Part shown: one piece after another, positions 1-39,434 of the stretch | Position numbering within the stretch: the stretch's first letter is position 1 | Layout: each line of letters starts with the position of its first letter | Made by a program: the position numbers and the translations under genes | Notes under the pieces: generated by a model | Seen by the model: only the letters and a program-made list of their open reading frames with translations | Told to the model about the DNA's origin: nothing | The model's database searches: none | Assembly: GCA_028278255.1 (NCBI GenBank) | Contig: JANQER010000241.1 | Span: 1 to 39,434 of the forward strand | DNA: 39,434 nucleotides | Origin: Elusimicrobiota bacterium | GTDB taxonomy: Bacteria; Elusimicrobiota; Elusimicrobia; FEN-1173 | Direction: 5' to 3'

Positions 1-339
1 GTCCAAAGCGGATTTCACACGCGCCATGTCCAGCACCGGAATACCTTCTGTGATACACACAATCAAAGACACCCCGGCAGAGGCTGCTTCCAGAATAGCA
101 TCTGCGGCAAAAGGAGGCGTCACAAAAATCACACTGGCTCTGGCATCTGTTTCCACCACAGCCTCACGCATGGTGTTAAAAACCAGAACACCATCCACAT
201 AAGAACCGCCTTTCCCAGGGGTCACGCCAGCCACAATCTGCGTGCCATACTCCCGGCAAGCCCGCGTATGAAACGACCCGGCAGATCCTGTGATCCCTTG
301 CACAATGACTTTTGTATGTTGATTCACGAGAATACTCAT
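1..339 (-). CDS. sucD: succinyl-CoA ligase alpha subunit, N-terminal 113 codons only (gene runs off the left window edge)
   Basis: Reverse strand, ATG at 339-337. The translation [45 protein letters not shown]...[15 protein letters not shown]...[11 protein letters not shown] is the CoA-binding N-terminal half of SucD. The frame is open to position 1. It is missing from the ORF track because it is truncated; track ORF 176..358 is a different, spurious frame. Confidence 0.9.
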
Positions 340-386
340 ATAGATAGTTATACCTCAAATAACCAAATAATCGTAACTACTCATGT

Positions 387-496
387 AACCACGGATGAAC
401 ACGGATAAACACGGTAAAAACGAAAATATTATGGTTTTTTTTAAGTTAAAATATTTGTAAATGTTTTACCGTGTTGATCCGTGTTGATCCGTGGTT
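387..496. repeat. long inverted repeat (33-nt arms) in the sucC-sucD spacer
   Basis: AACCACGGATGAACACGGATAAACACGGTAAAA (387-419) and TTTTACCGTGTTGATCCGTGTTGATCCGTGGTT (464-496) are reverse complements at 31 of 33 positions. They are separated by a 44-nt A/T-rich loop. Each arm is an 11-nt tandem (ACACGGATnAA). Confidence 0.85.
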
Positions 497-604
497 CCAA
501 TGTATTTTTTTGTAGACCTGAGTAGTCACAAATAATCACCAAATAACCAAGAGACAATCACCAATTTCGGATACGACGTCTCACCATGCTGCCAATGATG
601 AATT

Positions 605-1813
605 TTATCTCTTTTCTTTGGATTTTTTTGCCAAGGACACGGCCTTTTTGGCGCCGTCGGCAAAATCCTTGGCTGTCACAATTTTCAGCCCGGATTCAGA
701 TAAAAGGCGGCGGCCTGACTCCGCTTGATTTCCGGCCAAACGCACCACCAAAGGCCTGCCCAACTTTGTTGTTTTCACGGTTTTTAGCAGGCCTTTGGCA
801 ATCACATCGCATCTCATTATACCGCCGAAAATATTCACAAAAATGGCTTTTACTTTCTTATCTGACAAAATAATCTGAAAAGCCTTGGCCACCTGCGACT
901 CATTGGCGCCGCCGCCCACATCCAAAAAATTGGCAGGCTCTCCCCCGTACAGTTTGATAATATCCATGGTGGCCATGGCCAAACCCGCGCCATTCACCAA
1001 GCACCCGATATTGCCATTTAATCCCACATACGACACCCCTGCCTGATTGGCCTTGCGTTCAGCCACGGAAAGATCTGTTGTGTCCTCTTCAGCAAATAAA
1101 TCAGGATGCCTAAAACGCGCATTGTCATCCAGGCTCATCTTCACGTCCACAGCAAGCAATTGTTTGGACCGTCCCTGCGCACGCTTAGTCAAAGGATTTC
1201 GCACAACAGCCAAAGGATTCACTTCCACCAAATTCGCATCCAATGACAAAAATATTTTCACAAGCGTTTTAAAAAATTGGACCGCCTGTAAAAACAGATC
1301 TCCCTTTAATCCAACAGCAGAAGCGGCTTCTCTGGCCTGAAAATCCTCCAGCCCTCTGACCACATCAATCTCCACACGCCTGATTTTTTGTGACGATGCG
1401 CCGGCCAGAGATTCAATATCCATTCCACCCTCAGCCGACACCATGAGCACAGGTTTGGCTGAATGCCTGTCCATCACAACCGCTGCATACAGTTCACGGT
1501 CTATGTCCGCAGCAGGCTGAATCAAAATTTTCCGCACCACCAGCCCGTGCGGACCTGTTTGAGGCGTCACCAGGTTTTTGCCCAAAATCCTTTTCACAAA
1601 CGCCTCAGCCTCTTTGGCTGTTTTCACGATTTCAATTCCGCCTGCTTTGCCTCGGCCGCCGGCATGGATCTGGGCTTTCATGACCCAAGGCCCCTTGCCC
1701 AATGTCCGCAAGAGACCAGCAGTTTGACACGGATCATCCAGCACTGCTCTTTTCAAAAGAGGAATCCCAAAACGGGCCAATTGATCCTTGGCTTGATATT
1801 CATGTAATTTCAT
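605..1813 (-). CDS. sucC: succinyl-CoA ligase beta subunit (ATP-grasp)
   Basis: Track ORF 605..1840. The conserved N-terminus MKLHEYQAKDQLARFGIP begins at the internal ATG 1813. Family motifs KAQIHAGGRGKAGG, GCLVNGAGLAMATMD and NIFGGIMRCD are present. It lies upstream of sucD on the same strand. Confidence 0.93.
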   Translation of the reverse strand: MKLHEYQAKDQLARFGIPLLKRAVLDDPCQTAGLLRTLGKGPWVMKAQIHAGGRGKAGGIEIVKTAKEAEAFVKRILGKNLVTPQTGPHGLVVRKILIQPAADIDRELYAAVVMDRHSAKPVLMVSAEGGMDIESLAGASSQKIRRVEIDVVRGLEDFQAREAASAVGLKGDLFLQAVQFFKTLVKIFLSLDANLVEVNPLAVVRNPLTKRAQGRSKQLLAVDVKMSLDDNARFRHPDLFAEEDTTDLSVAERKANQAGVSYVGLNGNIGCLVNGAGLAMATMDIIKLYGGEPANFLDVGGGANESQVAKAFQIILSDKKVKAIFVNIFGGIMRCDVIAKGLLKTVKTTKLGRPLVVRLAGNQAESGRRLLSESGLKIVTAKDFADGAKKAVSLAKKSKEKR

Positions 1814-2010
1814 GAAACGGTCCTTTTTAAAAATTCTCAAATAATCATACCAAAAAGGGAACCGTTTGTTCCGTTCAAAATAAATTCATAAACCCTCGAA
1901 AAACAGACTTTAATAAGTTATCATTATTTAAGCGTCCCACAGTCTCATATTCCGGAGGATAATCCGATATGCGCGTTCTATAAAAATTCCTCCGCTTTTA
2001 AGGATTTTCT

Positions 2011-2487
2011 ATGTCTTCACAAAACATCGAACAACATCTGCAAGAAAAAAAAATATCCGAAATTATTAACCCCAAACTGCTCCAGGTCCCGCCGGATGTT
2101 TCTGTCAAAAGAGCTGTTGAATACATGCAGGAAAACAAATCCGCTTATGTGATTGTGTCAGACAACAACAAAGCCCTTGGCATTTTTACACAAGCGGATG
2201 CTGTACAAACGCTCTTTCAAAGTGACTTTGACTGGAAACGTCCCATACGGGACATCATGACAAAAGACCCGGTGAGTCTCAGTCCCAATGACTCAGTGAT
2301 GCGGGCCATAGACATCATGGCAGAACACAGCTCCTACTATATCCCTCTGATCAATGAAAAGCAGGAACTCGTGGGCATCTTAAGCGTCAGGACCCTGATC
2401 CGCGCCTTAGCAGAATTTTATCCGGCAGAAGTATACAATCTGCCTCCGGACCCGCACCAAGTCATGCCAACGCCGGAAGGAGGATGA
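2011..2487 (+). CDS. CBS-domain pair protein
   Basis: 158 aa with two CBS-like repeats (AVEYMQENKSAYVIVSDNNKALGIFT and AIDIMAEHSSYYIPLINEKQELVGILS). No other recognisable domain. Confidence 0.75.
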   Translation: MSSQNIEQHLQEKKISEIINPKLLQVPPDVSVKRAVEYMQENKSAYVIVSDNNKALGIFTQADAVQTLFQSDFDWKRPIRDIMTKDPVSLSPNDSVMRAIDIMAEHSSYYIPLINEKQELVGILSVRTLIRALAEFYPAEVYNLPPDPHQVMPTPEGG

Positions 2488-2490
2488 ACG

Positions 2491-2565
2491 GATTTTTGAT
2501 TTTTGATTTGCGATTTTCGATTAAAAAAACAAATCAAAAATCGGCAATCTAAAATCAAAAATCAA
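2491..2565. repeat. imperfect inverted repeat built from GATTTTT-type units
   Basis: GATTTTTGATTTTTGATTTGCGATTTTCGATT ... AAATCAAAAATCGGCAATCTAAAATCAAAAATC lies between the CBS gene stop and the korA start. The same motif family recurs at 29671-29795 and 31491-31517. It also occurs in frame inside the giant ORF (about 16290-16304 and 16719-16733, peptide IKNQK). Confidence 0.8.
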
Positions 2566-2569
2566 TTCT

Positions 2570-4408
2570 ATGTCTACCCATCCTCAAAAAATTCTTTCAT
2601 CCAGCACCATACTGTTTGCCGGAGATTCCGGCGACGGCATGCAATTGGCCGGAGATCAATTCACTGACACCACAGGCGTCATGGGGAATGATTTTGCCAC
2701 TTTCCCCAATTTCCCGGCTGAAATCCGCGCGCCTTTGGGCACACTGCCGGGTGTCAGCAGTTTTCAAATACAATTCTCAGACACCAACATATACACACAC
2801 GGCGATATGGCAGATGTGCTGGTGGCCATTAACCCGGCAGCGCTCAAAGTCAATCTCAACAAAGTCAAACCAGGCGGGCTTATTGTCCTCAATGAAAACG
2901 CATTCAATGAAACAGATTACAAACGCGCAGCCTGGGCCTCAGACCCTCTCACAGACGGCACGCTCAATGATTTCCAAGTCCTTAAAGTGCCTGTTACAGA
3001 CCTGACCAAAAATGCGCTCAAAGACATTCCGCTTAAAATCTCTGAGATTGAACGCTGCAAAAATTTCTTTGTTTTGGGCATGATGTTCTGGCTTTATGCC
3101 AGGAATTTCGATCACACCATTGATTGGATACAAACCAAATTTGCTGCGCGTCCGGAAATTGTCAATGCCAATATTGCAGCGCTTAAGGCCGGACATAACT
3201 ACGCTGAAACCACAGAAACCATTGTGCCCGCACAAACCCATATCCACAAAGCCAAAATGGACCCCGGCACATACAGAAAAATTTCAGGGAACAATGCACT
3301 GGCCATTGGCCTGATCACAGCTGCGCATTTATCTGAGAAAACCCTTTTCTACGCCTCCTATCCCATCACGCCTGCGAGTGAAATTCTGCACGAACTCTCT
3401 GAGCACAAGGAATTCAAAGTCAAAACCTTCCAAGCTGAAGATGAAATAGCCGCCATGGCCGCAGCCATTGGCGCTGCTTTTGGAGGAGAACTCAGTGCCA
3501 CAAGCACCAGCGGACCAGGCATGTGTTTAAAATCAGAAGGACTCAACCTGGCGGTCATGACAGAATTGCCTATTGTCATCGTTGATGTGCAGCGTGCCGG
3601 TCCCAGCACTGGCATGCCCACCAAGATTGAACAAGCCGACTTATTGCAAGCCATGTACGGCCGCAACGGCGAATCCCCAGTAGCGGTATTGGCGCCCAAA
3701 ACACCATCTGACTGCTTTGACATGGCTTTGGAAGCTGTGCGCTTGTCTGTGAAATACATGTCACCGGTGATCTTGCTCTCAGACGCTTATCTGGCGAACA
3801 GCTCTGAGCCATGGAAACTTCCTGACACAGACAAGCTCCCCAAAATCAAGTTGACTCATCCCACAGCTGGAAAAAATCCTTTTCTCCCTTATGCGCGTGA
3901 CCCCAAAACATTGGCCCGCGCCTGGGCCAAGCCAGGCACCCCTGGCTTGGAGCACCGCATTGGCGGGCTCAGCAAAGCGGATTTAACAGGCAATGTCAGT
4001 TATGACCCTGACAACCATGAAAAAATGATTCGATTCAGAGCGGAAAAAATTCAGCTCATGTCCAATGATATCCCCTTGCTCAAAGTCCGCGGTCCAGAAT
4101 CCGGCAAACTTCTTGTTTTGGGATGGGGCAGCACTTACGGGGTAATCCATCAGGCTGTTTCGGAAATCACAGAAGAAGGCCATAAAATTTCTCAAGCGCA
4201 TTTAAACTATCTCAACCCTTTTCCCAAAAACCTCCAAGACATTCTTAAAAATTTCAAAACCATACTCATTCCTGAGCTCAACACAGGCCATCTCAATGTC
4301 CTGATCAAGAACCGATTTCCCGAAACAAAAACAGAGGGGTATAACCGTATGCGCGGGGTTCCTTTTCAAACCATGGAGCTTAAGCAAAAAATAAAAGAAA
4401 TGCTATAA
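2570..4408 (+). CDS. korA: 2-oxoglutarate/2-oxoacid:ferredoxin oxidoreductase, alpha subunit (fused gamma-alpha type)
   Basis: 612 aa. The N-terminus GDSGDGMQLAGDQFT..FPNFPAEIRAP is followed by the alpha-type domain (SYPITPASEILHEL, TSTSGPGMCLKSEG, VDVQRAGPSTGMPT). It is followed by the TPP-binding beta subunit. Confidence 0.88.
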   Translation: MSTHPQKILSSSTILFAGDSGDGMQLAGDQFTDTTGVMGNDFATFPNFPAEIRAPLGTLPGVSSFQIQFSDTNIYTHGDMADVLVAINPAALKVNLNKVKPGGLIVLNENAFNETDYKRAAWASDPLTDGTLNDFQVLKVPVTDLTKNALKDIPLKISEIERCKNFFVLGMMFWLYARNFDHTIDWIQTKFAARPEIVNANIAALKAGHNYAETTETIVPAQTHIHKAKMDPGTYRKISGNNALAIGLITAAHLSEKTLFYASYPITPASEILHELSEHKEFKVKTFQAEDEIAAMAAAIGAAFGGELSATSTSGPGMCLKSEGLNLAVMTELPIVIVDVQRAGPSTGMPTKIEQADLLQAMYGRNGESPVAVLAPKTPSDCFDMALEAVRLSVKYMSPVILLSDAYLANSSEPWKLPDTDKLPKIKLTHPTAGKNPFLPYARDPKTLARAWAKPGTPGLEHRIGGLSKADLTGNVSYDPDNHEKMIRFRAEKIQLMSNDIPLLKVRGPESGKLLVLGWGSTYGVIHQAVSEITEEGHKISQAHLNYLNPFPKNLQDILKNFKTILIPELNTGHLNVLIKNRFPETKTEGYNRMRGVPFQTMELKQKIKEML

Positions 4409-4567
4409 GGGAGCAAAGAGCAAAGGGCATAGAGCAAAGAGAAATTCATGGTCGTAAGGAAGGGATGCCCATCCCGATCAGATGAAAGAAAAATTATAGG
4501 GGCGGGCCTTGTGCAGGCCTCTGCATCTGCCGAGGGGAAGGGGCAGATGTCCGCCTAAGGAACAAAA

Positions 4568-5617
4568 ATGTCTTCAAACGAAGAAAAACCAATACCGCCT
4601 GTACCGGACGCACAGCCTCTTTATACCAGGACGGATTTTGTCTCCGGGCAAGAAGTTCGCTGGTGTCCGGGATGCGGCAATTATTCCATCCTGGGCGCGG
4701 TTCAGCAAACCTTGGCCAAATTCAATACCCCCAAAGAAAATTATGTGTTTGTCTCCGGCATAGGATGTTCCAGCCGGTTTCCTTATTACATGAACACATA
4801 CGGGTTTCACACCATACACGGGCGCGCCCCAGCCGTGGCCACTGGCCTGTGCTGTGTGAACCCGCATTTATCCATCTGGGTCATTACAGGCGACGGCGAT
4901 GGGCTCAGCATTGGCAGCAATCATCTTGTTCATGCCATGCGGCGCAATTTGGACATCAACATACTCTTCATCAACAACCAAATATACGGCCTCACAAAAG
5001 GCCAATACTCGCCCACTTCTTTGCAGGGGAAAATCACTAAGTCATCTCCATACGGTTCTCTGGACCACCCCATTAATCCCCTTTGCATTGCCATAGCCTC
5101 TGAAGCCACTTTTATTGCCAGAACACTGGATTCTGATCCCCGCCACATGAGCCAAATACTGGCCCGCGCCAAAGAACACAAAGGCACCTCTTTCATAGAA
5201 ATCTTTCAAAACTGCATCATCTTCAATGACAAAACCTTTGCCCCTGTCACAAGCCGGGAAACGCGTGACGACAGAATGATCTATCTGGAGCACGGCAAAC
5301 CCCTGATCTTTGGCGCCAAAAAGAACAAAACCATTAAAGTCAAAAACCTGCATCCTGAAATTGTGGATTATGATCCGGCCGCAGACCCGGCCGGGTATTT
5401 CATTCATGACGAAAAAGATGTGTGGCCGCACCATCCCTATTTTCTCACACAACTCACATATCCGGATTTCCCTATGCCATTCGGCGTGTTTCGCTGTGTT
5501 CAGACTTCCACATACGATCAGCTCATGGACAAGCAGATTGCAGACGTCAAAGACAAAAGAGGAGATGGAAATCTAAAGGATTTGATATATGGGAAAGAAA
5601 CGTGGAAGATAGAATAA
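4568..5617 (+). CDS. korB: 2-oxoglutarate/2-oxoacid:ferredoxin oxidoreductase, beta (TPP-binding) subunit
   Basis: 349 aa with WCPGCGNYSIL, GIGCSSRFPYY and the TPP motif ITGDGDGLSIGSNHLVHAMRRNLDINILFINNQIYGLTKGQ. AAGGA lies 6 nt upstream of the ATG. Confidence 0.9.
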   Translation: MSSNEEKPIPPVPDAQPLYTRTDFVSGQEVRWCPGCGNYSILGAVQQTLAKFNTPKENYVFVSGIGCSSRFPYYMNTYGFHTIHGRAPAVATGLCCVNPHLSIWVITGDGDGLSIGSNHLVHAMRRNLDINILFINNQIYGLTKGQYSPTSLQGKITKSSPYGSLDHPINPLCIAIASEATFIARTLDSDPRHMSQILARAKEHKGTSFIEIFQNCIIFNDKTFAPVTSRETRDDRMIYLEHGKPLIFGAKKNKTIKVKNLHPEIVDYDPAADPAGYFIHDEKDVWPHHPYFLTQLTYPDFPMPFGVFRCVQTSTYDQLMDKQIADVKDKRGDGNLKDLIYGKETWKIE

Positions 5618-5620
5618 ACA

Positions 5621-5720
5621 GGACGGGCTTGCCCGTCCTATTGACGAAATTGGCGCCCTTCGGGCGCGAAATTGGCTGGCTTAGCCAGCGAAATAGGTCC
5701 ACCTTCAGTGGACGAAATTT
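5621..5720 (+). repeat. REP/BIME-like array of short hairpins separated by conserved CGAAAT(T/A)G spacers
   Basis: GGACGGGCTTGCCCGTCC is followed by G-GCGCCC-TTC-GGGCGC-G AAATT, G-GCTGGC-TTA-GCCAGC-G AAATA and G-GTCCAC-CTTCA-GTGGAC-G AAATTT. The stems differ in sequence but keep 6-bp complementarity. The same family occurs in inverse orientation at 31529-31599 and 37754-37846. Confidence 0.85.
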
Positions 5721-5768
5721 GAAAACCTAGGCAGTAAAACATTTGAAAAATTTCTGGAGGAAATTTTT

Positions 5769-6299
5769 ATGAACATCAAATGCCCGTCTTGTGGTTTTGA
5801 AAGCATTGAAGGTGAAGACCGGTGCCAGCAATGTTTGCATTCGCTCATGCAAAGAGATATCCCGCGCCCCAAAAAGGACGACAACATCCAGCATGCCATA
5901 CTCACGGCGCCTGTGTCAGACCTTCTCACAGGACATGACCTTCTGGTGTGCAGTCCCACAGATCCCCTGAACAAAATTGTCAAAATATTCAAAAAAGACA
6001 ATAAAAACTGCGTCCTGGTTTATCAAAAGAAAAAATTAGTGGGCATTCTCAGCAACAGGGACCTCCTGCTGAAACTGGCAGGAAAAGACCAAGACCTCTC
6101 CAAACTCAAAGTGGAAGACATCATGACCAAAGACCCTGGCTGCGTCAAGCCGGAAGACCCCATTGCTTATGCCATCAACAAAATGGCATTGGGCCGGTAC
6201 CGCCACGTCCCGGTCCTCCGGGACGACGGCACCCCGGTCAGCATCCTGGTCATCAAAGATGTGCTCCAACACCTTTCCAAGCGAATAAAAAGCAAATAA
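5769..6299 (+). CDS. zinc-ribbon plus CBS-pair protein
   Basis: 176 aa. The N-terminus carries CPSCGFESIEGEDRCQQC (a four-Cys ribbon). Two CBS repeats follow (KIVKIFKKDNKNCVLVYQKKKLVGILSNRD and AINKMALGRYRHVPVLRDDGTPVSILVIKD). Confidence 0.75.
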   Translation: MNIKCPSCGFESIEGEDRCQQCLHSLMQRDIPRPKKDDNIQHAILTAPVSDLLTGHDLLVCSPTDPLNKIVKIFKKDNKNCVLVYQKKKLVGILSNRDLLLKLAGKDQDLSKLKVEDIMTKDPGCVKPEDPIAYAINKMALGRYRHVPVLRDDGTPVSILVIKDVLQHLSKRIKSK

Positions 6300-6318
6300 A
6301 AAAGAAGACAACATCCTC

Positions 6319-6353
6319 TTGACAAAACATATATATATGACTATAATAGTCAT
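6319..6353 (+). promoter_or_regulatory. consensus sigma-70-type promoter with overlapping palindromic operator upstream of the antitoxin gene
   Basis: TTGACA (6319-6324), a 17-nt spacer, then TATAAT (6342-6347). The perfect 17-bp palindrome ATGACTATAATAGTCAT (6337-6353) overlaps the -10 box. GGAGG lies 9 nt before the ATG at 6382. Confidence 0.65.
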
Positions 6354-6381
6354 ATACAATAAGTCATGGAGGTCATAAATA

Positions 6382-6672
6382 ATGAACGCTGCTATTTACC
6401 AGCTCAAAGCCTCTCTCAGCGAATATTTGGCCCATGTCAAACACGGGGAAGAACTCATTATCACAGAACGAGGCAAACCAGTGGCTGTTATCAGCCCTCT
6501 CAAAAGGGAGGCATCACACACAACCGCGCATCTCATGGAACTTGAACGCGCCGGGCTCATAAAAACGGCTTCTTCACCTCTCACATCAGAATTCTGGCAC
6601 CTGACCCGGCCAAAAGATTTGTCCGATAAAGCCCAAAAATATCTCATGGATGAAAGGAGCGAAGACCGGTGA
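6382..6672 (+). CDS. type II antitoxin, Phd/YefM family
   Basis: 96 aa. MNAAIYQLKASLSEYLAHVKHGEELIITERGKPVAVISPL is the typical Phd/YefM N-terminal fold. Its stop overlaps the toxin start (GTGA at 6669-6672). Confidence 0.8.
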   Translation: MNAAIYQLKASLSEYLAHVKHGEELIITERGKPVAVISPLKREASHTTAHLMELERAGLIKTASSPLTSEFWHLTRPKDLSDKAQKYLMDERSEDR

Positions 6673-7100
6673 AGTTTTGGGATGCTTCTGCTATATTGCC
6701 CTTATGCTTACAAGAATCCCATTCAATGGCCATGAAAGAAATCATTGAAGATGACCGGCAGATTGTGATTTGGTGGGGAACACCTATTGAATGTTCATCA
6801 GCCTTTGCCAGACTCAGACGTGAAAAAATTCTTTCAGAAATTGAAGAAGAAAGATCCAGAGACATCCTCAAGATGCTCTTGCAGGCATGCCATGAAATAC
6901 AACCCACTGACAATATCCGAAAAAAAGCCGAGAGAATCCTTCGCCTTCACCCATTAAGATCAGCGGATTCTCTTCAACTCGCTGCTGCCCTGGTCTGGGC
7001 TCAAGACCAGCCAGACGATCATGATTTCGTCTGCCTGGACAAACGCCTCATTCATGCGGCGCATCTTGAAGGCTTTCATATTCTGCCCCATTCAACCTAA
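6669..7100 (+). CDS. vapC: PIN-domain ribonuclease toxin (VapC family)
   Basis: 143 aa with a GTG start overlapping the antitoxin stop. The N-terminal acidic residue sits in FWDASAILPL. A later LRSADSLQLAAAL motif is typical of PIN domains. Confidence 0.82.
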   Translation: MKFWDASAILPLCLQESHSMAMKEIIEDDRQIVIWWGTPIECSSAFARLRREKILSEIEEERSRDILKMLLQACHEIQPTDNIRKKAERILRLHPLRSADSLQLAAALVWAQDQPDDHDFVCLDKRLIHAAHLEGFHILPHST

Positions 7101-7112
7101 AACCAATGCAGT

Positions 7113-7838
7113 TTAGGCCAAAGAATTGATTTCACAAAGACCACGGGCCTCAATGCGGGGTGAAATGGGAAACGTTTTATCGCCTGGATAAATAATGGTG
7201 AGATGATTCAAAGACAGATCCTCTAACGCTGTGTTCATGGATTTGGTAACTCGGGGTTTATCCGTATACTTGAATTCGTATCCGAAACGTTTTCCATCTT
7301 TCATAATAAGAAGATCCAATTCCGCTTGATTATGGGTCCCCCAGAAAAATGTCTCATCAGGCGTTGCCCTATGTGCGCGAATCACTTCTTCAAGGGCAAA
7401 ACCTTCCCAGGAAGCTCCTATTTTAGGGTGATGCAGCAGATCATCTTCCGAGGTTATCCCAAGAAGATTGTGAAGTATCCCCGAATCACGAATATACATT
7501 TTCGGTGACTTAACCTGCCGTTTGCCGATATTTTCGATCCAGGGACGCAATTCCCGCACCATAAATGTCCCGATAAGAATATCAATGTATTTTCTTACGG
7601 TGGTATGGGCCATCCCCAGAGAACGACCAAGCTCAGCAGTGTTCATGATTTGTCCATGATAATGACAAAGCATCATCCAAAAACGTCTCAACATCTCAGT
7701 CGGCACCTGAATCCCCAGGGATGGGATGTCCCTTTCAAGATAGGTTGAAATATATGATTTTCGCCACACATACCCGGTCTTTTCCGTATCAGCAAGGAAT
7801 GAAAGAGGAAAACCTCCTTCCTCTTCATCCCAAATTTT
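7113..7838 (-). pseudogene. 5'-truncated remnant of an AAA+ ATPase with a DUF4143 domain (COG1373-like); the ATPase half is missing
   Basis: Track ORF 7113..7769 (GTG start) reads WRKSYISTYLERDIP...TAELGRSLGMAHTTVRKYIDIL...VKSPKMYIRDSGILHNLLG. This is the winged-helix/DUF4143 C-terminal half. In the same frame, family-like sequence (WDEEEGGFPLSFLADTEKTGYV) continues upstream to a TGA at 7839-7841 with no start codon. No Walker A region exists, because the giant ORF ends at 7866. Confidence 0.65.
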
Positions 7839-7865
7839 TCATTCGAGAAATTCGGGCTAAAAGTA

Positions 7866-10800
7866 TTATGCATTTGAGCCAATCATCTCAGACAACTTTC
7901 TCAACCGATCAAACTCATCTGTGGCAATCTTAATTACCATGTTCCCTATGATCTGAAGAAGCACAGCTGCCTGACTGTATTGCGGGGTCACTGTCCAATT
8001 CATAATCACTGGTGACAGCACTTGCAATTGAACACCCTTACGCTCAAAATCCATGCTCTGATACTTCTGATCACTAACAAGCCTTTCAATCACTTTATCC
8101 ACAGAACATTTCACCTCATTGTTTGACATAACAATCAGCCTTTGACTTTCTGAACCCAAAGCCTCTGAAACAGACAATTTATCGTCATCCGTCACCACAA
8201 CCACTGGCGCTTCTCCATTTTTTTTCAGCAATGTCTTTGCCACAGTTAAAGCCTCTGTGCGTTCTATGTTCAACAAATTCCCTGGCACATGCACCACACA
8301 AGGCTGATCTGACTTTATTTCATTAATTGAATGAATTTTGGCTTTTTCATGCGCGGCCAAACCAAACCCAAACTCAAACCCTTGTGCCATCAGCGCCAAA
8401 ATCTTCTGCGGACTCAAATCTTCTACAATATCCAGAGTTCTCTGCAACACGCCTATATAAAAGACCATTTCCCTCTTCTGCCCCAAACCCGACATCAAGC
8501 CCACATTTAAACCCAAAACCCTGATCAACGCATCACACTCTTTTGCGCGCTCTTCTATGACTTTCACATTGCTTCTGATTCTGCTCTGCAAAACACCCAA
8601 AACCTCTCTCAACTCCTCTAAATTCTGAAAATTCATCCCGCGCACTAAGCCCTCAGTGGCTTGGAATTGACCCTCTCCCTTGATGGGAGAGGGCAGGGTG
8701 AGGGTGTCCAACAATCCTTCCACATTCTGCCAAGACACATCCTCTGCCTCTTCACTCTCCCCCAAAAATAACCGCAGTTTAACTTGGTTTTTCACTTGCA
8801 CCGGATCAATATCCACCTCAATTCTCGGATTCAATTTCTCCGTCTCATCAGACAGCTTCTTCACCTGAGGCAAAACAGTCTGATCCAAAACATATTGAAT
8901 CCATTCCTCTTCACTCAAAGAAGATTTTCCCAAAGGCAAAGTGATAACAAACGTGGTGCCATGGTCTTGAGGATATTCATCCACATGCCGGGTCTTAAAA
9001 GAAATCGTCCCGTTGCACCTCTCAATGCATTTCTTTGCAATATGCAGTCCAAGACCTCTTGACAAATTTCTGCCTCCTGTATCCAACTTGCTTGACACCC
9101 CGCGCTCAAAAACAGAATCTCTTATTTTTAATGGAATGCCCTGGGCATTGTCAGAAATTCTTATTTCCATGTCTTTCCCTTGATTCACAATTTCAGTCTC
9201 AATTCTCATTTTTCCTGAAATATCCTGGAGTTCAACCTCTCTTTCACTTATTTGTAATCCTTGTTTTTCCAATAACCCACGCATGGTTATATCATCTTTC
9301 ATTTCAGCAATAAAGTACTGCGCATTTTGAATGATATTTGCCAATGCCCGAAACAATGCCAATTTATTCGTTTTTAAAATTTGATGACCGCCGCCATAAT
9401 GAATGACCGTGTTCTCACGATTCACAACCTCATGTGCATGCCCGGCAAAAATCACATCAAACAAGTGATCCAAATCCACTAATTCTTCTTCATCACGAAA
9501 TGCTGCAAAATAATCTCTTAACACATACTGAACAAAAACAATCTTCAGTGCATCCTCCTTAGCTGAAAAATCATCCACAGAAAGTTCTTGATATATCTTT
9601 GTTAATTTTTCTCTTGCCATCTCAAATAAATAAACCTCGTCAATTTTACTTAAAATATTTTTTATTTGCTTGTTCGCCTTATTCACATCAGCAATTGTTT
9701 TTCCATTTTGAACTTGCTCCAAAAATGTTTTTAAATTTTTAGACAAGTCATAAAACCCACTCATCCAATTCCTATCCGCTTGTACCAAAGCATTATCATC
9801 AGACAAAAACTTCAATTGAGCCCCAAGAACACTCATCGGGCTCGTTAAATCATGCGCATTCGCTGCTGCCGCCAGTTTGGCCTCTTTCAGGGTCCTGCCA
9901 TTCATATCTTGAACACCAACAAGATAAACCAAATTATGACTGTATTCAGGATCAGGGAATGTTTCAATAATATCCAGCCCATTGAACGTCAACACCTCTT
10001 CCACAACGCCATTGCTTTCTTCTCCCCACAAAACCAAAAAACCTTCCTCAATCCCAGGCAATTGAGAGACTCCTTGAGCAAGTTCTGAAATAAAACTTCC
10101 TCTATCCCCGTCATGAAATCCAGCCAATTTTTTCGGTCTCATCACCCCCTGTCTCACATACTCTTTTCTAATCACCTCAAAACAAGTCAAAAGTGCTTCA
10201 TCTGACAAAGATTCCAGATCAGTGGCACCAGTGAGTCGTTTAAGCTTACCAATGCGTTCTTTTCTTTCCTCTTCAGTCAACGTCTCAAAAAATGGAGAAT
10301 TTGAACAAACCAGTGCTATTTTTTTATCACCAAAAACCGGTTCCCTTTTTTCATTCAGAACATTATTCCCGACTTTGGCCGTCACCCTAAAACCTGCCTG
10401 TTTGGCAAAAAATCTCATATTGGCAACTTCAAAAGGATTAATGCCCACTGCATAAATGTCCCGATTTGAATTTGTCCCAAGCCAAGCCACCCAAGCATCA
10501 ATCCCAGTCCCTGGCCCCACCACCAAAACACCACCTTCTTTATCCTCACCCAAAGCCTGGCCTACTGAGTAAACAGTCAACATATAAATGCGATCCGCTA
10601 AATAATTGTCACCAGCAGCCGGCGAATAAACTGTGGGAAAAACAGGAAATATGACCCGGGGATTTTCACTCTGACTGTCATAAATTTTTTCAAGCGCTTG
10701 ACCAAACCCCCTATCTTCAAGGCCAAACTCAACCAAACGCAACGCACCTTGTTCAACCCCCACAAACTCAGCAAAAACAAATGGCTTATTCTCTGGCTCA

Positions 10801-13800
10801 GGAGCTTTTATCACATACTCTGAAAGCCCTCTTTCCTCCCTATATCGTGTGATAGCCTCCTTAGATTGAGCACACTCTTTCTGAAATCTGATCCATTTAT
10901 TGATGGCTTGCTCATCATCAAAACCTGGTATCTCAAAATAGAATTCAGAAAAATCAAAATAATGATAGGGACACTCATCCCCATCGGAATGCTCTCCTAA
11001 AAGCTCTTCAGACACCACAGGGAAAATAGAAATCAAATATCCATTTTCATCAAACAACAATTCAAACCCACGTGTTGGTCCTAACTCATTAGACAACACA
11101 TCAATCCCCACTGGTGGATCAACAGGATTTTGACGTTCAGGGACACGAACCCTCATCACAGTCAAGCCGCTTGCCTGATCCACCTCTTCCTCAACCAACT
11201 CTGCCTGATGAAGTTCAAGCGCTTTTAACAACTCATAAGCCGGCATGTTCTTAACCTTTTCCAACAGATCATCAATATTGTGTCCATGGACGTTTCCTTG
11301 TTCCACACACATCAAATAATAAGGGCTGATCCCCCACAAAGAATCTTCTCCAATATTTCTTTCATAGGCAAAATAATCAGTGCTTGTCCCTCCGCCAGTG
11401 GAGATTGTCAAAACAGGCATATTTAACCCAGTCTCTCCTATCTCCCTCTCTTCCTGTTGCAGAGCCACCCTCTTTTCTTCATCCAAATCTAAAGCAGCTT
11501 TGACCAAGGGGGCTGTTTCACCCCCGCTCACAAAAGCAAATAATTCCCCATTGTCAATTCGTCCTTTAATATGATGTGCAATGGCATAGCTGCCCCTATG
11601 ATACGGTTCATCTTCAAAGTTCCCCTGTGGACTGTTCCAATACACAGCCTCCACTTCATCCAAAGCTCTTTTATATTTTTCAATGGTTCTTGGGCCAATA
11701 TCCAAGCCATCCACATCATCCTCTGCCAAAACAACCTCCACACCTCTTATCTTCAAATTTCCAATCCATTTGTTGTATTGCCTTTCCTGAACAATCCCAG
11801 CCAGTTTACCTCCAATAAGAATTTTATCTCCTTTTCGCAGTTTCTCTGAAAAATCTTGAATTAAAGGGATTTTGTCTTCTTTAATCCCGCCAAAAATAGC
11901 AGCCATAGAGCCACGCTTATCATGTTTTATGTATCTCAACATTTTTTGATGAATAAGCAGCTCCCTCTCCATCCAAAATCCCTTGACAGAAGGCATCGAC
12001 GTTTTCAACATCTCCACCACAGTGGTGTCAGACCGATGCGAAACCGGGAATCCATCTAAAACAAACACATCCCCTAATCTTGACACTTGATACGCCAATG
12101 CCTCTCTTTCAGCCGGGTCATCCGACTGCTCACGCCAATCAAATCTCGTATTATCAAGCATGGCCACATCACCCGCGCTCATGCCATGGATGTGATCGAT
12201 GATCTCGTCTGTTACAACAGCGTATCTTTTCTGACGGACTTCTTTGCCCCGCATCAAGTGAACATCTCTGTTCATAAGCTGACTCACTGCATTTCTCACA
12301 TGAGAAATATCATAGGCTTCTTCGACCCCCTCACCTGATGGACGACCAGAATGTGTCACAAGCACCACTTTTCCACCATTATTTAAAATATACTGCATTG
12401 TATTCACAGAGGCATTCAACCGGATATCATCAATTTTCTCTTCTTTTGGATCAAAATGCACATCATTAAAATCAACCCTCACCACAAAAGTTTTCCCCTT
12501 GATCGCATGAGGCGGAACCATATAAAGAGACATGGCATTGCTTTGTCTCAGCTCATCTATAAAACCACGGACCATTTCTGAGTCAAGATTGTCTCCCAAC
12601 CGCTCAATTTCCTCCTCCCATTGATACCCCCATATCCCAAGAAAGAAATCTCTGAATTCAGGAGGGACATTCCCCTGAAAACCAAGACTTTTCACATAAA
12701 GAGACATGGCTTTAAGTGCATTGGGCCAATGGGATTTCATCTCTGGATCCATCAAAATCTGCAAACAATTTCTTATATTGAATGTCAAAATATCTGGTAA
12801 TTGAGAATGATCTTCTCCACCTTTATTCTCATTCATACTTGCCATGGCCATAGACAATGGATATTCAACCTCATAAGGCCGTGCAGATCCTTGACCAGAG
12901 CCAGAGGGCTGATTAATCAGGGCGGGGGCAAGCCCCGCCCCTACGGATATATTCTTAAAATAATCTTTTGGGGAAACCTGATCAATACCGGTTATCCAAT
13001 TCACCACATACTGAATAGGCATATATTTCATCCACCCCATGGACGGCAACAATTCTTGCACAGGAATCCATCTGATTTCAAATTTCATCCCATGAAACAA
13101 ACCAGGCCAAGCACGTAACCCAAATTTTTCAGTTGGGGCCGTTGGACCGAGACGAAGGAGGCCGTGACTTTTTCGACGACAAAAGCGAGCGCAATGCCGT
13201 AAGCATTGGGCGAACTTGTGGAGGACTAAAAAGTCCGGCATCATTTGTCGAATCCAGGCACCCAATTGAAAAGTTTGGGTTAACACTCTTTTCCCTGTTA
13301 TTGATTTCTTTTGAACAGATTTCAGCTTAATCCTGGTAATGGCCCTGGTGCCATCTTTACTGTTTTCAGCTGTGATGGTCGCTCCCATGGCTTCCAAAGC
13401 CATGCGCGCAGCAGGCATGCCCACACCCCCAGAATAAAAAGAATCAGATTCTGTATCCTCAGTATTCACTTGAGCTGCCCGTCTTGCATAATCCACTTGA
13501 AACAATGGCTGAAGCCCCATCCAATCATGCAAAGGAGACAAAAATTTTCGAGGAAATGCTTTTGGGTTTGACACAATTAATTCAACAAATCCATTACCAG
13601 CTTCAACCACAGACAAATCAATGGACTTTAATGCTTTTTCCATACCTTGCTCTTGATTGACTTTAAGTGCATTTTCATAAATCCATTCAAGAGCAGCACA
13701 AAGCAACATGGGATCAGCCAATACTTTTTGATGGCCAATAGTCAAGTTATCAAGCTTAAACTCTCCATTTTTTGTATGAAACTCATGATTATTAAGCAAT

Positions 13801-16800
13801 TTTTTCAAATCTATTTCTTGAATTTGCGCCAATTTTGGATCAAACATGCGCAAAACGATACCCACAATATCAAGACCCCGCTTAATTGTGACAAGATAGC
13901 CTTTCCCTTTTTGGATGTTCTGCATTTTGCCCCATAATTTCTGCAAATATGATTGATAATCCTTTAACCATTTAATCCATATGCGGTACAATTCATCAAC
14001 ATCTTTTTTCCTAAATTGTCCTTTTAACAAAAAGCTCCTGACAAAACCAATCACCTGGGCATGATAAATTCTAAACTGTTCATCAAGACCACGAAATTGT
14101 TTTTCTAATAATTTCTTTTGCTCAGGATCACTTCGAAACACATAACCCAACACAAATGACATATTTGCCATTTGATTCATTAAAGCAAACCGTCCGCCAT
14201 GCCCTGTGACTGCAACAGAATTAACAATAAGCTGCGCTTTTTCATCATATGACTTTTGAACTGCATACCAAAAATCTCTGGCAAAACGCATGGCCACCAC
14301 AACACCAAAAGACAAAAAAATCAATGGCAATGAATAATGAGACAACACAAACACCTGCAAAATAGCATCAGCAGAAAACAAATCCAACCAATACAAGCCA
14401 AGCATAAAAACAGCATTTAAAACCAATGTCAAAACAAACCGAGACTGCACAAAAGAAGACACATAAAATCGAATTAAAAAACCCCGCTGTTTTTTGCCCA
14501 TCTCCTTTGCAGCACGCAGCAAACGCGCTTTTGCTATGACAAGAATGCCAAACTCACTTAAAATTTCCAGCCAAACCCTTTTCCAATCAAGCACATTTTT
14601 TTTGTACTGCACCAAACACCTCATCAATGTATGGCAAAACAAAAACACTGGCACAGACCACATCAACCCAATCACAAAAGCTGTCCCAGGATCAAACCCA
14701 TATGACATGAATATCACAGGCAACCCAATCAACCCACCCACACGAAACACAGCTTCTTCCCAAACCCCCAACAACAAATAATAAATCCCTCTTCCTTGCC
14801 ATGTTTTAAATCTTTTCATAGGCATAACAAAAGGCTCTAAAATATCAGCTGCAGCTGACCTGGCACCATGGCCATAAACAGATCCAAACACATTCACAAT
14901 AAATTGATTTTGAAAAATAAATGATTGAATCATTTCTAGCCAATAACTTAAACTCTCAACCAAAGCAAATCTGAATAAAGAAGACTTAAACAACACCAAC
15001 ACATAATCCTGGCCATTGACTGTGATGTCTGCTGTATGAATGTCATGCTCAAAACCCAATTTTTCCAACTGATGCTCAGCCATGGACAATTTTTCTTTTG
15101 TCATAAGCGCCAAATGGCATCTGGTTTTGCCCAATTTGTATCGAAAAACACTCAAAAACCCATTGTCTGTGATTTTTTGCTTAATCTCCATTTTAAATGA
15201 TTGTTCAATATCCAAAACCTCTGTCAAAGCCTTATCCCCAGCTTCAAGTTCAGACATATCTGTGTTTTTTAAAGCTGATTCAAATGCTGGCACAAAAAAA
15301 CGGTTCAATGATTGAAAAACCTGGCCTCGCATGGCTTTGATTTGAGACACATCCTGCACCATCACACGTTCAGCAGCCAAAAAAATCTTTTCTCCAGCCA
15401 ACATTTTCTCCAATGGAATCGGATCTCTGGCAAACACATTTAAATAATCATGGTTTTTGGGCACAGCTGTGATTTGAGGCGTGACCACCATATAAGAAGC
15501 ATTTTTTTGATGTAAAAGTTCTGTTATCCCTTTTGTGTGAAAGCCACCAGCCACTAAAACAGAAATAACAGGCAATTGATCCGTTGTCATCGGCAATGGC
15601 TGCTTCCCTAAGGCCACTGCACGGGCTGTCCCTACACCTGTCTCTTTGCCCTTTGCTCTTTGCTTGTTGAGCAAATTATCAACCAATGATTTGTTCCGCT
15701 TAATGGCCAATGCGCAAAATTGCTCAAAAGGCTTCAACAAGTTGCGGGGCAGGTCTTGGTCTATGGTCTTTGGGTTCTTGCCGCCAGGTATGATCCCAGT
15801 TTGTCGGATGGGACTATCGTCTTTGGTCTGTTGCTTATATTCTTCCCAATCCTTTGGGGTCATTTGATTGTGAATCAATTTTTCCAGCAAATGCACATAC
15901 CGGGTGGCTGTGACCAATTTTTTCTGTTCAGGTGTCACAGCCAAGGATTGTGCCACTGCTTTTTCCAATTGGGACAATTCTTCTAACAATTGATTGGGAT
16001 TCATTTTTTCTGACAATTTGACATAGTCAATATAAGCATTGAATTGAGCCAGAGATTTTAAGTCCATGCCCTGTTTTTGGCAAAGCCGGCGCAATAAATC
16101 ATAATATGCGCCATAAGCCATGCGGCCTGTTTTATAATCCATGCTTTGCTGAACAAGATGATTCAATTGATCAGATGATAATTTGGCACACAGCTTTTTA
16201 ATCAGTGCATGCCGCTGTTTTTCCACAACACCAAAATCAAGACTGTCTTCCCTGTCCAATGCCTGAATCAAGAGACAACTGTTTTTGAATTTTTGATTTT
16301 TGATTTGTGCTTTTTGATTGAGAAGCAAATACTTCACATATTGACCCAAGGCCTCTTCATGATTCTGATAAGCAGTGGCTTTCTTCTCATACTGTTTAAG
16401 TTCAGGAGAATAAACTTTTTGTTTTTGAGCCATAAGACTGCTTTTAAGATCTGACACAAGGGCTTGGACTTTGGTTTTGTTTTTAAGTGAGTCTTTGAAC
16501 GCCTGAATATTGGTATGATAGGTGGACAGGTCTTCAATTCCCCAAAGTTCAACAAGAGACTGATTGTCAATCGTCAGTGCAGAATATTCTGGTCCGCCAA
16601 TGTATCCTTCTTTTAAAAAATAATCAGCCAACCCTTTTGTGATATCATCATCAGAAAAATCCCTATACGCGTCCACAGCAAAAGCCCCGCTGGCGCCTTC
16701 AAGACCGATCAAAATGGATTTTTGATTTTTGATTTGCTGGAGTTCAAGCTCTCCCGTCTTTGATCTTTGGTCTTCGGCCTTTGGCCTTCGCTCTGTGGAC

Positions 16801-17291
16801 TTTGGACTTTGGTCTTTGGTCTTCGGTCTTCGGTCTTCGGTCTGACTGATATTGTCAATTATTTTTGCAATATTGCGTTGCGCTTCCTCAATTCCATGGG
16901 CATCCTGAATATGAACCACAAAAGGCGCATTAGGATCTGCTGACACATGTATTTCCCGAACAGAACCATAGACAGAAACAAGGCTGGCCAATCTATTGCC
17001 AACAGTATGAGCAGGGGACAATGAAGGAACCGAACTGCGGCTATTGATTGGGAAAGTTTGATGGGATGCCTTAGTGGACAGCTGTTGAATGGGTTGAACA
17101 GGGGAACTGGACAACAAAGCCAATTGAGCCTTTAAATGATTTTGCCGTTGGCCTCTCTGATCAAGCGCTTGCCTGCGTTCTTTCCAAAAACCGATTTCAG
17201 CAGAATACACGCCAATGACATTGGTGAGCACCAACACCACAGCCAAAAAAACACTCAATACTGATTTTGTCAATGTGCTAATAGTTATCAT
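7866..17291 (-). CDS. giant multidomain membrane protein (3141 aa): signal anchor, large ectodomain, CPBP-type membrane protease motifs, degenerate GHKL ATPase, phosphoglycerate kinase domain, SAM-dependent methyltransferase domain, HisKA/HATPase_c histidine kinase, unassigned C-terminus
   Basis: One stop-free frame. Motifs, N to C:
- hydrophobic N-terminus, aa 1-30
- EEAVFR (nt 14742-14759) and FLFCH within a polytopic block
- YENALK (nt 13662-13679) plus GGVGMPAARMALEAMG (nt 13383-13430)
- PGK motifs from RVDFN to STGGG (nt 11361-12533)
- VLVVGPGTGID (nt 10497-10529) and SNSPFF (nt 10287-10304)
- H-box NAHDLTSPMS (His codon 9852-9854), N-box LANIIQNAQ, G1 SDNAQGI, G2 RGLGLHIA
The ATG at 17291 has no obvious Shine-Dalgarno sequence. 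A TATAAT (reverse strand, 17299-17304) lies 7 nt upstream. Confidence 0.85.
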   Translation of the reverse strand: MITISTLTKSVLSVFLAVVLVLTNVIGVYSAEIGFWKERRQALDQRGQRQNHLKAQLALLSSSPVQPIQQLSTKASHQTFPINSRSSVPSLSPAHTVGNRLASLVSVYGSVREIHVSADPNAPFVVHIQDAHGIEEAQRNIAKIIDNISQTEDRRPKTKDQSPKSTERRPKAEDQRSKTGELELQQIKNQKSILIGLEGASGAFAVDAYRDFSDDDITKGLADYFLKEGYIGGPEYSALTIDNQSLVELWGIEDLSTYHTNIQAFKDSLKNKTKVQALVSDLKSSLMAQKQKVYSPELKQYEKKATAYQNHEEALGQYVKYLLLNQKAQIKNQKFKNSCLLIQALDREDSLDFGVVEKQRHALIKKLCAKLSSDQLNHLVQQSMDYKTGRMAYGAYYDLLRRLCQKQGMDLKSLAQFNAYIDYVKLSEKMNPNQLLEELSQLEKAVAQSLAVTPEQKKLVTATRYVHLLEKLIHNQMTPKDWEEYKQQTKDDSPIRQTGIIPGGKNPKTIDQDLPRNLLKPFEQFCALAIKRNKSLVDNLLNKQRAKGKETGVGTARAVALGKQPLPMTTDQLPVISVLVAGGFHTKGITELLHQKNASYMVVTPQITAVPKNHDYLNVFARDPIPLEKMLAGEKIFLAAERVMVQDVSQIKAMRGQVFQSLNRFFVPAFESALKNTDMSELEAGDKALTEVLDIEQSFKMEIKQKITDNGFLSVFRYKLGKTRCHLALMTKEKLSMAEHQLEKLGFEHDIHTADITVNGQDYVLVLFKSSLFRFALVESLSYWLEMIQSFIFQNQFIVNVFGSVYGHGARSAAADILEPFVMPMKRFKTWQGRGIYYLLLGVWEEAVFRVGGLIGLPVIFMSYGFDPGTAFVIGLMWSVPVFLFCHTLMRCLVQYKKNVLDWKRVWLEILSEFGILVIAKARLLRAAKEMGKKQRGFLIRFYVSSFVQSRFVLTLVLNAVFMLGLYWLDLFSADAILQVFVLSHYSLPLIFLSFGVVVAMRFARDFWYAVQKSYDEKAQLIVNSVAVTGHGGRFALMNQMANMSFVLGYVFRSDPEQKKLLEKQFRGLDEQFRIYHAQVIGFVRSFLLKGQFRKKDVDELYRIWIKWLKDYQSYLQKLWGKMQNIQKGKGYLVTIKRGLDIVGIVLRMFDPKLAQIQEIDLKKLLNNHEFHTKNGEFKLDNLTIGHQKVLADPMLLCAALEWIYENALKVNQEQGMEKALKSIDLSVVEAGNGFVELIVSNPKAFPRKFLSPLHDWMGLQPLFQVDYARRAAQVNTEDTESDSFYSGGVGMPAARMALEAMGATITAENSKDGTRAITRIKLKSVQKKSITGKRVLTQTFQLGAWIRQMMPDFLVLHKFAQCLRHCARFCRRKSHGLLRLGPTAPTEKFGLRAWPGLFHGMKFEIRWIPVQELLPSMGWMKYMPIQYVVNWITGIDQVSPKDYFKNISVGAGLAPALINQPSGSGQGSARPYEVEYPLSMAMASMNENKGGEDHSQLPDILTFNIRNCLQILMDPEMKSHWPNALKAMSLYVKSLGFQGNVPPEFRDFFLGIWGYQWEEEIERLGDNLDSEMVRGFIDELRQSNAMSLYMVPPHAIKGKTFVVRVDFNDVHFDPKEEKIDDIRLNASVNTMQYILNNGGKVVLVTHSGRPSGEGVEEAYDISHVRNAVSQLMNRDVHLMRGKEVRQKRYAVVTDEIIDHIHGMSAGDVAMLDNTRFDWREQSDDPAEREALAYQVSRLGDVFVLDGFPVSHRSDTTVVEMLKTSMPSVKGFWMERELLIHQKMLRYIKHDKRGSMAAIFGGIKEDKIPLIQDFSEKLRKGDKILIGGKLAGIVQERQYNKWIGNLKIRGVEVVLAEDDVDGLDIGPRTIEKYKRALDEVEAVYWNSPQGNFEDEPYHRGSYAIAHHIKGRIDNGELFAFVSGGETAPLVKAALDLDEEKRVALQQEEREIGETGLNMPVLTISTGGGTSTDYFAYERNIGEDSLWGISPYYLMCVEQGNVHGHNIDDLLEKVKNMPAYELLKALELHQAELVEEEVDQASGLTVMRVRVPERQNPVDPPVGIDVLSNELGPTRGFELLFDENGYLISIFPVVSEELLGEHSDGDECPYHYFDFSEFYFEIPGFDDEQAINKWIRFQKECAQSKEAITRYREERGLSEYVIKAPEPENKPFVFAEFVGVEQGALRLVEFGLEDRGFGQALEKIYDSQSENPRVIFPVFPTVYSPAAGDNYLADRIYMLTVYSVGQALGEDKEGGVLVVGPGTGIDAWVAWLGTNSNRDIYAVGINPFEVANMRFFAKQAGFRVTAKVGNNVLNEKREPVFGDKKIALVCSNSPFFETLTEEERKERIGKLKRLTGATDLESLSDEALLTCFEVIRKEYVRQGVMRPKKLAGFHDGDRGSFISELAQGVSQLPGIEEGFLVLWGEESNGVVEEVLTFNGLDIIETFPDPEYSHNLVYLVGVQDMNGRTLKEAKLAAAANAHDLTSPMSVLGAQLKFLSDDNALVQADRNWMSGFYDLSKNLKTFLEQVQNGKTIADVNKANKQIKNILSKIDEVYLFEMAREKLTKIYQELSVDDFSAKEDALKIVFVQYVLRDYFAAFRDEEELVDLDHLFDVIFAGHAHEVVNRENTVIHYGGGHQILKTNKLALFRALANIIQNAQYFIAEMKDDITMRGLLEKQGLQISEREVELQDISGKMRIETEIVNQGKDMEIRISDNAQGIPLKIRDSVFERGVSSKLDTGGRNLSRGLGLHIAKKCIERCNGTISFKTRHVDEYPQDHGTTFVITLPLGKSSLSEEEWIQYVLDQTVLPQVKKLSDETEKLNPRIEVDIDPVQVKNQVKLRLFLGESEEAEDVSWQNVEGLLDTLTLPSPIKGEGQFQATEGLVRGMNFQNLEELREVLGVLQSRIRSNVKVIEERAKECDALIRVLGLNVGLMSGLGQKREMVFYIGVLQRTLDIVEDLSPQKILALMAQGFEFGFGLAAHEKAKIHSINEIKSDQPCVVHVPGNLLNIERTEALTVAKTLLKKNGEAPVVVVTDDDKLSVSEALGSESQRLIVMSNNEVKCSVDKVIERLVSDQKYQSMDFERKGVQLQVLSPVIMNWTVTPQYSQAAVLLQIIGNMVIKIATDEFDRLRKLSEMIGSNA
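12920..12941. repeat. GC-rich palindrome GGGCGGGGCAAGCCCCGCCCC read through in frame inside the giant ORF
   Basis: It is near-identical to 37708-37728 inside the glcD-glcE-like ORF. Both are translated as AGLAPA. Confidence 0.8.
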
Positions 17292-17417
17292 GTTAATTAT
17301 TATAGTGATTTGATCTTAAGAACACCTTAATAAGTTGTAACATTTATGTAAAATTAAAATAAGCACTTTAATTTAGAAATTAATTTAGAAATTAAAATCA
17401 AAAATGTGCTTTTTGTG

Positions 17418-17445
17418 TTGATAATTAAATAAATTATGGTATACT
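17418..17445 (+). promoter_or_regulatory. candidate sigma-70 promoter with extended -10 in the giant-ORF/trxB intergenic region
   Basis: TTGATA (17418-17423), a 16-nt spacer ending in TGG, then TATACT (17440-17445). No long ORF follows until trxB at 17820. Confidence 0.4.
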
Positions 17446-17587
17446 TTATATGAATAAAAGATGTGCACTTTTTTATGCTGACACCTTACATTTTTTCATC
17501 TGCCCAATGGATACCTGAATTCCTTGAATCTTAGCCCGAATTTCTCTGACAAAAGGGACTGTTGCGAAAGTCAAATAGGACTAACTT

Positions 17588-17621
17588 GTCTCCCTTCTCC
17601 CGCTTGCGGGAGAAGGGAGAC
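17588..17621. other. perfect 15-bp stem / 4-nt loop hairpin, flanked by a second outer inverted repeat
   Basis: The hairpin is GTCTCCCTTCTCCCG-CTTG-CGGGAGAAGGGAGAC, followed by GACTGATTTT. The outer arms GTTGCGAAA..AATAGG (17561-17579) and CCTATTTCGCAAC (17672-17684) can also pair. Confidence 0.6.
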
Positions 17622-17819
17622 GACTGATTTTCCCTCTTATATCTCTTAAGTAGCCCTAAAAATTCTTTAAGCCTATTTCGCAACTGATATAAGACATTAC
17701 AATATTGATACTTTTTTATAAATTTTATATTGTGTGTCATATAATTTCTTTTGTGCTTGTTTCTTGGTTATTGGTTATTATTTGGTTATTGTTTCTTGGA
17801 ACTTGTAATTTTTAAGACT

Positions 17820-18758
17820 ATGAACACACGCAATGTGATTATTATTGGATCAGGTCCGGCAGGATTTACAGCTGCTATTTATGCGGCGCGGGCCAATTTG
17901 CAGCCTGTGGTGATTGCCGGATTCATGAAGGGCGGTCAGTCAGGCGGGCAGCTCATGACCACCACCGATGTGGGCAACTTTCCCGGATTTCCCGAAGGCA
18001 TAGAAGGGCCTGCGCTCATGAACCGCATCAGAAAACAGGCGCTCAACTATGACACGGAAGTTTTTGACAAAGATGTTGTCAAAGTTGACTTTTCCGAGAC
18101 GCCTTTTAAAATCTGGACTGAAGACGAAGAAATGTCCGCCAAAACCGTGATCATCTGCACCGGGGCTTCAGCCAAGAGATTCCACACGGAAGCTGAAAAT
18201 CGTTTTTGGAACAAAGGCATCTCAGCCTGCGCCACATGTGACGGGGCCCTGCCTCTCTTTCGCAACAAACCCATTGTGGTGATTGGCGGCGGGGACACAG
18301 CCATGGAAGAAGCCCTTTATTTGTCGCGGTTCGGTTCCCAGATTATCCTGGTGCACCGCAGAGAACAATTCCGCGCGTCAAACATCATGCTGCAGCATGT
18401 GAAAAACAACAAAAAAATCATATTGAAAACCCCTTATGTCTTGGAAGACACAATGGGAAGCCATTTTCTGGAAAGAGTCAAGCTTAAAAATGTCAGCACA
18501 AAACAAAAAGAAGAGGTCCCGGCCAATGGGCTTTTTCTGGCCATAGGGCATCAACCCAATACAGACATTTTTAAAGGCCAGATTGATCTGGAAGAAACAG
18601 ATTATATCAAAACCGACGGCCACACCCGCACCAATGTGCCTGGTGTTTTTGCTGCAGGCGACTGCGTGGACCATGTGTACCGCCAGGCCATAACAGCCGC
18701 TGGCATGGGCTGCATGGCCGCCCTCCAAGCCCAAAAACACCTACAAAACAACAACTAG
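17820..18758 (+). CDS. trxB: thioredoxin-disulfide reductase
   Basis: The conserved start MNTRNVIIIGSGPAGFTAAIYAARA is at ATG 17820. The track ORF starts at TTG 17751 and reads through a GGTTATT repeat. Present are the redox-active CATCDG, the NADPH motif VIGGGDTAMEEA and GVFAAGD. Confidence 0.93.
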   Translation: MNTRNVIIIGSGPAGFTAAIYAARANLQPVVIAGFMKGGQSGGQLMTTTDVGNFPGFPEGIEGPALMNRIRKQALNYDTEVFDKDVVKVDFSETPFKIWTEDEEMSAKTVIICTGASAKRFHTEAENRFWNKGISACATCDGALPLFRNKPIVVIGGGDTAMEEALYLSRFGSQIILVHRREQFRASNIMLQHVKNNKKIILKTPYVLEDTMGSHFLERVKLKNVSTKQKEEVPANGLFLAIGHQPNTDIFKGQIDLEETDYIKTDGHTRTNVPGVFAAGDCVDHVYRQAITAAGMGCMAALQAQKHLQNNN

Positions 18759-18805
18759 TTTCCCGTCCATTTTAAAAAATTATGCTCCTGTTCAGGTCTC
18801 CTCTG

Positions 18806-18919
18806 TTTTTTTTGTAATTGCCTGATTGATCAGGCGCATTTCTCAATAGACAATAAACAATTATTGAAAAACGCCCGATAAATCTATCCATATCCGGCTT
18901 TAGACGGAGGGCAATGACA
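18806..18919. repeat. MITE-like ~110-bp element with terminal inverted repeats TTTTGTAATTGCC / GGCAATGACA
   Basis: The left end is TTTTGTAATTGCCTGATTGATCAGGCG. The right part is AAAAACGCCCGATAAATCTATCCATATCCGGCTTTAGACGGAGGGCAATGACA. The same composite element occurs at 35428-35533, and a rearranged version at 36867-37030. Confidence 0.75.
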
Positions 18920-19076
18920 GGGACATGAGCAGTTATTTTAAATTTTCTTTTTTGTTTAGAATTTAGAGTTTAAAACCCCTCCCCTCCCCCTTTTTCATCC
19001 CATTGATATAAAGTTTACCGCCATAACTCCTATATATATTATATGAGACACCCCATGAAGATGAAAATTTGTTCAT

Positions 19077-21221
19077 GTGAAGAGGTATGCTGTGGATAAT
19101 ATAACAGCCACAAACTTATTCTTAATGGCCGGGCTTATAGACAAGGATGAGGTCAAAACCGTTCTTGAGGAAAACAGCAAGAAATCCGGTGAAAAGATTG
19201 AAGACACCATGGTCCGCCTGCACTTTGCTTCGGAGCAGGAGCTGACCAAAGTCTATGCCAAGCATTTGGGGGTGCCTTATATTGAGCTGAGCTGCATCCG
19301 GGCTGACCAAAAAGCCATTTCCTCAGTGCCCATGACGCTGGCCAACCAGCACAATGTTCTTCCTGTATGGATAGAAGACAACACCCTATTTCTTGCCATG
19401 GAAAACCCTGAAAACAAAACAGCCATTGAATCAGTCCAATCCACCACAGGCATGAATGTCAAACCCCATATGTGCGCGCCAATTGATATTGCCTCTGCCA
19501 TTGATGAATATTATCATGTGGATGAATCCATTAACGAATACATCAAAAATGTGTCTTACCGGGAAAGCATTGAACTGCTCTCAGGCAGTGTGTCTTCAGC
19601 GCCGGCCTCAAAGCAAGACGAAGCTGTTCAGCATTTCCTCAATGCGGTTCTGTTCCAAAGCCTCTCCAATCACGCCGAATCAGTGATGCTTCAACCCAGA
19701 CAAAAAGACCTATTGATTCTCAATCAAATTGACGGCATATCCTATGAAGCCATGCATGCGCCCAAATGGATCATCAAGCCATTCGTGTCTTATATCAAAG
19801 CACAATGCCGCATGCCCGCTTCTGAAACCAGTGAACAGCAGCAAGGCCAAATAAAAATCCGCGTGGAAGAAAATGTGTTTGAATGCAAAATAATTGTTCA
19901 ATCCGGTGTTTACGGCAGCCATGTGTACATACGGTTTATTAATCCACATAAACGTTTTTTGGCCCTGGATGAACTGGGCTTCAGTCCTGACCTTGTGTCT
20001 GATATCAAACACACAATACACAGCGCCAAAGGAACTCTTTTGCTCTGCGGCACCTCAGGCAGCGGCAGGACAACCACCCTATACAGTCTGCTGGCAGACG
20101 CTCTCCGGCACAAACAAATCGTGACTTTGGAAAATCCGGTTGAACACCCTCTGGCAGGCGCTAAACAAGTATGTGCGAATGAATCCAGTGGAATATCACG
20201 CTCCCTGTATCTGGAAACAATTTTCAGCGTGCAGCAGGACATTGTTTATGCCGGAGACATCCTTGACAGAAAAATCGCTGAAAATATACTGCAGGCCTCA
20301 TTAAAAAACCGTTTGGTCATGGGATCCATGCACGCAAAAAGTTCCATTGCGGGCATCCGGCGCCTGTTGGACATGCCGGTCCCGCCTGACCTGGCCGCGA
20401 CTGGCCTGTGCGGCGTCCTGACGCAAAAGCTTGTTCGCACCCTCTGCGATCATTGCCGGACCCCGCATGAGCCCAGCGAAGAGGATGCTCAAAAAATTCA
20501 GGCCCTCATTGGCCGGGAACCGGATTTTGTTTTGTACAAAGGCAAGGGGTGCGTCAAATGCCGCCGCACCGGATACCAAGGACGAATTGGGATATTCGAA
20601 TTTTTGAAAATCACTGATCCTGTACGCGCCATCATCAGACAAAACCCGGACAGCGCCCAATTAAAAGAAGCTGTTGAAAAAAACACCATGAAAACGCTTC
20701 TGAATGATGCCATGGACAAACTTCAGCAGGGCATCACCACGTGGGAAGAAATCAAGCGGGTGATTCTCACTGACTGCGATGATCTCCCTGCTGCTTCAGG
20801 GGATGACTCACTTGCCGCTTCATTGCCGGACACAAATGACTTCAAAGGATTCAAAATTCACATATGCGATGATGAACCGGCTGTGGCGCATCTCTTTGAA
20901 AAACATTTGAAGCATCAAGGTTTTTGCACAAATGTCTCTTACAACGGCAAACAAGCCCTTGAAAAGATCGCTGTTGAAAAGCCTCATCTGCTGGTCATTG
21001 ATGTCATGATGCCGGAACTGAACGGACTGGAAGTGATCAAAACACTGAAGCAAGACGTGACCACTGCTTTTATTCCCATTATGATCATTTCCAATAAAAA
21101 CACAGCCCGGGACAAGCTGAAAGGATACGAATCAGGCACAGACGATTATCTGCCAAAACCGTTTTTACCGCAAGAACTGCTGATCAGGGTAAAATCTTTG
21201 CTCAAAAGAGTATATGTATGA
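19077..21221 (+). CDS. GspE/PilB-family secretion/pilus ATPase homologue with degenerate catalytic motifs, fused to a C-terminal response-regulator receiver domain
   Basis: 714 aa with a GTG start.
- T2SSE_N-like N-terminus: LFLMAGLIDKDEV...FASEQELTKVYAKHLGVPYIEL
- Walker A reads GTSGSGRTTT (Arg codon AGG 20067-20069 where Lys is expected)
- Asp box LENPVE, Walker B region YAGDILD, His box GSMHAKS
- tetra-Cys CDHC...CVKC is retained
- REC domain about nt 20850-21215: ICDDEP, LLVIDVMMPELNG, IISNK, LPKPF. Confidence 0.85.
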   Translation: MKRYAVDNITATNLFLMAGLIDKDEVKTVLEENSKKSGEKIEDTMVRLHFASEQELTKVYAKHLGVPYIELSCIRADQKAISSVPMTLANQHNVLPVWIEDNTLFLAMENPENKTAIESVQSTTGMNVKPHMCAPIDIASAIDEYYHVDESINEYIKNVSYRESIELLSGSVSSAPASKQDEAVQHFLNAVLFQSLSNHAESVMLQPRQKDLLILNQIDGISYEAMHAPKWIIKPFVSYIKAQCRMPASETSEQQQGQIKIRVEENVFECKIIVQSGVYGSHVYIRFINPHKRFLALDELGFSPDLVSDIKHTIHSAKGTLLLCGTSGSGRTTTLYSLLADALRHKQIVTLENPVEHPLAGAKQVCANESSGISRSLYLETIFSVQQDIVYAGDILDRKIAENILQASLKNRLVMGSMHAKSSIAGIRRLLDMPVPPDLAATGLCGVLTQKLVRTLCDHCRTPHEPSEEDAQKIQALIGREPDFVLYKGKGCVKCRRTGYQGRIGIFEFLKITDPVRAIIRQNPDSAQLKEAVEKNTMKTLLNDAMDKLQQGITTWEEIKRVILTDCDDLPAASGDDSLAASLPDTNDFKGFKIHICDDEPAVAHLFEKHLKHQGFCTNVSYNGKQALEKIAVEKPHLLVIDVMMPELNGLEVIKTLKQDVTTAFIPIMIISNKNTARDKLKGYESGTDDYLPKPFLPQELLIRVKSLLKRVYV

Positions 21222-21311
21222 TGAGCAAAGGCCAATCCCATCCGGCGAGCAGGGACCATACCTCGCGGCATGGAGAGCATAGAGCATGGGAATTGACTGT
21301 TGGAGGATTTT

Positions 21312-23648
21312 ATGGGCGACAACCTTAATCTGGCGGAATTGTTTCTGAAAGCCGGGCTCATTGACAAAGATGAGATGCAAATAGTGATTGAGGCCAATAA
21401 AAAGAATCCCGGAGAAAAAATCAGCGATACACTTGTGCGTCTGAAATTCGCCACTGAACAAGATGTGACCAAAGTGATTTCCCAGCAGTTCAACATTCCC
21501 TTTATAGACCTGTCCGGCACAGACATTGATCCCAAAGCCGTTCATTTTATCCCGCTGAGCCTGGCCAGCCAATCCAATATTTTCCCTGTCAGAGAAGAAG
21601 ACAACATCCTGCTCCTGGCCATGAAAGACCCGCATGACATGGAAGCCATCAATATGGCAGGTTTTTCCTCAGGCCTGACCATCAAGCCATTTTTGGCAGC
21701 TGCCACACAAATCGAAAAAATGATTGTCCGCTATTATCATGTGGAAGAATCCATTGCGGATTACATGAAATCCATTGATACACCTCAGGGGATTGAACTC
21801 ATCACAGACAGCCGCATGACAGAAATAGATTTGAAGGACTTAAGGAAAAAAAGCGAAGCTGTGCCCATCATTCAAATGGTCAATGCCCTGATTCATCAGG
21901 GCATCACCCAGAATGCCAGTGATATTCATATAGAACCGCAGGAAAAAATTATTTTTGTGCGCAACCGTATTGACGGCCTTCTTCACAAATCCCTGCAAAT
22001 CCCCAAATGGGTCCAACCGGCTCTGATTTCCCGCATCAAAATCATGTCCGGCATGGACATCTCTGAAAAACGCGTGCCGCAGGATGGCCGTATAAAAATA
22101 AGGCTGGAAGAAAAAACCATTGATTTGCGCATTTCCTGCCTGCCAACACAGCACGGGGAAAAGATCGTGATCCGTGTTTTGGACACGAACAGAAAATTAC
22201 TCACTATCGGAGAATTGGGCTTTCAGCCGGAACTGGCCGGACAAGTGGCCAATGTCATTAACCAGCCGCAAGGCATTCTGTTGGTCTGCGGACCCACAGG
22301 CAGCGGCAAAACCACAACATTGTACGGACTTTTGACTGAAATCGCCAAGAAGAGCCATAATATTGTCACTTTGGAAGATCCCATTGAATATGTTTTGTCA
22401 GGCGTTAACCAAGTCCAAATGAATGAAAAAGCCGGTCTGACTTTTGCCAAATCTCTCAGATCTGTGCTGCGACAGGACCCGAATGTGATCTTTGTGGGAG
22501 AAATTAGGGACAGTGAAACAGCAGAGATTGCTCTGAGGGCCTCCATGACAGGCCATTTGGTTTTCAGCACGCTTCATACAAATGACGCCGCCTCCACCAT
22601 CAGCCGGATATTGGATCTTAAAATTGAACCCTATTTGGTGGCCTCTTCTGTCACAGGCATCCTGTCTCAGCGGCTGGTCAGGACCATATGCCCGCACTGC
22701 CGGGAAGAACACAACCCAGACCGCAAAATCATAAAAAAAATAGAGGACAAGCTGGGAGAAGAAATATACTTTCTTCTCTATCACGGCAAAGGCTGCGACA
22801 AATGCCAAAACACCGGCTATCAGGGACGCATGGGCATTCATGAGCTTCTCCTCATCACCCCTGAAATCCGTGAATCCATCCGCAACCAAACCGCTTCTGA
22901 AGGCAAGATTCGTCAATTGGCCAAGCAAGAAGGCATGAAAACAATCCTGGATGACGCGCTTGAAAAAGTCAAACAGGGCATGACCACCATCGAAGAAGTG
23001 GAAAGAGTTGTTATCTTTGCCGAGGAAAAGGATTCCTCTTCTTACCCCTTCATATGCCCGCAATGCAAAAAAAATATTGAAAAAGAGTGGAAAACATGCC
23101 CTTATTGCAGTTATATTTTATTGGGGGGCAGCGGAGCGGAACAAACAAAAGGCCAAGGCGTGCCTGACAGTACGGCAAGGGCGCTGATCAACAAAAATGC
23201 GCGTGTTCTTCCAATGCCTGAGTCCATCAGCATGCCCTTGCCGCCTCACAATGGGAACAATGATTTCAGCGGTTACAGAATACTGCTGGCAGATGATGAT
23301 GAAGAAATCGGCCGAAGCCTGGTGATGCATTTGCTTAAAAATAAATTTGCCGTGAGCATAGCCACCAATGGCCGGGAAGCGTTGGACAATATTGCCAAAG
23401 AAAAGCCGCATCTGCTGCTCACGGACCTGGTGATGCCGAAAATGGATGGATATGAACTGATTCAAAAAGTACGGCAAAACAAAACCACGGCCTCGCTGCC
23501 CATTATTGTCTTGTCTCAAAAAGGAGCCGTGGAGGACAGGCTGAAAGGATTTGAGCTCGGATCAGATGATTATCTGCCCAAGCCGTTTGCACCGGATGAA
23601 ATGTTGTTTAGAATTAAAGCGGTTCTCAAACGCACATACAGCATATAA
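21312..23648 (+). CDS. GspE/PilB-family secretion/pilus ATPase (canonical motifs) with an internal zinc ribbon and a C-terminal response-regulator receiver domain
   Basis: The track ORF starts at TTG 21300; ATG 21312 lies 5 nt after GGAGG.
- T2SSE_N-like N-terminus
- Walker A GPTGSGKTTT (22290-22319), TLEDPIEY, FVGEIRDSETA, VFSTLHTNDA
- CPHC...CDKC tetra-Cys, plus an extra CPQC..CPYC ribbon (about 23050-23120)
- REC domain about 23274-23640: LLADDDEE, LLLTDLVMPKMDG, VLSQK, LPKPF. Confidence 0.9.
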   Translation: MGDNLNLAELFLKAGLIDKDEMQIVIEANKKNPGEKISDTLVRLKFATEQDVTKVISQQFNIPFIDLSGTDIDPKAVHFIPLSLASQSNIFPVREEDNILLLAMKDPHDMEAINMAGFSSGLTIKPFLAAATQIEKMIVRYYHVEESIADYMKSIDTPQGIELITDSRMTEIDLKDLRKKSEAVPIIQMVNALIHQGITQNASDIHIEPQEKIIFVRNRIDGLLHKSLQIPKWVQPALISRIKIMSGMDISEKRVPQDGRIKIRLEEKTIDLRISCLPTQHGEKIVIRVLDTNRKLLTIGELGFQPELAGQVANVINQPQGILLVCGPTGSGKTTTLYGLLTEIAKKSHNIVTLEDPIEYVLSGVNQVQMNEKAGLTFAKSLRSVLRQDPNVIFVGEIRDSETAEIALRASMTGHLVFSTLHTNDAASTISRILDLKIEPYLVASSVTGILSQRLVRTICPHCREEHNPDRKIIKKIEDKLGEEIYFLLYHGKGCDKCQNTGYQGRMGIHELLLITPEIRESIRNQTASEGKIRQLAKQEGMKTILDDALEKVKQGMTTIEEVERVVIFAEEKDSSSYPFICPQCKKNIEKEWKTCPYCSYILLGGSGAEQTKGQGVPDSTARALINKNARVLPMPESISMPLPPHNGNNDFSGYRILLADDDEEIGRSLVMHLLKNKFAVSIATNGREALDNIAKEKPHLLLTDLVMPKMDGYELIQKVRQNKTTASLPIIVLSQKGAVEDRLKGFELGSDDYLPKPFAPDEMLFRIKAVLKRTYSI

Positions 23649-23738
23649 CTTATTTATTATTTATTTTTTTATACAATTTATTGAAAAAAAGTTACAATAT
23701 AACCGCATTTCAAGAATCAACAATAACGAGGACTTAAT

Positions 23739-24110
23739 ATGGCACAAAAAATACTCATAGTGGATGATTCAAGATTAACCAGAGCGATTATCAAAAATGC
23801 TCTGTCAGAAGCAGGATTTGAAGTGGTTGGCGAGGCGGAAAACGGCCGTGTGGCTGTTGACATGTTCAACCAATTAAAACCTGACCTGATCACCATGGAT
23901 CTGATTATGCCGGACGTGGACGGCATGCAAGCCACAAAAGAAATCCTGGGGAAAGACCCGCAAGCCAGGATTCTTGTGGTCACCTCACTGGGACAAAAAC
24001 TTCTGGAAGAAGATGCCATGAAAACCGGCGCACGCGGCATGATTGCCAAACCTTTTCAGCCACAAGAACTCTTAAGCGCTGTCAAAGAAGTTCTTGACAA
24101 AACATCCTAA
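23739..24110 (+). CDS. cheY: single-domain CheY-like response regulator
   Basis: 123 aa with ILIVDDSRL, LITMDLIMPDVDG, VVTSLG and IAKPF. GAGGA lies upstream of the ATG. Confidence 0.85.
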   Translation: MAQKILIVDDSRLTRAIIKNALSEAGFEVVGEAENGRVAVDMFNQLKPDLITMDLIMPDVDGMQATKEILGKDPQARILVVTSLGQKLLEEDAMKTGARGMIAKPFQPQELLSAVKEVLDKTS

Positions 24111-24214
24111 CCCGGGTATACCGGGAATGTAAAATTCACTGGTGTGTATTAAAATGCAAAATAAAGATTTGAAATCTGCAAACAGCTTGTTTGCCGTCTA
24201 AACAAGGATTCACT

Positions 24215-24844
24215 ATGGAAACAGTTAAATTGCCCCAAGAACAAATAGAAGATCTTATGGAAGTCGGAAATATCGGCGCTGGCAATGCTGCTTCAGGCTT
24301 GTCAGATCTCATCCATCACCGCTGTGTCATCGACATCCCCATGGTATCGTATGTCAACACGGAAGGCATAAAAAAAGTGCTTGAAATGGAAGACTCGTTT
24401 GTTGTGACCCTTCACATCAAAATCATGGGCGACATTCCAGCGCTCATGTTTGTGGTCATGAAAAGAATTTATGCGCAAACCATCGTCAAATACATGACCC
24501 GTGAAGGCATTGAGGCCGTCGGCCGGAACTTCAATTTCACCGCGCAATTTGCCCTCAAACAGCTCGGCGAACTTTTAACAAAATCATTTTTTGACGCCAT
24601 CAATCAATTGCTCATGACCAAAGCCAAATACGCCATGCCGGAAATCATCATGGACAATTGGACATCAGCCGTGGATGCCATTATTAAGCTGGTCGGCAAT
24701 TCCAACAAAGAGGTGGAACATTTGTTCATTCATTCCTCCTTTTTTGACCCGGAAAAAACTTTTGAAGGGAAATTTGTCTATGTGCTGAACATTGAATCAC
24801 AAAAAATCATTCTGAACAGACTTAGAATGCTCCTAAACAGGTGA
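24215..24844 (+). CDS. CheC/CheX/FliY-family CheY-P phosphatase-like protein
   Basis: The track ORF starts at TTG 24191; ATG 24215 gives METVKLPQEQIEDLMEVGNIGAGNAASGLS. The first active-site motif E-x2-N-x22-P is intact (EVGN...22 residues...P). The second pseudo-repeat reads E-x2-T-x19-P (GELLTKSF...MP). Confidence 0.75.
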   Translation: METVKLPQEQIEDLMEVGNIGAGNAASGLSDLIHHRCVIDIPMVSYVNTEGIKKVLEMEDSFVVTLHIKIMGDIPALMFVVMKRIYAQTIVKYMTREGIEAVGRNFNFTAQFALKQLGELLTKSFFDAINQLLMTKAKYAMPEIIMDNWTSAVDAIIKLVGNSNKEVEHLFIHSSFFDPEKTFEGKFVYVLNIESQKIILNRLRMLLNR

Positions 24845-24850
24845 GGAAAA

Positions 24851-25216
24851 ATGAGCTCAAAAATATTGGTTGTTGATGATTCAAGACTGGCGCGGACTCT
24901 GATCAAAAATGCGCTGAAAGCCTCCGGATTCGAAGTGGTGGGAGAAGCCCAAAACGGGCGGGAAGCCATTGAACTTTTCTCTCAGCTTAAGCCGGATCTG
25001 GTCACCATGGACATGATGATGCCTGAAGTGGACGGCATGGAAGCCACCAAGGAAATCATTAAAACAGATGCGCAAGCCAAAGTGATTATGATCACTTCAG
25101 TCAACCAGCAGCTGATGAATGAAGATTTTCAAAGTGTTGGCGCGCGCGCCACTTTGGCCAAACCTTTTGAACCACAAGACCTTGTCAATGCCATCAATGG
25201 CATACTCAGTTCTTAA
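24851..25216 (+). CDS. cheY: single-domain CheY-like response regulator
   Basis: 121 aa with ILVVDDSRL, LVTMDMMMPEVDG, MITSVN and LAKPF. It starts 6 nt after the cheC-like stop, behind GAGGAAAAATG. Confidence 0.85.
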   Translation: MSSKILVVDDSRLARTLIKNALKASGFEVVGEAQNGREAIELFSQLKPDLVTMDMMMPEVDGMEATKEIIKTDAQAKVIMITSVNQQLMNEDFQSVGARATLAKPFEPQDLVNAINGILSS

Positions 25217-25306
25217 GATACGACAGGATTCTACATGTAGCACATGTAGAAAATGTAGAATTTAGAACTGGCATGACAAAATAATTTCTAGAAACCTTCA
25301 GAATTT

Positions 25307-26362
25307 ATGATACCGAAAATACTCATTGTGGATGATGCCCGGCTTACCCGGTTGATCATCAAAAACATACTCATCCAGGCCGGCTTCAATATTGTGGGTG
25401 AAGCTGTCAACGGACGTGAGGCCATTGACATGACCCGTCAATTGAAGCCTGATGTGGTCACGGTTGATCTGACCATGCCGGAAATGAATGGCATGGAATC
25501 CATCCAAGGCATTCTGGAAGCCCATGCCAAAGCCAGAATTTTGATTGTCACAGCGCTTGGCGGACAAAAACTCCTTCAAGAAGACGCGAAAAAAGCCGGT
25601 GCCTTGGGCATGATCAACAAACCCTTCAAACCAACTGAACTGCTGGGCGCCATTGACTCTCTCATGAAATATGAAACACCAAAACCAGCCGAATCCCTTA
25701 TTGCACCCAGCAGTGAGATCCCGTCAGCTTTCATCAAATCTCAGCCCATCCCCTTGAGCGAAGAACAAATAGAAAACTTAATGGAAGTGGCCAATATTGG
25801 CTCCGGCAATGCAGCCTCGCAGATTTCAGAACTCATCCATGAACGGTGCCTCATCAGTCTGCCGCAAGTGGCTTATTCGGATTTTAAAACCATCGAAGAA
25901 ATCATGAACCTCAATGACAGTTATGTGGCAGCGCTTCATATCAAAATCATGGAAGATATTCCGGCTGACATATTGGTGGCCATTAAAAGGTCTTACGCGC
26001 ATTTCATTGTGAAACATCTCACAAAAGGAAGCGTTGACACTTCTGTCTCTGATCTCACATTCACCGCTCAATTCACTCTCAAGCAAATGGGAGAGCTCAT
26101 GACACGCGCTTTTTCTAAAGCCATCAATGAATTCCTCTTAACTGACTCTACTTACAAACTCCCGGAAATCATATTGGACACTTGGACAACCACAACGGAT
26201 TTTATTTATAAAAAGCTCACCCGCCCGGATGAGCTGCAAATGATTGTACACTGCGCGTTCTCAAACCCTGAAAAAAATTATGACGGGAAATTCGTGTACA
26301 TCCTCAATCAATACGCCCAAAAAACCATCCTTGATAGAATCGAACTATTGTTGGACAGATAA
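25307..26362 (+). CDS. CheY receiver fused to a CheC-like phosphatase domain
   Basis: 351 aa.
- N-terminal REC: ILIVDDARL, VVTVDLTMPEMNG, IVTALG, INKPF
- about 30-aa linker
- CheC-like domain LSEEQIENLMEVANIGSGNAASQISELIHERCLISLP: E-x2-N-x22-P intact, second repeat E-x2-T-x19-P as in 24215..24844. Confidence 0.8.
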   Translation: MIPKILIVDDARLTRLIIKNILIQAGFNIVGEAVNGREAIDMTRQLKPDVVTVDLTMPEMNGMESIQGILEAHAKARILIVTALGGQKLLQEDAKKAGALGMINKPFKPTELLGAIDSLMKYETPKPAESLIAPSSEIPSAFIKSQPIPLSEEQIENLMEVANIGSGNAASQISELIHERCLISLPQVAYSDFKTIEEIMNLNDSYVAALHIKIMEDIPADILVAIKRSYAHFIVKHLTKGSVDTSVSDLTFTAQFTLKQMGELMTRAFSKAINEFLLTDSTYKLPEIILDTWTTTTDFIYKKLTRPDELQMIVHCAFSNPEKNYDGKFVYILNQYAQKTILDRIELLLDR

Positions 26363-26424
26363 AAAAGTCAAATTCTAAACTCTAAATCCTAAATAATAAA
26401 AACAAAAATGATATAATTTTGTTT

Positions 26425-28431
26425 ATGAAACAGATCATATTTCCCTCTTATTGTGAAAATCCATTTGCCTATAAGAGGCGCCAAACCCGGATTGTCAAGG
26501 TGGGGCAAGTGGGCATAGGCGGGGACAATCCCATCCGCATACAATCCATGACCACCACGCGTGCTTCTGACACAGAAGCCACTGTGGCGCAAACCATTCA
26601 ACTGGTCAATGCCGGATGTGAAATAGTCCGAATCACTGTACCAACAAAAGAAGAAGCCAAAAATCTAAAAAATATCACCCATACTCTTCGCTCCAAAAAC
26701 ATCCATGTTCCTTTGGTGGCAGACATCCATTTTCGTCCTGAAGCCGCCATGGAAGCGGCTGACCATGTGGACAAAATACGCATTAATCCCGGAAATTTTG
26801 ATCTGGAGAAACGCTTTTCTCCCCTTGTGCTCAAGCTAAAATCCCTGGGCCGGGCGCTGCGTATTGGCGTCAATCATGGATCTCTTTCACCCCGTATTAT
26901 GAATCACTACGGAGACACGCCTGAAGGCATGGTGGAATCCGCTCTGGAATTCATACGCGTATGTGAGCAACACCACTTCCACGATATTGTTGTGTCCATG
27001 AAAGCCTCCAACCCCAAAATCACGATCGCAGCGTACCGTCTTATGGCTGCGCGCCTGACGCAGGGACAAATGAACTACCCTTTTCATTTGGGCGTCACAG
27101 AAGCCGGTGAAGGAGAAGACGGCCGCATCAAATCCGCCATTGGCATTGGCAGCCTCTTGGAAGACGGGATCGGCGACACCATCCGCGTTTCACTCACAGA
27201 AAACCCTGAATGCGAGATCCCAGTGGCCAAAGAGATTGCTGAGATGTATTCAAAAGTTCGAAGTGCGGTCTTCCGCGAGACACTCTGCTGTGCATCCTGG
27301 CAGAATCCGACGTTTTGCAAGGGCCGGCCTGCGCCTTCGAAATCCGAAGCGCAAAGTAAAAAACAAAACACACAAGAATCACAGAATAGCTCACAATCGT
27401 CTTTCAGCTTAAACTATATACGCAATGCGTATGCCTATACCAGGCGGGAATCACGGGAAATCCAAATCGGCCCCATTCGCTTAGGAGGGAAACAACCCAT
27501 CAGAACGTTGGCTTCTCTTTCATGCAAAAATCTCCCACAAGCCAGTGAATATGAAAAATCCGAAGACAAACATCCCATTGAAATTTTGGAATGCCCTGTT
27601 AAGACCCGGCATGACATCGCATCACTGCAGAATTTTAAGTCAGCGAACGAAAAAACAGGCGTCCTTGCACGGCTCAAAGGGCCGGACGCTCTGATGGATA
27701 AGCTCATGGACGCCGCAGATGCGGTTCTCTTCACCTCTGTCGACAAAAAAACCCAAAAACTCATCACGCGCCACCGCCAAAAAGCTTTCTTTCTCGAAGC
27801 AGACAATGCCAAAGATCTTCTTCAACTGGCAAAAGCGGTTTCCCCCTATTCACAAAACATCATATTGACCATTACAGGAAGAAACCATTCCACTCTCATT
27901 CGCCAAATCAGACGACTGGCCACATATCCTTTGGTCAAGGAACCCAATTTTCCCATTCACATCAAAAGCGATTTATCTGATAACCTGCTCCGAAATGCCA
28001 TTCTCTTTGGCGCATTGCTCTGTGACGGATTGGGCGACTCTGTTCAAATACCCATTATGAAAAAGAATCTTAAGAATTCCATGGAATTAATCTATAATAT
28101 ACTTCAGGGCGCTGGCGCGCGAGTCACCAAGGCCGAATATGTGTCTTGCCCGGCATGCGGCAGAACCCTGTTTGATATACAAAAAGTAACAGAGCGGATA
28201 AAATCCAAGACAAAACATCTCAAAAACGTTAAAATTGCTGTGATGGGATGCATTGTGAACGGTCCCGGTGAAATGGCAGATGCGGATTTTGGTTATGTGG
28301 GCGCAGGTCCGGATAAGATCAATTTGTACGCCGGCAAAAACTGCATTGAAAAAAACATCCCTATGGCCCATGCAGAAGACAAGCTCATAGAGCTCATCAA
28401 ACAAAATGGGAAATGGACAGAACAAGGCTAA
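26425..28431 (+). CDS. ispG: 4-hydroxy-3-methylbut-2-enyl diphosphate synthase, long form with inserted domain
   Basis: ATG 26425 (track TTG 26419). The N-terminal TIM barrel carries KRRQTRIVKVGQVGIGGDNPIRIQSMTTT, RITVP, ADIHF, RINPGN and VNHGSL. The C-terminal 4Fe-4S domain carries SCPACGRT...GCIVNGPGE. A large insertion separates them, as in the known long IspG forms. Confidence 0.9.
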   Translation: MKQIIFPSYCENPFAYKRRQTRIVKVGQVGIGGDNPIRIQSMTTTRASDTEATVAQTIQLVNAGCEIVRITVPTKEEAKNLKNITHTLRSKNIHVPLVADIHFRPEAAMEAADHVDKIRINPGNFDLEKRFSPLVLKLKSLGRALRIGVNHGSLSPRIMNHYGDTPEGMVESALEFIRVCEQHHFHDIVVSMKASNPKITIAAYRLMAARLTQGQMNYPFHLGVTEAGEGEDGRIKSAIGIGSLLEDGIGDTIRVSLTENPECEIPVAKEIAEMYSKVRSAVFRETLCCASWQNPTFCKGRPAPSKSEAQSKKQNTQESQNSSQSSFSLNYIRNAYAYTRRESREIQIGPIRLGGKQPIRTLASLSCKNLPQASEYEKSEDKHPIEILECPVKTRHDIASLQNFKSANEKTGVLARLKGPDALMDKLMDAADAVLFTSVDKKTQKLITRHRQKAFFLEADNAKDLLQLAKAVSPYSQNIILTITGRNHSTLIRQIRRLATYPLVKEPNFPIHIKSDLSDNLLRNAILFGALLCDGLGDSVQIPIMKKNLKNSMELIYNILQGAGARVTKAEYVSCPACGRTLFDIQKVTERIKSKTKHLKNVKIAVMGCIVNGPGEMADADFGYVGAGPDKINLYAGKNCIEKNIPMAHAEDKLIELIKQNGKWTEQG

Positions 28432-28552
28432 AACTCTAAACACTAAATTCTAAACCCTAAACCGGATAAACTGGAAATAACCAAATTTCAAGGAACAATA
28501 ACCAAATAATAGCCAATAACCAAGATACAATAATCAAACAAAGGCCAACCTC

Positions 28553-29665
28553 ATGAACAACACTGACCCAAAAAAACCTCTGCTTCAGGCGAACAGACAA
28601 ACGGTTTTTCGCGTTTTCTTTTTCAGTGTTTTTCTTTTCCTGATTTACCAGCTCATTCAGATTCTTTCCCCCTTTTTCACAGCCATTATGGCGGCTGTCA
28701 CACTGACCTTGGTGTTTTATCCGCTGCATGCGCACATGTGCCAAAAGCTGACGTGCAAAACCAACCTGGCCGCAGGCATCAGCACCGGCTTCATCCTTTT
28801 TATTGTGATTGTCCCAACCATTTTGTTCTTATGGCTGTTCATGAAAGAAGCTTCAGCGCTTTACCCTTTTGTACAAAATCAGCTCTCTGAGCTAAAGATC
28901 ACACCGCCTGAGATGCTGAGAGAAAAATTTCCCGCCTTGGTGCTCTTAAAAGACAAAATCCACCATTTTCTTGTGTCCTGGCAAATAGACCCTCAGGACA
29001 TCATTCTCAAAAACATAGACCAGATCGGCACCCAAATTTCTGCATACGGCGCGCGTATTGTGAAAAACGTGTTCTTCTTTATATTTGATATTATCATCAT
29101 TGTCTTCTGCTTATTCTTCTGCTTTCGTGACGGTGAAAAAATAGTCAATTTTATTGTGGAACTCATTCCCATGGAAAAAACGCACAAAGAACACATTGCT
29201 GAAAGACTGGACCAAACACTCTCAGCGGTTGTGCGCGGCACTTTTATCACAGCCTTTGTGCAGGGCATACTGGCTGGCGCCGGCTATGCCGTGGCAGGCG
29301 TCAACTTTGCCGTGGTACTGGGGTTTACCACAGCCTTCACAGCTTTGATTCCGTTCGTGGGCGCTGCAGCTGTCTGGATATCTGTCAGTATTTTTCTTGT
29401 CATCAAAGGATACATTTTGAAAGCTGTACTGCTTAGTATTTGGGGAGCGGCTGTGGTCAGTTTGGTGGACAACATTATGAAGCCCTATCTGATCGGACAA
29501 AAAGCCAAACTTCCTATTTTCCTCTTGTTTTTTGGTATTCTGGGCGGATTGCAGGTTTATGGATTTATAGGTATCATAATAGGGCCTTTGATGATTGCCA
29601 GTGTCCTGGCATTTGCTAAGATTTATAAAGCTCAAATCCATAAGGGCAAAGGATTGACAACTTGA
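28553..29665 (+). CDS. AI-2E family (PerM/UPF0118) membrane transporter
   Basis: 370 aa, polytopic. The C-terminal family motif is VDNIMKPYLIGQKAKLPIFLLFFGILGGLQVYGFIGIIIGPL. Confidence 0.82.
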   Translation: MNNTDPKKPLLQANRQTVFRVFFFSVFLFLIYQLIQILSPFFTAIMAAVTLTLVFYPLHAHMCQKLTCKTNLAAGISTGFILFIVIVPTILFLWLFMKEASALYPFVQNQLSELKITPPEMLREKFPALVLLKDKIHHFLVSWQIDPQDIILKNIDQIGTQISAYGARIVKNVFFFIFDIIIIVFCLFFCFRDGEKIVNFIVELIPMEKTHKEHIAERLDQTLSAVVRGTFITAFVQGILAGAGYAVAGVNFAVVLGFTTAFTALIPFVGAAAVWISVSIFLVIKGYILKAVLLSIWGAAVVSLVDNIMKPYLIGQKAKLPIFLLFFGILGGLQVYGFIGIIIGPLMIASVLAFAKIYKAQIHKGKGLTT

Positions 29666-29670
29666 AACAA

Positions 29671-29795
29671 TTTTAGATTTGCGGTTTTTGATTGAAAAAC
29701 GCGAAAACATTCCGTTGCGCTGTAGGGAACGGTCGCGACCGTTCCCTACAACAAATATTTTTCAATCAAAAATCGCAAATCTAAAATCAAAAATA
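29671..29795. repeat. nested palindromic element (outer GATTTTT-family arms, inner perfect 28-bp palindrome)
   Basis: The outer arms TTTAGATTTGCGGTTTTTGATTGAAAAA and TTTTTCAATCAAAAATCGCAAATCTAAA are near-perfect reverse complements. The centre GTAGGGAACGGTCGCGACCGTTCCCTAC (29722-29749) is a perfect palindrome. The element lies between the AI-2E gene stop and the trmH-like start. Confidence 0.85.
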
Positions 29796-29812
29796 TTCAT
29801 AAAGGACCCTTT

Positions 29813-30640
29813 ATGACACAAACATTGCCTTTCATCACAACGCGGCGGCATCATTCGATCAAATACCTGAAAGACATACGGGACGGGATCGACAAACGTT
29901 TCGTTTTCTGCGAAGGACTCAAACCTGCGCATGAGCTGACAAAATCCTCATGGAAAATCATTGAATACTTTGCCACCAAAGCATTACACAGAAGTGAAAA
30001 AGGCTCTGCCTTACTCCGGCTGCCGCAATTTTCCGGCGTAACCGGCACATTGCTCAGCGAAGATGTCATGTCTTTTGTGTCTGACCTGACAGCCCCGCCC
30101 GGTCTGATTGTTATTGCGGAACGGCCTTCTGTCACGTTTCCCACCTTTATGAAAGAGGAACTGGCGCACAATCACACTCCATTGTTTGTGGTATTGGGGG
30201 GATTGCAGCTTCCCAACAATTCCGGGGCTGTCATGCGCGTGGCTGAAGCCGCCGGCGTTAATGCAGTTTTTCACTGCCATGGAGGAATTGACCCACTGGG
30301 GCCTAAATCCTTACGCGCCTCAGCCGGCAGTGTTTTCCGGATACCATTGTTCACAGGGTATTCATTCGGTGATTGGATCAAAAAACTTATTGAAAAAAAT
30401 ATTGCATGCGTGGCAGCTGACCCGCATGGAGACACATCGTATATGGATTGGGATTGGACAAAAGGCACAGCCCTTTTATTGGGCTCTGAAGGGCAAGGGA
30501 TCAAAAAACTCATCAAAAACGTCAGAAACCACATTCACACCGTGCGGGTCCCCATGAAAAAACCCGTGCAATCTCTGAATGTCTCAGTCACAGCCGGCAT
30601 TCTGCTCTATGAAGCCCAAAGACAGAGGGCAAAGAAGTAA
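29813..30640 (+). CDS. TrmH/SpoU-family RNA 2'-O-methyltransferase
   Basis: 275 aa with SPOUT motifs NSGAVMRVAEAAGV, LLLGSEGQGI and IPM..PVQSLNVSVTAGILLYE. Confidence 0.82.
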   Translation: MTQTLPFITTRRHHSIKYLKDIRDGIDKRFVFCEGLKPAHELTKSSWKIIEYFATKALHRSEKGSALLRLPQFSGVTGTLLSEDVMSFVSDLTAPPGLIVIAERPSVTFPTFMKEELAHNHTPLFVVLGGLQLPNNSGAVMRVAEAAGVNAVFHCHGGIDPLGPKSLRASAGSVFRIPLFTGYSFGDWIKKLIEKNIACVAADPHGDTSYMDWDWTKGTALLLGSEGQGIKKLIKNVRNHIHTVRVPMKKPVQSLNVSVTAGILLYEAQRQRAKK

Positions 30641-30698
30641 AAGAGTGACCGGTCATCGGTCAAAACAAAAAACATTCCTGCTTTTGATAAACAACTGA

Positions 30699-31481
30699 TT
30701 ATTGGTTACTTTTTTTAGTATTCGCGTATCTTTGCATCAAATCACGTTCCTGGCGGGTCAGGCTGTCAGCGCCTTTTTGAAGAACTTTGTCCAAAATCCG
30801 GTCCACTTCCTGGCTTAAATCATGAAACTGCACTTGATGTTTCCGTCTTTCTTTTTCTGCCCATTTGGACAACAATTTATTCAAAAGTCCCCTGATATGA
30901 AAATCCCCCCATTTCAAATAAAGAAAACCCGTGAGCATACCGCCCAAATGCGCCAAATTGGCAATGCCGGTTCTGGCGCCTGAATAAGCAAAAGCCATTT
31001 CCATGACAGCGAACAAAATAATGGCATATCGTGCGCGCATGGGAAACAGGAAAAACACATAAATAATATCATAGGGAAAAATAAGGCCATAGGCTGTGAT
31101 CACGCCCAAAATCGCAGCAGAAGCGCCCACAATAGGCGTAAAATCATTCGGGCTCAACAACACATTGAAAACAGCCCCGCCCACCCCGCACAAAATATAA
31201 AACCTTAAAAACGCAGAAGACCGCATGACCCGCTCAATGCTTTGCCCGAAAAACCACAAAATATACATATTGAAAAGCAAATGCAAAAGATTCCCGTGCA
31301 AAAACATATACGAAAAAATCTGCCAGGCCCAAAACTCCCGGACAACCTTGGCCGGGGTCAGCCCAAAATACATAATCATGCCACTGCCCATGATCATCTG
31401 CAGCACAAATACCGCCACATTCACCAAAATCAATCTCCGCACCACCGGCGGCAATAAATTAAAAGCATTTGGATAGCTCAT
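30699..31481 (-). CDS. rhomboid-family intramembrane serine protease
   Basis: 260 aa with WQIFSYMFLHGNLLHLLFNM, a catalytic Ser in GASAAILGV and a catalytic His in AHLGGMLTG. Confidence 0.85.
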   Translation of the reverse strand: MSYPNAFNLLPPVVRRLILVNVAVFVLQMIMGSGMIMYFGLTPAKVVREFWAWQIFSYMFLHGNLLHLLFNMYILWFFGQSIERVMRSSAFLRFYILCGVGGAVFNVLLSPNDFTPIVGASAAILGVITAYGLIFPYDIIYVFFLFPMRARYAIILFAVMEMAFAYSGARTGIANLAHLGGMLTGFLYLKWGDFHIRGLLNKLLSKWAEKERRKHQVQFHDLSQEVDRILDKVLQKGADSLTRQERDLMQRYANTKKSNQ

Positions 31482-31528
31482 GTTAATAAATTTTCAATTT
31501 TAGATTTTCGATTTTACAAAGAATTCCA

Positions 31529-31599
31529 CAGCCAAAGGCTGCCAATTTCGTGCCTGAAGGGCACTAATTTCGTCCGCTGCCTTTGGGCGGACTAATTTC
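31529..31599 (-). repeat. REP/BIME-like hairpin array (same family as 5621-5720), overlapping the polA 3' end
   Basis: The plus strand reads CAGCC-AAA-GGCTG CCAATTTCG TGCC-TGAAG-GGCA CTAATTTCG TCCGC-TGCCTTTGG-GCGGA CTAATTTC. This is CGAAATT(G/A)G-spaced hairpins on the reverse strand. Confidence 0.8.
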
Positions 31600-34293
31600 A
31601 AAGTCATTTAACTTCTCCATTTCCGCCCAATTCTTTCCTGTTTTTAAATCCACCGCCACAGGCACATCCAGCGTCAAAGCCTTTTCCATTTTCTCCCGGA
31701 TCAATGGCGCCGCTTTTTCAAGTTCTTTTTCAGGCACTTCAAACAAAAGATCATCATGCACTTGCAAAAGCATGCGTGTGGACCATTTCTTGGTCTGAAT
31801 CATTTGAGCCACATCCCGCATGGCCACTTTAATGATATCAGCGCTGGTCCCCTGGATAGGCGTGTTCATGGCGGTTCTTTCTGAAAAACCCCGCACCGCT
31901 TTATTGGACGACTGTATATCAGGCAAATAACGAATCCGGTTCAACAGTGTGGTCACATAACCATCCTGCCTGGCCTTGTCCAAAGTGGCCTGAACCCATT
32001 TTTGAATCCCGGCATACCGAAGAAAATACTTATCAATATAATCCTGCGCCTGCGCCATGGGAATGCCCAGCTGCTGGGACAACCCAAAAGACGTTTGGCC
32101 GTACACAATGCCAAAATTCACGGATTTGGCCACGCGGCGCTGTTCCTCATCCACATTTTGTGACGGGGCAAGATCAAAAATCTCGCGCGCTGTGGCAGAA
32201 TGCACATCCTCTCCGCGGTGAAATGCTTGTCCAAGGGCCGGGTCCTTGGACACATGCGCCAAAACGCGCAAATCAATCTGAGAATAATCCGCTGACAAAA
32301 ATACAAAACCTTTTGCCGGCACAAAAGATTTTCTGATCAGCCGGCCGTGTTCCGAACGGATCGGAATGTTTTGAAGATTGGGATCACTGCTGGACAAACG
32401 GCCGGTGGCTGTGATGGCCTGGTTAAAGCTGCTGTGCACCCGGCCGGTGTCTTCCTGCGTTTGCATCAAAAGAGCATCAATATAGGTGGACTTTAATTTT
32501 GACAGTTCCCTGTATTCCAGCAGTTTGGCAGGCAAAGGGTGCTGTTTGGACAGCTGGCGCAAAACTTCTTCATCCGTTGAAAATCCTGTTTTTGTTTTGC
32601 GAATCACCGGCAGTTTCATCTCTTCGAAAAGCAAAACCGACAATTGCTTGGGAGAATTCAAATTCAATGCATGCCCGGCCATTTTAAACATCTCATTTTC
32701 CAAAGCCGCTATATCCTGTTTGAATGTCTGCTGAAGCCCCCGAAGATAGTTCAAATCAATCTGAATCCCGGTTTTTTCCATGTCAGCCAAAATTGTCAAA
32801 AGAGGCATTTCCACATCAAAAAACAAGGCATCCAGTTTTTTCTCTTTCAGCTGCGGGAGCATCTGCTTCTTTAACCGCAGAACCACCTCTGCATCAGCGC
32901 CTGCGTATTGCGCGGCTTTGGATACATCCACCTGATCCATGGTGATTTGCTTGGCCCCTTTGCCAAGCAGCTCGTCAATGGCTGTCATGGATTCACCCAA
33001 AAGATCCAATGACAACTGCTTTAAGCTGTGAGAAAAACGGGAAGGGTTCAAACAATATGACGCCAAAAGCGTGTCAAAACAAATCCCTCTTAACAACAAT
33101 CCATTCTGTTGAAGCACAAGGAAATCATATTTTAAGTTTTGACCGGTCTTGGGCAATTGATCATCTTCTAGAAACGGACCGACAACCTGCTTCACTTTTG
33201 ACAAAGACAATTGATTGGGACACCCCAGATAAGAATGCTTCAAAGGAATATACCAAGCCGCTCTTGACTGAACCGCTAAAGAAATTCCCACCAAATCACA
33301 GGACAAGGGGTCTGTGCCTGTTGTCTCCACATCCACAGACAATTCCTCGGCGCCGGATAATTCTTTTTTCAAATCATTCAAATCCTGTTCAGACAAAACA
33401 ACGCGCACCTGACAAGAGGCATTGGCGCTGGCAGGCGCTGCAGAAAACATCTCTTTTAACAGTGAAACGAACTCAAACCGCTTGAACATCCCTGTGAGTT
33501 TTTTCACATCCGGAGGCTTAACAGAACAATCCAAAGCTGAAAACCCCACAGGCGCGTGCCGGTCCAGAATCACCAAATCACGGCTCATCATGGCCTGGTC
33601 TTTATGTTTTTCTAATTTTTCGCGGATTGCCGGCTTCAAATCATCTAAGTGCGTATACGCGCCATCCAATGACCCGCATTGATGCAAAACCTGAACAGCT
33701 GTTTTTTCCCCAATACCCGGTACACCCGGCACATTATCACTCGCGTCTCCGGTCAGCGCAAAAAAATCAATCATTTGATCAGGCCTGAGTTTATATTTCT
33801 TTTCCACCTCAGCGCAAGTATACTGAATGCCCTTATGTTCATTCAAAACAGTGATTTGTTCATTCACCAATTGAAAAGTGTCTTTATCCCCGCTCACAAT
33901 CACCACTGTCAACCCATTGTCAGCCCCCTCATGCGCCAAAGTGGCGATCAAATCATCTGCCTCATAGCCCTCCTTGGCTGCCACAGGAAAACCCCAGGCC
34001 GCTGCCAATTCTTTGCACAGCGGCAGCTGAAATTTTAACTCATCATCAATCTCTTTGCGATGGGCCTTGTAAGCCTCAAAAGCCTTGTGACGAAAAGTCG
34101 GCGCAGGCGTGTCAAAACACACCGCCATGTAATCCGGCTTTTCCTGTCTCATCATTTTGAGAAGCATTTTCGCAAACCCAAATATGGCATGCACGGGTTC
34201 GCCATGGGAATTACTCAAAGGCGGGAAGGCATGATACGCCCGATGAATATAAGCGTTGCCGTCGATAAGATAAAGGGATTTTTTGTAAGACAT
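31564..34293 (-). CDS. polA: DNA polymerase I
   Basis: 909 aa.
- 5' nuclease N-terminus: LYLIDGNAYIHRAYHA, GDASDNVPGVPGIGEKTA
- 3'-5' exonuclease region: LSVDVETT
- polymerase motifs: DYSQIDLRVLAH, RRVAKSVNFGIVYG, LQVHDDLLFE
The last 11 codons (EISPPKGSGRN) are encoded by the hairpin array. Confidence 0.95.
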   Translation of the reverse strand: MSYKKSLYLIDGNAYIHRAYHAFPPLSNSHGEPVHAIFGFAKMLLKMMRQEKPDYMAVCFDTPAPTFRHKAFEAYKAHRKEIDDELKFQLPLCKELAAAWGFPVAAKEGYEADDLIATLAHEGADNGLTVVIVSGDKDTFQLVNEQITVLNEHKGIQYTCAEVEKKYKLRPDQMIDFFALTGDASDNVPGVPGIGEKTAVQVLHQCGSLDGAYTHLDDLKPAIREKLEKHKDQAMMSRDLVILDRHAPVGFSALDCSVKPPDVKKLTGMFKRFEFVSLLKEMFSAAPASANASCQVRVVLSEQDLNDLKKELSGAEELSVDVETTGTDPLSCDLVGISLAVQSRAAWYIPLKHSYLGCPNQLSLSKVKQVVGPFLEDDQLPKTGQNLKYDFLVLQQNGLLLRGICFDTLLASYCLNPSRFSHSLKQLSLDLLGESMTAIDELLGKGAKQITMDQVDVSKAAQYAGADAEVVLRLKKQMLPQLKEKKLDALFFDVEMPLLTILADMEKTGIQIDLNYLRGLQQTFKQDIAALENEMFKMAGHALNLNSPKQLSVLLFEEMKLPVIRKTKTGFSTDEEVLRQLSKQHPLPAKLLEYRELSKLKSTYIDALLMQTQEDTGRVHSSFNQAITATGRLSSSDPNLQNIPIRSEHGRLIRKSFVPAKGFVFLSADYSQIDLRVLAHVSKDPALGQAFHRGEDVHSATAREIFDLAPSQNVDEEQRRVAKSVNFGIVYGQTSFGLSQQLGIPMAQAQDYIDKYFLRYAGIQKWVQATLDKARQDGYVTTLLNRIRYLPDIQSSNKAVRGFSERTAMNTPIQGTSADIIKVAMRDVAQMIQTKKWSTRMLLQVHDDLLFEVPEKELEKAAPLIREKMEKALTLDVPVAVDLKTGKNWAEMEKLNDFEISPPKGSGRN

Positions 34294-34398
34294 AAAAATA
34301 GAAATTAGAAATTGGGAAAGACAATCTGGACGTTGACATGGTTTTCAGAGATCATCACAAAAAACTGCTTTTGTCATCCTGAGCAACAGCGGGTCAAT

Positions 34399-34917
34399 TC
34401 ATTCAGTTAATAATCTGCCTATTGTTTTCCGCCATTGACGCTCATAGCTGGCATCAAAACCCACCCATTTCTGCGCAATGCGCCCTTTCTGATCAACAGC
34501 AAAAAAGGTGGGGATACCTCTGACGCCGTATTCTTGGGCTGCGCGGCCGTCTGTTCCCAAAAGAACCATATAAGGAATTTCTTTTTTCTGGGCAAAATCT
34601 GACACAACCGATGGGTTTTGATCCACGCTGATCCCCACCACCTCCACACCAGAAGACTTGTATTCCTCATAAAACTCAATCAAAGCCGGAATAGACATCC
34701 GGCACGGAGGACACCATGTGGCCCAAAAATCCAAAAGCACCACCTTGCCCTTTAAGCTTTCCAAAGACACCATTTGCCCATCCAAAGTCATCAGCTCAAA
34801 CCCTGGCGCGGTCTGACGCGCTGAAGGACTGATCAGGTCAGCTGACTCATTTTTCATCCCGCCACAACCACAAAAAACAGCGGCTGTGATTAACACACAA
34901 AATAATTTCTTTTTCAT
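34399..34917 (-). CDS. TlpA/ResA-like thiol-disulfide oxidoreductase lipoprotein
   Basis: 172 aa. The lipoprotein signal MKKKLFCVLITAAVFCGCGG is followed by a thioredoxin fold with WATWCPPC and GIPTFF. Confidence 0.85.
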   Translation of the reverse strand: MKKKLFCVLITAAVFCGCGGMKNESADLISPSARQTAPGFELMTLDGQMVSLESLKGKVVLLDFWATWCPPCRMSIPALIEFYEEYKSSGVEVVGISVDQNPSVVSDFAQKKEIPYMVLLGTDGRAAQEYGVRGIPTFFAVDQKGRIAQKWVGFDASYERQWRKTIGRLLTE

Positions 34918-34940
34918 TTGATTTCCTTTGCGTCAGATTC

Positions 34941-35258
34941 TTAGATCAGGTTATCCAACTTGTTTTTCAAATCGCGTTTGGTCTGAATCCCCACCAACTG
35001 ATCCACAAGCTCTCCGTTTTTAAACAAAAGAATCGTGGGAATAGATGAAATAGAATAACGGGATGCAATGCCTGGATTGTCATCCACATTGACTTTTCCA
35101 ATCACAGCCTTGCCTTCATACTCCTTGGACAGCTCTTCCACAACAGGGGCCAGCATACGGCAAGGGCCGCACCACGGCGCCCAAAAATCAATAAGTCCTG
35201 GTTTGGACGATTTCAAAACTTGATTCTCGAAATTTTTATCAGTAATCTCCATGCCCAT
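34941..35258 (-). CDS. trxA: thioredoxin
   Basis: WAPWCGPC active site and SIPTILLFKNGE. ATG 35258 lies 9 nt after AAGGAG; the track starts at TTG 35264. Confidence 0.9.
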   Translation of the reverse strand: MGMEITDKNFENQVLKSSKPGLIDFWAPWCGPCRMLAPVVEELSKEYEGKAVIGKVNVDDNPGIASRYSISSIPTILLFKNGELVDQLVGIQTKRDLKNKLDNLI

Positions 35259-35427
35259 AAACAAAATCTCCTTATCACAATAAAATAAAAAGCCCTATAA
35301 GAACAGTTTAACACAAGCAAAAAATGGTGTCAATGTTATTAGTTATTAGTTATTCGTAATTAGTAATTGGTAATTTGTAATCAGTTATATGAGGGGTAGC
35401 GGAGTTTTATAGGTTCTTTTTCGGTTA

Positions 35428-35533
35428 TTTTGTAATTGCCCCATTCATGGGGCGCATCTTAGATGGGTTTTAGTTCTGAAGAGCCCGATAAATCTATCCA
35501 TATCCGGCTTTAGACGGAGAGCAATCACAAAAA
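35428..35533. repeat. MITE-like element (second copy), overlapping the glcF-like stop codon
   Basis: The sequence is TTTTGTAATTGCCCCATTCATGGGGCG ... GAGCCCGATAAATCTATCCATATCCGGCTTTAGACGGAGAGCAATCACAAAAA. Its internal block matches 18876-18915 almost base for base. The last ~13 codons and the stop of the glcF-like gene (35494-35533) lie inside it. Confidence 0.75.
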
Positions 35534-36837
35534 CTCCGCGACCCCTCAGCTATACAAGTTTTTAGGAACTCAGCCAAATGCATGGCTTGGATTTTTGATT
35601 TGGCTCTTTTTAATCCGAATTGCAGCTGCAGCAAACAGGACACGCTGGAAGTCAAAACCACATCAGCGCCAGTGCTCATAATATTTCTGATTTTCCGGTC
35701 CAAAACTGACCGGGAAATCCCTGGCTGCAAAAAACAATAAGTCCCGCCGGCGCCGCAGCATTGATCCGCTTCAGGCAATTCCACATAATCCACACCCGGT
35801 AAATTTTTCAGGATCTCACGAGGCTGGTTCACAATTTTTTGCGCATAACGCGCTTTGCAGGGATCGTGATATGTGACTTTGATGGGGAGATGGGGAGAGG
35901 GGGAGACAGGGAGAAAAAGCCGAGGCACAAGCCACTCGGTTAAATCGCGGCAGCGGGCAGATACGCTCGCTGCTCTTTGCTGCCATTGAGGCTCTTCAGA
36001 AAATAATTCCGGGTAAGACTTCACAGTGGCGGCACACGAAGAATCATCAAAAAGAATCATTGCCTTGGGGAATCCTTCCAAAAGCATGATATTCCTTCTG
36101 GCCAATTCCCTGGCAGCAGACAAATCACCCAAACTCTGCGCCGGCAAGCCACAACACAGATTTGGCGCATATCCAAATGAAATGTCTTGTTTTTGTAAAA
36201 AACAGGCAGCTGCTTTACTGACTTCTGGCTTCAAATAATTCGGCCCGCAGCCCAAGAACTGAACCACATCAGCATCTTCCGGCGCTGGCTTTAAAATAGA
36301 ACGTAAAAATTTCCCGGGCACTTTGCGCACAATCTCCTGTGCCGCGCTCAAATGAGGGCTCACCAAAGACAGCAAACCTGTGTGGTACAAAACCCAGCCC
36401 AATCCCACACGTTTACCCCAATAAAGCGTTTTTAAAAACAACTCAAAAATCCGAGGGCGCGGCAGCAGAAACCGCAAAACAAATTTTAAAACAAAAGGCT
36501 CCCCGCCTGATTCCATGATTTTTTCCCGGCCGGAGCACATCAGCTTGGCTGTGGGGACTTCTGCAAAACAAACAGATGTACAAATCCCGCACAAAAGACA
36601 TGTGTCCAGCATGGGCTTTGCGTCATGGGCATCCATTAAACGCTCTTCTATCAACGCCCGAAAAATCTGATTGCGCCCTCTCGGAGAAAACCCCTCATTC
36701 CCAGTGCCCAAATAAGTCGGGCATTGAGACGTACAAAGCCCGCACCGATTACAATGAAGCAAATCATTGTAAACATCCTTATCGGCTCTCTTGTCCAAAT
36801 CAGGCACACACGTATTGATATAAGGTTTATGGTCCAT
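35494..36837 (-). CDS. glcF: glycolate oxidase-type iron-sulfur subunit (GlcF-like; 2x[4Fe-4S] plus two CCG domains)
   Basis: Ferredoxin motifs CNRCGLCTSQCP and CLLCGICTSVC. CCG motifs CCGLPAQ and CCGAGG. ATG 36837 (track GTG 36843). It lies downstream of the FAD oxidase gene on the same strand. Confidence 0.8.
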   Translation of the reverse strand: MDHKPYINTCVPDLDKRADKDVYNDLLHCNRCGLCTSQCPTYLGTGNEGFSPRGRNQIFRALIEERLMDAHDAKPMLDTCLLCGICTSVCFAEVPTAKLMCSGREKIMESGGEPFVLKFVLRFLLPRPRIFELFLKTLYWGKRVGLGWVLYHTGLLSLVSPHLSAAQEIVRKVPGKFLRSILKPAPEDADVVQFLGCGPNYLKPEVSKAAACFLQKQDISFGYAPNLCCGLPAQSLGDLSAARELARRNIMLLEGFPKAMILFDDSSCAATVKSYPELFSEEPQWQQRAASVSARCRDLTEWLVPRLFLPVSPSPHLPIKVTYHDPCKARYAQKIVNQPREILKNLPGVDYVELPEADQCCGAGGTYCFLQPGISRSVLDRKIRNIMSTGADVVLTSSVSCLLQLQFGLKRAKSKIQAMHLAEFLKTCIAEGSRSFCDCSPSKAGYG

Positions 36838-36866
36838 ACACACTATCTGCCAAGCTGTTTATCTGT

Positions 36867-37030
36867 TTTTGTAATTGCCCTCCGTCTAAAGCCGGATATG
36901 GCTAGATTCATCGGGCGTTTTTGAGTTTTACATCCGCTTTTGTAATTGCCCGATTCATCGGGCGTTTTTGAGCTTTTCATCTGCTTTTGTAATTGCCCGA
37001 TTCATCGGGCGTTTTTGAGCTTTTCATCTG
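36867..37030. repeat. tandem array of three units derived from the MITE-like element (two identical 47-bp units plus one long-form unit)
   Basis: Units 36937-36983 and 36984-37030 are identical: CTTTTGTAATTGCCCGATTCATCGGGCGTTTTTGAGCTTTTCATCTG. The first unit (36867-36936) carries TCCGTCTAAAGCCGGATATGGCTA inserted in the hairpin, which makes it the long form seen at 18876-18915 and 35484-35525. Each unit contains GCCCGA-TTCA-TCGGGC followed by TTTTT on the plus strand. Confidence 0.85.
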
Positions 37031-37063
37031 CTAAAAAAATAACTCTGCCTCCTGAAAAAACAA

Positions 37064-39313
37064 TCAATCAAACACAACAGGATTAAAAACATTCTCCTGA
37101 TCAAAAACACGTTTAATCTTTCTGCACAAAGGAACATTGGCCCACGCAAAACACACCTTCTCCCCATCTCCCTGTCTCCCCATCTCCCCGTCTCGCCCTT
37201 CATCCCTCTCGCCTTTTGCATACAATCTTAATGTCACTTCCACAATCACACCCAGTGTTCCCCAAGCGCCCAAAAACAGTTTGGCCGCATCATAACCCGC
37301 CACATTCTTCACCACTTTCCCGCCAAACTCAACCACATCTCCATTGGCCAAAACAGCCTTAAGCCCAATCACCTGATCGCGCAAGTCAGGCAGCAAACTG
37401 GACCGTGTGGACAAAATCCCCCCCAGAGTCCCTACCCCCCTCACGCACACAAATTGATTGGCCGGCTTCAACACTTTATCCAAATCACCCAATGTCGCGC
37501 CTGCCTGAACTGTCAGGGTAAAATTATCTTTATCATGATCCACAATCTTATTTAAGCCATCCAAAACCAAGACCCTTGCCCCATCCGGCACAACAAACCC
37601 TTTTGTGCCTTTGCCTTTTAAAAACAATGTTTCCTTTTTTTCTGCTGCCTCTTGGCACAAGGACTGTAAATGCGCAATATTCCGTATCTGAATCACCTGC
37701 CCTGATCGGGCGGGGGCAAGCCCCGCCCGTACAGACCATTTGGAATCTGCACCATCAATTTCGTCCGGCCGGCTTTTGGCCGGATCAATTTCGCGCCCAA
37801 AGGGCGCCAATTTCGTCCGCCATGCCTTCTTGGCGGGCCAATTTCTATCAACTTTTCTCTCTGGCAGTATTTTCCCCGCATTGAACAAATGCCCCGGATC
37901 CAGCGCTTCTTTAATCCGCTGAAAAACATCAAGCGTCTCTGCTGAAAAAACCCACTTCATGGCCTCTCTCTTGTCCAGGCCAATGCCATGCTCGCCGGAC
38001 AAAGACCCGCCCAAATCCACGCACACCCGCATCATCTCATATCCCGCGGCTTTCACGCGCTTGGTCTGCGCCGGATAACGTTCATCAAAAATCATATTGG
38101 GATGAAGATTCCCATCGCCCAAATGGCCAATCAGCCCCATCCGAATATTCTCCCGTGCGGCAATGGCCCGGATCTGCTTCACCGCTTCAGGCAGCCGTGT
38201 TCTTGGCACCACCCCGTCTTCCACCAATACATTGGGCATCAAACGGGCCATGGCCGGATAAGCCCCTTTTCTCCCCTGCCAAAGTTTCTCCCGCTCCTGC
38301 TCATCTTTGGCTTCACGATATTCTTGGCAGCCATTTTTTTGACAGATTTCTCTAATTGCATTAATTTCCTGCTGCAATTTTTGTACGGGCTGGGCATGCC
38401 CAGCCTCTACGACATTTCTCTTTGCCATATGCCATAAATCATCCACTTCAATCAGCAAAACAGCTTCAGCGTCTTGGGGATAACCCGCATGAACAAACGC
38501 CTCAGTGGCTTGCACTGTGACCCGGTCAATAAACTCCAACGTGGTCGGCACAATCCCGGCTGACACAATGTCCGTGACTGACTGAACAGCAGTCCCTATT
38601 GATCCAAAGGACACAAGCAAAGTCCGAATTTCCGTAGGCACAGGCAAAAGTCCCACCTGAATTTTAGTAATCAACCCCAAAGTGCCTTCTGAACCCACAA
38701 AAAGTCCTGTCATGTCATACCCGGGGTCATCCACAGAGGTTCGGACCAATTCGCCGTCATAAAGAACCATCTCAAGCGCTTTCACATGATTTGATGTCAC
38801 CCCGTATTTCAAACAATGAGGCCCGCCTGCATTGGTGCCCACATTCCCGCCCAAAGTACACGCCTTTTGACTGGACGGGTCAGGCGCATAAAAAAGCCCG
38901 TGCGGCTCCAAAGCCTTTTGCAAATGACTGTTAATCACGCCTGGTTCCACCCAGGCTGTATGCTGCTCAGCCTGAATATCCAAAATCTTGTTCATCCTGG
39001 AAAAATGCATCACCATCCCGCGCTTCACCGGCACAGTGCTGCCGCACAAACCAGTGCCTGCCCCGCGCGCAGTCACAGGGATTTTGTATTGAGATGCCAA
39101 TTGTACAGCTTTCTGCACATCGGCCGTGCACTGCGGCAAAACCACCACATCCGGCAAACCTCTGTCCACAGCCCCGTCAAAAGAATAGAGCAGGCGCATC
39201 CCGGCGGAATCCAACACCTGATCCGGCCCTAATATTTTTCTCAGTTTCTCAATAAATTTTATATTCATATTTTTATATGCCCGGTCATGGCAAAGAACGG
39301 AGTTCAGACTCAT
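37064..39313 (-). CDS. FAD-linked oxidase, GlcD-like and GlcE-like halves fused in one frame
   Basis: 749 aa.
- aa 1 to ~480: GlcD-type FAD/PCMH domain plus C-terminal domain (ARGAGTGLCGS, GGNVGTNAGG, GSEGTLG, HLGDGNLHPN, SGEHGIG, ends ...LDPGHLFNAGKI)
- from about nt 37690 downward: a second PCMH FAD domain typical of GlcE (LFLKGKGTKG, VQAGATLGDL, KNVAGYD, GAWGTLGVIVEVTLRL)
- the ~60-codon linker is made of repeat elements
An alternative start is ATG 39268 (MNIKFIEKL). Confidence 0.8.
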   Translation of the reverse strand: MSLNSVLCHDRAYKNMNIKFIEKLRKILGPDQVLDSAGMRLLYSFDGAVDRGLPDVVVLPQCTADVQKAVQLASQYKIPVTARGAGTGLCGSTVPVKRGMVMHFSRMNKILDIQAEQHTAWVEPGVINSHLQKALEPHGLFYAPDPSSQKACTLGGNVGTNAGGPHCLKYGVTSNHVKALEMVLYDGELVRTSVDDPGYDMTGLFVGSEGTLGLITKIQVGLLPVPTEIRTLLVSFGSIGTAVQSVTDIVSAGIVPTTLEFIDRVTVQATEAFVHAGYPQDAEAVLLIEVDDLWHMAKRNVVEAGHAQPVQKLQQEINAIREICQKNGCQEYREAKDEQEREKLWQGRKGAYPAMARLMPNVLVEDGVVPRTRLPEAVKQIRAIAARENIRMGLIGHLGDGNLHPNMIFDERYPAQTKRVKAAGYEMMRVCVDLGGSLSGEHGIGLDKREAMKWVFSAETLDVFQRIKEALDPGHLFNAGKILPERKVDRNWPAKKAWRTKLAPFGREIDPAKSRPDEIDGADSKWSVRAGLAPARSGQVIQIRNIAHLQSLCQEAAEKKETLFLKGKGTKGFVVPDGARVLVLDGLNKIVDHDKDNFTLTVQAGATLGDLDKVLKPANQFVCVRGVGTLGGILSTRSSLLPDLRDQVIGLKAVLANGDVVEFGGKVVKNVAGYDAAKLFLGAWGTLGVIVEVTLRLYAKGERDEGRDGEMGRQGDGEKVCFAWANVPLCRKIKRVFDQENVFNPVVFD
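37708..37846 (-). repeat. GC-rich palindrome plus REP/BIME-like hairpin array inside the glcD-glcE linker
   Basis: GGGCGGGGGCAAGCCCCGCCC lies at 37708-37728. At 37754-37846 the plus strand reads ATCAATTTCG TCCGGCC-GGCTTTT-GGCCGGA TCAATTTCG CGCCC-AAA-GGGCG CCAATTTCG TCCGCC...GGCGGG CCAATTTC. The unit CGAAATTGGCGCCCTTTGGGCGCGAAATT is nearly identical to 5646-5673. Confidence 0.85.
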
Positions 39314-39329
39314 ATTTTTTGATGAAATT

Positions 39330-39434
39330 GTAACCCTGGGGTCGAGTGGCCCAGAGGGATCTCACCTCCAGGCTCTCACAGATCCGTACATGAGTCTCTC
39401 GATTCATACGGCTCTTACTGTTCGGCCATTCTCA
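39330..39434 (-). mobile_element. 3' end of a group II intron (domain V and domain VI region), partial at the window edge
   Basis: The reverse strand of 39381-39414 reads GAGCCGUAU-GAAUC-GAGA-GACUC-AU-GUACGGAUC. This is the 34-nt domain V layout: the AGC triad, a 2-nt bulge and a GNRA tetraloop. Further hairpins follow (CCUGGAGG..CCCUCUGGG and CUGGG..CCCAG), then ...GGGUUAC near 39330. The exact 3' boundary is uncertain. Confidence 0.6.

Follow-up and report, generated by a model that had tools for sequence, protein, structure and literature searches.

Mosaic multi-enzyme giant proteins have been described in Omnitrophota, as "class 1" proteins (Nielsen and Lui, 2026, bioRxiv 10.64898/2026.06.07.730766) and as "Archaeovorins" or giant proteins of Omnitrophota (West-Roberts et al., 2023, bioRxiv 10.1101/2023.11.21.568195). 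According to the portions of the two preprints available to us, these proteins join many unrelated enzyme families on one chain with none dominating, among them HATPase_c, methyltransferases, PPDK_N, PGM/PMM, glycosyltransferases, NUDIX and HAD. Many of the multi-enzyme giants are predicted as "signal peptide + TM" by DeepTMHMM, and T2SS/T4P genes often flank their genes. The same portions describe N-termini without identifiable domains save C39 or S8 peptidases and make no mention of a conserved ~570-aa head or of PGK cargo; the catalogues begin at 10 kaa (Nielsen and Lui) or at genes >90 kb (West-Roberts et al.).

The window analysed here (the whole 39,434-nucleotide stretch of DNA) includes a real 3,141-codon ORF for a predicted membrane protein that resembles the multi-enzyme giants lately described in Omnitrophota. 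It shares with them many distinct enzyme families on one chain with none dominating, a leader and/or hydrophobic helices, a mostly unique sequence, an origin in related phyla, T2SS/T4P genes nearby, and the paradox of cytoplasm-type enzymes behind signal peptides. Unlike the catalogued Omnitrophota giants, it is 3.1 kaa long, its head family as sampled spans 0.5–7.6 kaa, and its nearest relatives are Elusimicrobiota. It is a new, unusually unique member of a family in which a conserved head is followed by variable cargo. The features of the gene are given below as window positions, strand and description.

7866..17291, (-) strand: whole ORF, 3,141 aa plus stop, one frame without stops, ATG start
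17199..17291, (-) strand: leader, aa 1-31, with hydrophobic core SVLSVFLAVVLVLTNVIGV, VYS|AE, then conserved FWxERR
15297..17006, (-) strand: head module, aa 96-665, alpha/beta core with HIQDAH 127-132, LEGA 197-200, R532 and GGFH 582-585
15639..16529, (-) strand: all-helical insertion within the head, ~aa 255-551 (helices H160-456 of the AF2 model)
14982..15296, (-) strand: short post-head region, aa 666-770, common to a subset of relatives
14265..14849, (-) strand: CPBP-like membrane block, aa 815-1009, conserved ADILEP motif at its start, four firm hydrophobic helices
13323..13703, (-) strand: GHKL-like remnant, aa 1197-1323, N-box YENALK and G2-like box, no G1 box by eye
11310..12797, (-) strand: PGK-like module, aa 1499-1994, PF00162, Pfam core from ~aa 1597
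10257..10670, (-) strand: methyltransferase-like module, aa ~2208-2345, motif I VLVVGPGTGID and motif IV-like SNSPFF
8922..9884, (-) strand: histidine-kinase core, aa 2470-2790, H-box AHDLTSPMS (His2480), long linker, HATPase_c 2644-2788
7869..8921, (-) strand: C-terminal region, aa 2791-3141, GC3 0.50, above the rest of the gene

An earlier note, made from the letters of this DNA, had described a single stop-free reverse-strand frame joining modules that are separate proteins elsewhere. Both points hold for the predicted polypeptide, which runs to 3,141 aa from its ATG. The ATG at 17291 is favoured over a TTG 15 codons downstream because N-termini in the family carry a charged n-region ahead of the hydrophobic core; the TTG matches a 3,126-aa database entry (P0001), whose BLAST alignment spans residues 16-3141. 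All the motifs that had been quoted were found at their residues: EEAVFR at 845-850, FLFCH at 883-887, YENALK at 1205-1210, GGVGMPAARMALEAMG at 1288-1303, VLVVGPGTGID at 2255-2265, SNSPFF at 2330-2335, and His2480 within NAHDLTSPMS.

The head is the sole region common to all 106 relatives aligned, and it is N-terminal there too; a Sec-type leader plus the ~570-aa head open every relative examined (n = 214). A head profile matched 10,240, 9,111 and 7,266 clusters (at 50% identity) at E ≤ 1e-3, 1e-10 and 1e-30, respectively, and in each of the best 150 clusters, with lengths of 0.5–7.6 kaa, the head is N-terminal. Named relatives belong to Elusimicrobiota, Omnitrophota and Auribacterota, the nearest of them to Elusimicrobiota, and neither Pfam nor NCBIfam has a model for the head. 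The ~740-aa ectodomain of the earlier note does exist as a region, but it is in fact a conserved domain family, with the N-terminal ~640 aa as the family signature. The region just behind the head is shared less widely: BLAST alignments end at ~aa 767-770 in P0003, P0016 and P0021 and at aa 744 in P0010. We are confident that the giant protein is a member of a very large, apparently unnamed or uncurated family of long mosaic membrane proteins. Since the head marks thousands of long proteins with interchangeable cargo, the domain order is one draw from a combinatorial family, and the giant protein is not the purpose-built hub that had been proposed.

Four residues of the head (H132, E198, R532 and H585) are invariant in 215 of 215 sequences, and D130 is kept in 213 of 215. 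Their order (D130-x-H132, E198, R532, H585) is the TIKI order of acid-x-His, Glu, Arg and His, corresponding to the 2His/2Glu+Arg signature set out for RRSP (PMC6254334). In the AF2 model (pLDDT 78, pTM 0.75) the head has, like TIKI hydrolases, an alpha/beta core, with the conserved motifs placed where strands end and pass into helices, in the same acid-x-His/Glu/Arg/(G)xxH order. TIKI domains are also often found with appended domains. Unlike those hydrolases, the head has its core split by a helical insertion of ~300 aa, gives neither a match at a curated threshold nor a significant fold match, and forms the constant N-terminus of giant mosaics, a context that we did not find described for TIKI domains in the parts of the literature available to us. 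ChaN (PF04187) matched 4 of 23 heads (best E 6e-4) and a core-only construct (E 5.6e-5), and TraB_PrgY_gumN (PF01963) reached E 0.1, all under the gathering score; those ChaN/TraB matches with reported coordinates fall on the R...GGFH segment. PDB-sequence profiles and NCBIfam gave no match to the head, and a Foldseek search of its model against the PDB returned nothing significant (best E 0.6), the helical insert dominating and retrieving coiled-coil or helical noise only. On these sequence features the chances appear about even that the head is a TIKI-like hydrolase (Tiki, TraB/PrgY, ChaN, erythromycin esterase, RRSP). The invariant residue order leads us to read it as a putatively active hydrolase, which the leader would place at the envelope.

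Behind the head, the cargo of the relatives varies and includes PEP-utilisers, Ser/Thr kinases, PP2C, M48+ABC1, PGM/PMM, glycogen enzymes, hexokinase, FBPase, RelA/SpoT, SecA and others. Modules of the giant protein recur at differing positions, namely the membrane block, the PGK-like module (P0321, P0328) and the methyltransferase-like module (P0230, P0051). Some cargo sets, such as M48+ABC1 in six relatives, are kept across heads that are 33–37% identical, which looks like old paralogy and not like rapid cassette exchange. The statement that no described family has this domain order agrees with our orthologue search, which found none with the same order: among 8,000 word-sharing candidates scored, out of a collection of 5.8 billion proteins, none but the giant protein itself covers >28% of the query. 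The claim that each motif set is diagnostic for its family was too strong, as four of the six module calls fall below HMM thresholds. The PGK-like module and the C-terminal HATPase_c domain are the only ones above curated thresholds; the CPBP, methyltransferase and HisKA calls are based on motif layout and weak matches of homologous modules in other proteins, and the first GHKL domain is sub-threshold.

The motifs of the CPBP family are EExxxR, FxxxH and HxxxN/D. The membrane block of the giant protein has four firm helices (831-863, 868-896, 951-968 and 974-1009) and an insertion of its own (903-948) with one borderline hydrophobic helix. The block recurs elsewhere in P0002, P0021, P0023, P0028, P0036, P0053 (twice), P0056 and P0263, with a consensus of EExxFR / FLFxH / HxxWD that parallels the four-helix core of CPBP/Rce1 (EExxxR in helix 1, FxxxH in helix 2, HxxxD in helix 4), and several copies in relatives are without motif 1. 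PF02517 weakly matched two of eight module copies (best E 7.6e-4) and none of the others, with no match to the giant protein even at E ≤ 10. In contrast to CPBP/Rce1, the giant's copy has also lost the D/N of motif 3, which reads H-Y-S-L-P where most aligned copies have HxxWD/E. Foldseek of the AF2 model (pLDDT 69, pTM 0.56) against the PDB gave no match at E ≤ 0.001, and Rce1 was absent among the 40 matches listed. Of the CPBP/Abi block that had been proposed, EEAVFR and FLFCH are thus in place, but the third motif is degenerate and neither PF02517 nor Rce1 was retrieved. In the GHKL remnant the N-box and the G2-like box are present; HATPase_c matches only below the 26.4-bit cut-off (E 0.027, 15.3 bits), covering profile positions 6-109 of 111.

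Motif I and SNSPFF of the class-I SAM methyltransferase are present, but no methyltransferase family in Pfam (E ≤ 10) or among PDB sequences matched the giant's copy; of its homologues in P0230 and P0051, the former matches PrmA and MTS at E ~0.005, below the cut-offs. In the histidine-kinase core, HATPase_c (PF02518) stands well above threshold (58.5 bits where 26.4 are required, E 1e-15), the same catalytic domain is recognised by many NCBIfam sensor-kinase models, and His2480 is placed as had been proposed, but HisKA gave no match to the giant protein at E ≤ 10. A weak alignment to AdeS, a kinase in the PDB, pairs His with His in the H-box (3.4 bits only) and also covers the catalytic domain. 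As in membrane sensor histidine kinases, a leader or first span, a large domain and further spans precede the H-box and HATPase_c, and receiver-domain proteins are encoded near the gene. Unlike in those kinases, the core lies 1,470 residues past the last membrane helix, after unrelated enzymes, HisKA goes undetected by HMM, and a kinase is absent from most members of the family. The last ~350 residues, which the earlier note had left unassigned, likewise found no match in Pfam, among PDB sequences or within the family.

The leader has a hydrophobic core (hydropathy 2.5) followed by a predicted (-3,-1) signal-peptidase-like site, VYS|AE, and Elusimicrobiota relatives share its layout (..YFFTNV..AHA|xE..FWxERR). 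More distant members have classical signal peptides. The predicted membrane association of the protein holds, and the note's topology, in which the head is outside and the cargo inside, is possible. For this, the chain would have to cross the membrane an odd number of times. In the giant protein we count four firm spans and a fifth that is borderline, and hydropathy-based span parity showed no pattern across 199 members. In members such as P0321 and P0328, which start with a classical signal peptide, no hydrophobic segment separates the head from PGK, and the head and ATP-dependent cargo must there lie on one side of the membrane. All three observations (span count, same-side arrangement, parity) run against the topology that we favour for the giant protein, in which the head is periplasmic and the cargo cytoplasmic, and we hold to it only tentatively. 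For the membrane face of the cargo, leader sequences suggest export and cofactor needs suggest the cytoplasm.

Taking these results together, we think it somewhat probable that the giant protein belongs to a family of shuffled cassettes behind a TIKI-like hydrolase head, with its cargo at the inner face of the membrane. Each member examined has a Sec-type leader and the head, then enzyme cassettes that differ by member; here these are, in order, the CPBP-like four-helix block, the degenerate GHKL domain, the divergent PGK-like kinase, the MTS/PrmA-like methyltransferase-like module, the histidine-kinase core with its putative phospho-accepting His, and ~350 residues that match no family. The head would be the constant working part, an active hydrolase that the leader puts at the cell envelope. 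With the head in the periplasm, the membrane block would bring the chain back to the cytoplasm, where ATP- and SAM-dependent cargo would work tethered at the inner face. The histidine kinase would be the sole unit able to relay a signal, and the cassettes would have been put together by module shuffling within the family and would not have been devised as a single pathway; that proteolysis is coupled to phosphotransfer, as had been suggested, is pure inference.

A different reading, to which we give a rather low probability, is that of an exported carrier or effector: the leader would be a genuine Sec signal peptide, head and cargo would both be exported, the membrane helices would form hairpins, and the enzymes would act on the cell surface or within a host or prey cell. 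The TIKI-like head could possibly cut the chain into enzymes, as the cysteine-protease domain of MARTX does. Leaders that obey the (-3,-1) rule across the family fit with export, as do distant members with signal peptides and no other hydrophobic segment, in which PGK and PMM lie on the side of the head, and the four firm spans of the block, which leave both its flanks on one side. The surroundings also agree: two PilB-like ATPase genes lie 1.8 kb from the giant gene and two T2SSE genes 5 kb from P0069, recalling the "signal peptide + TM" Omnitrophota giants with their flanking T2SS/T4P genes, although such genes are absent in four other gene contexts examined. GC3 is below that of the neighbours, and the gene adjoins a truncated defence-gene remnant (DUF4143/PDC-S01), with a PIN protein also downstream; no polymorphic-toxin immunity pair was found among these downstream genes. 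Clustered paralogues, a constant N-terminal part with interchangeable C-terminal modules, and a protease-type domain that could process the chain are all likenesses to polymorphic and MARTX toxins, and TIKI-fold domains serve as toxin effectors (PMC6254334). However, the cargo is made up of enzymes of housekeeping type that depend on ATP, PEP or SAM, together with phosphorelay parts; these metabolic and signalling proteins are unlike those of toxins, and we saw no immunity-like gene, RHS or repeat-in-toxin (RTX) region, autoprocessing cysteine protease, secretion signal besides the leader, or sign of chain processing. Hydrophobic helices also lie between the cargo modules, and so release would be hindered.

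The cofactors argue for the opposite extreme, which we regard as distinctly unlikely: an uncleaved anchor with its N-terminus outside, holding head and cargo at the inner face by means of helical hairpins. This is the sole topology that supplies cofactors to every cargo type in all members, including those without internal hydrophobic segments. It is in keeping with the 3-5 K/R after the hydrophobic core of the giant protein, against 1 before it, with the frequent close pairing of hydrophobic helices in the family, and with the erythromycin esterases, a TIKI branch that is cytoplasmic. Most relatives, however, have 2-5 K/R ahead of the core and an AxA-type site behind it, which predicts the opposite orientation, and several TIKI relatives (ChaN, TraB/PrgY, Tiki) are extracytoplasmic. 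That the long frame is an assembly chimera, or a gene in decay that no longer yields its modules as one protein, we consider very improbable. The contig is metagenome-assembled, all its proteins are singletons in the collection, a full-length orthologue was not found, the first GHKL domain and the third CPBP motif are degenerate, and two relatives have, after the giant gene, a large ORF that overlaps it and carries more cargo (frameshifts or true splits). Against this, selection is required for an open frame of 9.4 kb to persist at 41% GC, the putative catalytic residues of the head, the substrate patch of the PGK-like module and the kinase His are all preserved, and thousands of relatives have the same layout of head and long tail. 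The gene is richer in A/T than its neighbours, as had been noted by eye (GC 0.414 and GC3 0.394, against 0.472 and 0.516 for 20 flanking genes pooled), and it differs from them en bloc. The modules are broadly similar in base composition, with GC3 of 0.35–0.43 across aa 1-2800 and 0.50 in the last ~340 aa, and the codon usage of every segment correlates with that of the whole gene at r 0.84–0.92.

Whichever side the cargo faces, ATP-, PEP- and SAM-dependent enzymes behind Sec-type leaders are a paradox: either topology predictions fail for such proteins, or cells put cytoplasmic chemistry outside their own cytoplasm. The head is the common mark of at least 7,000 clusters of multi-kiloresidue proteins, from phyla that are poorly understood and often host-dependent. 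It thus provides one conserved domain open to expression, mutation (H132, E198, R532, H585) and localisation, and a handle on what the huge mosaic proteins of these bacteria do. It would be a long shot that leader and TIKI-like head are an unrecognised delivery or processing system that exports cytoplasmic enzymes in Elusimicrobiota and Omnitrophota. If so, the head would act as a protease, perhaps aided by the CPBP-like block, and free PGK, hexokinase, PEP-utilisers, glycogen enzymes and kinases, cutting them loose at the envelope or inside a partner cell, and small host-dependent bacteria would equip a host with metabolic and signalling enzymes of their own.

The PGK-like module, seen in two of 214 relatives (P0321 and P0328), also bears on annotation. 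PF00162 matches it in two stretches over both domains (E 6e-59 and 200.3 bits, with the cut-off at 27), the isolated segment scores 208.5 bits, and the best NCBIfam match is a bifunctional PGK/TIM model. Like PGK and its fusions (e.g., PGK-TIM; another PGK fusion is P0162), it has a full-length Pfam match and keeps most of the basic 3-PG patch (R, D..R, HxGRP, NxRF, HR) and of the nucleotide motifs GGxK, WNxPxGxFE and STGGG, here as RVDFN, DDIR, HSGRP, NTRF, SHR, GGIK-EDK, WNSPQGNFE and STGGG. It had been called a complete phosphoglycerate kinase, and the HMM match is indeed strong, but the module departs from the canonical form. It falls in a small divergent clade (50–60% identical to P0108 and P0109), its nearest relatives being P0108 (602 aa, 55% identity over residues 1499-1994) and P0109 (566 aa, 50%), and is ~30% identical to ordinary PGKs. 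An extension of ~90 aa before the Pfam core is common to the stand-alone relatives, ~45 residues are deleted in the C-domain, which binds the nucleotide, and SGGE replaces GGGD. Clade, extension, deletion and SGGE make the substrate uncertain, and judged by its sequence the module is unlikely to be the housekeeping enzyme. A "phosphoglycerate kinase" call within such proteins should therefore not be counted as a glycolytic enzyme.

The 3,141-aa protein (the giant) encoded by the ORF at 7866..17291 (-) is a new, unusually singular member of a family in which a conserved N-terminal module (the head; residues 96–665 of the giant) is followed by enzyme modules that vary from protein to protein (the cargo, or tail). 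A search of 5.8 billion clustered proteins retrieved 106 relatives of 1.7–5.4 kaa. All of them match the giant only over its N-terminal ~640 residues, at their own N-terminus, and the set of Pfam domains behind the head differs in each. We also searched 1.84 billion cluster representatives with a head profile (alignment A1), which gave 10,240 matches at E ≤1e-3; 9,111 remain with the limit set to 1e-10 and 7,266 with 1e-30. Among the best 150 matches, all start within the first ~160 residues, and the proteins are up to 7,623 aa in length. Relatives with names come from Elusimicrobiota, Omnitrophota and Auribacterota, or are unclassified (“bacterium”), and a contig search with the single giant protein found four Elusimicrobiota loci only. 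No Pfam or NCBIfam model matched the head at threshold. The fraction of the tail covered by its best partner has a median of 41% in 181 long members and is 11% in the giant, which therefore ranks among the more unique members.

The frame is stop-free over 3,141 codons from an ATG, as the earlier note had reported, and the motifs quoted there were all found at the residue numbers claimed. An origin of the long frame from tandem repeats or low complexity was ruled out, since the modules differ from one another and most are unique. To the extent that sequence can tell, the ORF is genuine. The 3,126-aa database protein (NCBI record) aligns to the giant from residue 16, a TTG 15 codons downstream of the ATG. 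We favor the longer start because the N-termini of family members support it. The impression that the gene is A/T-richer than its flanks was borne out by measurement (GC 0.414 and GC3 0.394, vs. 0.472 and 0.516 in 20 flanking genes). GC3 is 0.35–0.43 throughout residues 1–2800 and reaches 0.50 in the last ~340 residues only. PADLOC matched no defence-system model on the giant.

Proteins of the head-plus-variable-cargo family are either a variant of the mosaic giants described in recent work or their relatives of smaller size. West-Roberts et al. (2023) and Nielsen and Lui (2026) report, from Omnitrophota, proteins tens of kiloresidues long in which many enzyme families are tiled, and the latter define a “multi-enzyme metabolic cluster” class with signalling, methyltransferase and sugar-metabolism modules. 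For Elusimicrobiota, an enrichment in huge uncharacterised proteins has been noted, and Seymour et al. (2023) tie giant ORFs to host-dependent lifestyles. In the sections and term searches covered, these papers mention neither the head nor a TIKI link nor PGK cargo. The length cut-offs of the published catalogues leave out the 0.5–7.6-kaa proteins sampled here for the head family.

An AlphaFold2 model of the head (23 sequences) is confident (pLDDT 78, pTM 0.75) and shows a strand-helix core split by a ~300-residue all-helical insertion. The residues H132, E198, R532, G582, G583 and H585 do not vary across 215 sequences, and D130, Q129 and Q138 hardly do; in the model the motifs sit where strands run into helices. 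The order of these residues (acid-x-His, Glu, Arg, (G)xxH) is the same as in TIKI-superfamily hydrolases, for which a 2His/2Glu+Arg signature has been set out in RRSP, erythromycin esterase and ChaN (PMC6254334). Pfam lends this reading weak but independent support: ChaN (PF04187) matched 4 of 23 heads (best E 6e-4) and a core-only construct at E 5.6e-5, and a match to TraB_PrgY_gumN was also seen (E 0.1). On core-only constructs, where coordinates were reported, the matches fall on the Arg...GGFH segment of the head and the C-terminal end of each profile. Foldseek with the whole head model found nothing significant in the PDB, a result swamped by the helical insert. Head and core profiles retrieved only calmodulin, FliG and similar noise from the PDB sequences, and NCBIfam gave nothing relevant on the head cores. 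Membership of the TIKI superfamily is about an even bet; a better case can be made for the head as an enzyme whose active site is intact. The giant also has a charged low-complexity insertion in the head (RRPKTKDQSPKSTERRPKAEDQRSK..., residues 150–190, window ~16722–16844), which is not found in the relatives and has pLDDT <50.

Behind the head, the earlier note had placed a CPBP membrane block, a GHKL ATPase remnant (the first GHKL), a phosphoglycerate kinase (PGK), a methyltransferase and a HisKA/HATPase_c kinase core. PGK, at 200 bits over a cut-off of 27, and the C-terminal HATPase_c, at 58.5 bits over one of 26.4, stand above curated Pfam thresholds, and NCBIfam concurs on both. In a sub-threshold Pfam scan of ten overlapping segments (E ≤10), the first GHKL appeared as a HATPase_c match at residues 1197–1323 (E 0.027), and CPBP, methyltransferase and HisKA had no match. 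About one-third of the module list is confirmed and two-thirds is plausible. The giant H-box aligns weakly with that of the solved kinase AdeS, His on His. The methyltransferase-like stretch has homologues within two other family members, one of which matches PrmA and MTS (E ~0.005). The membrane block is also present, at widely different positions, in eight other proteins of the family, one of which has two copies; its consensus (EExxFR / FLFxH / HxxWD) has the CPBP layout, and the giant's copy lacks the last acidic residue. PF02517 matched weakly in two of eight aligned copies (the giant and seven from relatives), and a fold search of the PDB with the block model (pLDDT 69) gave nothing significant and did not retrieve Rce1. 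An ADILxP motif (residues 815–820, window 14832–14849), kept in most copies ~25 residues before the first CPBP-like helix, could be a recognition or cleavage site. Residues ~1330–1498, 1995–2207 and 2791–3141 had no match in Pfam segments, PDB sequences or within-family comparison, and PDB-sequence searches of residues 1001–1590, 1980–2650 and 2790–3141 gave nothing below E 0.3.

The cargo of the 106 relatives, catalogued from their precomputed Pfam domains, is as follows.

Cargo domains among the 106 relatives
PEP-utilising and PPDK domains: 12 proteins
Ser/Thr kinases: 7 proteins
M48 peptidase and ABC1 kinase: 6 proteins
PGM/PMM: 5 proteins
Also present: PP2C, AAA+/VWA, glycosyltransferases, starch synthase
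Also present: glycogen phosphorylase, 4-alpha-glucanotransferase, hexokinase, two FBPase types
Also present: RelA/SpoT, HD, NUDIX, HAD, SecA, HPr+REC, aminotransferase, glutamate dehydrogenase, others

These families are all of a usually cytoplasmic kind, and no typical surface or adhesion domain is among those listed. PGK occurs again, straight after the head, in two distant members (P0321 and P0328), with PGM/PMM further on in both. The nearest relative of the PGK module of the giant is P0108 (602 aa; 55% identity over residues 1499–1994), followed by P0109 (566 aa; 50% identity); P0110, a 460-aa protein of a Saganbacteria genome, is also close, compared to ~30% identity for ordinary PGKs. 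The 3-PG basic patch is retained in this clade, as are most of the nucleotide motifs. Its members have ~90 additional residues at the N-terminus, lack ~45 residues of the nucleotide-binding domain and carry SGGE where GGGD is usual. The module of the giant is PGK-like and probably an active kinase. Members of this small divergent clade (P0108, P0109, P0110 and P0111) are also stand-alone proteins of 460–602 aa with the same extension, annotated simply as phosphoglycerate kinase; by eye, P0108 itself seems to begin with a hydrophobic segment. That P0109 and an upstream 649-aa gene form a split version of the giant was ruled out, as the 649-aa gene is unrelated to it.

The family-defining head and the topology paradox are of more interest than the hub mechanism, which stays hypothetical. 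In the leaders of family members, a charged n-region precedes the hydrophobic core, and a (-3,-1) site (VYS-AE in the giant and AHA-xE in relatives, the hyphen marking the site) comes after it; they resemble Sec signal peptides and look exported. A conserved FWxERR motif follows the leader in Elusimicrobiota members. These features argue for export, whereas the cofactor logic (ATP, PEP, SAM, phosphorelay partners) argues that the cargo works in a cytoplasm, a conflict also noted for Omnitrophota giants. For the giant, we rate a split topology (head outside, cargo inside) as the likeliest, at somewhat less than even odds.

The giant itself is ambiguous: in the block after its head, four hydrophobic helices are firm and a fifth (~residues 906–925, hydropathy 1.37), inside a giant-specific insertion, is borderline. 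Five spans would give the arrangement that the earlier note proposed, in which the head is external and the cargo internal; four would leave both on the same side. In P0321 and P0328 the signal peptide is of the textbook kind and nothing hydrophobic separates the head from PGK, so in these proteins the two must be on one side of the membrane. Export of the whole giant, head and cargo together, fits this arrangement and the leader, and is rather unlikely given the cofactors that the cargo would need. A giant that faces the cytoplasm throughout would satisfy the cofactors, and is improbable in view of the leader. Span parity by hydropathy showed no pattern in 199 family members (first span cluster odd in 67 and even in 55, later clusters odd more often than even), and the method is too crude.

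Head-family genes can occur in several copies and in clusters: at one relative's locus (L006), three paralogues adjoin one another, with a gene for a cadherin/Big-domain surface protein beside them. The window has one only. In two Elusimicrobia genomes (L008 and L009), the end of a head-family gene overlaps by ~20–70 nt with a large ORF that follows it and encodes further cargo, namely PPDK_N and PEP-utilisers in one genome and RamC_N in the second. Such pairs may represent genuinely split proteins, coupled translation or frameshifts. The gene of a head-only protein (P0260, 608 aa) stops 334 nt short of the end of its contig, so stand-alone heads may exist; other short head matches, e.g., P0228, are cut by contig ends.

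Head-family genes at the loci of relatives
L006, 2739-9749 (-), paralogue of 2,336 aa
L006, 10001-16774 (+), paralogue of 2,257 aa
L006, 17006-23182 (-), paralogue of 2,058 aa
L008, 18882-24014, head-family gene with overlapping ORF
L009, 20106-23276, head-family gene with overlapping ORF
L011, 927-2753, head-only P0260

The neighbours of the giant are ordinary chromosomal genes.

Genomic context of the giant in the window
One side: sucC, CBS gene, korA/B, second CBS gene, PIN gene, DUF4143 fragment
6669-7100 (+), PIN gene
7113-7769 (-), DUF4143 ORF
17292-17750, 460-nt A/T-rich intergenic spacer between the giant gene and trxB
Other side: trxB, two PilB-like ATPases with C-terminal receiver domains, CheC, CheY, REC-CheC, gcpE, AI-2E transporter, SpoU, rhomboid, polA
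19077-21221 (+), first PilB-like ATPase (MshEN + T2SSE)
21300-23648 (+), second PilB-like ATPase (MshEN + T2SSE), also with a zinc ribbon
24191-26362 (+), CheC-like, CheY and REC-CheC genes

The DUF4143 ORF, whose edge is 96 nt from the giant stop codon, matches only the C-terminal half (positions ~198–411 of 422) of the PADLOC candidate defence model PDC-S01, and is therefore a 5′-truncated remnant. GC3 of this ORF and the adjacent PIN gene is low like that of the giant (0.43 and 0.42; other neighbours ~0.52). Together, these features suggest a segment that may have been rearranged or acquired. In the spacer, a TATAAT hexamer (17299–17304) ends 7 nt before the giant ATG and there is no Shine-Dalgarno sequence, so the giant mRNA may be leaderless. 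The spacer also contains a tandem 12-mer (TAATTTCTAAAT x2, ~17369–17394) and a perfect 17-bp G+C-rich hairpin (17586–17623), an odd site for a terminator as the genes are divergent.

T2SS/T4P ATPase genes lie near a head-family gene in two of six contexts. An association with the head family was set aside as post hoc, not significant and based on too few contexts, and the proximity here recalls reports on Omnitrophota giants. The tandem PilB-like ATPases, each fused to a C-terminal response-regulator receiver domain, form an unusual pair beside the chemotaxis-type phosphatase set.

Follow-up and report, generated by a model that had tools for sequence, protein, structure and literature searches.

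Very long, multi-transmembrane proteins that embed metabolic enzyme domains have been described in Omnitrophota, which are PVC-related uncultivated bacteria, as the archaeovorin-type giants (West-Roberts et al. 2023, 10.1101/2023.11.21.568195). Their embedded enzymes include TPI, GPI, FBPase, PGM/PMM, aldolase, PPDK and GT5, together with HATPase_c, HAD and NUDIX domains; their N-terminal regions are mostly without identifiable domains, save for a C39 or S8 peptidase, and phosphoglycerate kinase (PGK) is absent from the main text of that preprint (10.1101/2023.11.21.568195). Fusions of PGK itself are known elsewhere, namely the kinetoplastid PGKL, organized as PGK-CNB-HTH-TMD, a PAS-PGK protein and the PGK-TIM fusion of T. 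maritima; some of the eukaryotic PGK-like proteins are associated with the membrane or the flagellum, and for some a regulatory function, not a glycolytic one, is assumed (PMC7729029).

The locus described here lies in a 39,434-nucleotide stretch of an Elusimicrobiota contig (the window, that is, the whole DNA analyzed). A giant ORF at 7866..17291 on the minus strand, the strand of every feature located below, encodes 3,141 aa and is free of stops across 9.4 kb; the NCBI version of its product, P0001, has 3,126 aa. Residue i begins at nucleotide 17291-3(i-1), so that aa 1587-1977 correspond to 11361-12533. The ORF has a GC content of 41.5% and a GC3 of 39%, versus 47-50% and 50-53% in the neighboring genes, and its composition and codon usage are even along its length, unlike those of the flanks. 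Elsewhere in the surroundings, REC-domain proteins are encoded near the giant ORF, the best matches of IspG are from Elusimicrobiota, with up to 54% identity, and a PADLOC scan for defense systems returned no match.

At the N-terminus of the giant protein, hydropathy suggests an anchor or signal segment (aa 10-28, 17208..17264), whose topology is likewise a prediction, after which comes a juxtamembrane stretch of basic character, FWKERRQA, which is conserved in the family as ExxFWxERRxA. The conserved N-terminal module (aa ~93-640, 15372..17015), hereafter N-module, defines this family, which counts at least 96 giant proteins. Next come about 4-6 putative transmembrane helices, again from hydropathy (aa ~830-1005, 14277..14804), where EExxxR and FxxxH motifs are visible by eye but find no support in Pfam. 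The sequence-only reading had described two kinase-type ATPase domains next to a PGK. The downstream one is sound: aa 2644-2788 (8928..9362) form a histidine-kinase HATPase_c domain, catalytic and ATP-binding (58.5 bits for a Pfam cut-off of 26.4), a stretch that NCBIfam sensor-kinase models match too. The upstream one is a degenerate HATPase_c-like segment (aa ~1195-1323, 13323..13709) that covers positions 4-109 of the 111 of the profile with 16.7 bits (E 0.01), below the Pfam threshold, and whose G1 box, judged by eye, is not conserved. Between the PGK-like region and the histidine-kinase ATPase domain, visual inspection suggests SAM-methyltransferase-like motifs, VLVVGPGTG (aa 2253) and CSNSPF (aa 2326), at 10287..10535, and a putative histidine-kinase H-box, ANAHDLTSPMSVLG (aa 2477-2490, 9822..9863), with AHDLTSPM at aa 2479, for which a HisKA match is absent from Pfam even at E 10. 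The same permissive Pfam search gave no support to methyltransferase-like, DHp-like or CPBP-like readings, and the regions aa 1060-1480, 1978-2640 and 2801-3141 have no sequence match in the PDB.

In the middle of this protein, the series of PGK motifs reported from the letters alone is indeed there: all 11 were located, in the proposed order, within aa 1586-1977 of the uninterrupted ORF, namely AMSLYMVPPHAIKGKTFVVRVDFNDV (aa 1586-1611), DDIRL (aa 1621), VTHSGRPSG (aa 1645), LDNTRFDWRE (aa 1712), VLDGFPVSHRS (aa 1744), AIFGGIKEDKI (aa 1798), LIGGKLA (aa 1825), DIGPRTI (aa 1864), VYWNSPQGNFE (aa 1883), FVSGGETA (aa 1920) and ISTGGGTS (aa 1963). The giant protein scores 200.3 bits on PF00162 (E 6.4e-59), for a gathering score of 27, and the isolated module 207 bits, split over two stretches. 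With phmmer, 46 PGK chains of the PDB were matched, the top one being 1vpe (1.2e-37). The AlphaFold2 (AF2) model of aa 1480-2000 (pLDDT 91.3, pTM 0.91) was aligned by Foldseek with the PGK structures 2x13, 2wzb and 1vpe at E ~1e-26 and target-normalized TM values of 0.74-0.80, and its rmsd against the closed human PGK (2x13, 2wzb) is 3.1 A. Based on Pfam, PDB matches, this model and the residue alignment, the catalytic core spans aa 1587-1995 (11307..12533) and, as predicted by AF2, is a genuine and complete two-lobed PGK fold, with a 3-phosphoglycerate (3PG) basic patch in the N-lobe and a trimmed C-lobe whose nucleotide pocket is remodeled. The bifunctional PGK/TIM model NF010569 gives 173 bits for a cut-off of 883; its match is limited to the PGK positions and the TIM domain is absent.

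Bona fide bacterial and archaeal PGKs score 434-551 bits on PF00162 in one stretch, versus 200-207 bits in two stretches for our domain. Its identity to canonical PGKs is at most 34%, under the minimum found among these enzymes, and averages 31%, versus 45% among canonical PGKs themselves. A neighbor-joining tree places it in a PGK-like clade distinct from theirs with a bootstrap of 100/100, in a distance-based phylogeny whose canonical sample is skewed toward sequences similar to the query and in which long-branch effects are possible. From these comparisons, we conclude that the segment is a member of a small, divergent and paralogous PGK-like clade and not a canonical glycolytic enzyme. The closest relatives are 51-61% identical to it across the whole module and share its N-terminal extension and its derived active-site features. 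Four of them are stand-alone proteins: P0093 (602 aa, with an N-terminal transmembrane helix), P0094 (504 aa), P0095 (566 aa, from GCA_043809745.1) and an ORF of a Marinamargulisbacteria metagenome-assembled genome (MAG) (504 aa, locus L007). P0213 and P0096 are short fusions, to a HAD phosphatase domain and to the low-molecular-weight phosphatase LMWPc, respectively. A metagenome scan for clade members added one further close locus, L011. A 649-aa gene located upstream of P0095 was considered as a split-off N-module, without any detectable similarity.

The sequence-only reading proposed that an independent pgk gene had been captured into the ORF. Since the nearest relatives P0093, P0094, P0095 and the L007 ORF are stand-alone genes, it is reasonable to derive the cassette from a gene that once stood alone; on the other hand, Pfam scores, identities and clade membership indicate that such a gene was not the housekeeping pgk. 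The direction may have been the fusion of a free gene into the giant or the splitting of a giant into free genes. A recent capture was dismissed, since the module has the codon usage usual for the ORF that hosts it.

We then considered the active site, taking as reference human PGK1, whose sequence we confirmed to be identical to that of PDB 2xe6 and whose numbering is used here, with residue roles as assigned in PMC7729029. The claim that the basic patch is retained was borne out by the alignment: D23, N25, R38, H62, R65, R122, H169 and R170 are all present, and the 3PG-binding arginines and histidines (R38, H62, R65, R122, R170), with D23 and N25, are thus complete. K215, K219, N336, E343, G372-373, T375 and G394-396 are also retained, whereas substitutions are found at four positions (G166P, G371S, D374E, V341N), including the Mg ligand Asp374, which is replaced by Glu. 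The motif equivalences put forward earlier are recognizable as a series, but not exact: GGIK-EDKI is one residue shorter than GGAKVxDKI, and GGGD(S/T) has become SGGET (G371S, D374E). The residue comparison covered the subclade of the query and the wider superclade, and these features are not specific to this protein. All 15 divergent sequences have in common GGxK-xDK, with a K215-K219 spacing shorter by one residue, SGG(E/S)T and STGGGTS; all 15 have also lost two C-domain segments, those bearing L256 and F291, and carry a polar residue in place of V341. In PGK the adenine pocket is hydrophobic, with Leu237 and Val321 in the B. stearothermophilus enzyme (PMC7729029), which are L256 and V341 in human numbering by our own correspondence. 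As the segments with L256 and F291 are missing and V341 is an asparagine, the adenine sandwich is gone. Further differences from canonical PGK are an insert of ~20 aa after GGETA and a replaced C-terminal helix.

Catalytic competence, which had been claimed for the segment, is accordingly supported in part. The fold, the 3PG patch and the phosphoryl-transfer residues are kept, and the strict conservation of K215, K219, R38, G372-373 and G394-396 among sequences of 50-60% identity leads us to infer competence; by contrast, the residues flanking adenine are lost, and D374E, along with the one-residue deletion beside the catalytic K215, could abolish or alter the chemistry. Judged from residues, an altered nucleotide specificity would be expected.

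The family of giant proteins that hosts this cassette is poorly known, and the PGK-like branch of the cassette itself is rare and divergent. The members of the giant family, at least 96, come mostly from Elusimicrobiota MAGs and combine the shared N-module with differing enzyme cassettes; 91 homologues align with our protein solely at aa 1-650, with 22-40% identity, and the exact architecture of P0001 is a singleton among 5.8 billion clustered proteins. An HMM of the N-module also retrieves P0219, P0223 and P0226-P0228 (E 1e-154 to 1e-179), and these five proteins, of which P0219 and P0227 have 3,102 and 3,082 aa, bear a PGK-like domain as well. The N-module has invariant residues (D130, H132, Q138, E198, R532, G582, G583, H585) and is modeled by AF2 with a pLDDT above 85 for most of aa 100-610, and neither Pfam, a profile search of PDB sequences nor Foldseek searches with the model returned a match. 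A TIKI/ChaN/TraB-like hydrolase had been suspected from the pattern HIQDAH...LEGA...GGFH; the searches gave it no support, with no Pfam match for the giant protein at E 0.1 or for five family members at E 1, and a single faint match to PF04187 in the family, in P0227.

Altogether, we think it probable that the segment is a folded PGK-family domain under selection, and that this divergent module acts in cis as a cassette of a giant membrane protein and not as the housekeeping PGK of the cell. The unit (aa ~1496-1995) consists of a four-helix extension followed by the two-lobed PGK core, and occurs in other uncultivated bacteria as a free protein of 500-600 aa, as a form with a membrane helix and as HAD or LMWPc fusions. 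In the present case, it would have become, by fusion, one cassette of a membrane-anchored giant of a family that keeps the N-module and the transmembrane cluster while exchanging its cytoplasmic enzyme cassettes. The N-lobe could bind a 3PG-like phospho-acid via R38, H62, R65, R122 and R170, with D23 and N25, and the C-lobe could hold a nucleotide by its phosphates and its ribose via K219, N336, E343, T375 and E374. Because the hydrophobic adenine sandwich has been lost from the C-lobe, specificity for the base, and perhaps also the donor of the phosphoryl group, would be unlike those of the ATP-specific PGK. Hinge closure would then place K215 and R38 on the transferring phosphate. We propose that the module is probably an active or a ligand-closing phosphotransfer cassette, working in cis beside the histidine-kinase core.

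A rival to this scheme, which we regard as unlikely, is that of a pseudo-enzyme sensor: without any turnover, hinge closure on 3PG or 1,3-BPG and a nucleotide would report the energy or glycolytic state to the histidine-kinase core. The binding residues are conserved, and since the retained residues also serve in binding they are compatible with such a role; PGK is a classic hinge-bending enzyme, and among the multidomain PGK-like proteins of kinetoplastids there are forms without catalytic activity for which a regulatory role has been proposed (PMC7729029). Moreover, the histidine-kinase ATPase domain and the putative H-box reside on the same polypeptide as the PGK-like domain, and proteins with REC domains are encoded close by. 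However, the catalytic K215, G372-373 and T375 are as well conserved as the binding residues, no signaling output accompanies the module in its closest relatives, which stand alone or are fused to phosphatases, and the H-box lies some 500 residues beyond the PGK-like domain, with the methyltransferase-like region in between.

One would also wonder whether the segment could be a captured housekeeping pgk that still serves glycolysis in the cell, thanks to initiation inside the ORF at aa 1587 or to proteolytic release, or could regenerate ATP locally for the neighboring ATPase domains. The intact fold, the retained catalytic set and the 39-kb window, which contains no second PGK, would fit, as would the methionine at the canonical distance from RVDFN and the proposal that giant Omnitrophota proteins are cleaved into several products (10.1101/2023.11.21.568195); the present protein may undergo post-translational cleavage as well. 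Nevertheless, we consider this improbable. Besides the loss of the adenine pocket, the separate clade (bootstrap 100/100) and Pfam scores less than half those of true PGKs, an archaeal one included, the methionine does not behave as the relic of a free-standing start that it had been taken for. The core is preceded by an extension of ~100 aa (aa ~1496-1586, 12534..12806), defined by conservation with P0093-P0096 and P0213 and by AF2, which predicts its four helices at model residues 22-106 (mean pLDDT of ~73-95 per block of 10 residues); this extension has no match in Pfam or the PDB. As the homologous module runs ~100 aa upstream of Met 1587, the latter is internal to the module, and in the relatives this position is occupied by R, V, L or L. 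No Shine-Dalgarno motif was found upstream of it, and promoter-like and terminator sites around the module do not exceed the level of shuffled sequences. The GC3 of the module (0.40) resembles that of the remaining giant ORF, versus 0.50-0.53 in the housekeeping neighbors. The housekeeping role suggested earlier is thus unlikely, and we infer that the PGK-like domain is made through translation of the giant ORF as a whole.

Another hypothesis, to which we give no more credit, is that of an effector or polyprotein, in which export or processing would be the task of the N-module, and another cell would receive the cassettes or be their target, for instance through a futile ATP-consuming cycle with phosphatase cassettes. 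It draws on the constant head and variable cargo of the at least 96 family proteins, with RelA/SpoT, NUDIX, HAD, PP2C and protein kinases among this cargo, on the repeated joining of PGK-like modules to phosphatases, and on the link of giant proteins in related phyla with predation or host association. Nonetheless, Pfam and PADLOC revealed no secretion-system or toxin-immunity signature, the several internal transmembrane clusters favor a resident membrane protein, the ATP-using domains imply a cytoplasmic location, and the stand-alone relatives have no export signal, except for the single transmembrane helix of P0093. Finally, an artefact, be it a chimera of the assembly or distinct genes run together by sequencing errors, which would make the PGK-like gene independent, may come to mind for a MAG contig with a singleton architecture and stand-alone module relatives, but is barely credible given a single frame free of stops for 9.4 kb, a uniform composition and codon usage distinct from the flanks, an extension continuous with the upstream ORF sequence, a junction without promoter, terminator or RBS signals, and the pairing of N-module and PGK-like domain in other, independent giant proteins.

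Beyond the cassette acting in cis, a broader and rather doubtful idea is that of an undescribed family of PGK-like paralogues devoid of adenine pocket and linked with modular giants that carry metabolite-gated enzyme cassettes. If true, a PGK scaffold would have kept its phosphoglycerate site and catalytic lysines while discarding the adenine pocket, in favor of a new specificity for the phosphoryl donor or acceptor, with base-independent NTP, PPi, polyP or other acyl-phosphate chemistry as candidates. Giants of Elusimicrobiota and neighboring phyla would then associate a constant N-module with interchangeable hinge-bending enzyme cassettes (PGK-like, hexokinase, PMM/PGM, PPDK, FBPase, glycogen enzymes) through which metabolites would switch the outputs of kinases, phosphatases and histidine kinases, a large-scale recruitment of enzymes as sensors. 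Under automatic annotation, both this domain and the relatives that stand alone would be named "phosphoglycerate kinase", a label already borne by one relative (NCBI) and one giant relative (JGI), and metabolic reconstructions of Elusimicrobiota, Margulisbacteria and similar MAGs could therefore include a step of glycolysis in error or overlook an activity that is new. With its phospho-acid site conserved and its nucleotide site rebuilt, this PGK scaffold is also a natural experiment in kinase specificity, and the small stand-alone homologues of the module are expressible and assayable.

With canonical PGK (EC 2.7.2.3; human 2xe6/2wzb, T. maritima 1vpe, B. stearothermophilus 1php), the module has in common the two-lobed Rossmann-type fold (TM ~0.8), the 3PG patch and K215, K219, N336, E343, T375 and G394-396; it differs by its low identity, a Pfam score under half of theirs and the added four-helix extension. 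Compared with the members of its own subclade, which are free genes or two-domain proteins, it sits midway in a membrane protein of 3,141 aa. The giants P0219, P0227, P0228, P0223 and P0226 have the same N-module and a PGK-like domain of the same divergent superclade, but of a sister subclade (D23N, N25D, N336E, E343R/K, D374S), without the four-helix extension and placed directly after the first transmembrane cluster, and their other cassettes differ, as illustrated by PPDK in P0219. Our tractable, 3-kb-scale giant echoes the logic of metabolic cassettes in membrane giants reported for the Omnitrophota proteins of at least 30,000 aa. The likeness is restricted to embedded metabolic enzyme domains: the archaeovorin class is 10-30 times longer and rich in HEAT, GT5 and TPR, whereas our protein has no HEAT, TPR or GT domains. 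A last parallel can be made with the eukaryotic multidomain PGK-like proteins and with PGK-TIM, in which the PGK domain is likewise fused to sensory, regulatory or enzyme domains; the eukaryotic fusions belong to unrelated lineages and have unrelated partner domains, and, unlike the "dead" kinetoplastid PGK-like forms, the domain described here keeps its catalytic residues.

The giant gene is a single open reading frame of 9,426 nt on the minus strand (7866..17291) that encodes 3,141 residues, and nucleotides 11361-12533 map exactly to its residues 1587-1977. All eleven phosphoglycerate kinase (PGK) motifs listed in the sequence-only reading were located in this region, in the order proposed. 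When the segment was checked against the PF00162 (PGK) threshold, Pfam returned a match in the giant ORF at 200.3 bits (E 6.4e-59), and a phmmer search of the PDB retrieved PGKs only, with Thermotoga maritima 1vpe at the top (1.2e-37). We then considered an AlphaFold2 model of residues 1480-2000, computed from a 48-sequence alignment, which reached a pLDDT of 91.3 and a pTM of 0.91. Foldseek aligned this model with PGK structures at target-normalised TM scores of 0.74-0.80, the closest superpositions being those with human PGK in its closed complexes, 2x13 and 2wzb (rmsd 3.1 Å). The PGK-like domain is real, complete and folded. The original observation is confirmed, and its interpretation is supported in part.

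We compared the active site with that of human PGK1, whose copy was checked to be identical to PDB 2xe6, in an alignment that also contained relatives of the query and 48 canonical PGKs; human numbering is used hereafter for these residues. The query keeps D23, N25, R38, H62, R65, R122, H169 and R170, which form the 3PG/1,3-BPG site (PMC7729029), so that the arginines and histidines of the basic patch are all present, as had been claimed. Also retained are K215, D218, K219, N336, P338, G340 and E343, as well as G372, G373, T375, T393 and G394-396. On the other hand, GGAKVxDK has become GGIK-EDK, which shortens the lysine-lysine spacing by one residue, and the query carries the substitutions G166P, G238K, G371S, V341N and D374E, D374 being a Mg ligand. 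Two segments are missing, one of about 18 residues with L256 and one of about 25 residues with F291, an insert of about 20 residues follows GGETA, and the C-terminal helix is exchanged for a different one. By our own numbering correspondence, the published adenine-pocket residues equate with human V341 and L256, and both equivalents are absent from the query. By this pattern of retained versus changed residues, the phospho-acid site and the phosphate/ribose contacts survive, whereas the adenine pocket is lost.

The module, which comprises the PGK-like core and the helical extension preceding it, proved to be far from ordinary PGKs. Bona fide PGKs (from bacteria and one Woesearchaeote) score 434-551 bits against PF00162 in a single stretch, whereas the module reaches 207 bits, split over two stretches. 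Among 5.8 billion clustered proteins searched, only four have more than 32% identity to it, namely P0093 (602 aa, 61%), P0094 (504 aa, 52%), P0095 (566 aa, 51%) and P0096, a fragment. A clade-profile search covering 1.84 billion representative proteins added P0213 (806 aa), the small proteins P0214-P0217, and PGK-like domains inside the large proteins P0218 (1,187 aa), P0219 (3,102), P0222 (2,167), P0223 (1,951), P0226 (1,339), P0227 (3,082) and P0228 (2,151). The 15 divergent sequences without exception lack the single residue and the two C-domain segments and carry SGG(E/S)T and STGGGTS. In neighbour-joining trees these sequences split from 30 canonical PGKs in 100/100 bootstraps, and the query groups with P0093, P0094, P0095 and P0213 in 89/100. 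Mean identity is 31% between the query and canonical PGKs, versus 45% among the latter. A sister subclade (P0219, P0223 and P0226-P0228) is further derived than the query's, with D23N, N25D, N336E, E343R/K and D374S. The query domain belongs to a divergent PGK-like clade, contrary to the proposal of a captured housekeeping pgk. This coherent paralogue family, which lacks the adenine pocket, is one specific point of interest. It is rare, with two close loci in 185,579 species-representative genomes and one in JGI metagenomes. Further unusual forms of PGK in the representative library are P0220 and P0225, double PGKs in tandem of about 795 aa, and P0343, in which an intein splicing domain accompanies the PGK; P0219 contains a second, partial PGK-like repeat at aa 1185-1343.

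Several relatives are encoded by stand-alone genes. That of P0094 adjoins umuDC-like genes, and a GTDB scan found a 504-aa ORF with a similar ORF layout in a Marinamargulisbacteria MAG; P0095 is found in GCA_043809745.1, and P0093 carries a hydrophobic helix at its N-terminus. These small homologues make the case experimentally tractable. Fusions to phosphatases recur as well: a HAD hydrolase domain lies N-terminal to the module in P0213, a low-molecular-weight phosphatase domain takes this place in P0096, and in P0222 a HAD domain accompanies HATPase_c and PGK-like domains. The pairing of a PGK-like kinase with a phosphatase may point to a cycle in which both act on one phospho-substrate.

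Considering the intact fold, the conserved phospho-acid site and phosphoryl-transfer residues, the remodelled base pocket and the occurrence of the conserved module as a free-standing protein in other genomes, we infer that the PGK-like domain catalyses phosphotransfer or, at the minimum, closes on a ligand. Its substrate would resemble 3PG, and it would recognise the nucleotide or donor in a non-canonical way. The domain would be made as part of the giant polypeptide and serve in cis as one of its cassettes, or swappable enzyme units. The main rival explanation is a non-catalytic metabolite sensor whose output goes to the histidine-kinase core of the same protein. The conserved residues serve binding as well as catalysis and would fit such a sensor; the stand-alone and phosphatase-fused relatives favour an enzymatic role.

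Less likely is the housekeeping PGK translated from an internal start near 12533. About 100 residues ahead of the PGK core are conserved among the relatives of the query; this extension, aa ~1496-1586 in the window, forms four helices in the AlphaFold2 model, where mean pLDDT per block is about 73-95. The methionine at residue 1587, which had been taken for a start, is therefore internal to the module; its place is taken by R, V, L and L in the relatives. The DNA upstream of the ATG at 12533 contains no Shine-Dalgarno motif, and promoter- or terminator-like sites in 11000-13400 are not in excess over shuffled sequence. Codon usage in the module is typical for the remainder of the giant ORF, with an L1 distance of 0.247 as compared with 0.287 +/- 0.034 for equally long sliding segments. 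Its GC3 is 0.40, and that of the housekeeping genes of the contig is 0.50-0.53. Altogether, the conserved extension, the unconserved methionine, the lack of Shine-Dalgarno motif or promoter excess and the host-like codons argue against an internally started housekeeping enzyme and against recent capture, the latter being ruled out by the match in codon usage. An effector role and an artefact are also less likely.

Swappable cassettes are a feature of the family to which the host protein belongs. A whole-protein search retrieved 91 other giant proteins (1,750-5,250 aa) that align solely with query residues 1-650; the named ones come mostly from Elusimicrobiota MAGs, some from Omnitrophota and Auribacterota. 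The shared N-terminal module, or N-module (15372-17015, minus strand, aa ~93-640), occurs in 96 or more giant proteins. D130, H132, Q138, E198, R532, G582, G583 and H585 (giant-ORF numbering) are invariant in it, and the pattern HIQDAH...LEGA...GGFH suggests a metal-dependent hydrolase-like site. AlphaFold2 confidently predicts an alpha/beta core into which a large helical segment is inserted, and neither Pfam, PDB sequences nor Foldseek gave a match. A weak ChaN/Tiki match was seen for the relative P0227. Inserted in the N-module is a low-complexity, charged quasi-repeat linker, EDRRPKTKDQSPKSTERRPKAEDQRSKTGE (16749-16838, minus strand, aa 152-181), predicted by AlphaFold2 to be disordered. 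In most members, transmembrane clusters lie C-terminal to the N-module, and past these come unrelated cassettes: for glycogen and sugars, 4-alpha-glucanotransferase, glycogen phosphorylase, GT4/GT5, UGPase and PMM/PGM; for central metabolism, PPDK/PEP-utilising domains, hexokinase, FBPase and GDH; for signalling and regulation, Ser/Thr kinases, PP2C and RelA/SpoT; and, in addition, NUDIX, M48 with ABC1, and AAA with vWA.

The N-module is also found in P0219, P0223 and P0226-P0228 (E 1e-154 to 1e-179), and in P0219, P0223 and P0228 the PGK-like domain directly follows a hydrophobic cluster (~aa 616-750). As these five proteins carry both, the pairing is recurrent, and a conserved, unannotated N-module so paired is the second specific point of interest. 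The full architecture of the window's protein is a singleton: the N-module is followed by a transmembrane cluster, a degenerate HATPase-like segment (16.7 bits in Pfam, below threshold), the four-helix extension with the PGK-like core, methyltransferase-like motifs, an H-box-like motif and a histidine-kinase-type HATPase_c domain (Pfam; minus strand, aa 2644-2788). The SAM-methyltransferase-like motifs I (VLVVGPGTG) and IV (CSNSPF), which lie past the PGK-like domain and ahead of the kinase core (10287-10535, minus strand, aa 2253-2335), found no database support. In the transmembrane cluster, WEEAVFR (EExxxR) and FLFCH (FxxxH) (14619-14762, minus strand, aa 844-891) are similar to motifs one and two of the CPBP/CAAX-type intramembrane proteases, a reading to which Pfam lends no support.

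IspG, through its best hits (identity no higher than 54%), puts the organism close to Elusimicrobiota. Base composition sets the giant ORF apart from the neighbouring genes (GC 41.5% and GC3 39%, against GC 47-50% and GC3 50-53% for sucC, porA, the T2SSE genes, ispG and polA), and the ORF has a strong GC skew; a foreign origin or a very different expression is possible. Divergent from it, on the plus strand, lies a group (19077-26362) of two tandem GspE/PilB-type secretion ATPases, each with a C-terminal receiver domain (19077-21221 and 21300-23648), a CheC-like protein (24191-24844) and a REC-CheC protein (25307-26362), which are candidate partners of the histidine-kinase core. Directly downstream of the giant gene, a 218-aa minus-strand ORF (7113-7769) contains a DUF4143 domain only; since this domain is usually the C-terminal portion of an AAA-type ATPase, the gene may be truncated. 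Further away, two small CBS-domain-pair proteins (2011-2487 and 5769-6299, plus strand) flank a 2-oxoacid:ferredoxin oxidoreductase whose two subunits are encoded at 2570-4408 and 4568-5617 on the plus strand.

PGK is already known from fusions, which include PGK-TIM in T. maritima and, in kinetoplastids, PGKL and PAS-PGK; catalytically dead forms occur among them (PMC7729029). Very large, uncharacterised proteins are reportedly enriched in Elusimicrobiota and Margulisbacteria. In the literature that could be searched, whose coverage is incomplete, neither the PGK-like clade nor the N-module family was found to be described. The giant "Archaeovorins" of Omnitrophota embed TPI, GPI, FBPase, PGM/PMM, aldolase, PPDK and GT5 and also contain HATPase_c, HAD and NUDIX domains; PGK is absent from the main text of that preprint (10.1101/2023.11.21.568195). 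The known kinds to which our protein can be referred are the PGK-family domain and the giant modular protein with metabolic cassettes.

Follow-up and report, generated by a model that had tools for sequence, protein, structure and literature searches.

The DNA analysed here, a contig of 39 434 nt referred to below as the window, belongs to an Elusimicrobiota MAG from a coral metagenome. Two long minus-strand ORFs of the window each contain a copy of the same GC-rich palindrome (copy 1 and copy 2); one of these ORFs is of giant size and the other encodes a fusion protein. The two copies share their orientation and their reading frame, which gives (V)xAGLAPA. An earlier note on this DNA had described the palindrome as translated to AGLAPA in two genes, and both the sequence and the peptides VGAGLAPAL and VRAGLAPAR were confirmed; for copy 1 the location and the peptide given there were right, but one G was missing from the nucleotide string. 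The fusion ORF also carries a second palindrome and a series of other hairpin units, and a further hairpin is intergenic. The features are listed in table 1.

Table 1. Repeat elements of the window and the ORFs that contain them.
Feature	Positions	Strand	Description
Intergenic hairpin AGGACGGGCTTGCCCGTCCT	5620..5639	+	3 nt past a stop codon; first of a GAAATTG-spaced array (5640-5720)
Host ORF of copy 1	7866..17291	-	3141 aa; PGK and HATPase_c domains
REP copy 1	12920..12944	-	coding strand GTAGGGGCGGGGCTTGCCCCCGCCC; V-G-A-G-L-A-P-A(-L), aa 1450-1458 of the 3141-aa ORF
Host ORF with copy 2 plus the second palindrome	37064..39313	-	749 aa; GlcD-GlcE-type FAD oxidase fusion
REP copy 2	37708..37732	-	coding strand GTACGGGCGGGGCTTGCCCCCGCCC; V-R-A-G-L-A-P-A(-R), aa 528-536 of the 749-aa GlcD-GlcE fusion
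'Hairpin + GAAATTG' units, three to four	37756..37845	-	rest of the enlarged GlcD-GlcE linker, in frame
Second GTAG-type palindrome, 'double foot'	38383..38410	-	coding strand GTAGAGGCTGGGCATGCCCAGCCCGTAC; VVEAGHAQPV, part of LWHMAKRNVVEAGHAQ

On the plus strand, copy 1 reads GGGCGGGGGCAAGCCCCGCCCC (12920-12941, 22 nt) and copy 2 reads GGGCGGGGGCAAGCCCCGCCC (37708-37728). The latter string is the 21-nt core that is identical in the two copies, and in both it is followed, one base further, by TAC. The full units are GGGCGGGGGCAAGCCCCGCCCCTAC for copy 1 (12920-12944) and GGGCGGGGGCAAGCCCCGCCCGTAC for copy 2 (37708-37732). On the coding strand, the GC hairpin comes immediately after GTAG in copy 1 and after GTAC in copy 2; the second palindrome has both of these tetranucleotides, GTAG plus GTAC. 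Copies 1 and 2 form hairpins of -19.4 and -24.6 kcal/mol, respectively, with nine base pairs in the GC stem and five nucleotides in the loop, the nine pairs of copy 2 being reached through C37707 and G37729. The RNA hairpins of the three GTAG-type elements are very stable, at -18 to -25 kcal/mol. No match to the palindrome was found in 100 dinucleotide-preserving shuffles of the window, and chance is thus no explanation for the paired copies. An intrinsic terminator was also considered and rejected, since a T-run after the hairpin is absent on either strand in copies 1 and 2 and both lie deep within ORFs. Rfam has no family at the palindrome; its sole match in the window, to a group II intron, lies where the contig ends.

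The exact 19-mer core was scanned in one genome per prokaryotic species. It is present at at least 120 loci distributed over many phyla, and the loci listed include representatives of Acidobacteriota, Chloroflexota, Bacteroidota (Hymenobacter, Chitinophaga), Armatimonadota, Planctomycetota, Ignavibacteria, Latescibacterota and others. More than one copy, up to four, is present at several of the listed loci, and such copies often form inverted pairs. When 141 copies from these loci were aligned, G was found at position -1 in 130 of them, and C, C, T, A and C at positions +19 to +23 in 123-134 of the 141 copies listed (87-95% per position); the resulting CCTAC (GTAGG) tag is present in about 92 per cent of the copies listed. 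The more distant flanks vary by lineage, and no more than a few bases beyond the hairpin are shared. A conserved tag combined with divergent outer flanks indicates that the conserved unit is a 25-mer with a GTAGG foot. Copy 1 matches this cross-phylum consensus exactly, CCCCTAC included. The GTAC head of copy 2 is also found elsewhere, in nine of the 141 copies among those listed, and is outside the degenerate GYAG and GTRG forms given for GTAG REPs by Di Nocera et al. (2013, PMC3733652).

The GTAGG-foot architecture is the one that defines GTAG-tagged REPs (Di Nocera et al. 2013, PMC3733652). Like these, the element is a short GC-rich imperfect palindrome within the range of 20-40 nt, forms a stem-loop and ends in an unpaired GTAG (or degenerate) tetranucleotide. 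GTAG-tagged REPs typically occupy extragenic sites just 3' of genes, whereas all three copies in the window are inside ORFs. Such REPs are as a rule present in many copies per genome, together with a cognate RAYT/TnpA_REP gene that the REP often flanks (a REPtron). Its closest resemblance is to the REPs termed 'canonical long' and 'double foot', which are associated with TnpA_REP subclass 2.4. The earlier note had suggested that this genome may carry an element analogous to the Rickettsia palindromic elements; the palindrome is neither peculiar to this genome nor only such an analogue, but a GTAG-tagged REP whose 25-nt sequence is common to many phyla and sometimes lies near RAYT genes. Among viral contigs there are only two exact matches to the REP, so phages are no evident vector.

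The nearest homologues of the GlcD-GlcE protein are annotated as Elusimicrobia and are 56% identical to it, and the fusion is conserved in Elusimicrobiota homologues of about 650-720 aa. An alignment of 22 sequences, namely the window protein and 21 Elusimicrobiota homologues, revealed three segments that are private to the window protein. One of them, KWSVRAGLAPARS, corresponds to copy 2; it consists of 13 aa in the inter-domain linker and is opposed by gaps in 21 of the 21 homologues. This linker varies among homologues, and the boundaries of the insert are therefore not sharp. The second palindrome is an even cleaner insert, its segment LWHMAKRNVVEAGHAQ (16 aa) being flanked by well-conserved blocks and absent from all 21 homologues. 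The third private segment, ERDEGRDGEMGRQGDGEK-like, is near the C-terminus. The GlcD-GlcE copies were clearly inserted into a fusion that was already old. Related Elusimicrobiota loci, eight in number and about 140 kb in all, contain no GTAG-tagged hairpin.

The 18-nt core of the second palindrome occurs at 104 loci in many phyla; GTAGG/CCTAC tags are present in 47 of 103 copies. The shared core and the tags identify it as a second GTAG-type REP. It is read in the frame used by copies 1 and 2 (GTA = Val).

An AlphaFold2 model of the GlcD-GlcE protein built on the same 22-sequence alignment has a pLDDT of 82 and a pTM of 0.85. Its segments with pLDDT below 50 are residues 32-34 and 70-76, both short, and residues 281-291, 473-521 and 688-702, which coincide with the three private inserts. 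The second palindrome's insert corresponds to 281-291, and copy 2 is within 473-521. The proposal of the earlier note that short palindromic elements are read through in frame and add peptide segments to proteins is thus borne out for GlcD-GlcE, both by the alignment, in which copy 2 and the clean 16-aa insert of the second palindrome are private against 21 homologues, and by the location of the inserts in low-confidence loops and linker of an otherwise confident model.

The GlcD-GlcE linker has expanded from about 20 to about 75 residues, an increase made up almost wholly of the REP and of 'hairpin + GAAATTG' units. The intergenic hairpin at 5620-5639 starts an array of variable hairpins with the same spacer. 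The earlier note had taken a hairpin at 5621 for a shorter relative of the GC-rich palindrome; an intergenic hairpin does exist there, but it was rejected as a member of the REP family, since it has no GTAG/CTAC tag, shares only the centre GGGCTTGCCC with the REP and belongs to a different array. The summed Logan word depth at 37810-37850 is 504, against about 8 for the surrounding genome. The high-copy repeat at this place is the GAAATTG-spaced hairpin family, not the GC-rich REP.

The surroundings of copy 1 are of a different nature. Residues 1100-1590 of the giant ORF constitute an orphan stretch of 490 aa for which no homologue was found in 1.84 billion representative proteins, and the PGK-containing region at residues 1150-1750 is shared by no other protein of at least 1727 aa. 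Since copy 1 lies in sequence without homologues, a gene fusion may have turned a formerly extragenic element into coding sequence. The codon-usage score, with the other genes of the window as training set, reaches its minimum at aa 1361-1520, around copy 1, with frame 0 still the best throughout; the ORFs of the other frames near copy 1 are all short. By chance, about 245 successive codons at 43% GC would stay free of stops with a probability of about 5e-7 (an estimate from base composition), which argues that the frame of the giant ORF is maintained.

Copy number and assembly were assessed with independent Logan contigs of the coral-metagenome run X1, the one public run that contains the contig; only copies sharing about 30 nt or more are detected in this way, and the counts are lower bounds. 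A Logan contig of 12.3 kb covers 12500-13400, with copy 1 in its context, without a single difference, and a contig of 1068 nt spans the second palindrome. Within the GlcD-GlcE linker the Logan assembly is interrupted, which leaves copy 2 without contextual coverage. There are three additional short contigs with the REP: one of 402 nt that carries an inverted pair (depth 3.7), one of 419 nt (depth 4.2) and one of 626 nt, with a depth of 9.3 that is near the 7-11 of the genome. They show that more than two copies exist in the sample, and are not assignable to the Elusimicrobiota genome. The REP copy number in this genome looks low, on counts that are lower bounds and sample-wide.

RAYT genes were searched for by tblastn in all fetched loci, with the E. 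coli RayT (annotated K-12 record) and then its matches as queries. None was found in the window. RAYT-like genes were found in four of the 120 loci listed. In Chitinophaga silvatica (locus L064), the gene is 285 nt from the REP; in a Dehalococcoidia MAG (L015), the REP is in frame inside the RAYT-like gene, in the interval between the motifs HIH and NYYE, and is read as RAGASPAPT; in a Flavobacteriales MAG (L050), the RAYT-like match lies between two flanking REP copies; and at a fourth locus (L092), the gene is about 6.6 kb from the REP. The Flavobacteriales match was obtained by tblastn only and the other three by tblastn and family scan, the best family of these three ORFs being NF047646 (REP-associated tyrosine transposase; E 1e-16 to 1e-22), and two of them also pass the Pfam Y1_Tnp cut-off. 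The DNA sampled amounts to about 0.9 Mb. RAYTs are usually single-copy, and roughly 0.2 such genes would be expected by chance in a sample of this size, as estimated from typical genome size. On this estimate, the proximity of REP and RAYT exceeds the chance expectation. For TnpA_REP subclass 2.4, Quentin et al. (2018, PMC6006769) describe REPs with three G-C pairs at the stem base, 'double foot' REPs, REPs in frame within the tnpA_REP gene in the HuH-Y interval, and a patchy cross-phylum distribution that fits horizontal transfer.

Five of the six frames of the REP are stop-free, and the sole closed frame reads the TAG of GTAG. Coding or intergenic status was judged only in loci below 56% GC, because several frames are open at once in high-GC genomes and ORF length is then uninformative. 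In these loci, most REP copies are outside long ORFs or at ORF ends, and a minority are deep inside. The latter, recognized by eye from the translations, include a copy in frame in a priA-like helicase (L028), two copies in a DNA methylase with an NPPY motif (L021) and a copy in the ORF of a 747-aa protein (L084). Together with the copy inside the Dehalococcoidia RAYT-like gene, the in-ORF copies use at least four frames (VGAGLAPA, RAGASPAPT, GRGQAPPL and CRGGACPRP). With five frames open and at least four used elsewhere, the AGLAPA shared by copies 1 and 2 is a one-in-five coincidence and not evidence of selection. The idea, also put forward in the earlier note, that insertion is selected for thus found no support: no sign of selection was seen, and tolerance at permissive sites explains the inserts. 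Intragenic GTAG REPs, including those translated as VGAGLPA and VGAGEPAK in Pseudomonas putida, were described by Di Nocera et al. (2013, PMC3733652), who argued that inserts of this kind are retained in flexible linkers or loops.

We consider it probable that the palindrome is a GTAG-tagged REP, copies of which landed in genes and were tolerated at permissive sites, most likely as neutral passengers. Such hairpins are recognized by RAYT/TnpA_REP tyrosine (HUH-Y1) transposases, which are thought to mobilize them. A RAYT would have moved these elements, one REP in two copies and the other in one, which landed inside genes of this genome. They may have survived there because five of the six frames contain no stop codon and because the sites were permissive, namely the linker between two domains, a loop at the protein surface and an orphan stretch of low complexity. 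The inserts would be translated, each adding roughly 8-16 disordered residues, and would most likely be neutral for the proteins.

Several other explanations have to be weighed against this one. An independent origin of the two copies without relation to REPs, for instance by convergence of GC hairpins, might be suggested by the lack of a RAYT gene in the window and the few copies detected; the identity of 21 nt and TAC between the copies, the negative result with the shuffles and the exact fit of copy 1, tag included, to the 25-nt consensus of at least 120 loci effectively refute it. Artefacts of assembly, that is chimeric joins or errors at a short repeat, are a general concern for a MAG contig from a metagenome, and the break of the Logan contigs in the GlcD-GlcE linker leaves copy 2 uncovered in context. 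Nevertheless, copy 1 and the second palindrome are both spanned by independent contigs, the former without differences, copy 2 is flanked on either side by parts of one conserved fusion protein without loss of the frame, all of which makes an artefact highly improbable. It is also improbable that the hairpins are kept for a role in cis in RNA or DNA (ribosome pausing between domains, mRNA processing or stability, or a gyrase/IHF site), with the peptide as a by-product. Their stability would suit such a role, two of the three are between structural modules, and all three have the GTAG-type head on the coding strand and the same frame. Yet none of the 21 homologues has a hairpin at these sites, the REP occurs at unrelated sites and in at least four frames in other genomes, and the coincidence of three events in one of the five open frames, with a chance of about 1/25, is weak.

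The remaining alternatives concern the origin of the giant ORF. Copy 1 could have been an extragenic REP between genes that became coding only when the loss of stop codons fused its neighbours, including pgk. The codon score is weakest in the stretch around it, this stretch belongs to the orphan region, the PGK-containing region has no counterpart in other proteins of comparable length, and REPs are normally found just downstream of genes (PMC3733652). This scenario is nevertheless unlikely in view of the improbably long stop-free run, which points to a maintained frame, and of the shortness of the other frames there; moreover, the GlcD-GlcE copies, for their part, were clearly inserted into an old fusion. 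A related and rather doubtful possibility is that the REPs and the much more abundant GAAATTG units are not mere tolerated passengers but the material from which inter-domain linkers such as that of GlcD-GlcE are lengthened, and that they may in addition have bridged genes into the 3141-aa ORF. If so, genes could fuse, and orphan protein sequence could arise, through accretion of repeats. Insertion of REPs at permissive sites remains the reading that we prefer.

Three known systems are comparable to the elements described here. The GTAG REPs (PMC3733652, PMC6006769) share with them the GC-rich hairpin of 20-40 nt, the unpaired GTAG foot, the three basal G-C pairs, the 'double foot' variant (here the second palindrome), the patchy distribution over phyla and peptides of the VGAG... 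type. They differ in that the three window copies are all intragenic, none being extragenic or dimeric, that no RAYT was found in the 39-kb contig and that the copy number appears low. The main text of Di Nocera et al. (2013, PMC3733652) makes no mention of Elusimicrobiota; these authors placed the intragenic RPE-4 and RPE-6 of R. conorii among the CGTC-tagged REPs and not among the GTAG REPs.

The Rickettsia palindromic elements (RPE-1 and relatives) are likewise palindromic repeats that are found in frame in protein-coding genes and add peptides at permissive sites. RPE-1, with a length of about 100-150 bp, is confined to Rickettsia and is not known to have a dedicated transposase, whereas the element studied here has 25 nt, is GTAG-tagged and crosses phyla. 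REPINs and BIMEs, the inverted REP doublets of Pseudomonas and E. coli, have the REP hairpin as a building block, and an inverted pair of the present REP is found on the 402-nt contig of the source metagenome. By contrast, the window copies are intragenic singletons about 25 kb apart and not doublets.

The elements of the window are a new example, in a new host, of a known phenomenon, since in-frame intragenic REPs have been published (PMC3733652, PMC6006769), and REP biology as known is unchanged by the finding. For the annotation of MAGs, such inserts matter in that they inflate and 'orphanise' protein regions, break short-read assemblies and lead to spurious peptide matches, such as AGLAPA, between proteins that are unrelated. 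The documented in-frame insertion of REPs is extended to the Elusimicrobiota, and there is further evidence for the occurrence of one 25-nt REP, tag included, across many phyla, which fits a horizontal spread of a RAYT-REP system.

The 25 nt REP, the GTAG-tagged palindrome of the window, was also found in frame in ORFs of other genomes. A RAYT-like gene of a Dehalococcoidia MAG (locus L015, 6593–7186, minus strand) carries this exact REP as an in-frame insert, placed between its HuH motif and its Y motif, where it is read as the peptide RAGASPAPT. An in-frame REP at this place has been reported as a trait of TnpA_REP subclass 2.4 (Quentin 2018, PMC6006769). In a second locus, L084 (approx. 6330–6470), the in-frame REP of a 747 aa ORF lies between imperfect direct repeats of about 20 nt, with TLHVPFQ encoded on either side; the repeat may be a footprint of how this copy arose.

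The third example, an ORF of a Planctomycetia MAG (L038, 409–1176, plus strand), shows homology (BLASTP, E = 7e-11) to the 'HIQDAH' domain at the N-terminus of the giant ORF. It contains an in-frame copy of the same REP as the window, read as VGAGLAPA, and a second REP-like peptide, VGARHAVPL, shortly after the signal-like N-terminus. Compared with a Planctomycetia homologue, the N-terminal part of the giant ORF carries a private low-complexity insert, DRRPKTKDQSPKSTERRPKAEDQRSKT. A full PGK domain (from aa 1597 onward) and a HATPase_c domain are both embedded in this 3141 aa ORF (7866–17291, minus strand). No homologue of aa 1100–1590 was found anywhere, and this region is common to no other protein of at least 1727 aa.

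The window contains other small repeats (see table). In two arrays, small hairpins that vary among themselves stand apart with a constant GAAATTG spacer between them, and the array that is read in frame makes up most of the enlarged GlcD–GlcE linker. The summed word depth at 37810–37850 in Logan, an independent assembly of the source coral metagenome, is about 504, versus about 8 for the genome; the array is thus a very high-copy repeat. Lone CGAAATTG/CAATTTCG sites also occur in the window.

Repeats and associated features of the window.
Feature	Position	Strand	Remarks
Hairpin array, GAAATTG spacer	5640–5720	+	intergenic
Hairpin array, GAAATTG spacer	37756–37845	-	read in frame
CGAAATTG/CAATTTCG, lone sites	562, 14092, 31543		
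Third private GlcD–GlcE insert, ERDEGRDGEMGRQGDGEK	37150–37200	-	pLDDT < 50
ttgtaattGCCC(C/G)ATTCAT(G/C)GGGC	35430–35453, 36940–36963, 36987–37010		three copies, all intergenic
Palindrome CCCTCTCCCTTGATGGGAGAGGG, then CAGGGT	8671–8693		giant ORF, in-frame peptide PSPIKGEG
Group II intron match, domains V/VI (RF00029)	39341–39416	-	Rfam, 50.6 bits, E = 3e-7

The group II intron match is situated at the extreme end of the contig, a short way upstream of the glcD–glcE start codon. The contig may stop at this point because of a repeated intron.

Two further kinds of hairpin were observed. The ttgtaattGCCC copies, found near the glcF-like and glcDE genes, form a small hairpin whose 5' flank is conserved. 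The CCCTCTCCCTTGATGGGAGAGGG hairpin has a near-identical counterpart with an identical 3' flank in a related Elusimicrobia MAG (L123, 8678–8698) and, from this sequence match, looks like another widespread hairpin family.

What the first reader, a model, noticed from the sequence alone, without database searches (positions are those of the whole stretch)
19077..23648. Tandem PilB/GspE-type ATPases, both fused to C-terminal receiver domains, one with dead-looking catalytic motifs
Seen: two adjacent paralogues share the architecture T2SSE_N-like domain, ATPase core with a tetra-Cys zinc site, then a C-terminal REC domain.
- The second copy has canonical motifs: GPTGSGKTTT, TLEDPIEY, VGEIRDSETA, STLHTNDA.
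- The first copy reads GTSGSGRTTT (Walker A Lys to Arg, codon 20067-20069), LENPVE (Asp box Asp to Asn), AGDILD (Walker B Glu to Asp) and GSMHAKS.
- Both REC domains keep the acidic pocket, the phospho-acceptor Asp, the Ser/Thr and the Lys.
- The second copy has an additional CPQC..CPYC ribbon between the ATPase and the REC.
- No pilC, pilT, pilin, secretin or gsp structural genes are in the window.
Established: these ATPases act as hexamers, and the Walker A Lys and Walker B Glu are needed for hydrolysis. Control of PilB by separate CheY-like proteins (PilG/PilH type) or by c-di-GMP through the N-terminal domain is known.
Inference: this could be a phosphorylation-gated motor. A catalytically impaired paralogue might act as a regulatory subunit or decoy, for example in mixed hexamers, with the response regulator wired directly onto the ATPase.
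Basis: partly seen in the sequence, partly recalled or inferred. Interest (0 to 1): 0.75.

Follow-up and report, generated by a model that had tools for sequence, protein, structure and literature searches.

The report
Receiver-fused pilus ATPases, one catalytically dead
An uncultivated Elusimicrobiota bacterium carries two adjacent pilus-motor (PilB-type) ATPase genes that each end in a phosphorylatable receiver domain; one looks like a working motor, and the other is an old, intact copy that has lost its catalytic residues but kept its docking and receiver parts, so it probably acts as a regulator.

Summary
ORF A (19077-21221) and ORF B (21300-23648) both score as MshEN + T2SSE + Response_reg.

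- **B is canonical.** It belongs to a sizeable, apparently uncharacterised PilB-REC family: at least 76 clusters at 50% identity.
- **A is degenerate.** It deviates at 3 of the 7 universally conserved catalytic residues (R271K, K331R, E395D). It also deviates at the pore loop (E400K) and part of the His box. 305 of 316 homologues keep all seven.
- **A is not an assembly duplicate or a decaying pseudogene.**
  - Synonymous sites between A and B are saturated.
  - The ORF is intact and has a good ribosome-binding site.
  - The AlphaFold2 model is confident (pLDDT 88.7).
  - Divergence is concentrated in the catalytic N2D and CTD core. The N-terminal docking domain, zinc site and receiver stay conserved.
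- **A has one relative.** P0174 shares the rare R271K and K331R states and sits directly after a CheA kinase gene.
- **Context.** B is followed by a conserved CheY-CheC-CheY-CheY/CheC module. Syntenic relatives carry only one PilB-REC.

Best reading: B is a phosphorylation-gated motor and A is a phospho-controlled pseudo-ATPase acting as decoy or brake. The mixed-hexamer idea is not supported, because N2D, which forms the main inter-subunit contact, is A's most diverged domain. Verdict: a new variant of a known kind, of moderate to high interest.

The parts
19077..21221 (+). ORF A: PilB/MshE-type pseudo-ATPase with a C-terminal receiver (714 aa; probable start GTG 19092, giving 709 aa)
   Evidence: - Pfam: MshEN + T2SSE (216 bits) + Response_reg.
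- phmmer to G. metallireducens PilB: E = 5e-85.
- AF2 pLDDT 88.7. Foldseek TM 0.86-0.89 to PilB cores.
- Ribosome-binding site GAAGAGG.
19077..19529 (+). A, N-terminal N1D (aa 1-151, MshEN/GSPII-like): the best-conserved part of A relative to B
   Evidence: - A-B identity is 54% (aa 1-63) and 41% (aa 64-151). B against its own orthologues is 48% and 51%.
- 13 of 15 family-invariant columns are kept.
- The strict c-di-GMP motif is absent.
19611..20759 (+). A, N2D + CTD ATPase core (aa 179-561) with degenerate catalytic residues; the zinc tetra-Cys site is kept
   Evidence: - Changes, in G. metallireducens numbering: R257Q, R271K, K331R, D354N, E395D, R397L, E400K, T411K/G412N/H413R.
- Kept: E353, E357, R286, D398, H420.
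- Invariant columns kept: N2D 12 of 37, CTD core 35 of 71, Zn/C-terminal part 19 of 23.
20067..20069 (+). A, Walker A Lys to Arg codon (R331)
   Evidence: Coordinates computed from the ORF. The state occurs in 6 of 316 homologues.
20256..20258 (+). A, catalytic Glu to Asp codon (D394 of A; equivalent to E395 of G. metallireducens PilB)
   Evidence: The state occurs in 4 of 316 homologues.
20856..21191 (+). A, receiver domain (aa 594-705); phospho-acceptor D642 at codon 21000-21002
   Evidence: - Pfam Response_reg: 81.9 bits against a cutoff of 30.2.
- DD, D, S and K are all present.
- 14 of 19 invariant columns are kept.
21300..23648 (+). ORF B: canonical PilB/MshE-type ATPase with a zinc ribbon and a C-terminal receiver (782 aa; probable start ATG 21312, giving 778 aa)
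   Evidence: - Pfam T2SSE: 440.5 bits.
- All 16 catalytic and neighbouring ATP-site positions checked carry the residue held by most of 316 homologues.
- Orthologues at 55-60% identity share the architecture.
- Ribosome-binding site GGAGGA.
23052..23114 (+). B, CPQC..CPYC zinc ribbon in the linker between ATPase and receiver (aa 585-605); absent from A
   Evidence: - Pfam Zn_ribbon_3: 22.4 bits, below the cutoff of 27.
- Conserved in orthologues.
23280..23615 (+). B, receiver domain (aa 661-772); phospho-acceptor D709 at codon 23424-23426
   Evidence: Pfam Response_reg 98.8 bits. Conserved residues present.
23739..24110 (+). Stand-alone CheY-like receiver (123 aa)
   Evidence: Pfam Response_reg 103.8 bits. 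Best NCBIfam hit is a CheY model. Syntenic in L001, L002 and L009.
24191..24844 (+). CheC-like putative CheY-P phosphatase (217 aa)
   Evidence: - Pfam CheC: 26.2 bits against a cutoff of 22.
- NCBIfam CheC: 77 bits, below the cutoff of 250.
- A single E-x3-E-x2-N-x22-P site.
24851..25216 (+). Second stand-alone CheY-like receiver (121 aa)
   Evidence: Pfam Response_reg 104.9 bits.
25307..26362 (+). CheY-CheC fusion protein (351 aa)
   Evidence: Pfam Response_reg 87.6 bits plus CheC 22.8 bits. ExxN-x22-P site at aa 160. The same fusion is syntenic in L001 and L002.
18759..19076 (+). 318-nt AT-rich spacer upstream of A; probable promoter region of the A-B-cheY-cheC cluster
   Evidence: - The gaps between A, B and the four downstream che genes are 6-90 nt.
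- No + strand terminator-like site falls in a spacer.
- Only consensus-level promoter matches are seen.

Best explanation
Shown:
- B is a catalytically competent PilB/MshE-type extension ATPase carrying its own C-terminal phosphorylatable receiver. It belongs to a widespread but uncharacterised PilB-REC family.
- A is an ancient paralogue that keeps the whole fold, the N-terminal docking domain, the zinc site and a canonical receiver.
- A has replaced core catalytic residues, mostly by charge-conserving swaps (K331R, E395D, R271K). It has also lost the pore-loop Glu thought to act on PilC.

Inferred:
- B's motor activity, or its engagement with the pilus platform, is gated by phosphorylation of its fused receiver. 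This is the cis version of CheY-like proteins that bind PilB in trans.
- A still binds the same partner as B through its conserved N1D, and perhaps still binds nucleotide, but it cannot drive assembly. It therefore acts as a phosphorylation-controlled decoy or brake, and as a competing phosphate acceptor.
- The kinase is unlinked. It is probably CheA-like, as found next to A's closest relative.
- The three CheY-like proteins and two CheC-type phosphatase domains downstream shape and reset the phosphate flow.
For: - Architecture and motifs.
- Rarity of A's changes: 305 of 316 homologues keep all seven universal catalytic residues, and A misses three (residue roles from PMC5424180).
- K327 and E391 of M. 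xanthus PilB are required for ATPase activity and pilus assembly (PMC5544727).
- Selective rather than uniform divergence. The ratio (1 - identity A-B)/(1 - identity orthologue-B) is about 1.1 in N1D, 1.4 in the Zn subdomain and REC, 2.1 in N2D and 2.7 in the CTD core. Invariant columns kept: 13/15, 19/23, 14/19, 12/37, 35/71 respectively.
- The 714-codon ORF is open despite saturated synonymous divergence. It has a good ribosome-binding site.
- The fold is confident: pLDDT 88.7 and TM 0.86-0.89 to PilB cores.
- The degenerate state is old and kept. P0174 is 35% identical to A. A and P0174 are the only two of 316 with R271K, and both carry K331R. They group together with 98.5% NJ bootstrap support.
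- P0174 lies directly after a CheA gene.
- The CheY-CheC-CheY-CheY/CheC module is conserved after PilB-REC in L001, L002 and L009.
- A second, independent canonical-plus-degenerate PilB-REC pair lies within 8.5 kb in L006.
- Precedents acting in trans:
  - Phosphorylated PixG binds PilB1, and PixH counteracts it (PMC11181946).
  - DrdR binds PilB and PilT and raises their ATPase activity (PMC13507683).
  - An ATPase-dead PilB still signals (PMC5544727).
Against: - No pilus or T2SS structural gene and no kinase is in the window or in any related locus examined. That B is a pilus motor is therefore inferred from homology only.
- B scores below NCBIfam's trusted cutoffs for both PilB (592.7 against 675.65) and GspE (585.3 against 630.25).
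- K to R and E to D are conservative. The published PilB mutants are Ala substitutions, so residual activity in A is not excluded.
- A has no orthologue closer than 35%, so purifying selection could not be measured by dN/dS.
- The fused receivers resemble OmpR/PhoB-type rather than CheY-type receivers, which weakens the CheA link.
- It is unknown whether P0174 is in the same genome as A (GC 50-54% against about 47%).
- The extra similarity of A's first 63 residues to B (54% against 43% to B's orthologues) rests on few sites.
Confidence: 0.45

Rival explanations
1. Mixed hexamers: A co-assembles with B into hetero-hexamers as a non-catalytic regulatory subunit. This would resemble the alpha/beta arrangement of F1-ATPase. 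The two receivers would set the stoichiometry or the firing order.
For: - The two genes are adjacent and on the same strand, 78 nt apart.
- A keeps the fold.
- A keeps arginine finger R286, the Mg-binding E357, and R455.
- Interactions between paralogous pilus ATPases have been reported (review PMC11656802).
Against: - The principal inter-chain contact in PilB hexamers is N2D of one chain against CTD of the next (PMC5424180).
- N2D is A's most diverged domain: 28% identity to B and 12 of 37 invariant columns kept.
- Syntenic relatives work with a single PilB-REC.
- A's relative P0174 sits next to a CheA gene on a 4.1-kb contig whose upstream side shows no canonical PilB partner; the contig ends about 100 nt after the gene.
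Confidence: 0.15
2. Signalling proteins rather than motors: the PilB-REC family, A and B included, has been recruited as nucleotide- and phosphate-sensing signalling ATPases. They would work away from any pilus machine. A would be a scaffold or phosphate sink in a CheY/CheC phosphorelay.
For: - Every PilB-REC locus examined lies among signalling genes, with no pilus genes. The neighbours are CheY/CheC, REC-PAS-GGDEF-EAL, or histidine kinases and response regulators.
- B is below the PilB and GspE equivalog cutoffs.
- M. xanthus PilB signals independently of ATPase activity (PMC5544727).
Against: - B keeps every catalytic residue, both arginine fingers and the pore-loop residues. These would be unnecessary for a pure signalling role.
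- pilB is often unlinked from other pil genes (my own knowledge, not tested here).
- A pure phosphate sink would not need to keep a 590-aa ATPase fold, its zinc site and its N1D.
Confidence: 0.17
3. A is a functionless duplicate drifting towards pseudogene status.
For: - A has half the T2SSE score of B.
- It has a long branch.
- It has no orthologue in 1.84 billion representative proteins other than the 35% relative P0174.
- Syntenic relatives lack it.
Against: - The 714-codon ORF is open although synonymous sites are saturated.
- Divergence is domain-selective. N1D, the Zn site and REC are kept.
- The ribosome-binding site is strong.
- The predicted fold is confident.
- The rare R271K and K331R states are shared with a 35%-identical relative, so the degenerate form has persisted for a long time.
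Confidence: 0.06
4. A is still an active, perhaps slow, ATPase with an unusual active site. The pair would be two motors with different kinetics, as proposed for PilB and TfpB in Acinetobacter baylyi.
For: - The substitutions at universal residues are all charge-conserving: K to R, E to D, R to K.
- E353, E357, R286, D398 and H420 are kept.
- Two extension ATPases can serve one pilus (PMC11656802).
Against: - Only 6 and 4 of 316 homologues carry K331R and E395D. Every K331R carrier lacks at least one further universal residue.
- A also lost R257, R397, E400 and the T411-G412-H413 triad.
- Walker A K to R generally abolishes hydrolysis in P-loop NTPases (established knowledge, not tested for PilB).
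Confidence: 0.1

Closest known systems
Synechocystis Tax1 system: PixL (CheA-like) phosphorylates PixG and PixH; PixG~P binds the motor PilB1 (PMC11181946)
   Same: - A chemotaxis-like phosphorelay acts directly on the PilB extension ATPase through a receiver domain.
- A second receiver protein antagonises the first by competing for phosphate.
   Different: - Here the receiver is fused in cis to the C-terminus of PilB. It is OmpR/PhoB-like and has no PATAN domain.
- The putative antagonist is itself a dead PilB paralogue.
- No kinase or receptor is in the locus.
- CheC-type phosphatases are present.
Pil-Chp system of Pseudomonas aeruginosa (PilG/PilH) and Xanthomonas DrdR (PMC10519157, PMC13507683)
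   Same: - Stand-alone receiver proteins control pilus extension and retraction motors.
- DrdR binds PilB and PilT physically and raises their ATPase activity.
- The logic of two antagonistic response regulators is shared.
   Different: - Those regulators act in trans and are encoded with pil or chp genes.
- Here the receiver is part of the ATPase polypeptide, and the locus holds no pil genes.
c-di-GMP control of MshE/PilB through the N-terminal MshEN domain (Vibrio MshE, Myxococcus PilB, Thermus PilF)
   Same: The same N-terminal MshEN/GSPII fold and the same ATPase family. In both, a regulatory input is wired directly onto the motor protein.
   Different: - The strict 24-residue c-di-GMP motif (RLGxxLVxxGxxxxxxLxxxLxxQ) is absent from both A and B.
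- The regulatory module here is a C-terminal receiver.
- Some relatives (L003, L007) do sit beside REC-GGDEF-EAL genes.
ATPase-deficient M. xanthus PilB (K327A) acting as a signalling protein for EPS production (PMC5544727)
   Same: A PilB that cannot hydrolyse ATP can still carry out a regulatory function upstream of a chemosensory (Dif) pathway.
   Different: That is an engineered point mutant of the single motor. Here a natural, separately encoded pseudo-ATPase paralogue is maintained beside the active one.
Paired pilus ATPases: PilB/TfpB in Acinetobacter baylyi, PilT/PilU in several species (review PMC11656802)
   Same: Two paralogous PilT/VirB11-family ATPases cooperate on one machine. 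Possible hetero-oligomers are discussed in the review.
   Different: Nothing in that review describes either partner as catalytically inactive, and none carries a receiver. Here one partner lacks catalytic residues.

Membership tests
PilB/GspE/MshE secretion ATPases (Pfam T2SSE PF00437, PilT/VirB11-like ASCE ATPases) | Sequence match to the T2SSE core above the curated cutoff | tested here: met
   A scores 216.5 bits and B scores 440.5 bits against a cutoff of 24.9. phmmer to PilB structures gives E = 5e-85 for A.
PilB/GspE/MshE secretion ATPases (Pfam T2SSE PF00437, PilT/VirB11-like ASCE ATPases) | N-terminal GSPII/MshEN domain and tetra-cysteine zinc site (marks the PilB/GspE clade, not PilT) | tested here: met
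   MshEN scores 65.6 and 67.8 bits against a cutoff of 23.1. CxxC...CxxC is kept in both.
PilB/GspE/MshE secretion ATPases (Pfam T2SSE PF00437, PilT/VirB11-like ASCE ATPases) | Universally conserved catalytic set: Walker A Lys, catalytic Glu, Asp-box Glu, two Arg fingers, His-box His (PMC5424180) | tested here: not met
   B keeps all of them. A has K331R, E395D and R271K, while 305 of 316 homologues keep all seven. A is therefore a member by descent and fold, but not by active site.
Type IVa pilus assembly ATPase PilB (NCBIfam equivalog TIGR02538) / T2SS GspE (TIGR02533) | Score above NCBI's trusted cutoff for the equivalog | tested here: not met
   B scores 592.7 against 675.65 (PilB) and 585.3 against 630.25 (GspE). 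A scores 313 and 312. The alignment to the PilB model is full-length, whereas the alignment to GspE starts at aa 82.
Type IVa pilus assembly ATPase PilB (NCBIfam equivalog TIGR02538) / T2SS GspE (TIGR02533) | Presence of the partner machinery (pilC/pilM-Q/pilins, or gspF/L/D) in the genome | not testable with these tools
   None is in the 39-kb window or in related loci. The rest of the genome is not available: the window genome is not in the GTDB-representative collection.
Two-component receiver domains (Response_reg PF00072) | Match above cutoff, plus the acidic pair, phospho-acceptor Asp, Thr/Ser and Lys | tested here: met
   Scores are 81.9 and 98.8 bits against a cutoff of 30.2. A has D598/D599, D642, S672, K694; B has D665-667, D709, S739, K761.
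Two-component receiver domains (Response_reg PF00072) | Actual phosphorylation by a cognate kinase | not testable with these tools
   No kinase is in the operon. A CheA gene is adjacent to relative P0174. An HATPase_c module lies in the divergent giant ORF.
MshEN-type c-di-GMP receptors | Tandem 24-residue motif RLGxxLVxxGxxxxxxLxxxLxxQ (as given in PMC7288161) | tested here: not met
   The strict motif is absent from both proteins. Only a relaxed second repeat is found in B (KISDTLVRLKFATEQDVTKVISQQ).
CheC/CheX/FliY CheY-P phosphatases (the two downstream CheC-like domains) | Pfam CheC match and the active-site motif D/S-x3-E-x2-N-x22-P | tested here: inconclusive
   Pfam CheC scores 26.2 and 22.8 bits against a cutoff of 22. 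The NCBIfam CheC equivalog scores 77 and 66 bits, below its cutoff of 250. Each protein has one site reading E-x3-E-x2-N-x22-P. The catalytic E and N are present, but the first position is Glu rather than Asp/Ser.
Pseudoenzymes (pseudo-ATPase paralogue) | Loss of catalytic residues with retention of fold and long-term maintenance | tested here: met
   Catalytic losses. Fold. Intact ORF with saturated synonymous sites. Domain-selective conservation. Rare states shared with the 35%-identical P0174.
Pseudoenzymes (pseudo-ATPase paralogue) | Demonstrated lack of catalysis | not testable with these tools
   Requires an ATPase assay of the purified protein.

The most novel reading that the evidence does not exclude
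Canonical-plus-dead PilB-REC pairs form a self-contained, phosphorylation-driven switch for a type IV filament. The active motor and a catalytically dead look-alike compete for the same platform docking site. A Che-type kinase and CheC phosphatases decide which one is engaged. A pseudo-motor would then replace, or add to, a retraction ATPase or polarity module as the brake. The recurrence of such pairs in at least two lineages (window; L006) would make this a general, undescribed control principle for pilus motors.
Probability: 0.2. Interest if true: 0.8.

Novelty: new variant of a known kind. Interest (0 to 1): 0.6.

Why it matters
How chemosensory and two-component signals reach the type IV pilus motor is an open question. 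In the studied systems (Pil-Chp, Tax1, Frz) it depends on separate CheY-like proteins whose contact with PilB is hard to pin down.

A natural fusion of a canonical receiver to PilB works like a Rosetta stone. It says that receiver and motor act together, and it offers a single polypeptide in which phosphorylation-dependent control of ATPase activity or hexamer state can be measured directly.

The dead paralogue keeps its docking domain and its receiver. It would be, as far as my searches show, the first natural pseudo-ATPase regulator in this motor family.

The family is widespread in metagenomes, with at least 76 clusters at 50% identity. I found no paper that describes it.

Tried and rejected
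- **Assembly duplicate:** rejected. The longest exact nucleotide match between A and B is 14 nt, and a second assembler reproduces the junction.
- **Recent tandem duplication or gene conversion:** rejected. Third-codon positions are saturated everywhere, including the well-conserved N-terminus. A is equidistant from B and from B's orthologues, at 39-40%.
- **[quoted passage not shown]:** not valid. The representative library is clustered at 50% identity, so B stands for its whole orthologue group. The NJ tree places A + P0174 as sister to B + orthologues with only 69% support.
- **Word-index search with A** found nothing closer than 28% and missed even B. The exhaustive search was needed.
- **Genome contigs and metagenome-contig scans** with the A + P0174 alignment returned only unrelated PilB or receiver genes. 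The window genome is not among the GTDB representatives, so pilus structural genes and kinases elsewhere in the genome could not be looked for.
- **Look-up of P0001** in the contig index returned no record.
- **Tandem canonical/degenerate arrangement as a general rule:** not supported. Degenerate P0177, P0037 and P0313 have no canonical neighbour. Only the window and L006 show a pair.
- **c-di-GMP input through MshEN:** the strict motif is absent.
- **Same-genome origin of P0174 and the window:** composition is inconclusive.
- **Literature searches** for REC-fused PilB/GspE or pseudo-ATPase PilB paralogues found no description.
- **Hetero-hexamer modelling** could not be run. Only single-chain prediction is available, and chimeric inputs are not accepted.


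Full report
**What is there**

The region holds two same-strand ORFs: A (19077-21221, 714 aa) and B (21300-23648, 782 aa). Good Shine-Dalgarno sequences precede an internal GTG at 19092 (GAAGAGG) and an ATG at 21312 (GGAGGA). These starts match the 709-aa and 778-aa forms held in the protein database.

Pfam gives both proteins the same architecture: MshEN, T2SSE and a C-terminal Response_reg. The T2SSE score of A (216.5 bits) is half that of B (440.5 bits). B has an extra CPQC..CPYC zinc ribbon between ATPase and receiver. A and B are 37% identical over their whole length.

Both receivers carry the acidic pair, the phospho-acceptor Asp (D642 in A, D709 in B), Ser and Lys. Both ATPase domains keep the four zinc cysteines.

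No pilus or T2SS structural domain occurs in any other ORF of the window. No pilin signal motif occurs in any frame.

**Not an artefact**

- The two genes share no exact DNA match longer than 14 nt, and third-codon positions are saturated.
- A Logan assembly of run SRR20820740 reproduces window 20421-23741, across the A/B junction, at 100% identity.

**Organism and context**

DNA polymerase I of the window is 59-62% identical to proteins labelled Elusimicrobiota. The window is therefore most likely from an uncultivated member of that phylum.

Downstream of B lie a CheY-like protein, a CheC-like protein, a second CheY-like protein and a CheY-CheC fusion. Housekeeping genes follow (ispG, an AI-2E transporter, a SpoU methylase). 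trxB lies upstream. Gaps from A to the last che gene are 6-90 nt, and no + strand terminator-like site falls in a spacer.

The locus therefore encodes five canonical receivers and two CheC-type domains but no kinase. Each CheC-type domain has one E-x3-E-x2-N-x22-P site.

The same order is kept in L001 and L002, whose PilB-REC is 58% identical to B although their GC content is 62% against 47%: trxB, PilB-REC, CheY, CheC, CheY, CheY-CheC, ispG, AI-2E, SpoU. It is partly kept in L009. Those loci have a single PilB-REC.

**How unusual is the fusion?**

It is not unique.
- B has about 30 full-length relatives at 38-60% identity with the same architecture among its best 120 hits. A sister group carries a C-terminal double zinc ribbon but no receiver.
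- Among the best 150 representatives (clusters at 50% identity) found with A in an exhaustive search of 1.84 billion proteins, 76-77 carry a C-terminal receiver and 6 carry an N-terminal one.
- In every locus examined, these genes lie among signalling genes and never beside pilus genes. The neighbours are CheY/CheC, REC-PAS-GGDEF-EAL, or histidine kinases and response regulators.
- Six literature searches and a 2024 review of PilB regulation gave no description of such a fusion.

**How degenerate is A?**

I used the residue roles defined for G. metallireducens PilB (PMC5424180) and scored 316 full-length homologues.
- 305 keep all seven universally conserved catalytic residues.
- A has R271K (first arginine finger), K331R (Walker A) and E395D (catalytic Glu). 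These states occur in 2, 6 and 4 of the 316.
- A also has R257Q, R397L, E400K (the pore-loop Glu proposed to act on PilC) and T411K/G412N/H413R.
- A keeps E353, the Mg-binding E357, R286, D398 and H420.
It is not diagnostic.
- The three changes at universal positions are all charge-conserving. This hints, as inference only, that nucleotide binding is kept while hydrolysis is lost.

In M. xanthus PilB the equivalent Lys and Glu are required for ATPase activity and pilus assembly (PMC5544727). Those experiments used Ala substitutions.

**Is A decaying or maintained?**

Several independent lines point to maintenance.
1. The ORF is open over 714 codons, although synonymous sites between A and B are saturated.
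2. Divergence is domain-selective:

| Domain | Identity A-B | Identity of B to its orthologues | Family-invariant columns kept in A |
|---|---|---|---|
| N1D (aa 1-63 / 64-151) | 54% / 41% | 48% / 51% | 13 of 15 |
| N2D | 28% | 66% | 12 of 37 |
| CTD core | 39% | 77% | 35 of 71 |
| Zn / C-terminal part | 46% | 62% | 19 of 23 |
| Receiver | 44% | 61% | 14 of 19 |

   The domains that are normally best conserved are the ones that have drifted in A. The normally most variable N1D has not drifted.
3. AlphaFold2 predicts all four domains with confidence (mean pLDDT 88.7). The model superposes on PilB and PilF cores with TM 0.86-0.89.
4. P0174 is a 742-aa PilB-REC, 35% identical to A, from the same sequencing run. 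It is the only other sequence with R271K. It shares K331R and several derived N1D residues with A. The two group together in 98.5% of NJ bootstraps. The degenerate state is therefore old. Long-branch attraction may inflate the bootstrap value, but the shared rare states argue for a real clade.

**Age of the duplication**

A is equally distant (39-40% in the core) from B and from B's orthologues. The NJ tree puts A + P0174 as sister to B plus its orthologues with 69% support. So the split is at least as old as that orthologue group. Either the L001 and L009 lineages lost the copy, or it lies elsewhere in their genomes.

**Hints about the signal**

- P0174 lies directly downstream of a CheA gene (Hpt, dimerisation, HATPase_c, CheW). 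That gives a candidate kinase type for this clade.
- Composition does not settle whether that contig belongs to the same genome as the window.
- The fused receivers resemble OmpR/PhoB-type receivers, while the stand-alone ones resemble CheY.
- The strict c-di-GMP-binding motif of MshEN domains is absent from both A and B. The receiver may therefore have taken over the regulatory role that c-di-GMP plays in MshE and some PilB proteins. This is inference.

**Recurrence**

In L006, from a 10-Mb genome, a canonical PilB-REC (P0070) lies 8.5 kb from a second PilB-REC with a degenerate Asp box, Walker B Glu to Asp and His-box His to Arg. That copy is closest to P0177 (Walker A Lys to Glu). This is an independent degenerate lineage.

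Other degenerate members (P0313, P0231, P0037, P0035) exist. The contexts looked up for P0177, P0037 and P0313 show no canonical neighbour.

**Mechanism**

Shown:
- a canonical PilB-type ATPase fused to a canonical receiver;
- an old, maintained paralogue without catalytic residues but with its docking domain and receiver kept;
- a conserved CheY/CheC module.

Inferred: phosphorylation of B's receiver gates motor activity or engagement. This is the cis form of what PixG~P does with PilB1 (PMC11181946) and DrdR does with PilB and PilT (PMC13507683). A would compete with B for the N1D partner and for phosphate, acting as a decoy or brake.

N1D is the region held to contact the stator complex, and it is the most species-specific part of PilB (PMC11656802). 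That A keeps it is the main argument for competition at a shared site.

The mixed-hexamer idea is less likely. The N2D-CTD packing contact that builds the hexamer involves A's most diverged domain.

Other rivals remain open: a purely signalling role for the whole family, a slow but active A, and a decaying gene. They are rated in the report sections.

**Family membership**

Both proteins belong to the PilB/GspE/MshE clade by sequence, fold, N-terminal domain and zinc site. B falls just below NCBIfam's equivalog cutoffs for both PilB and GspE, so it should be called PilB/MshE-like, not PilB. A fails the catalytic-residue criterion and is best called a pseudo-ATPase paralogue.

**Verdict**

A phosphorylation-gated motor with a regulatory dead paralogue is plausible. 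Decoy is favoured over mixed hexamer. Nothing biochemical is shown.
- This is a new variant of a known kind.
- Interest is 0.6. A specialist would find a natural receiver-PilB fusion family and a maintained dead paralogue noteworthy. The fusion makes the link between phosphorelay and pilus motor directly testable.

Noticed in passing
window 7866-17291 (- strand): A single 3141-aa ORF with atypical composition: GC 41% and GC3 39%, against about 47% and 51% for its neighbours. Pfam recognises only a phosphoglycerate kinase domain (aa 1597-1833) and an HATPase_c domain (aa 2644-2788). An H-box-like AHDLTSPMS lies upstream of the latter. This is an odd giant fusion, and a possible kinase for the nearby receivers.
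   Followed up: partly
relatives P0069, P0070, P0072, P0175, P0177 and others: Many PilB-REC relatives carry Glu instead of the phospho-acceptor Asp in the fused receiver. These may be natural phosphomimics or pseudo-receivers. Some of the roughly 30 cases may be alignment artefacts in long Patescibacteria proteins.
   Followed up: no
relatives P0090-P0171: A large sister group of PilB-like ATPases (about 640 aa) ends in a double zinc ribbon (PF12773) instead of a receiver. They are labelled Nitrospirae or Deltaproteobacteria. B's CPQC..CPYC ribbon looks like a remnant of this module.
   Followed up: no
relatives P0035, P0037, P0039, P0041; L020 for P0037: The pair Walker A K to R plus catalytic E to D recurs in PilB-like proteins without a receiver (P0035, P0037, P0039); P0041 carries only K to R. 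P0037 sits alone among housekeeping genes on a 980-kb contig. This suggests repeated evolution of charge-conserving dead PilB paralogues.
   Followed up: partly
L006 8326-9390 and 1594-3174: A fragment of a PilB-REC gene lies near an IS240-like transposase gene, between two full PilB-REC genes. It has a zinc subdomain and an interrupted receiver.
   Followed up: no
window 17751-30640 compared with L001 8959-19375: The gene order trxB, pilB-REC, cheY, cheC, cheY, cheY-cheC, ispG, AI-2E transporter, spoU is conserved between genomes of 47% and 62% GC. L001 adds a VIT1 gene and lacks copy A.
   Followed up: partly
window 25307-26362: A CheY-CheC fusion protein (351 aa), a receiver joined to a CheC-like domain with one ExxN-x22-P site, is conserved in L001 and L002.
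   Followed up: partly
window 6669-7769: A PIN-domain ORF (6669-7100, +) abuts a DUF4143 ORF (7113-7769, -). The second is possibly the C-terminal part of an AAA-type ATPase gene. Both lie next to the start of the giant ORF.
   Followed up: no

Follow-up and report, generated by a model that had tools for sequence, protein, structure and literature searches.

A conserved CheY/CheC-like array with a receiver-CheC fusion adjoins receiver-bearing PilB-like ATPase genes in an Elusimicrobiota contig

Contig JANQER010000241.1 (assembly GCA_028278255.1, Elusimicrobiota bacterium; positions 1–39,434 of the + strand, the whole 39,434 nt stretch being referred to here as the window) carries a conserved four-gene set of Elusimicrobia-like bacteria, encoding two CheY-type proteins, one CheC-type protein and one receiver-CheC fusion, directly preceded on the + strand by two genes for PilB-like ATPases with receiver (REC) domains (Table 1). 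All of the parts (CheY-like receivers, CheC-type phosphatase, PilB-type ATPase) are known and do not make up a new kind of system, but their arrangement is previously undescribed: no description of such an array together with a receiver-bearing ATPase was found in the literature. At roughly even odds (probability about 0.5), the array acts as a two-component output and signal-termination module, a phosphatase-accelerated sink, on a REC-controlled PilB/GspE-type ATPase. Features of note are the single-sited CheC subfamily, the maintained substrate-phosphatase fusion and the conserved attachment to a receiver-bearing ATPase.

Table 1 Array genes, domains of the fusion and neighbouring genes in the window.
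Feature	Position	Strand	Product	Domains and remarks
giant ORF	7866–17291	−	3141 aa, divergent from cluster	Pfam PGK, HATPase_c; histidine-kinase core
trxB	17751–18758	+	thioredoxin reductase	Pfam Pyr_redox_2; conserved upstream neighbour of cluster, context only
PilB1	19077–21221	+	PilB/GspE paralogue, 714 aa	Pfam T2SSE (216 bits), MshEN, C-terminal Response_reg
PilB2	21300–23648	+	PilB/GspE-family ATPase, 782 aa	Pfam T2SSE (440 bits), MshEN, Zn_ribbon_3, C-terminal Response_reg
CheY1	23739–24110	+	single-domain CheY-like receiver, 123 aa	Pfam Response_reg (103.8 bits)
free CheC-like	24215–24844	+	free CheC-like protein	209 aa from ATG 24215; 217 aa from TTG 24191
CheY2	24851–25216	+	second single-domain CheY-like receiver, 121 aa	Pfam Response_reg (104.9 bits)
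REC-CheC	25307–26362	+	REC-CheC fusion, 351 aa	
REC domain of fusion	25307–25666	+	CheY-like, aa 1–120	Response_reg (87.6 bits); phospho-acceptor D54
linker of fusion	25667–25756	+	Pro/Ser-rich, aa 121–150	AlphaFold2 model
CheC-like domain of fusion	25757–26362	+	aa 151–351	Pfam CheC (22.8 bits)

The order CheY, CheC-like, CheY, REC-CheC fusion given by the initial annotation, with its coordinates, agrees with the ORF map of the window, and the peptide strings that it quoted for the CheC-like and CheY domains are found in the window proteins. The public gene call for the free CheC-like protein (P0153) uses the ATG start. CheY2 starts 6 nt past the stop codon of this gene. Because the cluster genes share one strand, with intergenic gaps of 6–104 nt, no terminator-like hairpins were found between them in the window sequence, and called genes of relatives overlap by 4 nt (from CheC-like through fusion in related loci L008 and L095; between CheY2 and fusion only in L005 and L094), they are likely to be co-transcribed.

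That the fusion is a frameshift or assembly artefact, or the array a very recent duplication peculiar to this contig, is extremely improbable. The source run as assembled independently in Logan covers 23,716–26,500 with 0 differences and 0 gaps, and REC-CheC proteins of 325–356 aa form ~9 clusters from unrelated samples; the fusion is real, as annotated. The free and fused CheC-like domains are paralogous, as initially described (48% identity over 208 aa; BLASTP E 8e-75). Their identity (47% in the comparison with relatives) is higher than that between the fused copy and its positional orthologues (33–39%), which could point to recent duplication or to gene conversion. Against recency, the fused REC falls in an orthologous group with its counterparts in the L002, L005 and L008 fusions (55–62% identity), CheY2 with the CheY2 of L005, L007 and L008 (55–83%), and CheY1 has orthologues in L001, L003, L005, L007, L008 and L094 (64–85%), while the whole four-gene array is also present in L005, L008/L009, L094 and L095. 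Since each receiver is orthologous across independent metagenomes and the full array recurs, the array is ancient by these relationships, and its duplication and fusion appear old and maintained. The artefact and recent-duplication reading is thus refuted by the identical assembly, the orthologous REC groups and the recurrence of the array; of the local duplication proposed initially, the paralogy stands and the recency does not, the paralogues being orthologous across distant relatives.

Both CheC-like proteins exceed the gathering score of the Pfam CheC family (PF04509; 26.2 bits for the free and 22.8 for the fused copy, threshold 22), the match covering the first repeat alone in each. A subfamily profile matches the structure of Thermotoga maritima CheC (1xkr, E 1.6e-18) and 4hyn (E 4.6e-6), and Foldseek with an AlphaFold2 model (pLDDT 87) matched the fused CheC-like domain to 1xkr (TM 0.71, E 6.8e-12), 3qta (TM 0.74–0.76) and 4hyn (TM 0.70). 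On profile and model evidence, both are true CheC-family proteins (Pfam clan CL0355) with the CheC fold, a pseudo-two-fold alpha/beta sandwich whose active-site helices are long. The structures matched are those of CheC, CheC-like and FliY proteins. No FliMN_C match was found in either CheC-like protein, the C-terminal end being the CheC-like domain, which does not fit FliY. CheX scores (PF13690; 14.7 and 15.6 bits) are under the gathering score of 27, and topology and length are CheC-like, not CheX-like, with one predicted site as in CheX. CheC proper (class I/II) was also rejected: matches to the CheC_Thtogales equivalog (NF041093) reach 77.2 bits over the full length of the free protein (E 1.5e-21) and 66.4 bits over aa 150–346 of the fusion against a cutoff of 250, the second site is lost, and CheD and a che context are absent from the window.

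The first E-x2-N-x22-P site is retained in both, as annotated (E24/N27/P50 in the free protein, numbered from 24191; E160/N163/P186 in the fusion). Of the wider family consensus D/S-x3-E-x2-N-x21/22-P only this core is matched, with E in place of D/S at −4 and D/N at −3. The string E-x2-T-x19-P reported for the second repeat is present but out of register: when the proteins are aligned with T. maritima CheC and ~40 canonical CheCs, the homologous positions lie three residues upstream and read Q-x2-E-x22-P (Q124/E127/P150 and Q260/E263/P286). This second site is degenerate, lacking both catalytic residues in either register in both proteins. Reading CheC sites from the motif alone is therefore unreliable, given this mis-registration and chance E-x2-N-x22-P matches in REC domains.

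The window proteins fall in a small, distinct subfamily, with about 20 representatives in a set of 1.84 billion. Search scores set it sharply apart from the CheCs of canonical che operons: they drop from ≥136 to ≤106 bits in an exhaustive search, and a second search shows a gap between ≥163 and ≤134 bits. Every representative with an intact N-terminus keeps the site 1 E, N and P. Just eight columns are invariant in 17 sequences with a mean column identity of 42%, and these residues account for three of them; the subfamily also has an invariant Cys after helix 1. Site 2 is never E..N in 21 representatives (Q/R/K/H...E/D/A instead), whereas the site persists in most of the ~40 canonical CheCs, the E almost without exception and the N in the majority. 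The alignments indicate that the subfamily became single-sited, like CheX, while retaining the CheC fold.

The loss of one of two pseudo-symmetric sites in every subfamily member might instead mean that these proteins are no longer phosphatases and serve as CheY~P-binding adaptors, docking the CheY-like proteins on the ATPase or sequestering them, in which case the fusion would be a response regulator with the CheC-like domain for its output or for interaction. FliM, a non-catalytic relative of CheC, would be the parallel. Pfam scores that barely exceed threshold, the non-conserved D/S of the consensus and the faster evolution of the fused copy (33–57% identity between orthologues, against 63–80% for the free copy) are in keeping with such a role. 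It is nevertheless distinctly unlikely: invariance of the site 1 E, N and P in so divergent a subfamily would reflect selection on catalysis and fits retained catalysis better than mere binding, and in CheY~P hydrolysis by the Glu/Asn mechanism CheX functions with one site (PMC12887009). CheY~P phosphatase activity is predicted for the single-site proteins from their conserved residues.

The probable substrates lie alongside. The three CheY-like RECs of the array are 47–59% identical to each other, carry the motifs earlier noted as shared among them, and keep all of the DD/D/T/K residues (phospho-acceptor D54). CheY_Halo is the best NCBIfam match (86–115 bits, CheY1 114.9), but since all are under the equivalog cutoff of 200, they are best described from these scores as CheY-like rather than as assigned CheY orthologues. 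The predicted structure of the fused REC best matches T. maritima CheY (4iga; TM 0.95, 44% identity). It is joined to the CheC-like domain by a linker (aa 121–151) modelled at pLDDT 59–68 with no secondary structure. The PilB RECs form a separate OmpR/PhoB-like class with 24–30% identity to the CheY-like RECs. In every case where upstream sequence was seen, a REC precedes or is fused to the subfamily CheC gene, and in every close relative this REC is CheY-like, also in lineages without PilB-REC. Given this constant pairing, the class difference of the PilB RECs, and the persistence of REC-CheC pairs without PilB in Acidobacteriota-type loci (L010 REC, 42–48% identity to the array CheY-like RECs), the phosphatase substrates are likely to be the adjacent CheY-like RECs, not those of PilB. 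Among the 150 best representatives, the REC-CheC order is confined to this subfamily, and no paper describing a REC-linker-CheC fusion was found.

The initial annotation placed two REC-fused PilB-like ATPases upstream; both do have the MshEN, T2SSE and REC domains, but the first is a motif-degenerate, probable pseudo-ATPase. PilB2 is canonical in Walker A, Asp box, Walker B and His box, carries an OmpR/PhoB-like REC, is 61% identical to the PilB of L008, and scores 592.7 bits to NCBIfam PilB (cutoff 675.65) and 585.3 to GspE (cutoff 630.25). PilB1 (40% identity to PilB2) has Walker A GTSGSGRTT (K>R), Asp box ENPVE, Walker B GDILD (E>D, R>L), NRLVMGSMHAK in the His box region and SEQQQGQIK in the Arg-finger region; by motif alignment it has lost the Walker A Lys, Walker B Glu, His box and Arg fingers, while its REC is intact (DD/D/S/K). 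From these motifs it is probably a pseudo-ATPase. PilB1 is unique to the window among the complete loci seen, and is absent from the syntenic L008/L009, L094 and L096. No pilC, pilMNOPQ, pilT or pilin genes were found in the window or any related locus, and the window also has no secretion genes that could partner the ATPases.

About eight loci, independent of each other, have the order PilB-REC, CheY, CheC-like (window, L001, L003, L008/L009, L094, L096, L098), bearing out the proposed association with REC-fused PilB-like ATPases. In L008, L094 and L096 trxB occupies the same place as in the window, and L098 keeps the order between WD40 genes, flanks unrelated to those of the other loci. Related MshEN+T2SSE+REC proteins form at least 35 clusters. 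In other phyla PilB-REC occurs without CheC, elsewhere surrounded by orthodox histidine kinases and single RECs; REC+CheC pairs without PilB are found in Acidobacteriota-type loci, and in one MAG the fusion is located elsewhere (L002). Since the PilB-REC and REC+CheC parts are separable in this way, their adjacency could partly be inherited synteny in one lineage.

The substantial ORFs of the window show no CheA, CheW, CheR, CheB, CheD or MCP domains, as annotated for all but CheD, and none of these lies within about 10 kb at L008 (34 kb), L094 (18 kb), L098 (16 kb) or L010/L097. It does not follow, as further claimed, that the array stands outside a chemotaxis pathway, absence on a 39-kb contig being no proof that CheA is absent from the genome. 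Free-living Elusimicrobiota commonly carry CheA/W/MCP, and most also encode T4P genes (bioRxiv 10.1101/2022.07.08.499144). The genes may then be ordinary accessories of a CheA-based chemosensory pathway (possibly Tfp/Chp-like) with a core encoded at another place in the genome; its response regulators and phosphatases would be the CheY and CheC proteins, and the PilB-REC adjacency would be a matter of lineage synteny or the output end of the pathway. In line with this, a complete CheA-CheW-MCP-REC-CheB-CheR-(CheX-REC) operon (L012) has a distant member of the subfamily (P0016) as its last gene, the receiver of the L012 CheX-REC is among the closest array-external relatives of the array RECs (42–49% identity), and these RECs are themselves CheY-type by best structural and NCBIfam match. 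The absence of the che core close to the array in the window and four other long independent contigs, the survival of the PilB-REC, CheY, CheC order through the complete change of flanks in L098, the lack of a CheD partner in the window and the sharp separation from canonical che-operon CheCs count against it, making it a rather unlikely account.

In the favoured reading, as a sink module on the ATPase, a histidine kinase encoded elsewhere would phosphorylate the CheY-like receivers and probably the ATPase receiver too. This could be an orthodox or hybrid kinase, as found beside PilB-REC in other phyla, a CheA/ChpA-type kinase elsewhere, or the core in the giant ORF, a candidate phosphodonor with an H-box-like AHDLTSPMS near aa 2478 and HATPase_c, and the sole kinase domain on the contig; it has no specific similarity to kinases adjoining L008 or L004. 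The single-site CheC-like proteins would hydrolyse CheY~P via a Glu/Asn-positioned water, as in CheC and CheX, so that the CheY-like proteins would serve as phosphate sinks of rapid turnover and/or as brief signals that reach the ATPase. How strongly and for how long PilB-REC is phosphorylated would be set in this way, and hence the activity of a pilus or secretion ATPase. The fusion would be a tethered substrate-enzyme pair (self-draining sink) or a phosphorylation-gated phosphatase giving feedback; the earlier idea of a self-resetting receiver or phosphate sink would be a reasonable reading. If biochemistry agrees, this would be a natural case of a tethered receiver-phosphatase pair and a tractable minimal system, operating without a receptor array nearby, for the influence of phosphatases and phosphate sinks on response-regulator signalling at the motor of a pilus or secretion machine.

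A more elaborate scheme, a compact, CheA-independent, chemotaxis-like timing circuit acting directly on the motor ATPase, is unlikely. Here the PilB-type ATPase would have its own receiver phosphorylated by an orthodox kinase; the pseudo-ATPase paralogue, whose receiver is intact, would co-assemble as a regulatory subunit, the two CheY-like sinks and the free single-site CheC would fix the decay rate, and the fusion would dephosphorylate itself in cis as an intramolecular timer or feedback element. The high pTM of the fusion model (0.84), in spite of the disorder of its linker, is a hint that REC and CheC domains meet at a fixed interface.

Among known systems, the window proteins share with T. 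maritima CheC the fold, length (about 205 aa) and a site 1 identical in register, but differ in lacking the second E...N site and CheD/che context of CheC proper, in the invariant Cys and in having one copy fused to a receiver. CheX (Borrelia burgdorferi, 3HZH; T. maritima, 1XKO) has one functional E-x2-N site per chain, as predicted here, and is a stand-alone CheY-P phosphatase without CheD, the window proteins likewise having no CheD partner gene; unlike CheX, they have CheC-type pseudo-duplicated topology. In the T4P-linked EPS pathway of Myxococcus xanthus, DifD, a single-domain CheY-like phosphate sink, and DifG, a CheC-like phosphatase, are thought to drain kinase phosphate and not to convey the principal output (PMC4671073). 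The Dif cluster has its own CheA/CheW/MCP (DifE/C/A), and no REC-CheC fusion or REC-fused PilB. In Synechocystis, PixG~P binds PilB1 and PixH is a sink (PMC11181946); here, as with Pseudomonas aeruginosa PilG/PilH and Xanthomonas DrdR (PMC13507683), several receivers, probably antagonistic, govern a PilB-type ATPase, one of them as a sink. These systems differ from the window in having CheA-type kinases, no dedicated phosphatase and a PilB without its own receiver. CheA-CheC/CheX fusions are known in Leptospirae (PMC10542144), and further fusions seen here include CheW-CheC-CheC, CheC-FliN (FliY), CheC-GGDEF-PilZ and the 296-aa CheX-REC of the L012 che operon. The last of these shows that a phosphatase has been joined to a receiver on at least one further occasion, the domain order in the window being REC-linker-CheC.

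Six consecutive genes occupy the + strand of the window from 19077 to 26362, encoding two PilB-like ATPase-family proteins with a C-terminal receiver (REC) domain (PilB-REC), followed by an array of CheY1, a free CheC-like protein, CheY2 and a REC-CheC fusion (see table). Intergenic gaps are 6–104 nt, no terminator-like hairpins were found between these genes on the + strand, and none of the RNA runs checked contain the locus. Coordinates and Pfam domains agree with the gene order cheY, cheC-like, cheY, REC-CheC of the initial annotation, and all of the peptide strings that it quoted were found in the window. A Pfam scan identified no CheA, CheW, MCP, CheR, CheB or CheD domain in any window ORF, in agreement with the earlier statement that no CheA, CheW, CheR/B or receptor gene lies nearby. 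Neighbouring genes have housekeeping functions (2-oxoacid:ferredoxin oxidoreductase, trxB, ispG, AI-2E transporter, SpoU methylase, rhomboid, polA). Between the oxidoreductase genes and a divergent 3141-aa ORF (giant ORF), a PIN-domain ORF (6669–7100, +) adjoins a DUF4143 ORF (7113–7769, −), possibly as a toxin-antitoxin pair or the remnant of a mobile element. The giant ORF and trxB diverge from an intergenic region that contains a GC-rich hairpin of 17 bp (TTGTCTCCCTTCTCCCGC...GCGGGAGAAGGGAGACGA; 17586–17623, +), with no T-run after it.

Features of the array, the adjoining ATPase genes and the giant ORF in the window
Feature	Position	Strand	Details
PilB1	19077-21221	+	714 aa; Pfam MshEN+T2SSE+Response_reg
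PilB2	21300-23648	+	782 aa; Pfam MshEN+T2SSE+Response_reg plus zinc ribbon
CheY1	23739-24110	+	123 aa; Pfam Response_reg alone
Free CheC-like protein	24191/24215-24844	+	217 or 209 aa; Pfam CheC
CheY2	24851-25216	+	121 aa; Pfam Response_reg alone
REC-CheC fusion	25307-26362	+	351 aa; Pfam Response_reg (aa 5-116) plus CheC (aa 158-188)
Giant ORF	7866-17291	-	N-terminal signal/TM region; TM block about aa 830-1010
Giant ORF, PGK domain	aa 1597-1833	-	Pfam, 200 bits
Giant ORF, SAM-methyltransferase-like GxGxG motif	about aa 2255	-	Sequence motif
Giant ORF, histidine-kinase core	H-box-like AHDLTSPMS about aa 2478; HATPase_c aa 2644-2788	-	Pfam + motif

Both CheC-like ORFs are true members of the CheC family. 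In the PF04509 search suggested earlier they score narrowly above the gathering score of 22 (26.2 bits, free; 22.8 bits, fused), and both align end-to-end with the NCBIfam Thermotogales CheC model (E 1.5e-21 and 3.2e-18), far under its equivalog cutoff. A three-sequence profile matches T. maritima CheC (1xkr; E 1.6e-18), FliY (4hyn; 4.6e-6) and a haloarchaeal CheC-like protein (3qta; 1.8e-3). When the fusion is modelled with AlphaFold2 (pLDDT 87.1), the N-terminal domain matches T. maritima CheY (TM 0.95, 44% identity), and the best structure matches of the C-terminal domain are 1xkr (TM 0.71), 3qta (0.74–0.76) and 4hyn (0.70). The pTM of 0.84, across a linker modelled with low confidence, suggests a defined REC:CheC interface. 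Over 208 residues the free and fused domains share 48% identity (E 8e-75), bearing out their proposed paralogy.

[quoted passage not shown] E-x2-N-x22-P is kept in the first pseudo-repeat (site 1) of both window proteins, as initially annotated, at E24/N27/P50 (free) and E160/N163/P186 (fused). Alignment with T. maritima CheC and about 40 canonical CheCs places the homologous register of the second pseudo-repeat (site 2) at Q124-x2-E127-x22-P150 (free) and Q260-x2-E263-x22-P286 (fused); the E-x2-T-x19-P string previously noted in this repeat is present, but its register is three residues off, beginning at the residue aligned with the catalytic Asn. The E-x2-N-x22-P pattern also matches within the REC domain of the fusion (25400–25480; aa 32–58; EAVNGREAIDMTRQLKPDVVTVDLTMP) and the fused RECs of homologues P0004 and P0013. 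As these REC matches are due to chance, motif-only scans for CheC sites are unsafe unless combined with alignment.

The window pair belongs to a discrete subfamily. When 1.84 billion representatives were searched exhaustively with a profile, 2170 matched, of which 20 scored ≥136 bits and the remainder ≤106 bits. The same gap was seen in a 5.8-billion-cluster collection, where about 62 clusters scored ≥163 bits and the canonical CheCs that came next ≤134 bits. A word-index query with the fused CheC domain alone, which returned itself and one relative, was too insensitive and was superseded by the exhaustive profile and alignment searches; a search for related loci with an alignment as query (A1) gave 0 loci. 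Across 21 subfamily representatives, every sequence that includes the N-terminus has an intact site 1, and none has E..N at site 2 (Glu replaced by Q/R/K/H/N, Asn by E/D/A/Q); canonical CheCs (about 40 aligned) mostly keep the second site, with Glu nearly always and Asn in most. Only eight columns are invariant in 17 members (mean column identity 42%) and, because E, N and P from site 1 account for three of them, catalysis is probably retained at this one site. The subfamily is CheX-like by site number and CheC-like by fold. Its named members, publicly annotated as ‘chemotaxis protein CheC’, ‘response regulator’ or ‘hypothetical’, belong to MAGs of Elusimicrobia and Acidobacteriota. We found no paper describing REC-CheC fusions or the combination of PilB-REC with CheC. 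A Cys just after the active-site helix (C45, free, 24323–24325; C181, fused, 25847–25849), in the motif R-R/K-C five residues ahead of the conserved Pro, is invariant in 17/17 aligned members, and canonical CheCs have Val or Ile here. trxB is a conserved upstream neighbour in the window and in related loci on other contigs (L008, L094 and L096); a redox link between this Cys and trxB is pure speculation.

The fusion is real rather than a frameshift or assembly artefact, a concern raised in the initial annotation: an independent Logan contig of the source run (a coral metagenome) spans 23716–26500 with no difference and no gap, and unrelated samples contain REC-CheC proteins of 325–356 aa in about nine clusters (P0001, P0004, P0013, P0014, P0196, P0200–P0203). 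Longer proteins among the top 150 representatives include CheW-CheC-CheC, CheC-FliN and CheC-GGDEF-PilZ, and among these representatives REC-CheC is limited to the subfamily. The four-gene array recurs in L005, L008/L009, L094 and L095, with truncated versions in L001, L007 and L096. In a REC alignment and NJ tree, CheY1, CheY2 and the fused REC each cluster with their positional counterparts at other loci (orthologue identities 64–85%, 55–83% and 55–80%, respectively); the CheY-like REC paralogues within the window are 47–59% identical. REC triplication and fusion are therefore older than the split between these lineages, which argues against the local duplication proposed earlier, if that was meant as recent. 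Orthologue identity is 33–57% for the fused CheC domain versus 63–80% for the free one, and the fused domain is the faster-evolving of the two. Of the domains for which a tree was initially proposed, the RECs group by position, but the NJ tree of CheC domains, which carries no support values, only tentatively puts the window fused domain near free copies and apart from other fused copies; this position may reflect fast evolution or gene conversion, and orthology rests on the REC tree and synteny, not on the CheC tree. The CheY1 orthologue of L003 (1186–1557; Elusimicrobia MAG JACQPF010000108.1) carries Tyr where the phospho-acceptor Asp would be expected (TMYLVMP); either this receiver cannot be phosphorylated or the MAG contains a sequencing error here.

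The arrangement trxB > PilB-REC > CheY1 > CheC is common to L008/L009 and L094/L096. L096 stops there, and L008/L009 and L094 carry on with CheY2 > REC-CheC, followed in L008/L009 by ispG, AI-2E transporter and SpoU, as in the window. L003 has PilB-REC > CheY > CheC > a different REC > ispG, with the fusion of this MAG elsewhere in its genome (L002). The more diverged L098 (48% identity) keeps PilB-REC > REC > CheC-like despite flanks of unrelated WD40 genes, which argues for a functional link rather than inherited synteny only. The PilB-REC and REC/CheC parts are nevertheless separable. Acidobacteriota-type loci contain REC > CheC-like only, beside addAB, the free CheC-like gene of L004 adjoins a hybrid kinase, and distant member P0016 ends a complete CheA-CheW-MCP-REC-CheB-CheR-(CheX-REC) operon. 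MshEN+T2SSE+REC proteins are more widespread (at least 35 of the best 120 clusters, some of them from Limnocylindrales and Acidobacteriota MAGs). Three distant PilB-REC contexts all lack CheC: in two, the neighbours are PAS kinases and single receivers, together with c-di-GMP enzymes or response regulators of the HD-domain type, and in the third PilB-REC stands alone. In L012 (GCA_029262435.1, JAJCZK010000171.1), which holds the P0016 operon, a 296-aa CheX-REC fusion (9106–9996) lies directly before this distant subfamily member; phosphatase first and receiver second is the opposite order to the window fusion, and this fusion is independent.

No pilC/pilMNOPQ cluster surrounds any of the PilB-REC genes seen, and PilB2 scores under both the PilB and GspE equivalog cutoffs of NCBIfam. 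A locus search with the PilB2 C-terminus (zinc ribbon and REC) brought up mostly generic OmpR-type receivers and not a single PilB-REC locus. Both ATPases have the MshEN+T2SSE+REC architecture implied by their initial description as REC-fused PilB-like ATPases, but PilB1, 40% identical to PilB2, has lost its catalytic motifs: Walker A Lys (K>R, GTSGSGRTT), Walker B Glu (E>D, GDILD), Asp box (ENPVE), His box and Arg fingers. Its C-terminal receiver is intact, and PilB1 might serve as a pseudo-ATPase subunit with a regulatory role. None of the other loci examined has this gene, which is missing from the complete syntenic loci L008/L009, L094 and L096.

The PilB receivers are OmpR/PhoB-like (best NCBIfam matches) and 24–30% identical to the CheY-like receivers. 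Subfamily CheC genes with upstream sequence, except the stand-alone L004 copy, have a receiver immediately before or fused, and this was CheY-like wherever compared, also where PilB is absent. Given this pairing, the substrates of the predicted phosphatases would be CheY-like proteins, not the ATPase receiver.

The sole kinase domain on the contig is in the giant ORF, where the presence of a PGK domain within a giant membrane kinase is unusual. This kinase is unrelated to those flanking L008, L004 and L094; BLAST of the L008 and L004 neighbour kinases against the giant ORF gave generic HATPase_c similarity only, indicating no conserved cognate kinase. Most free-living Elusimicrobiota are reported to encode CheA/W/MCP (one even ChpA) and T4P genes, which symbionts lack (preprint, bioRxiv 10.1101/2022.07.08.499144), so the missing cheA on a 39-kb contig is no evidence of a CheA-less organism.

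In the proposed mechanism, a kinase would phosphorylate the CheY-like receivers, and probably the PilB receiver too, and the CheC-like proteins would hydrolyse CheY~P. The CheY-like proteins could then be fast sinks and/or short-lived signals to the ATPase, and the fusion a self-draining sink or a phosphorylation-gated phosphatase. Precedents include DifD/DifG, a phosphate sink and CheC-like phosphatase (PMC4671073), PixG~P, which binds a protein named PilB1, with PixH as sink (PMC11181946), the tandem-REC protein DrdR, acting on PilB/PilT (PMC13507683), and CheA-CheC/CheX fusions (PMC10542144). The underlying kinds of part are already known and the locus is not a new kind of system; new are the single-site CheC subfamily, the maintained REC-CheC fusion and, in Elusimicrobia-like bacteria, a conserved association with a PilB-type ATPase that bears a receiver. 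Overall, what was initially observed is confirmed, and its interpretation is supported only in part.

Receiver-controlled PilB-like ATPases have also expanded in L101 (1–11331; ENA ERZ21831104 ctg97553c, a 10.1-Mb contig), away from any pilus operon: at least three genes for REC-fused T2SSE ATPases (755 aa, 354 aa without MshEN, and 776 aa) lie there within 11 kb, interspersed with genes for single receivers and for PAS kinases of very large size.
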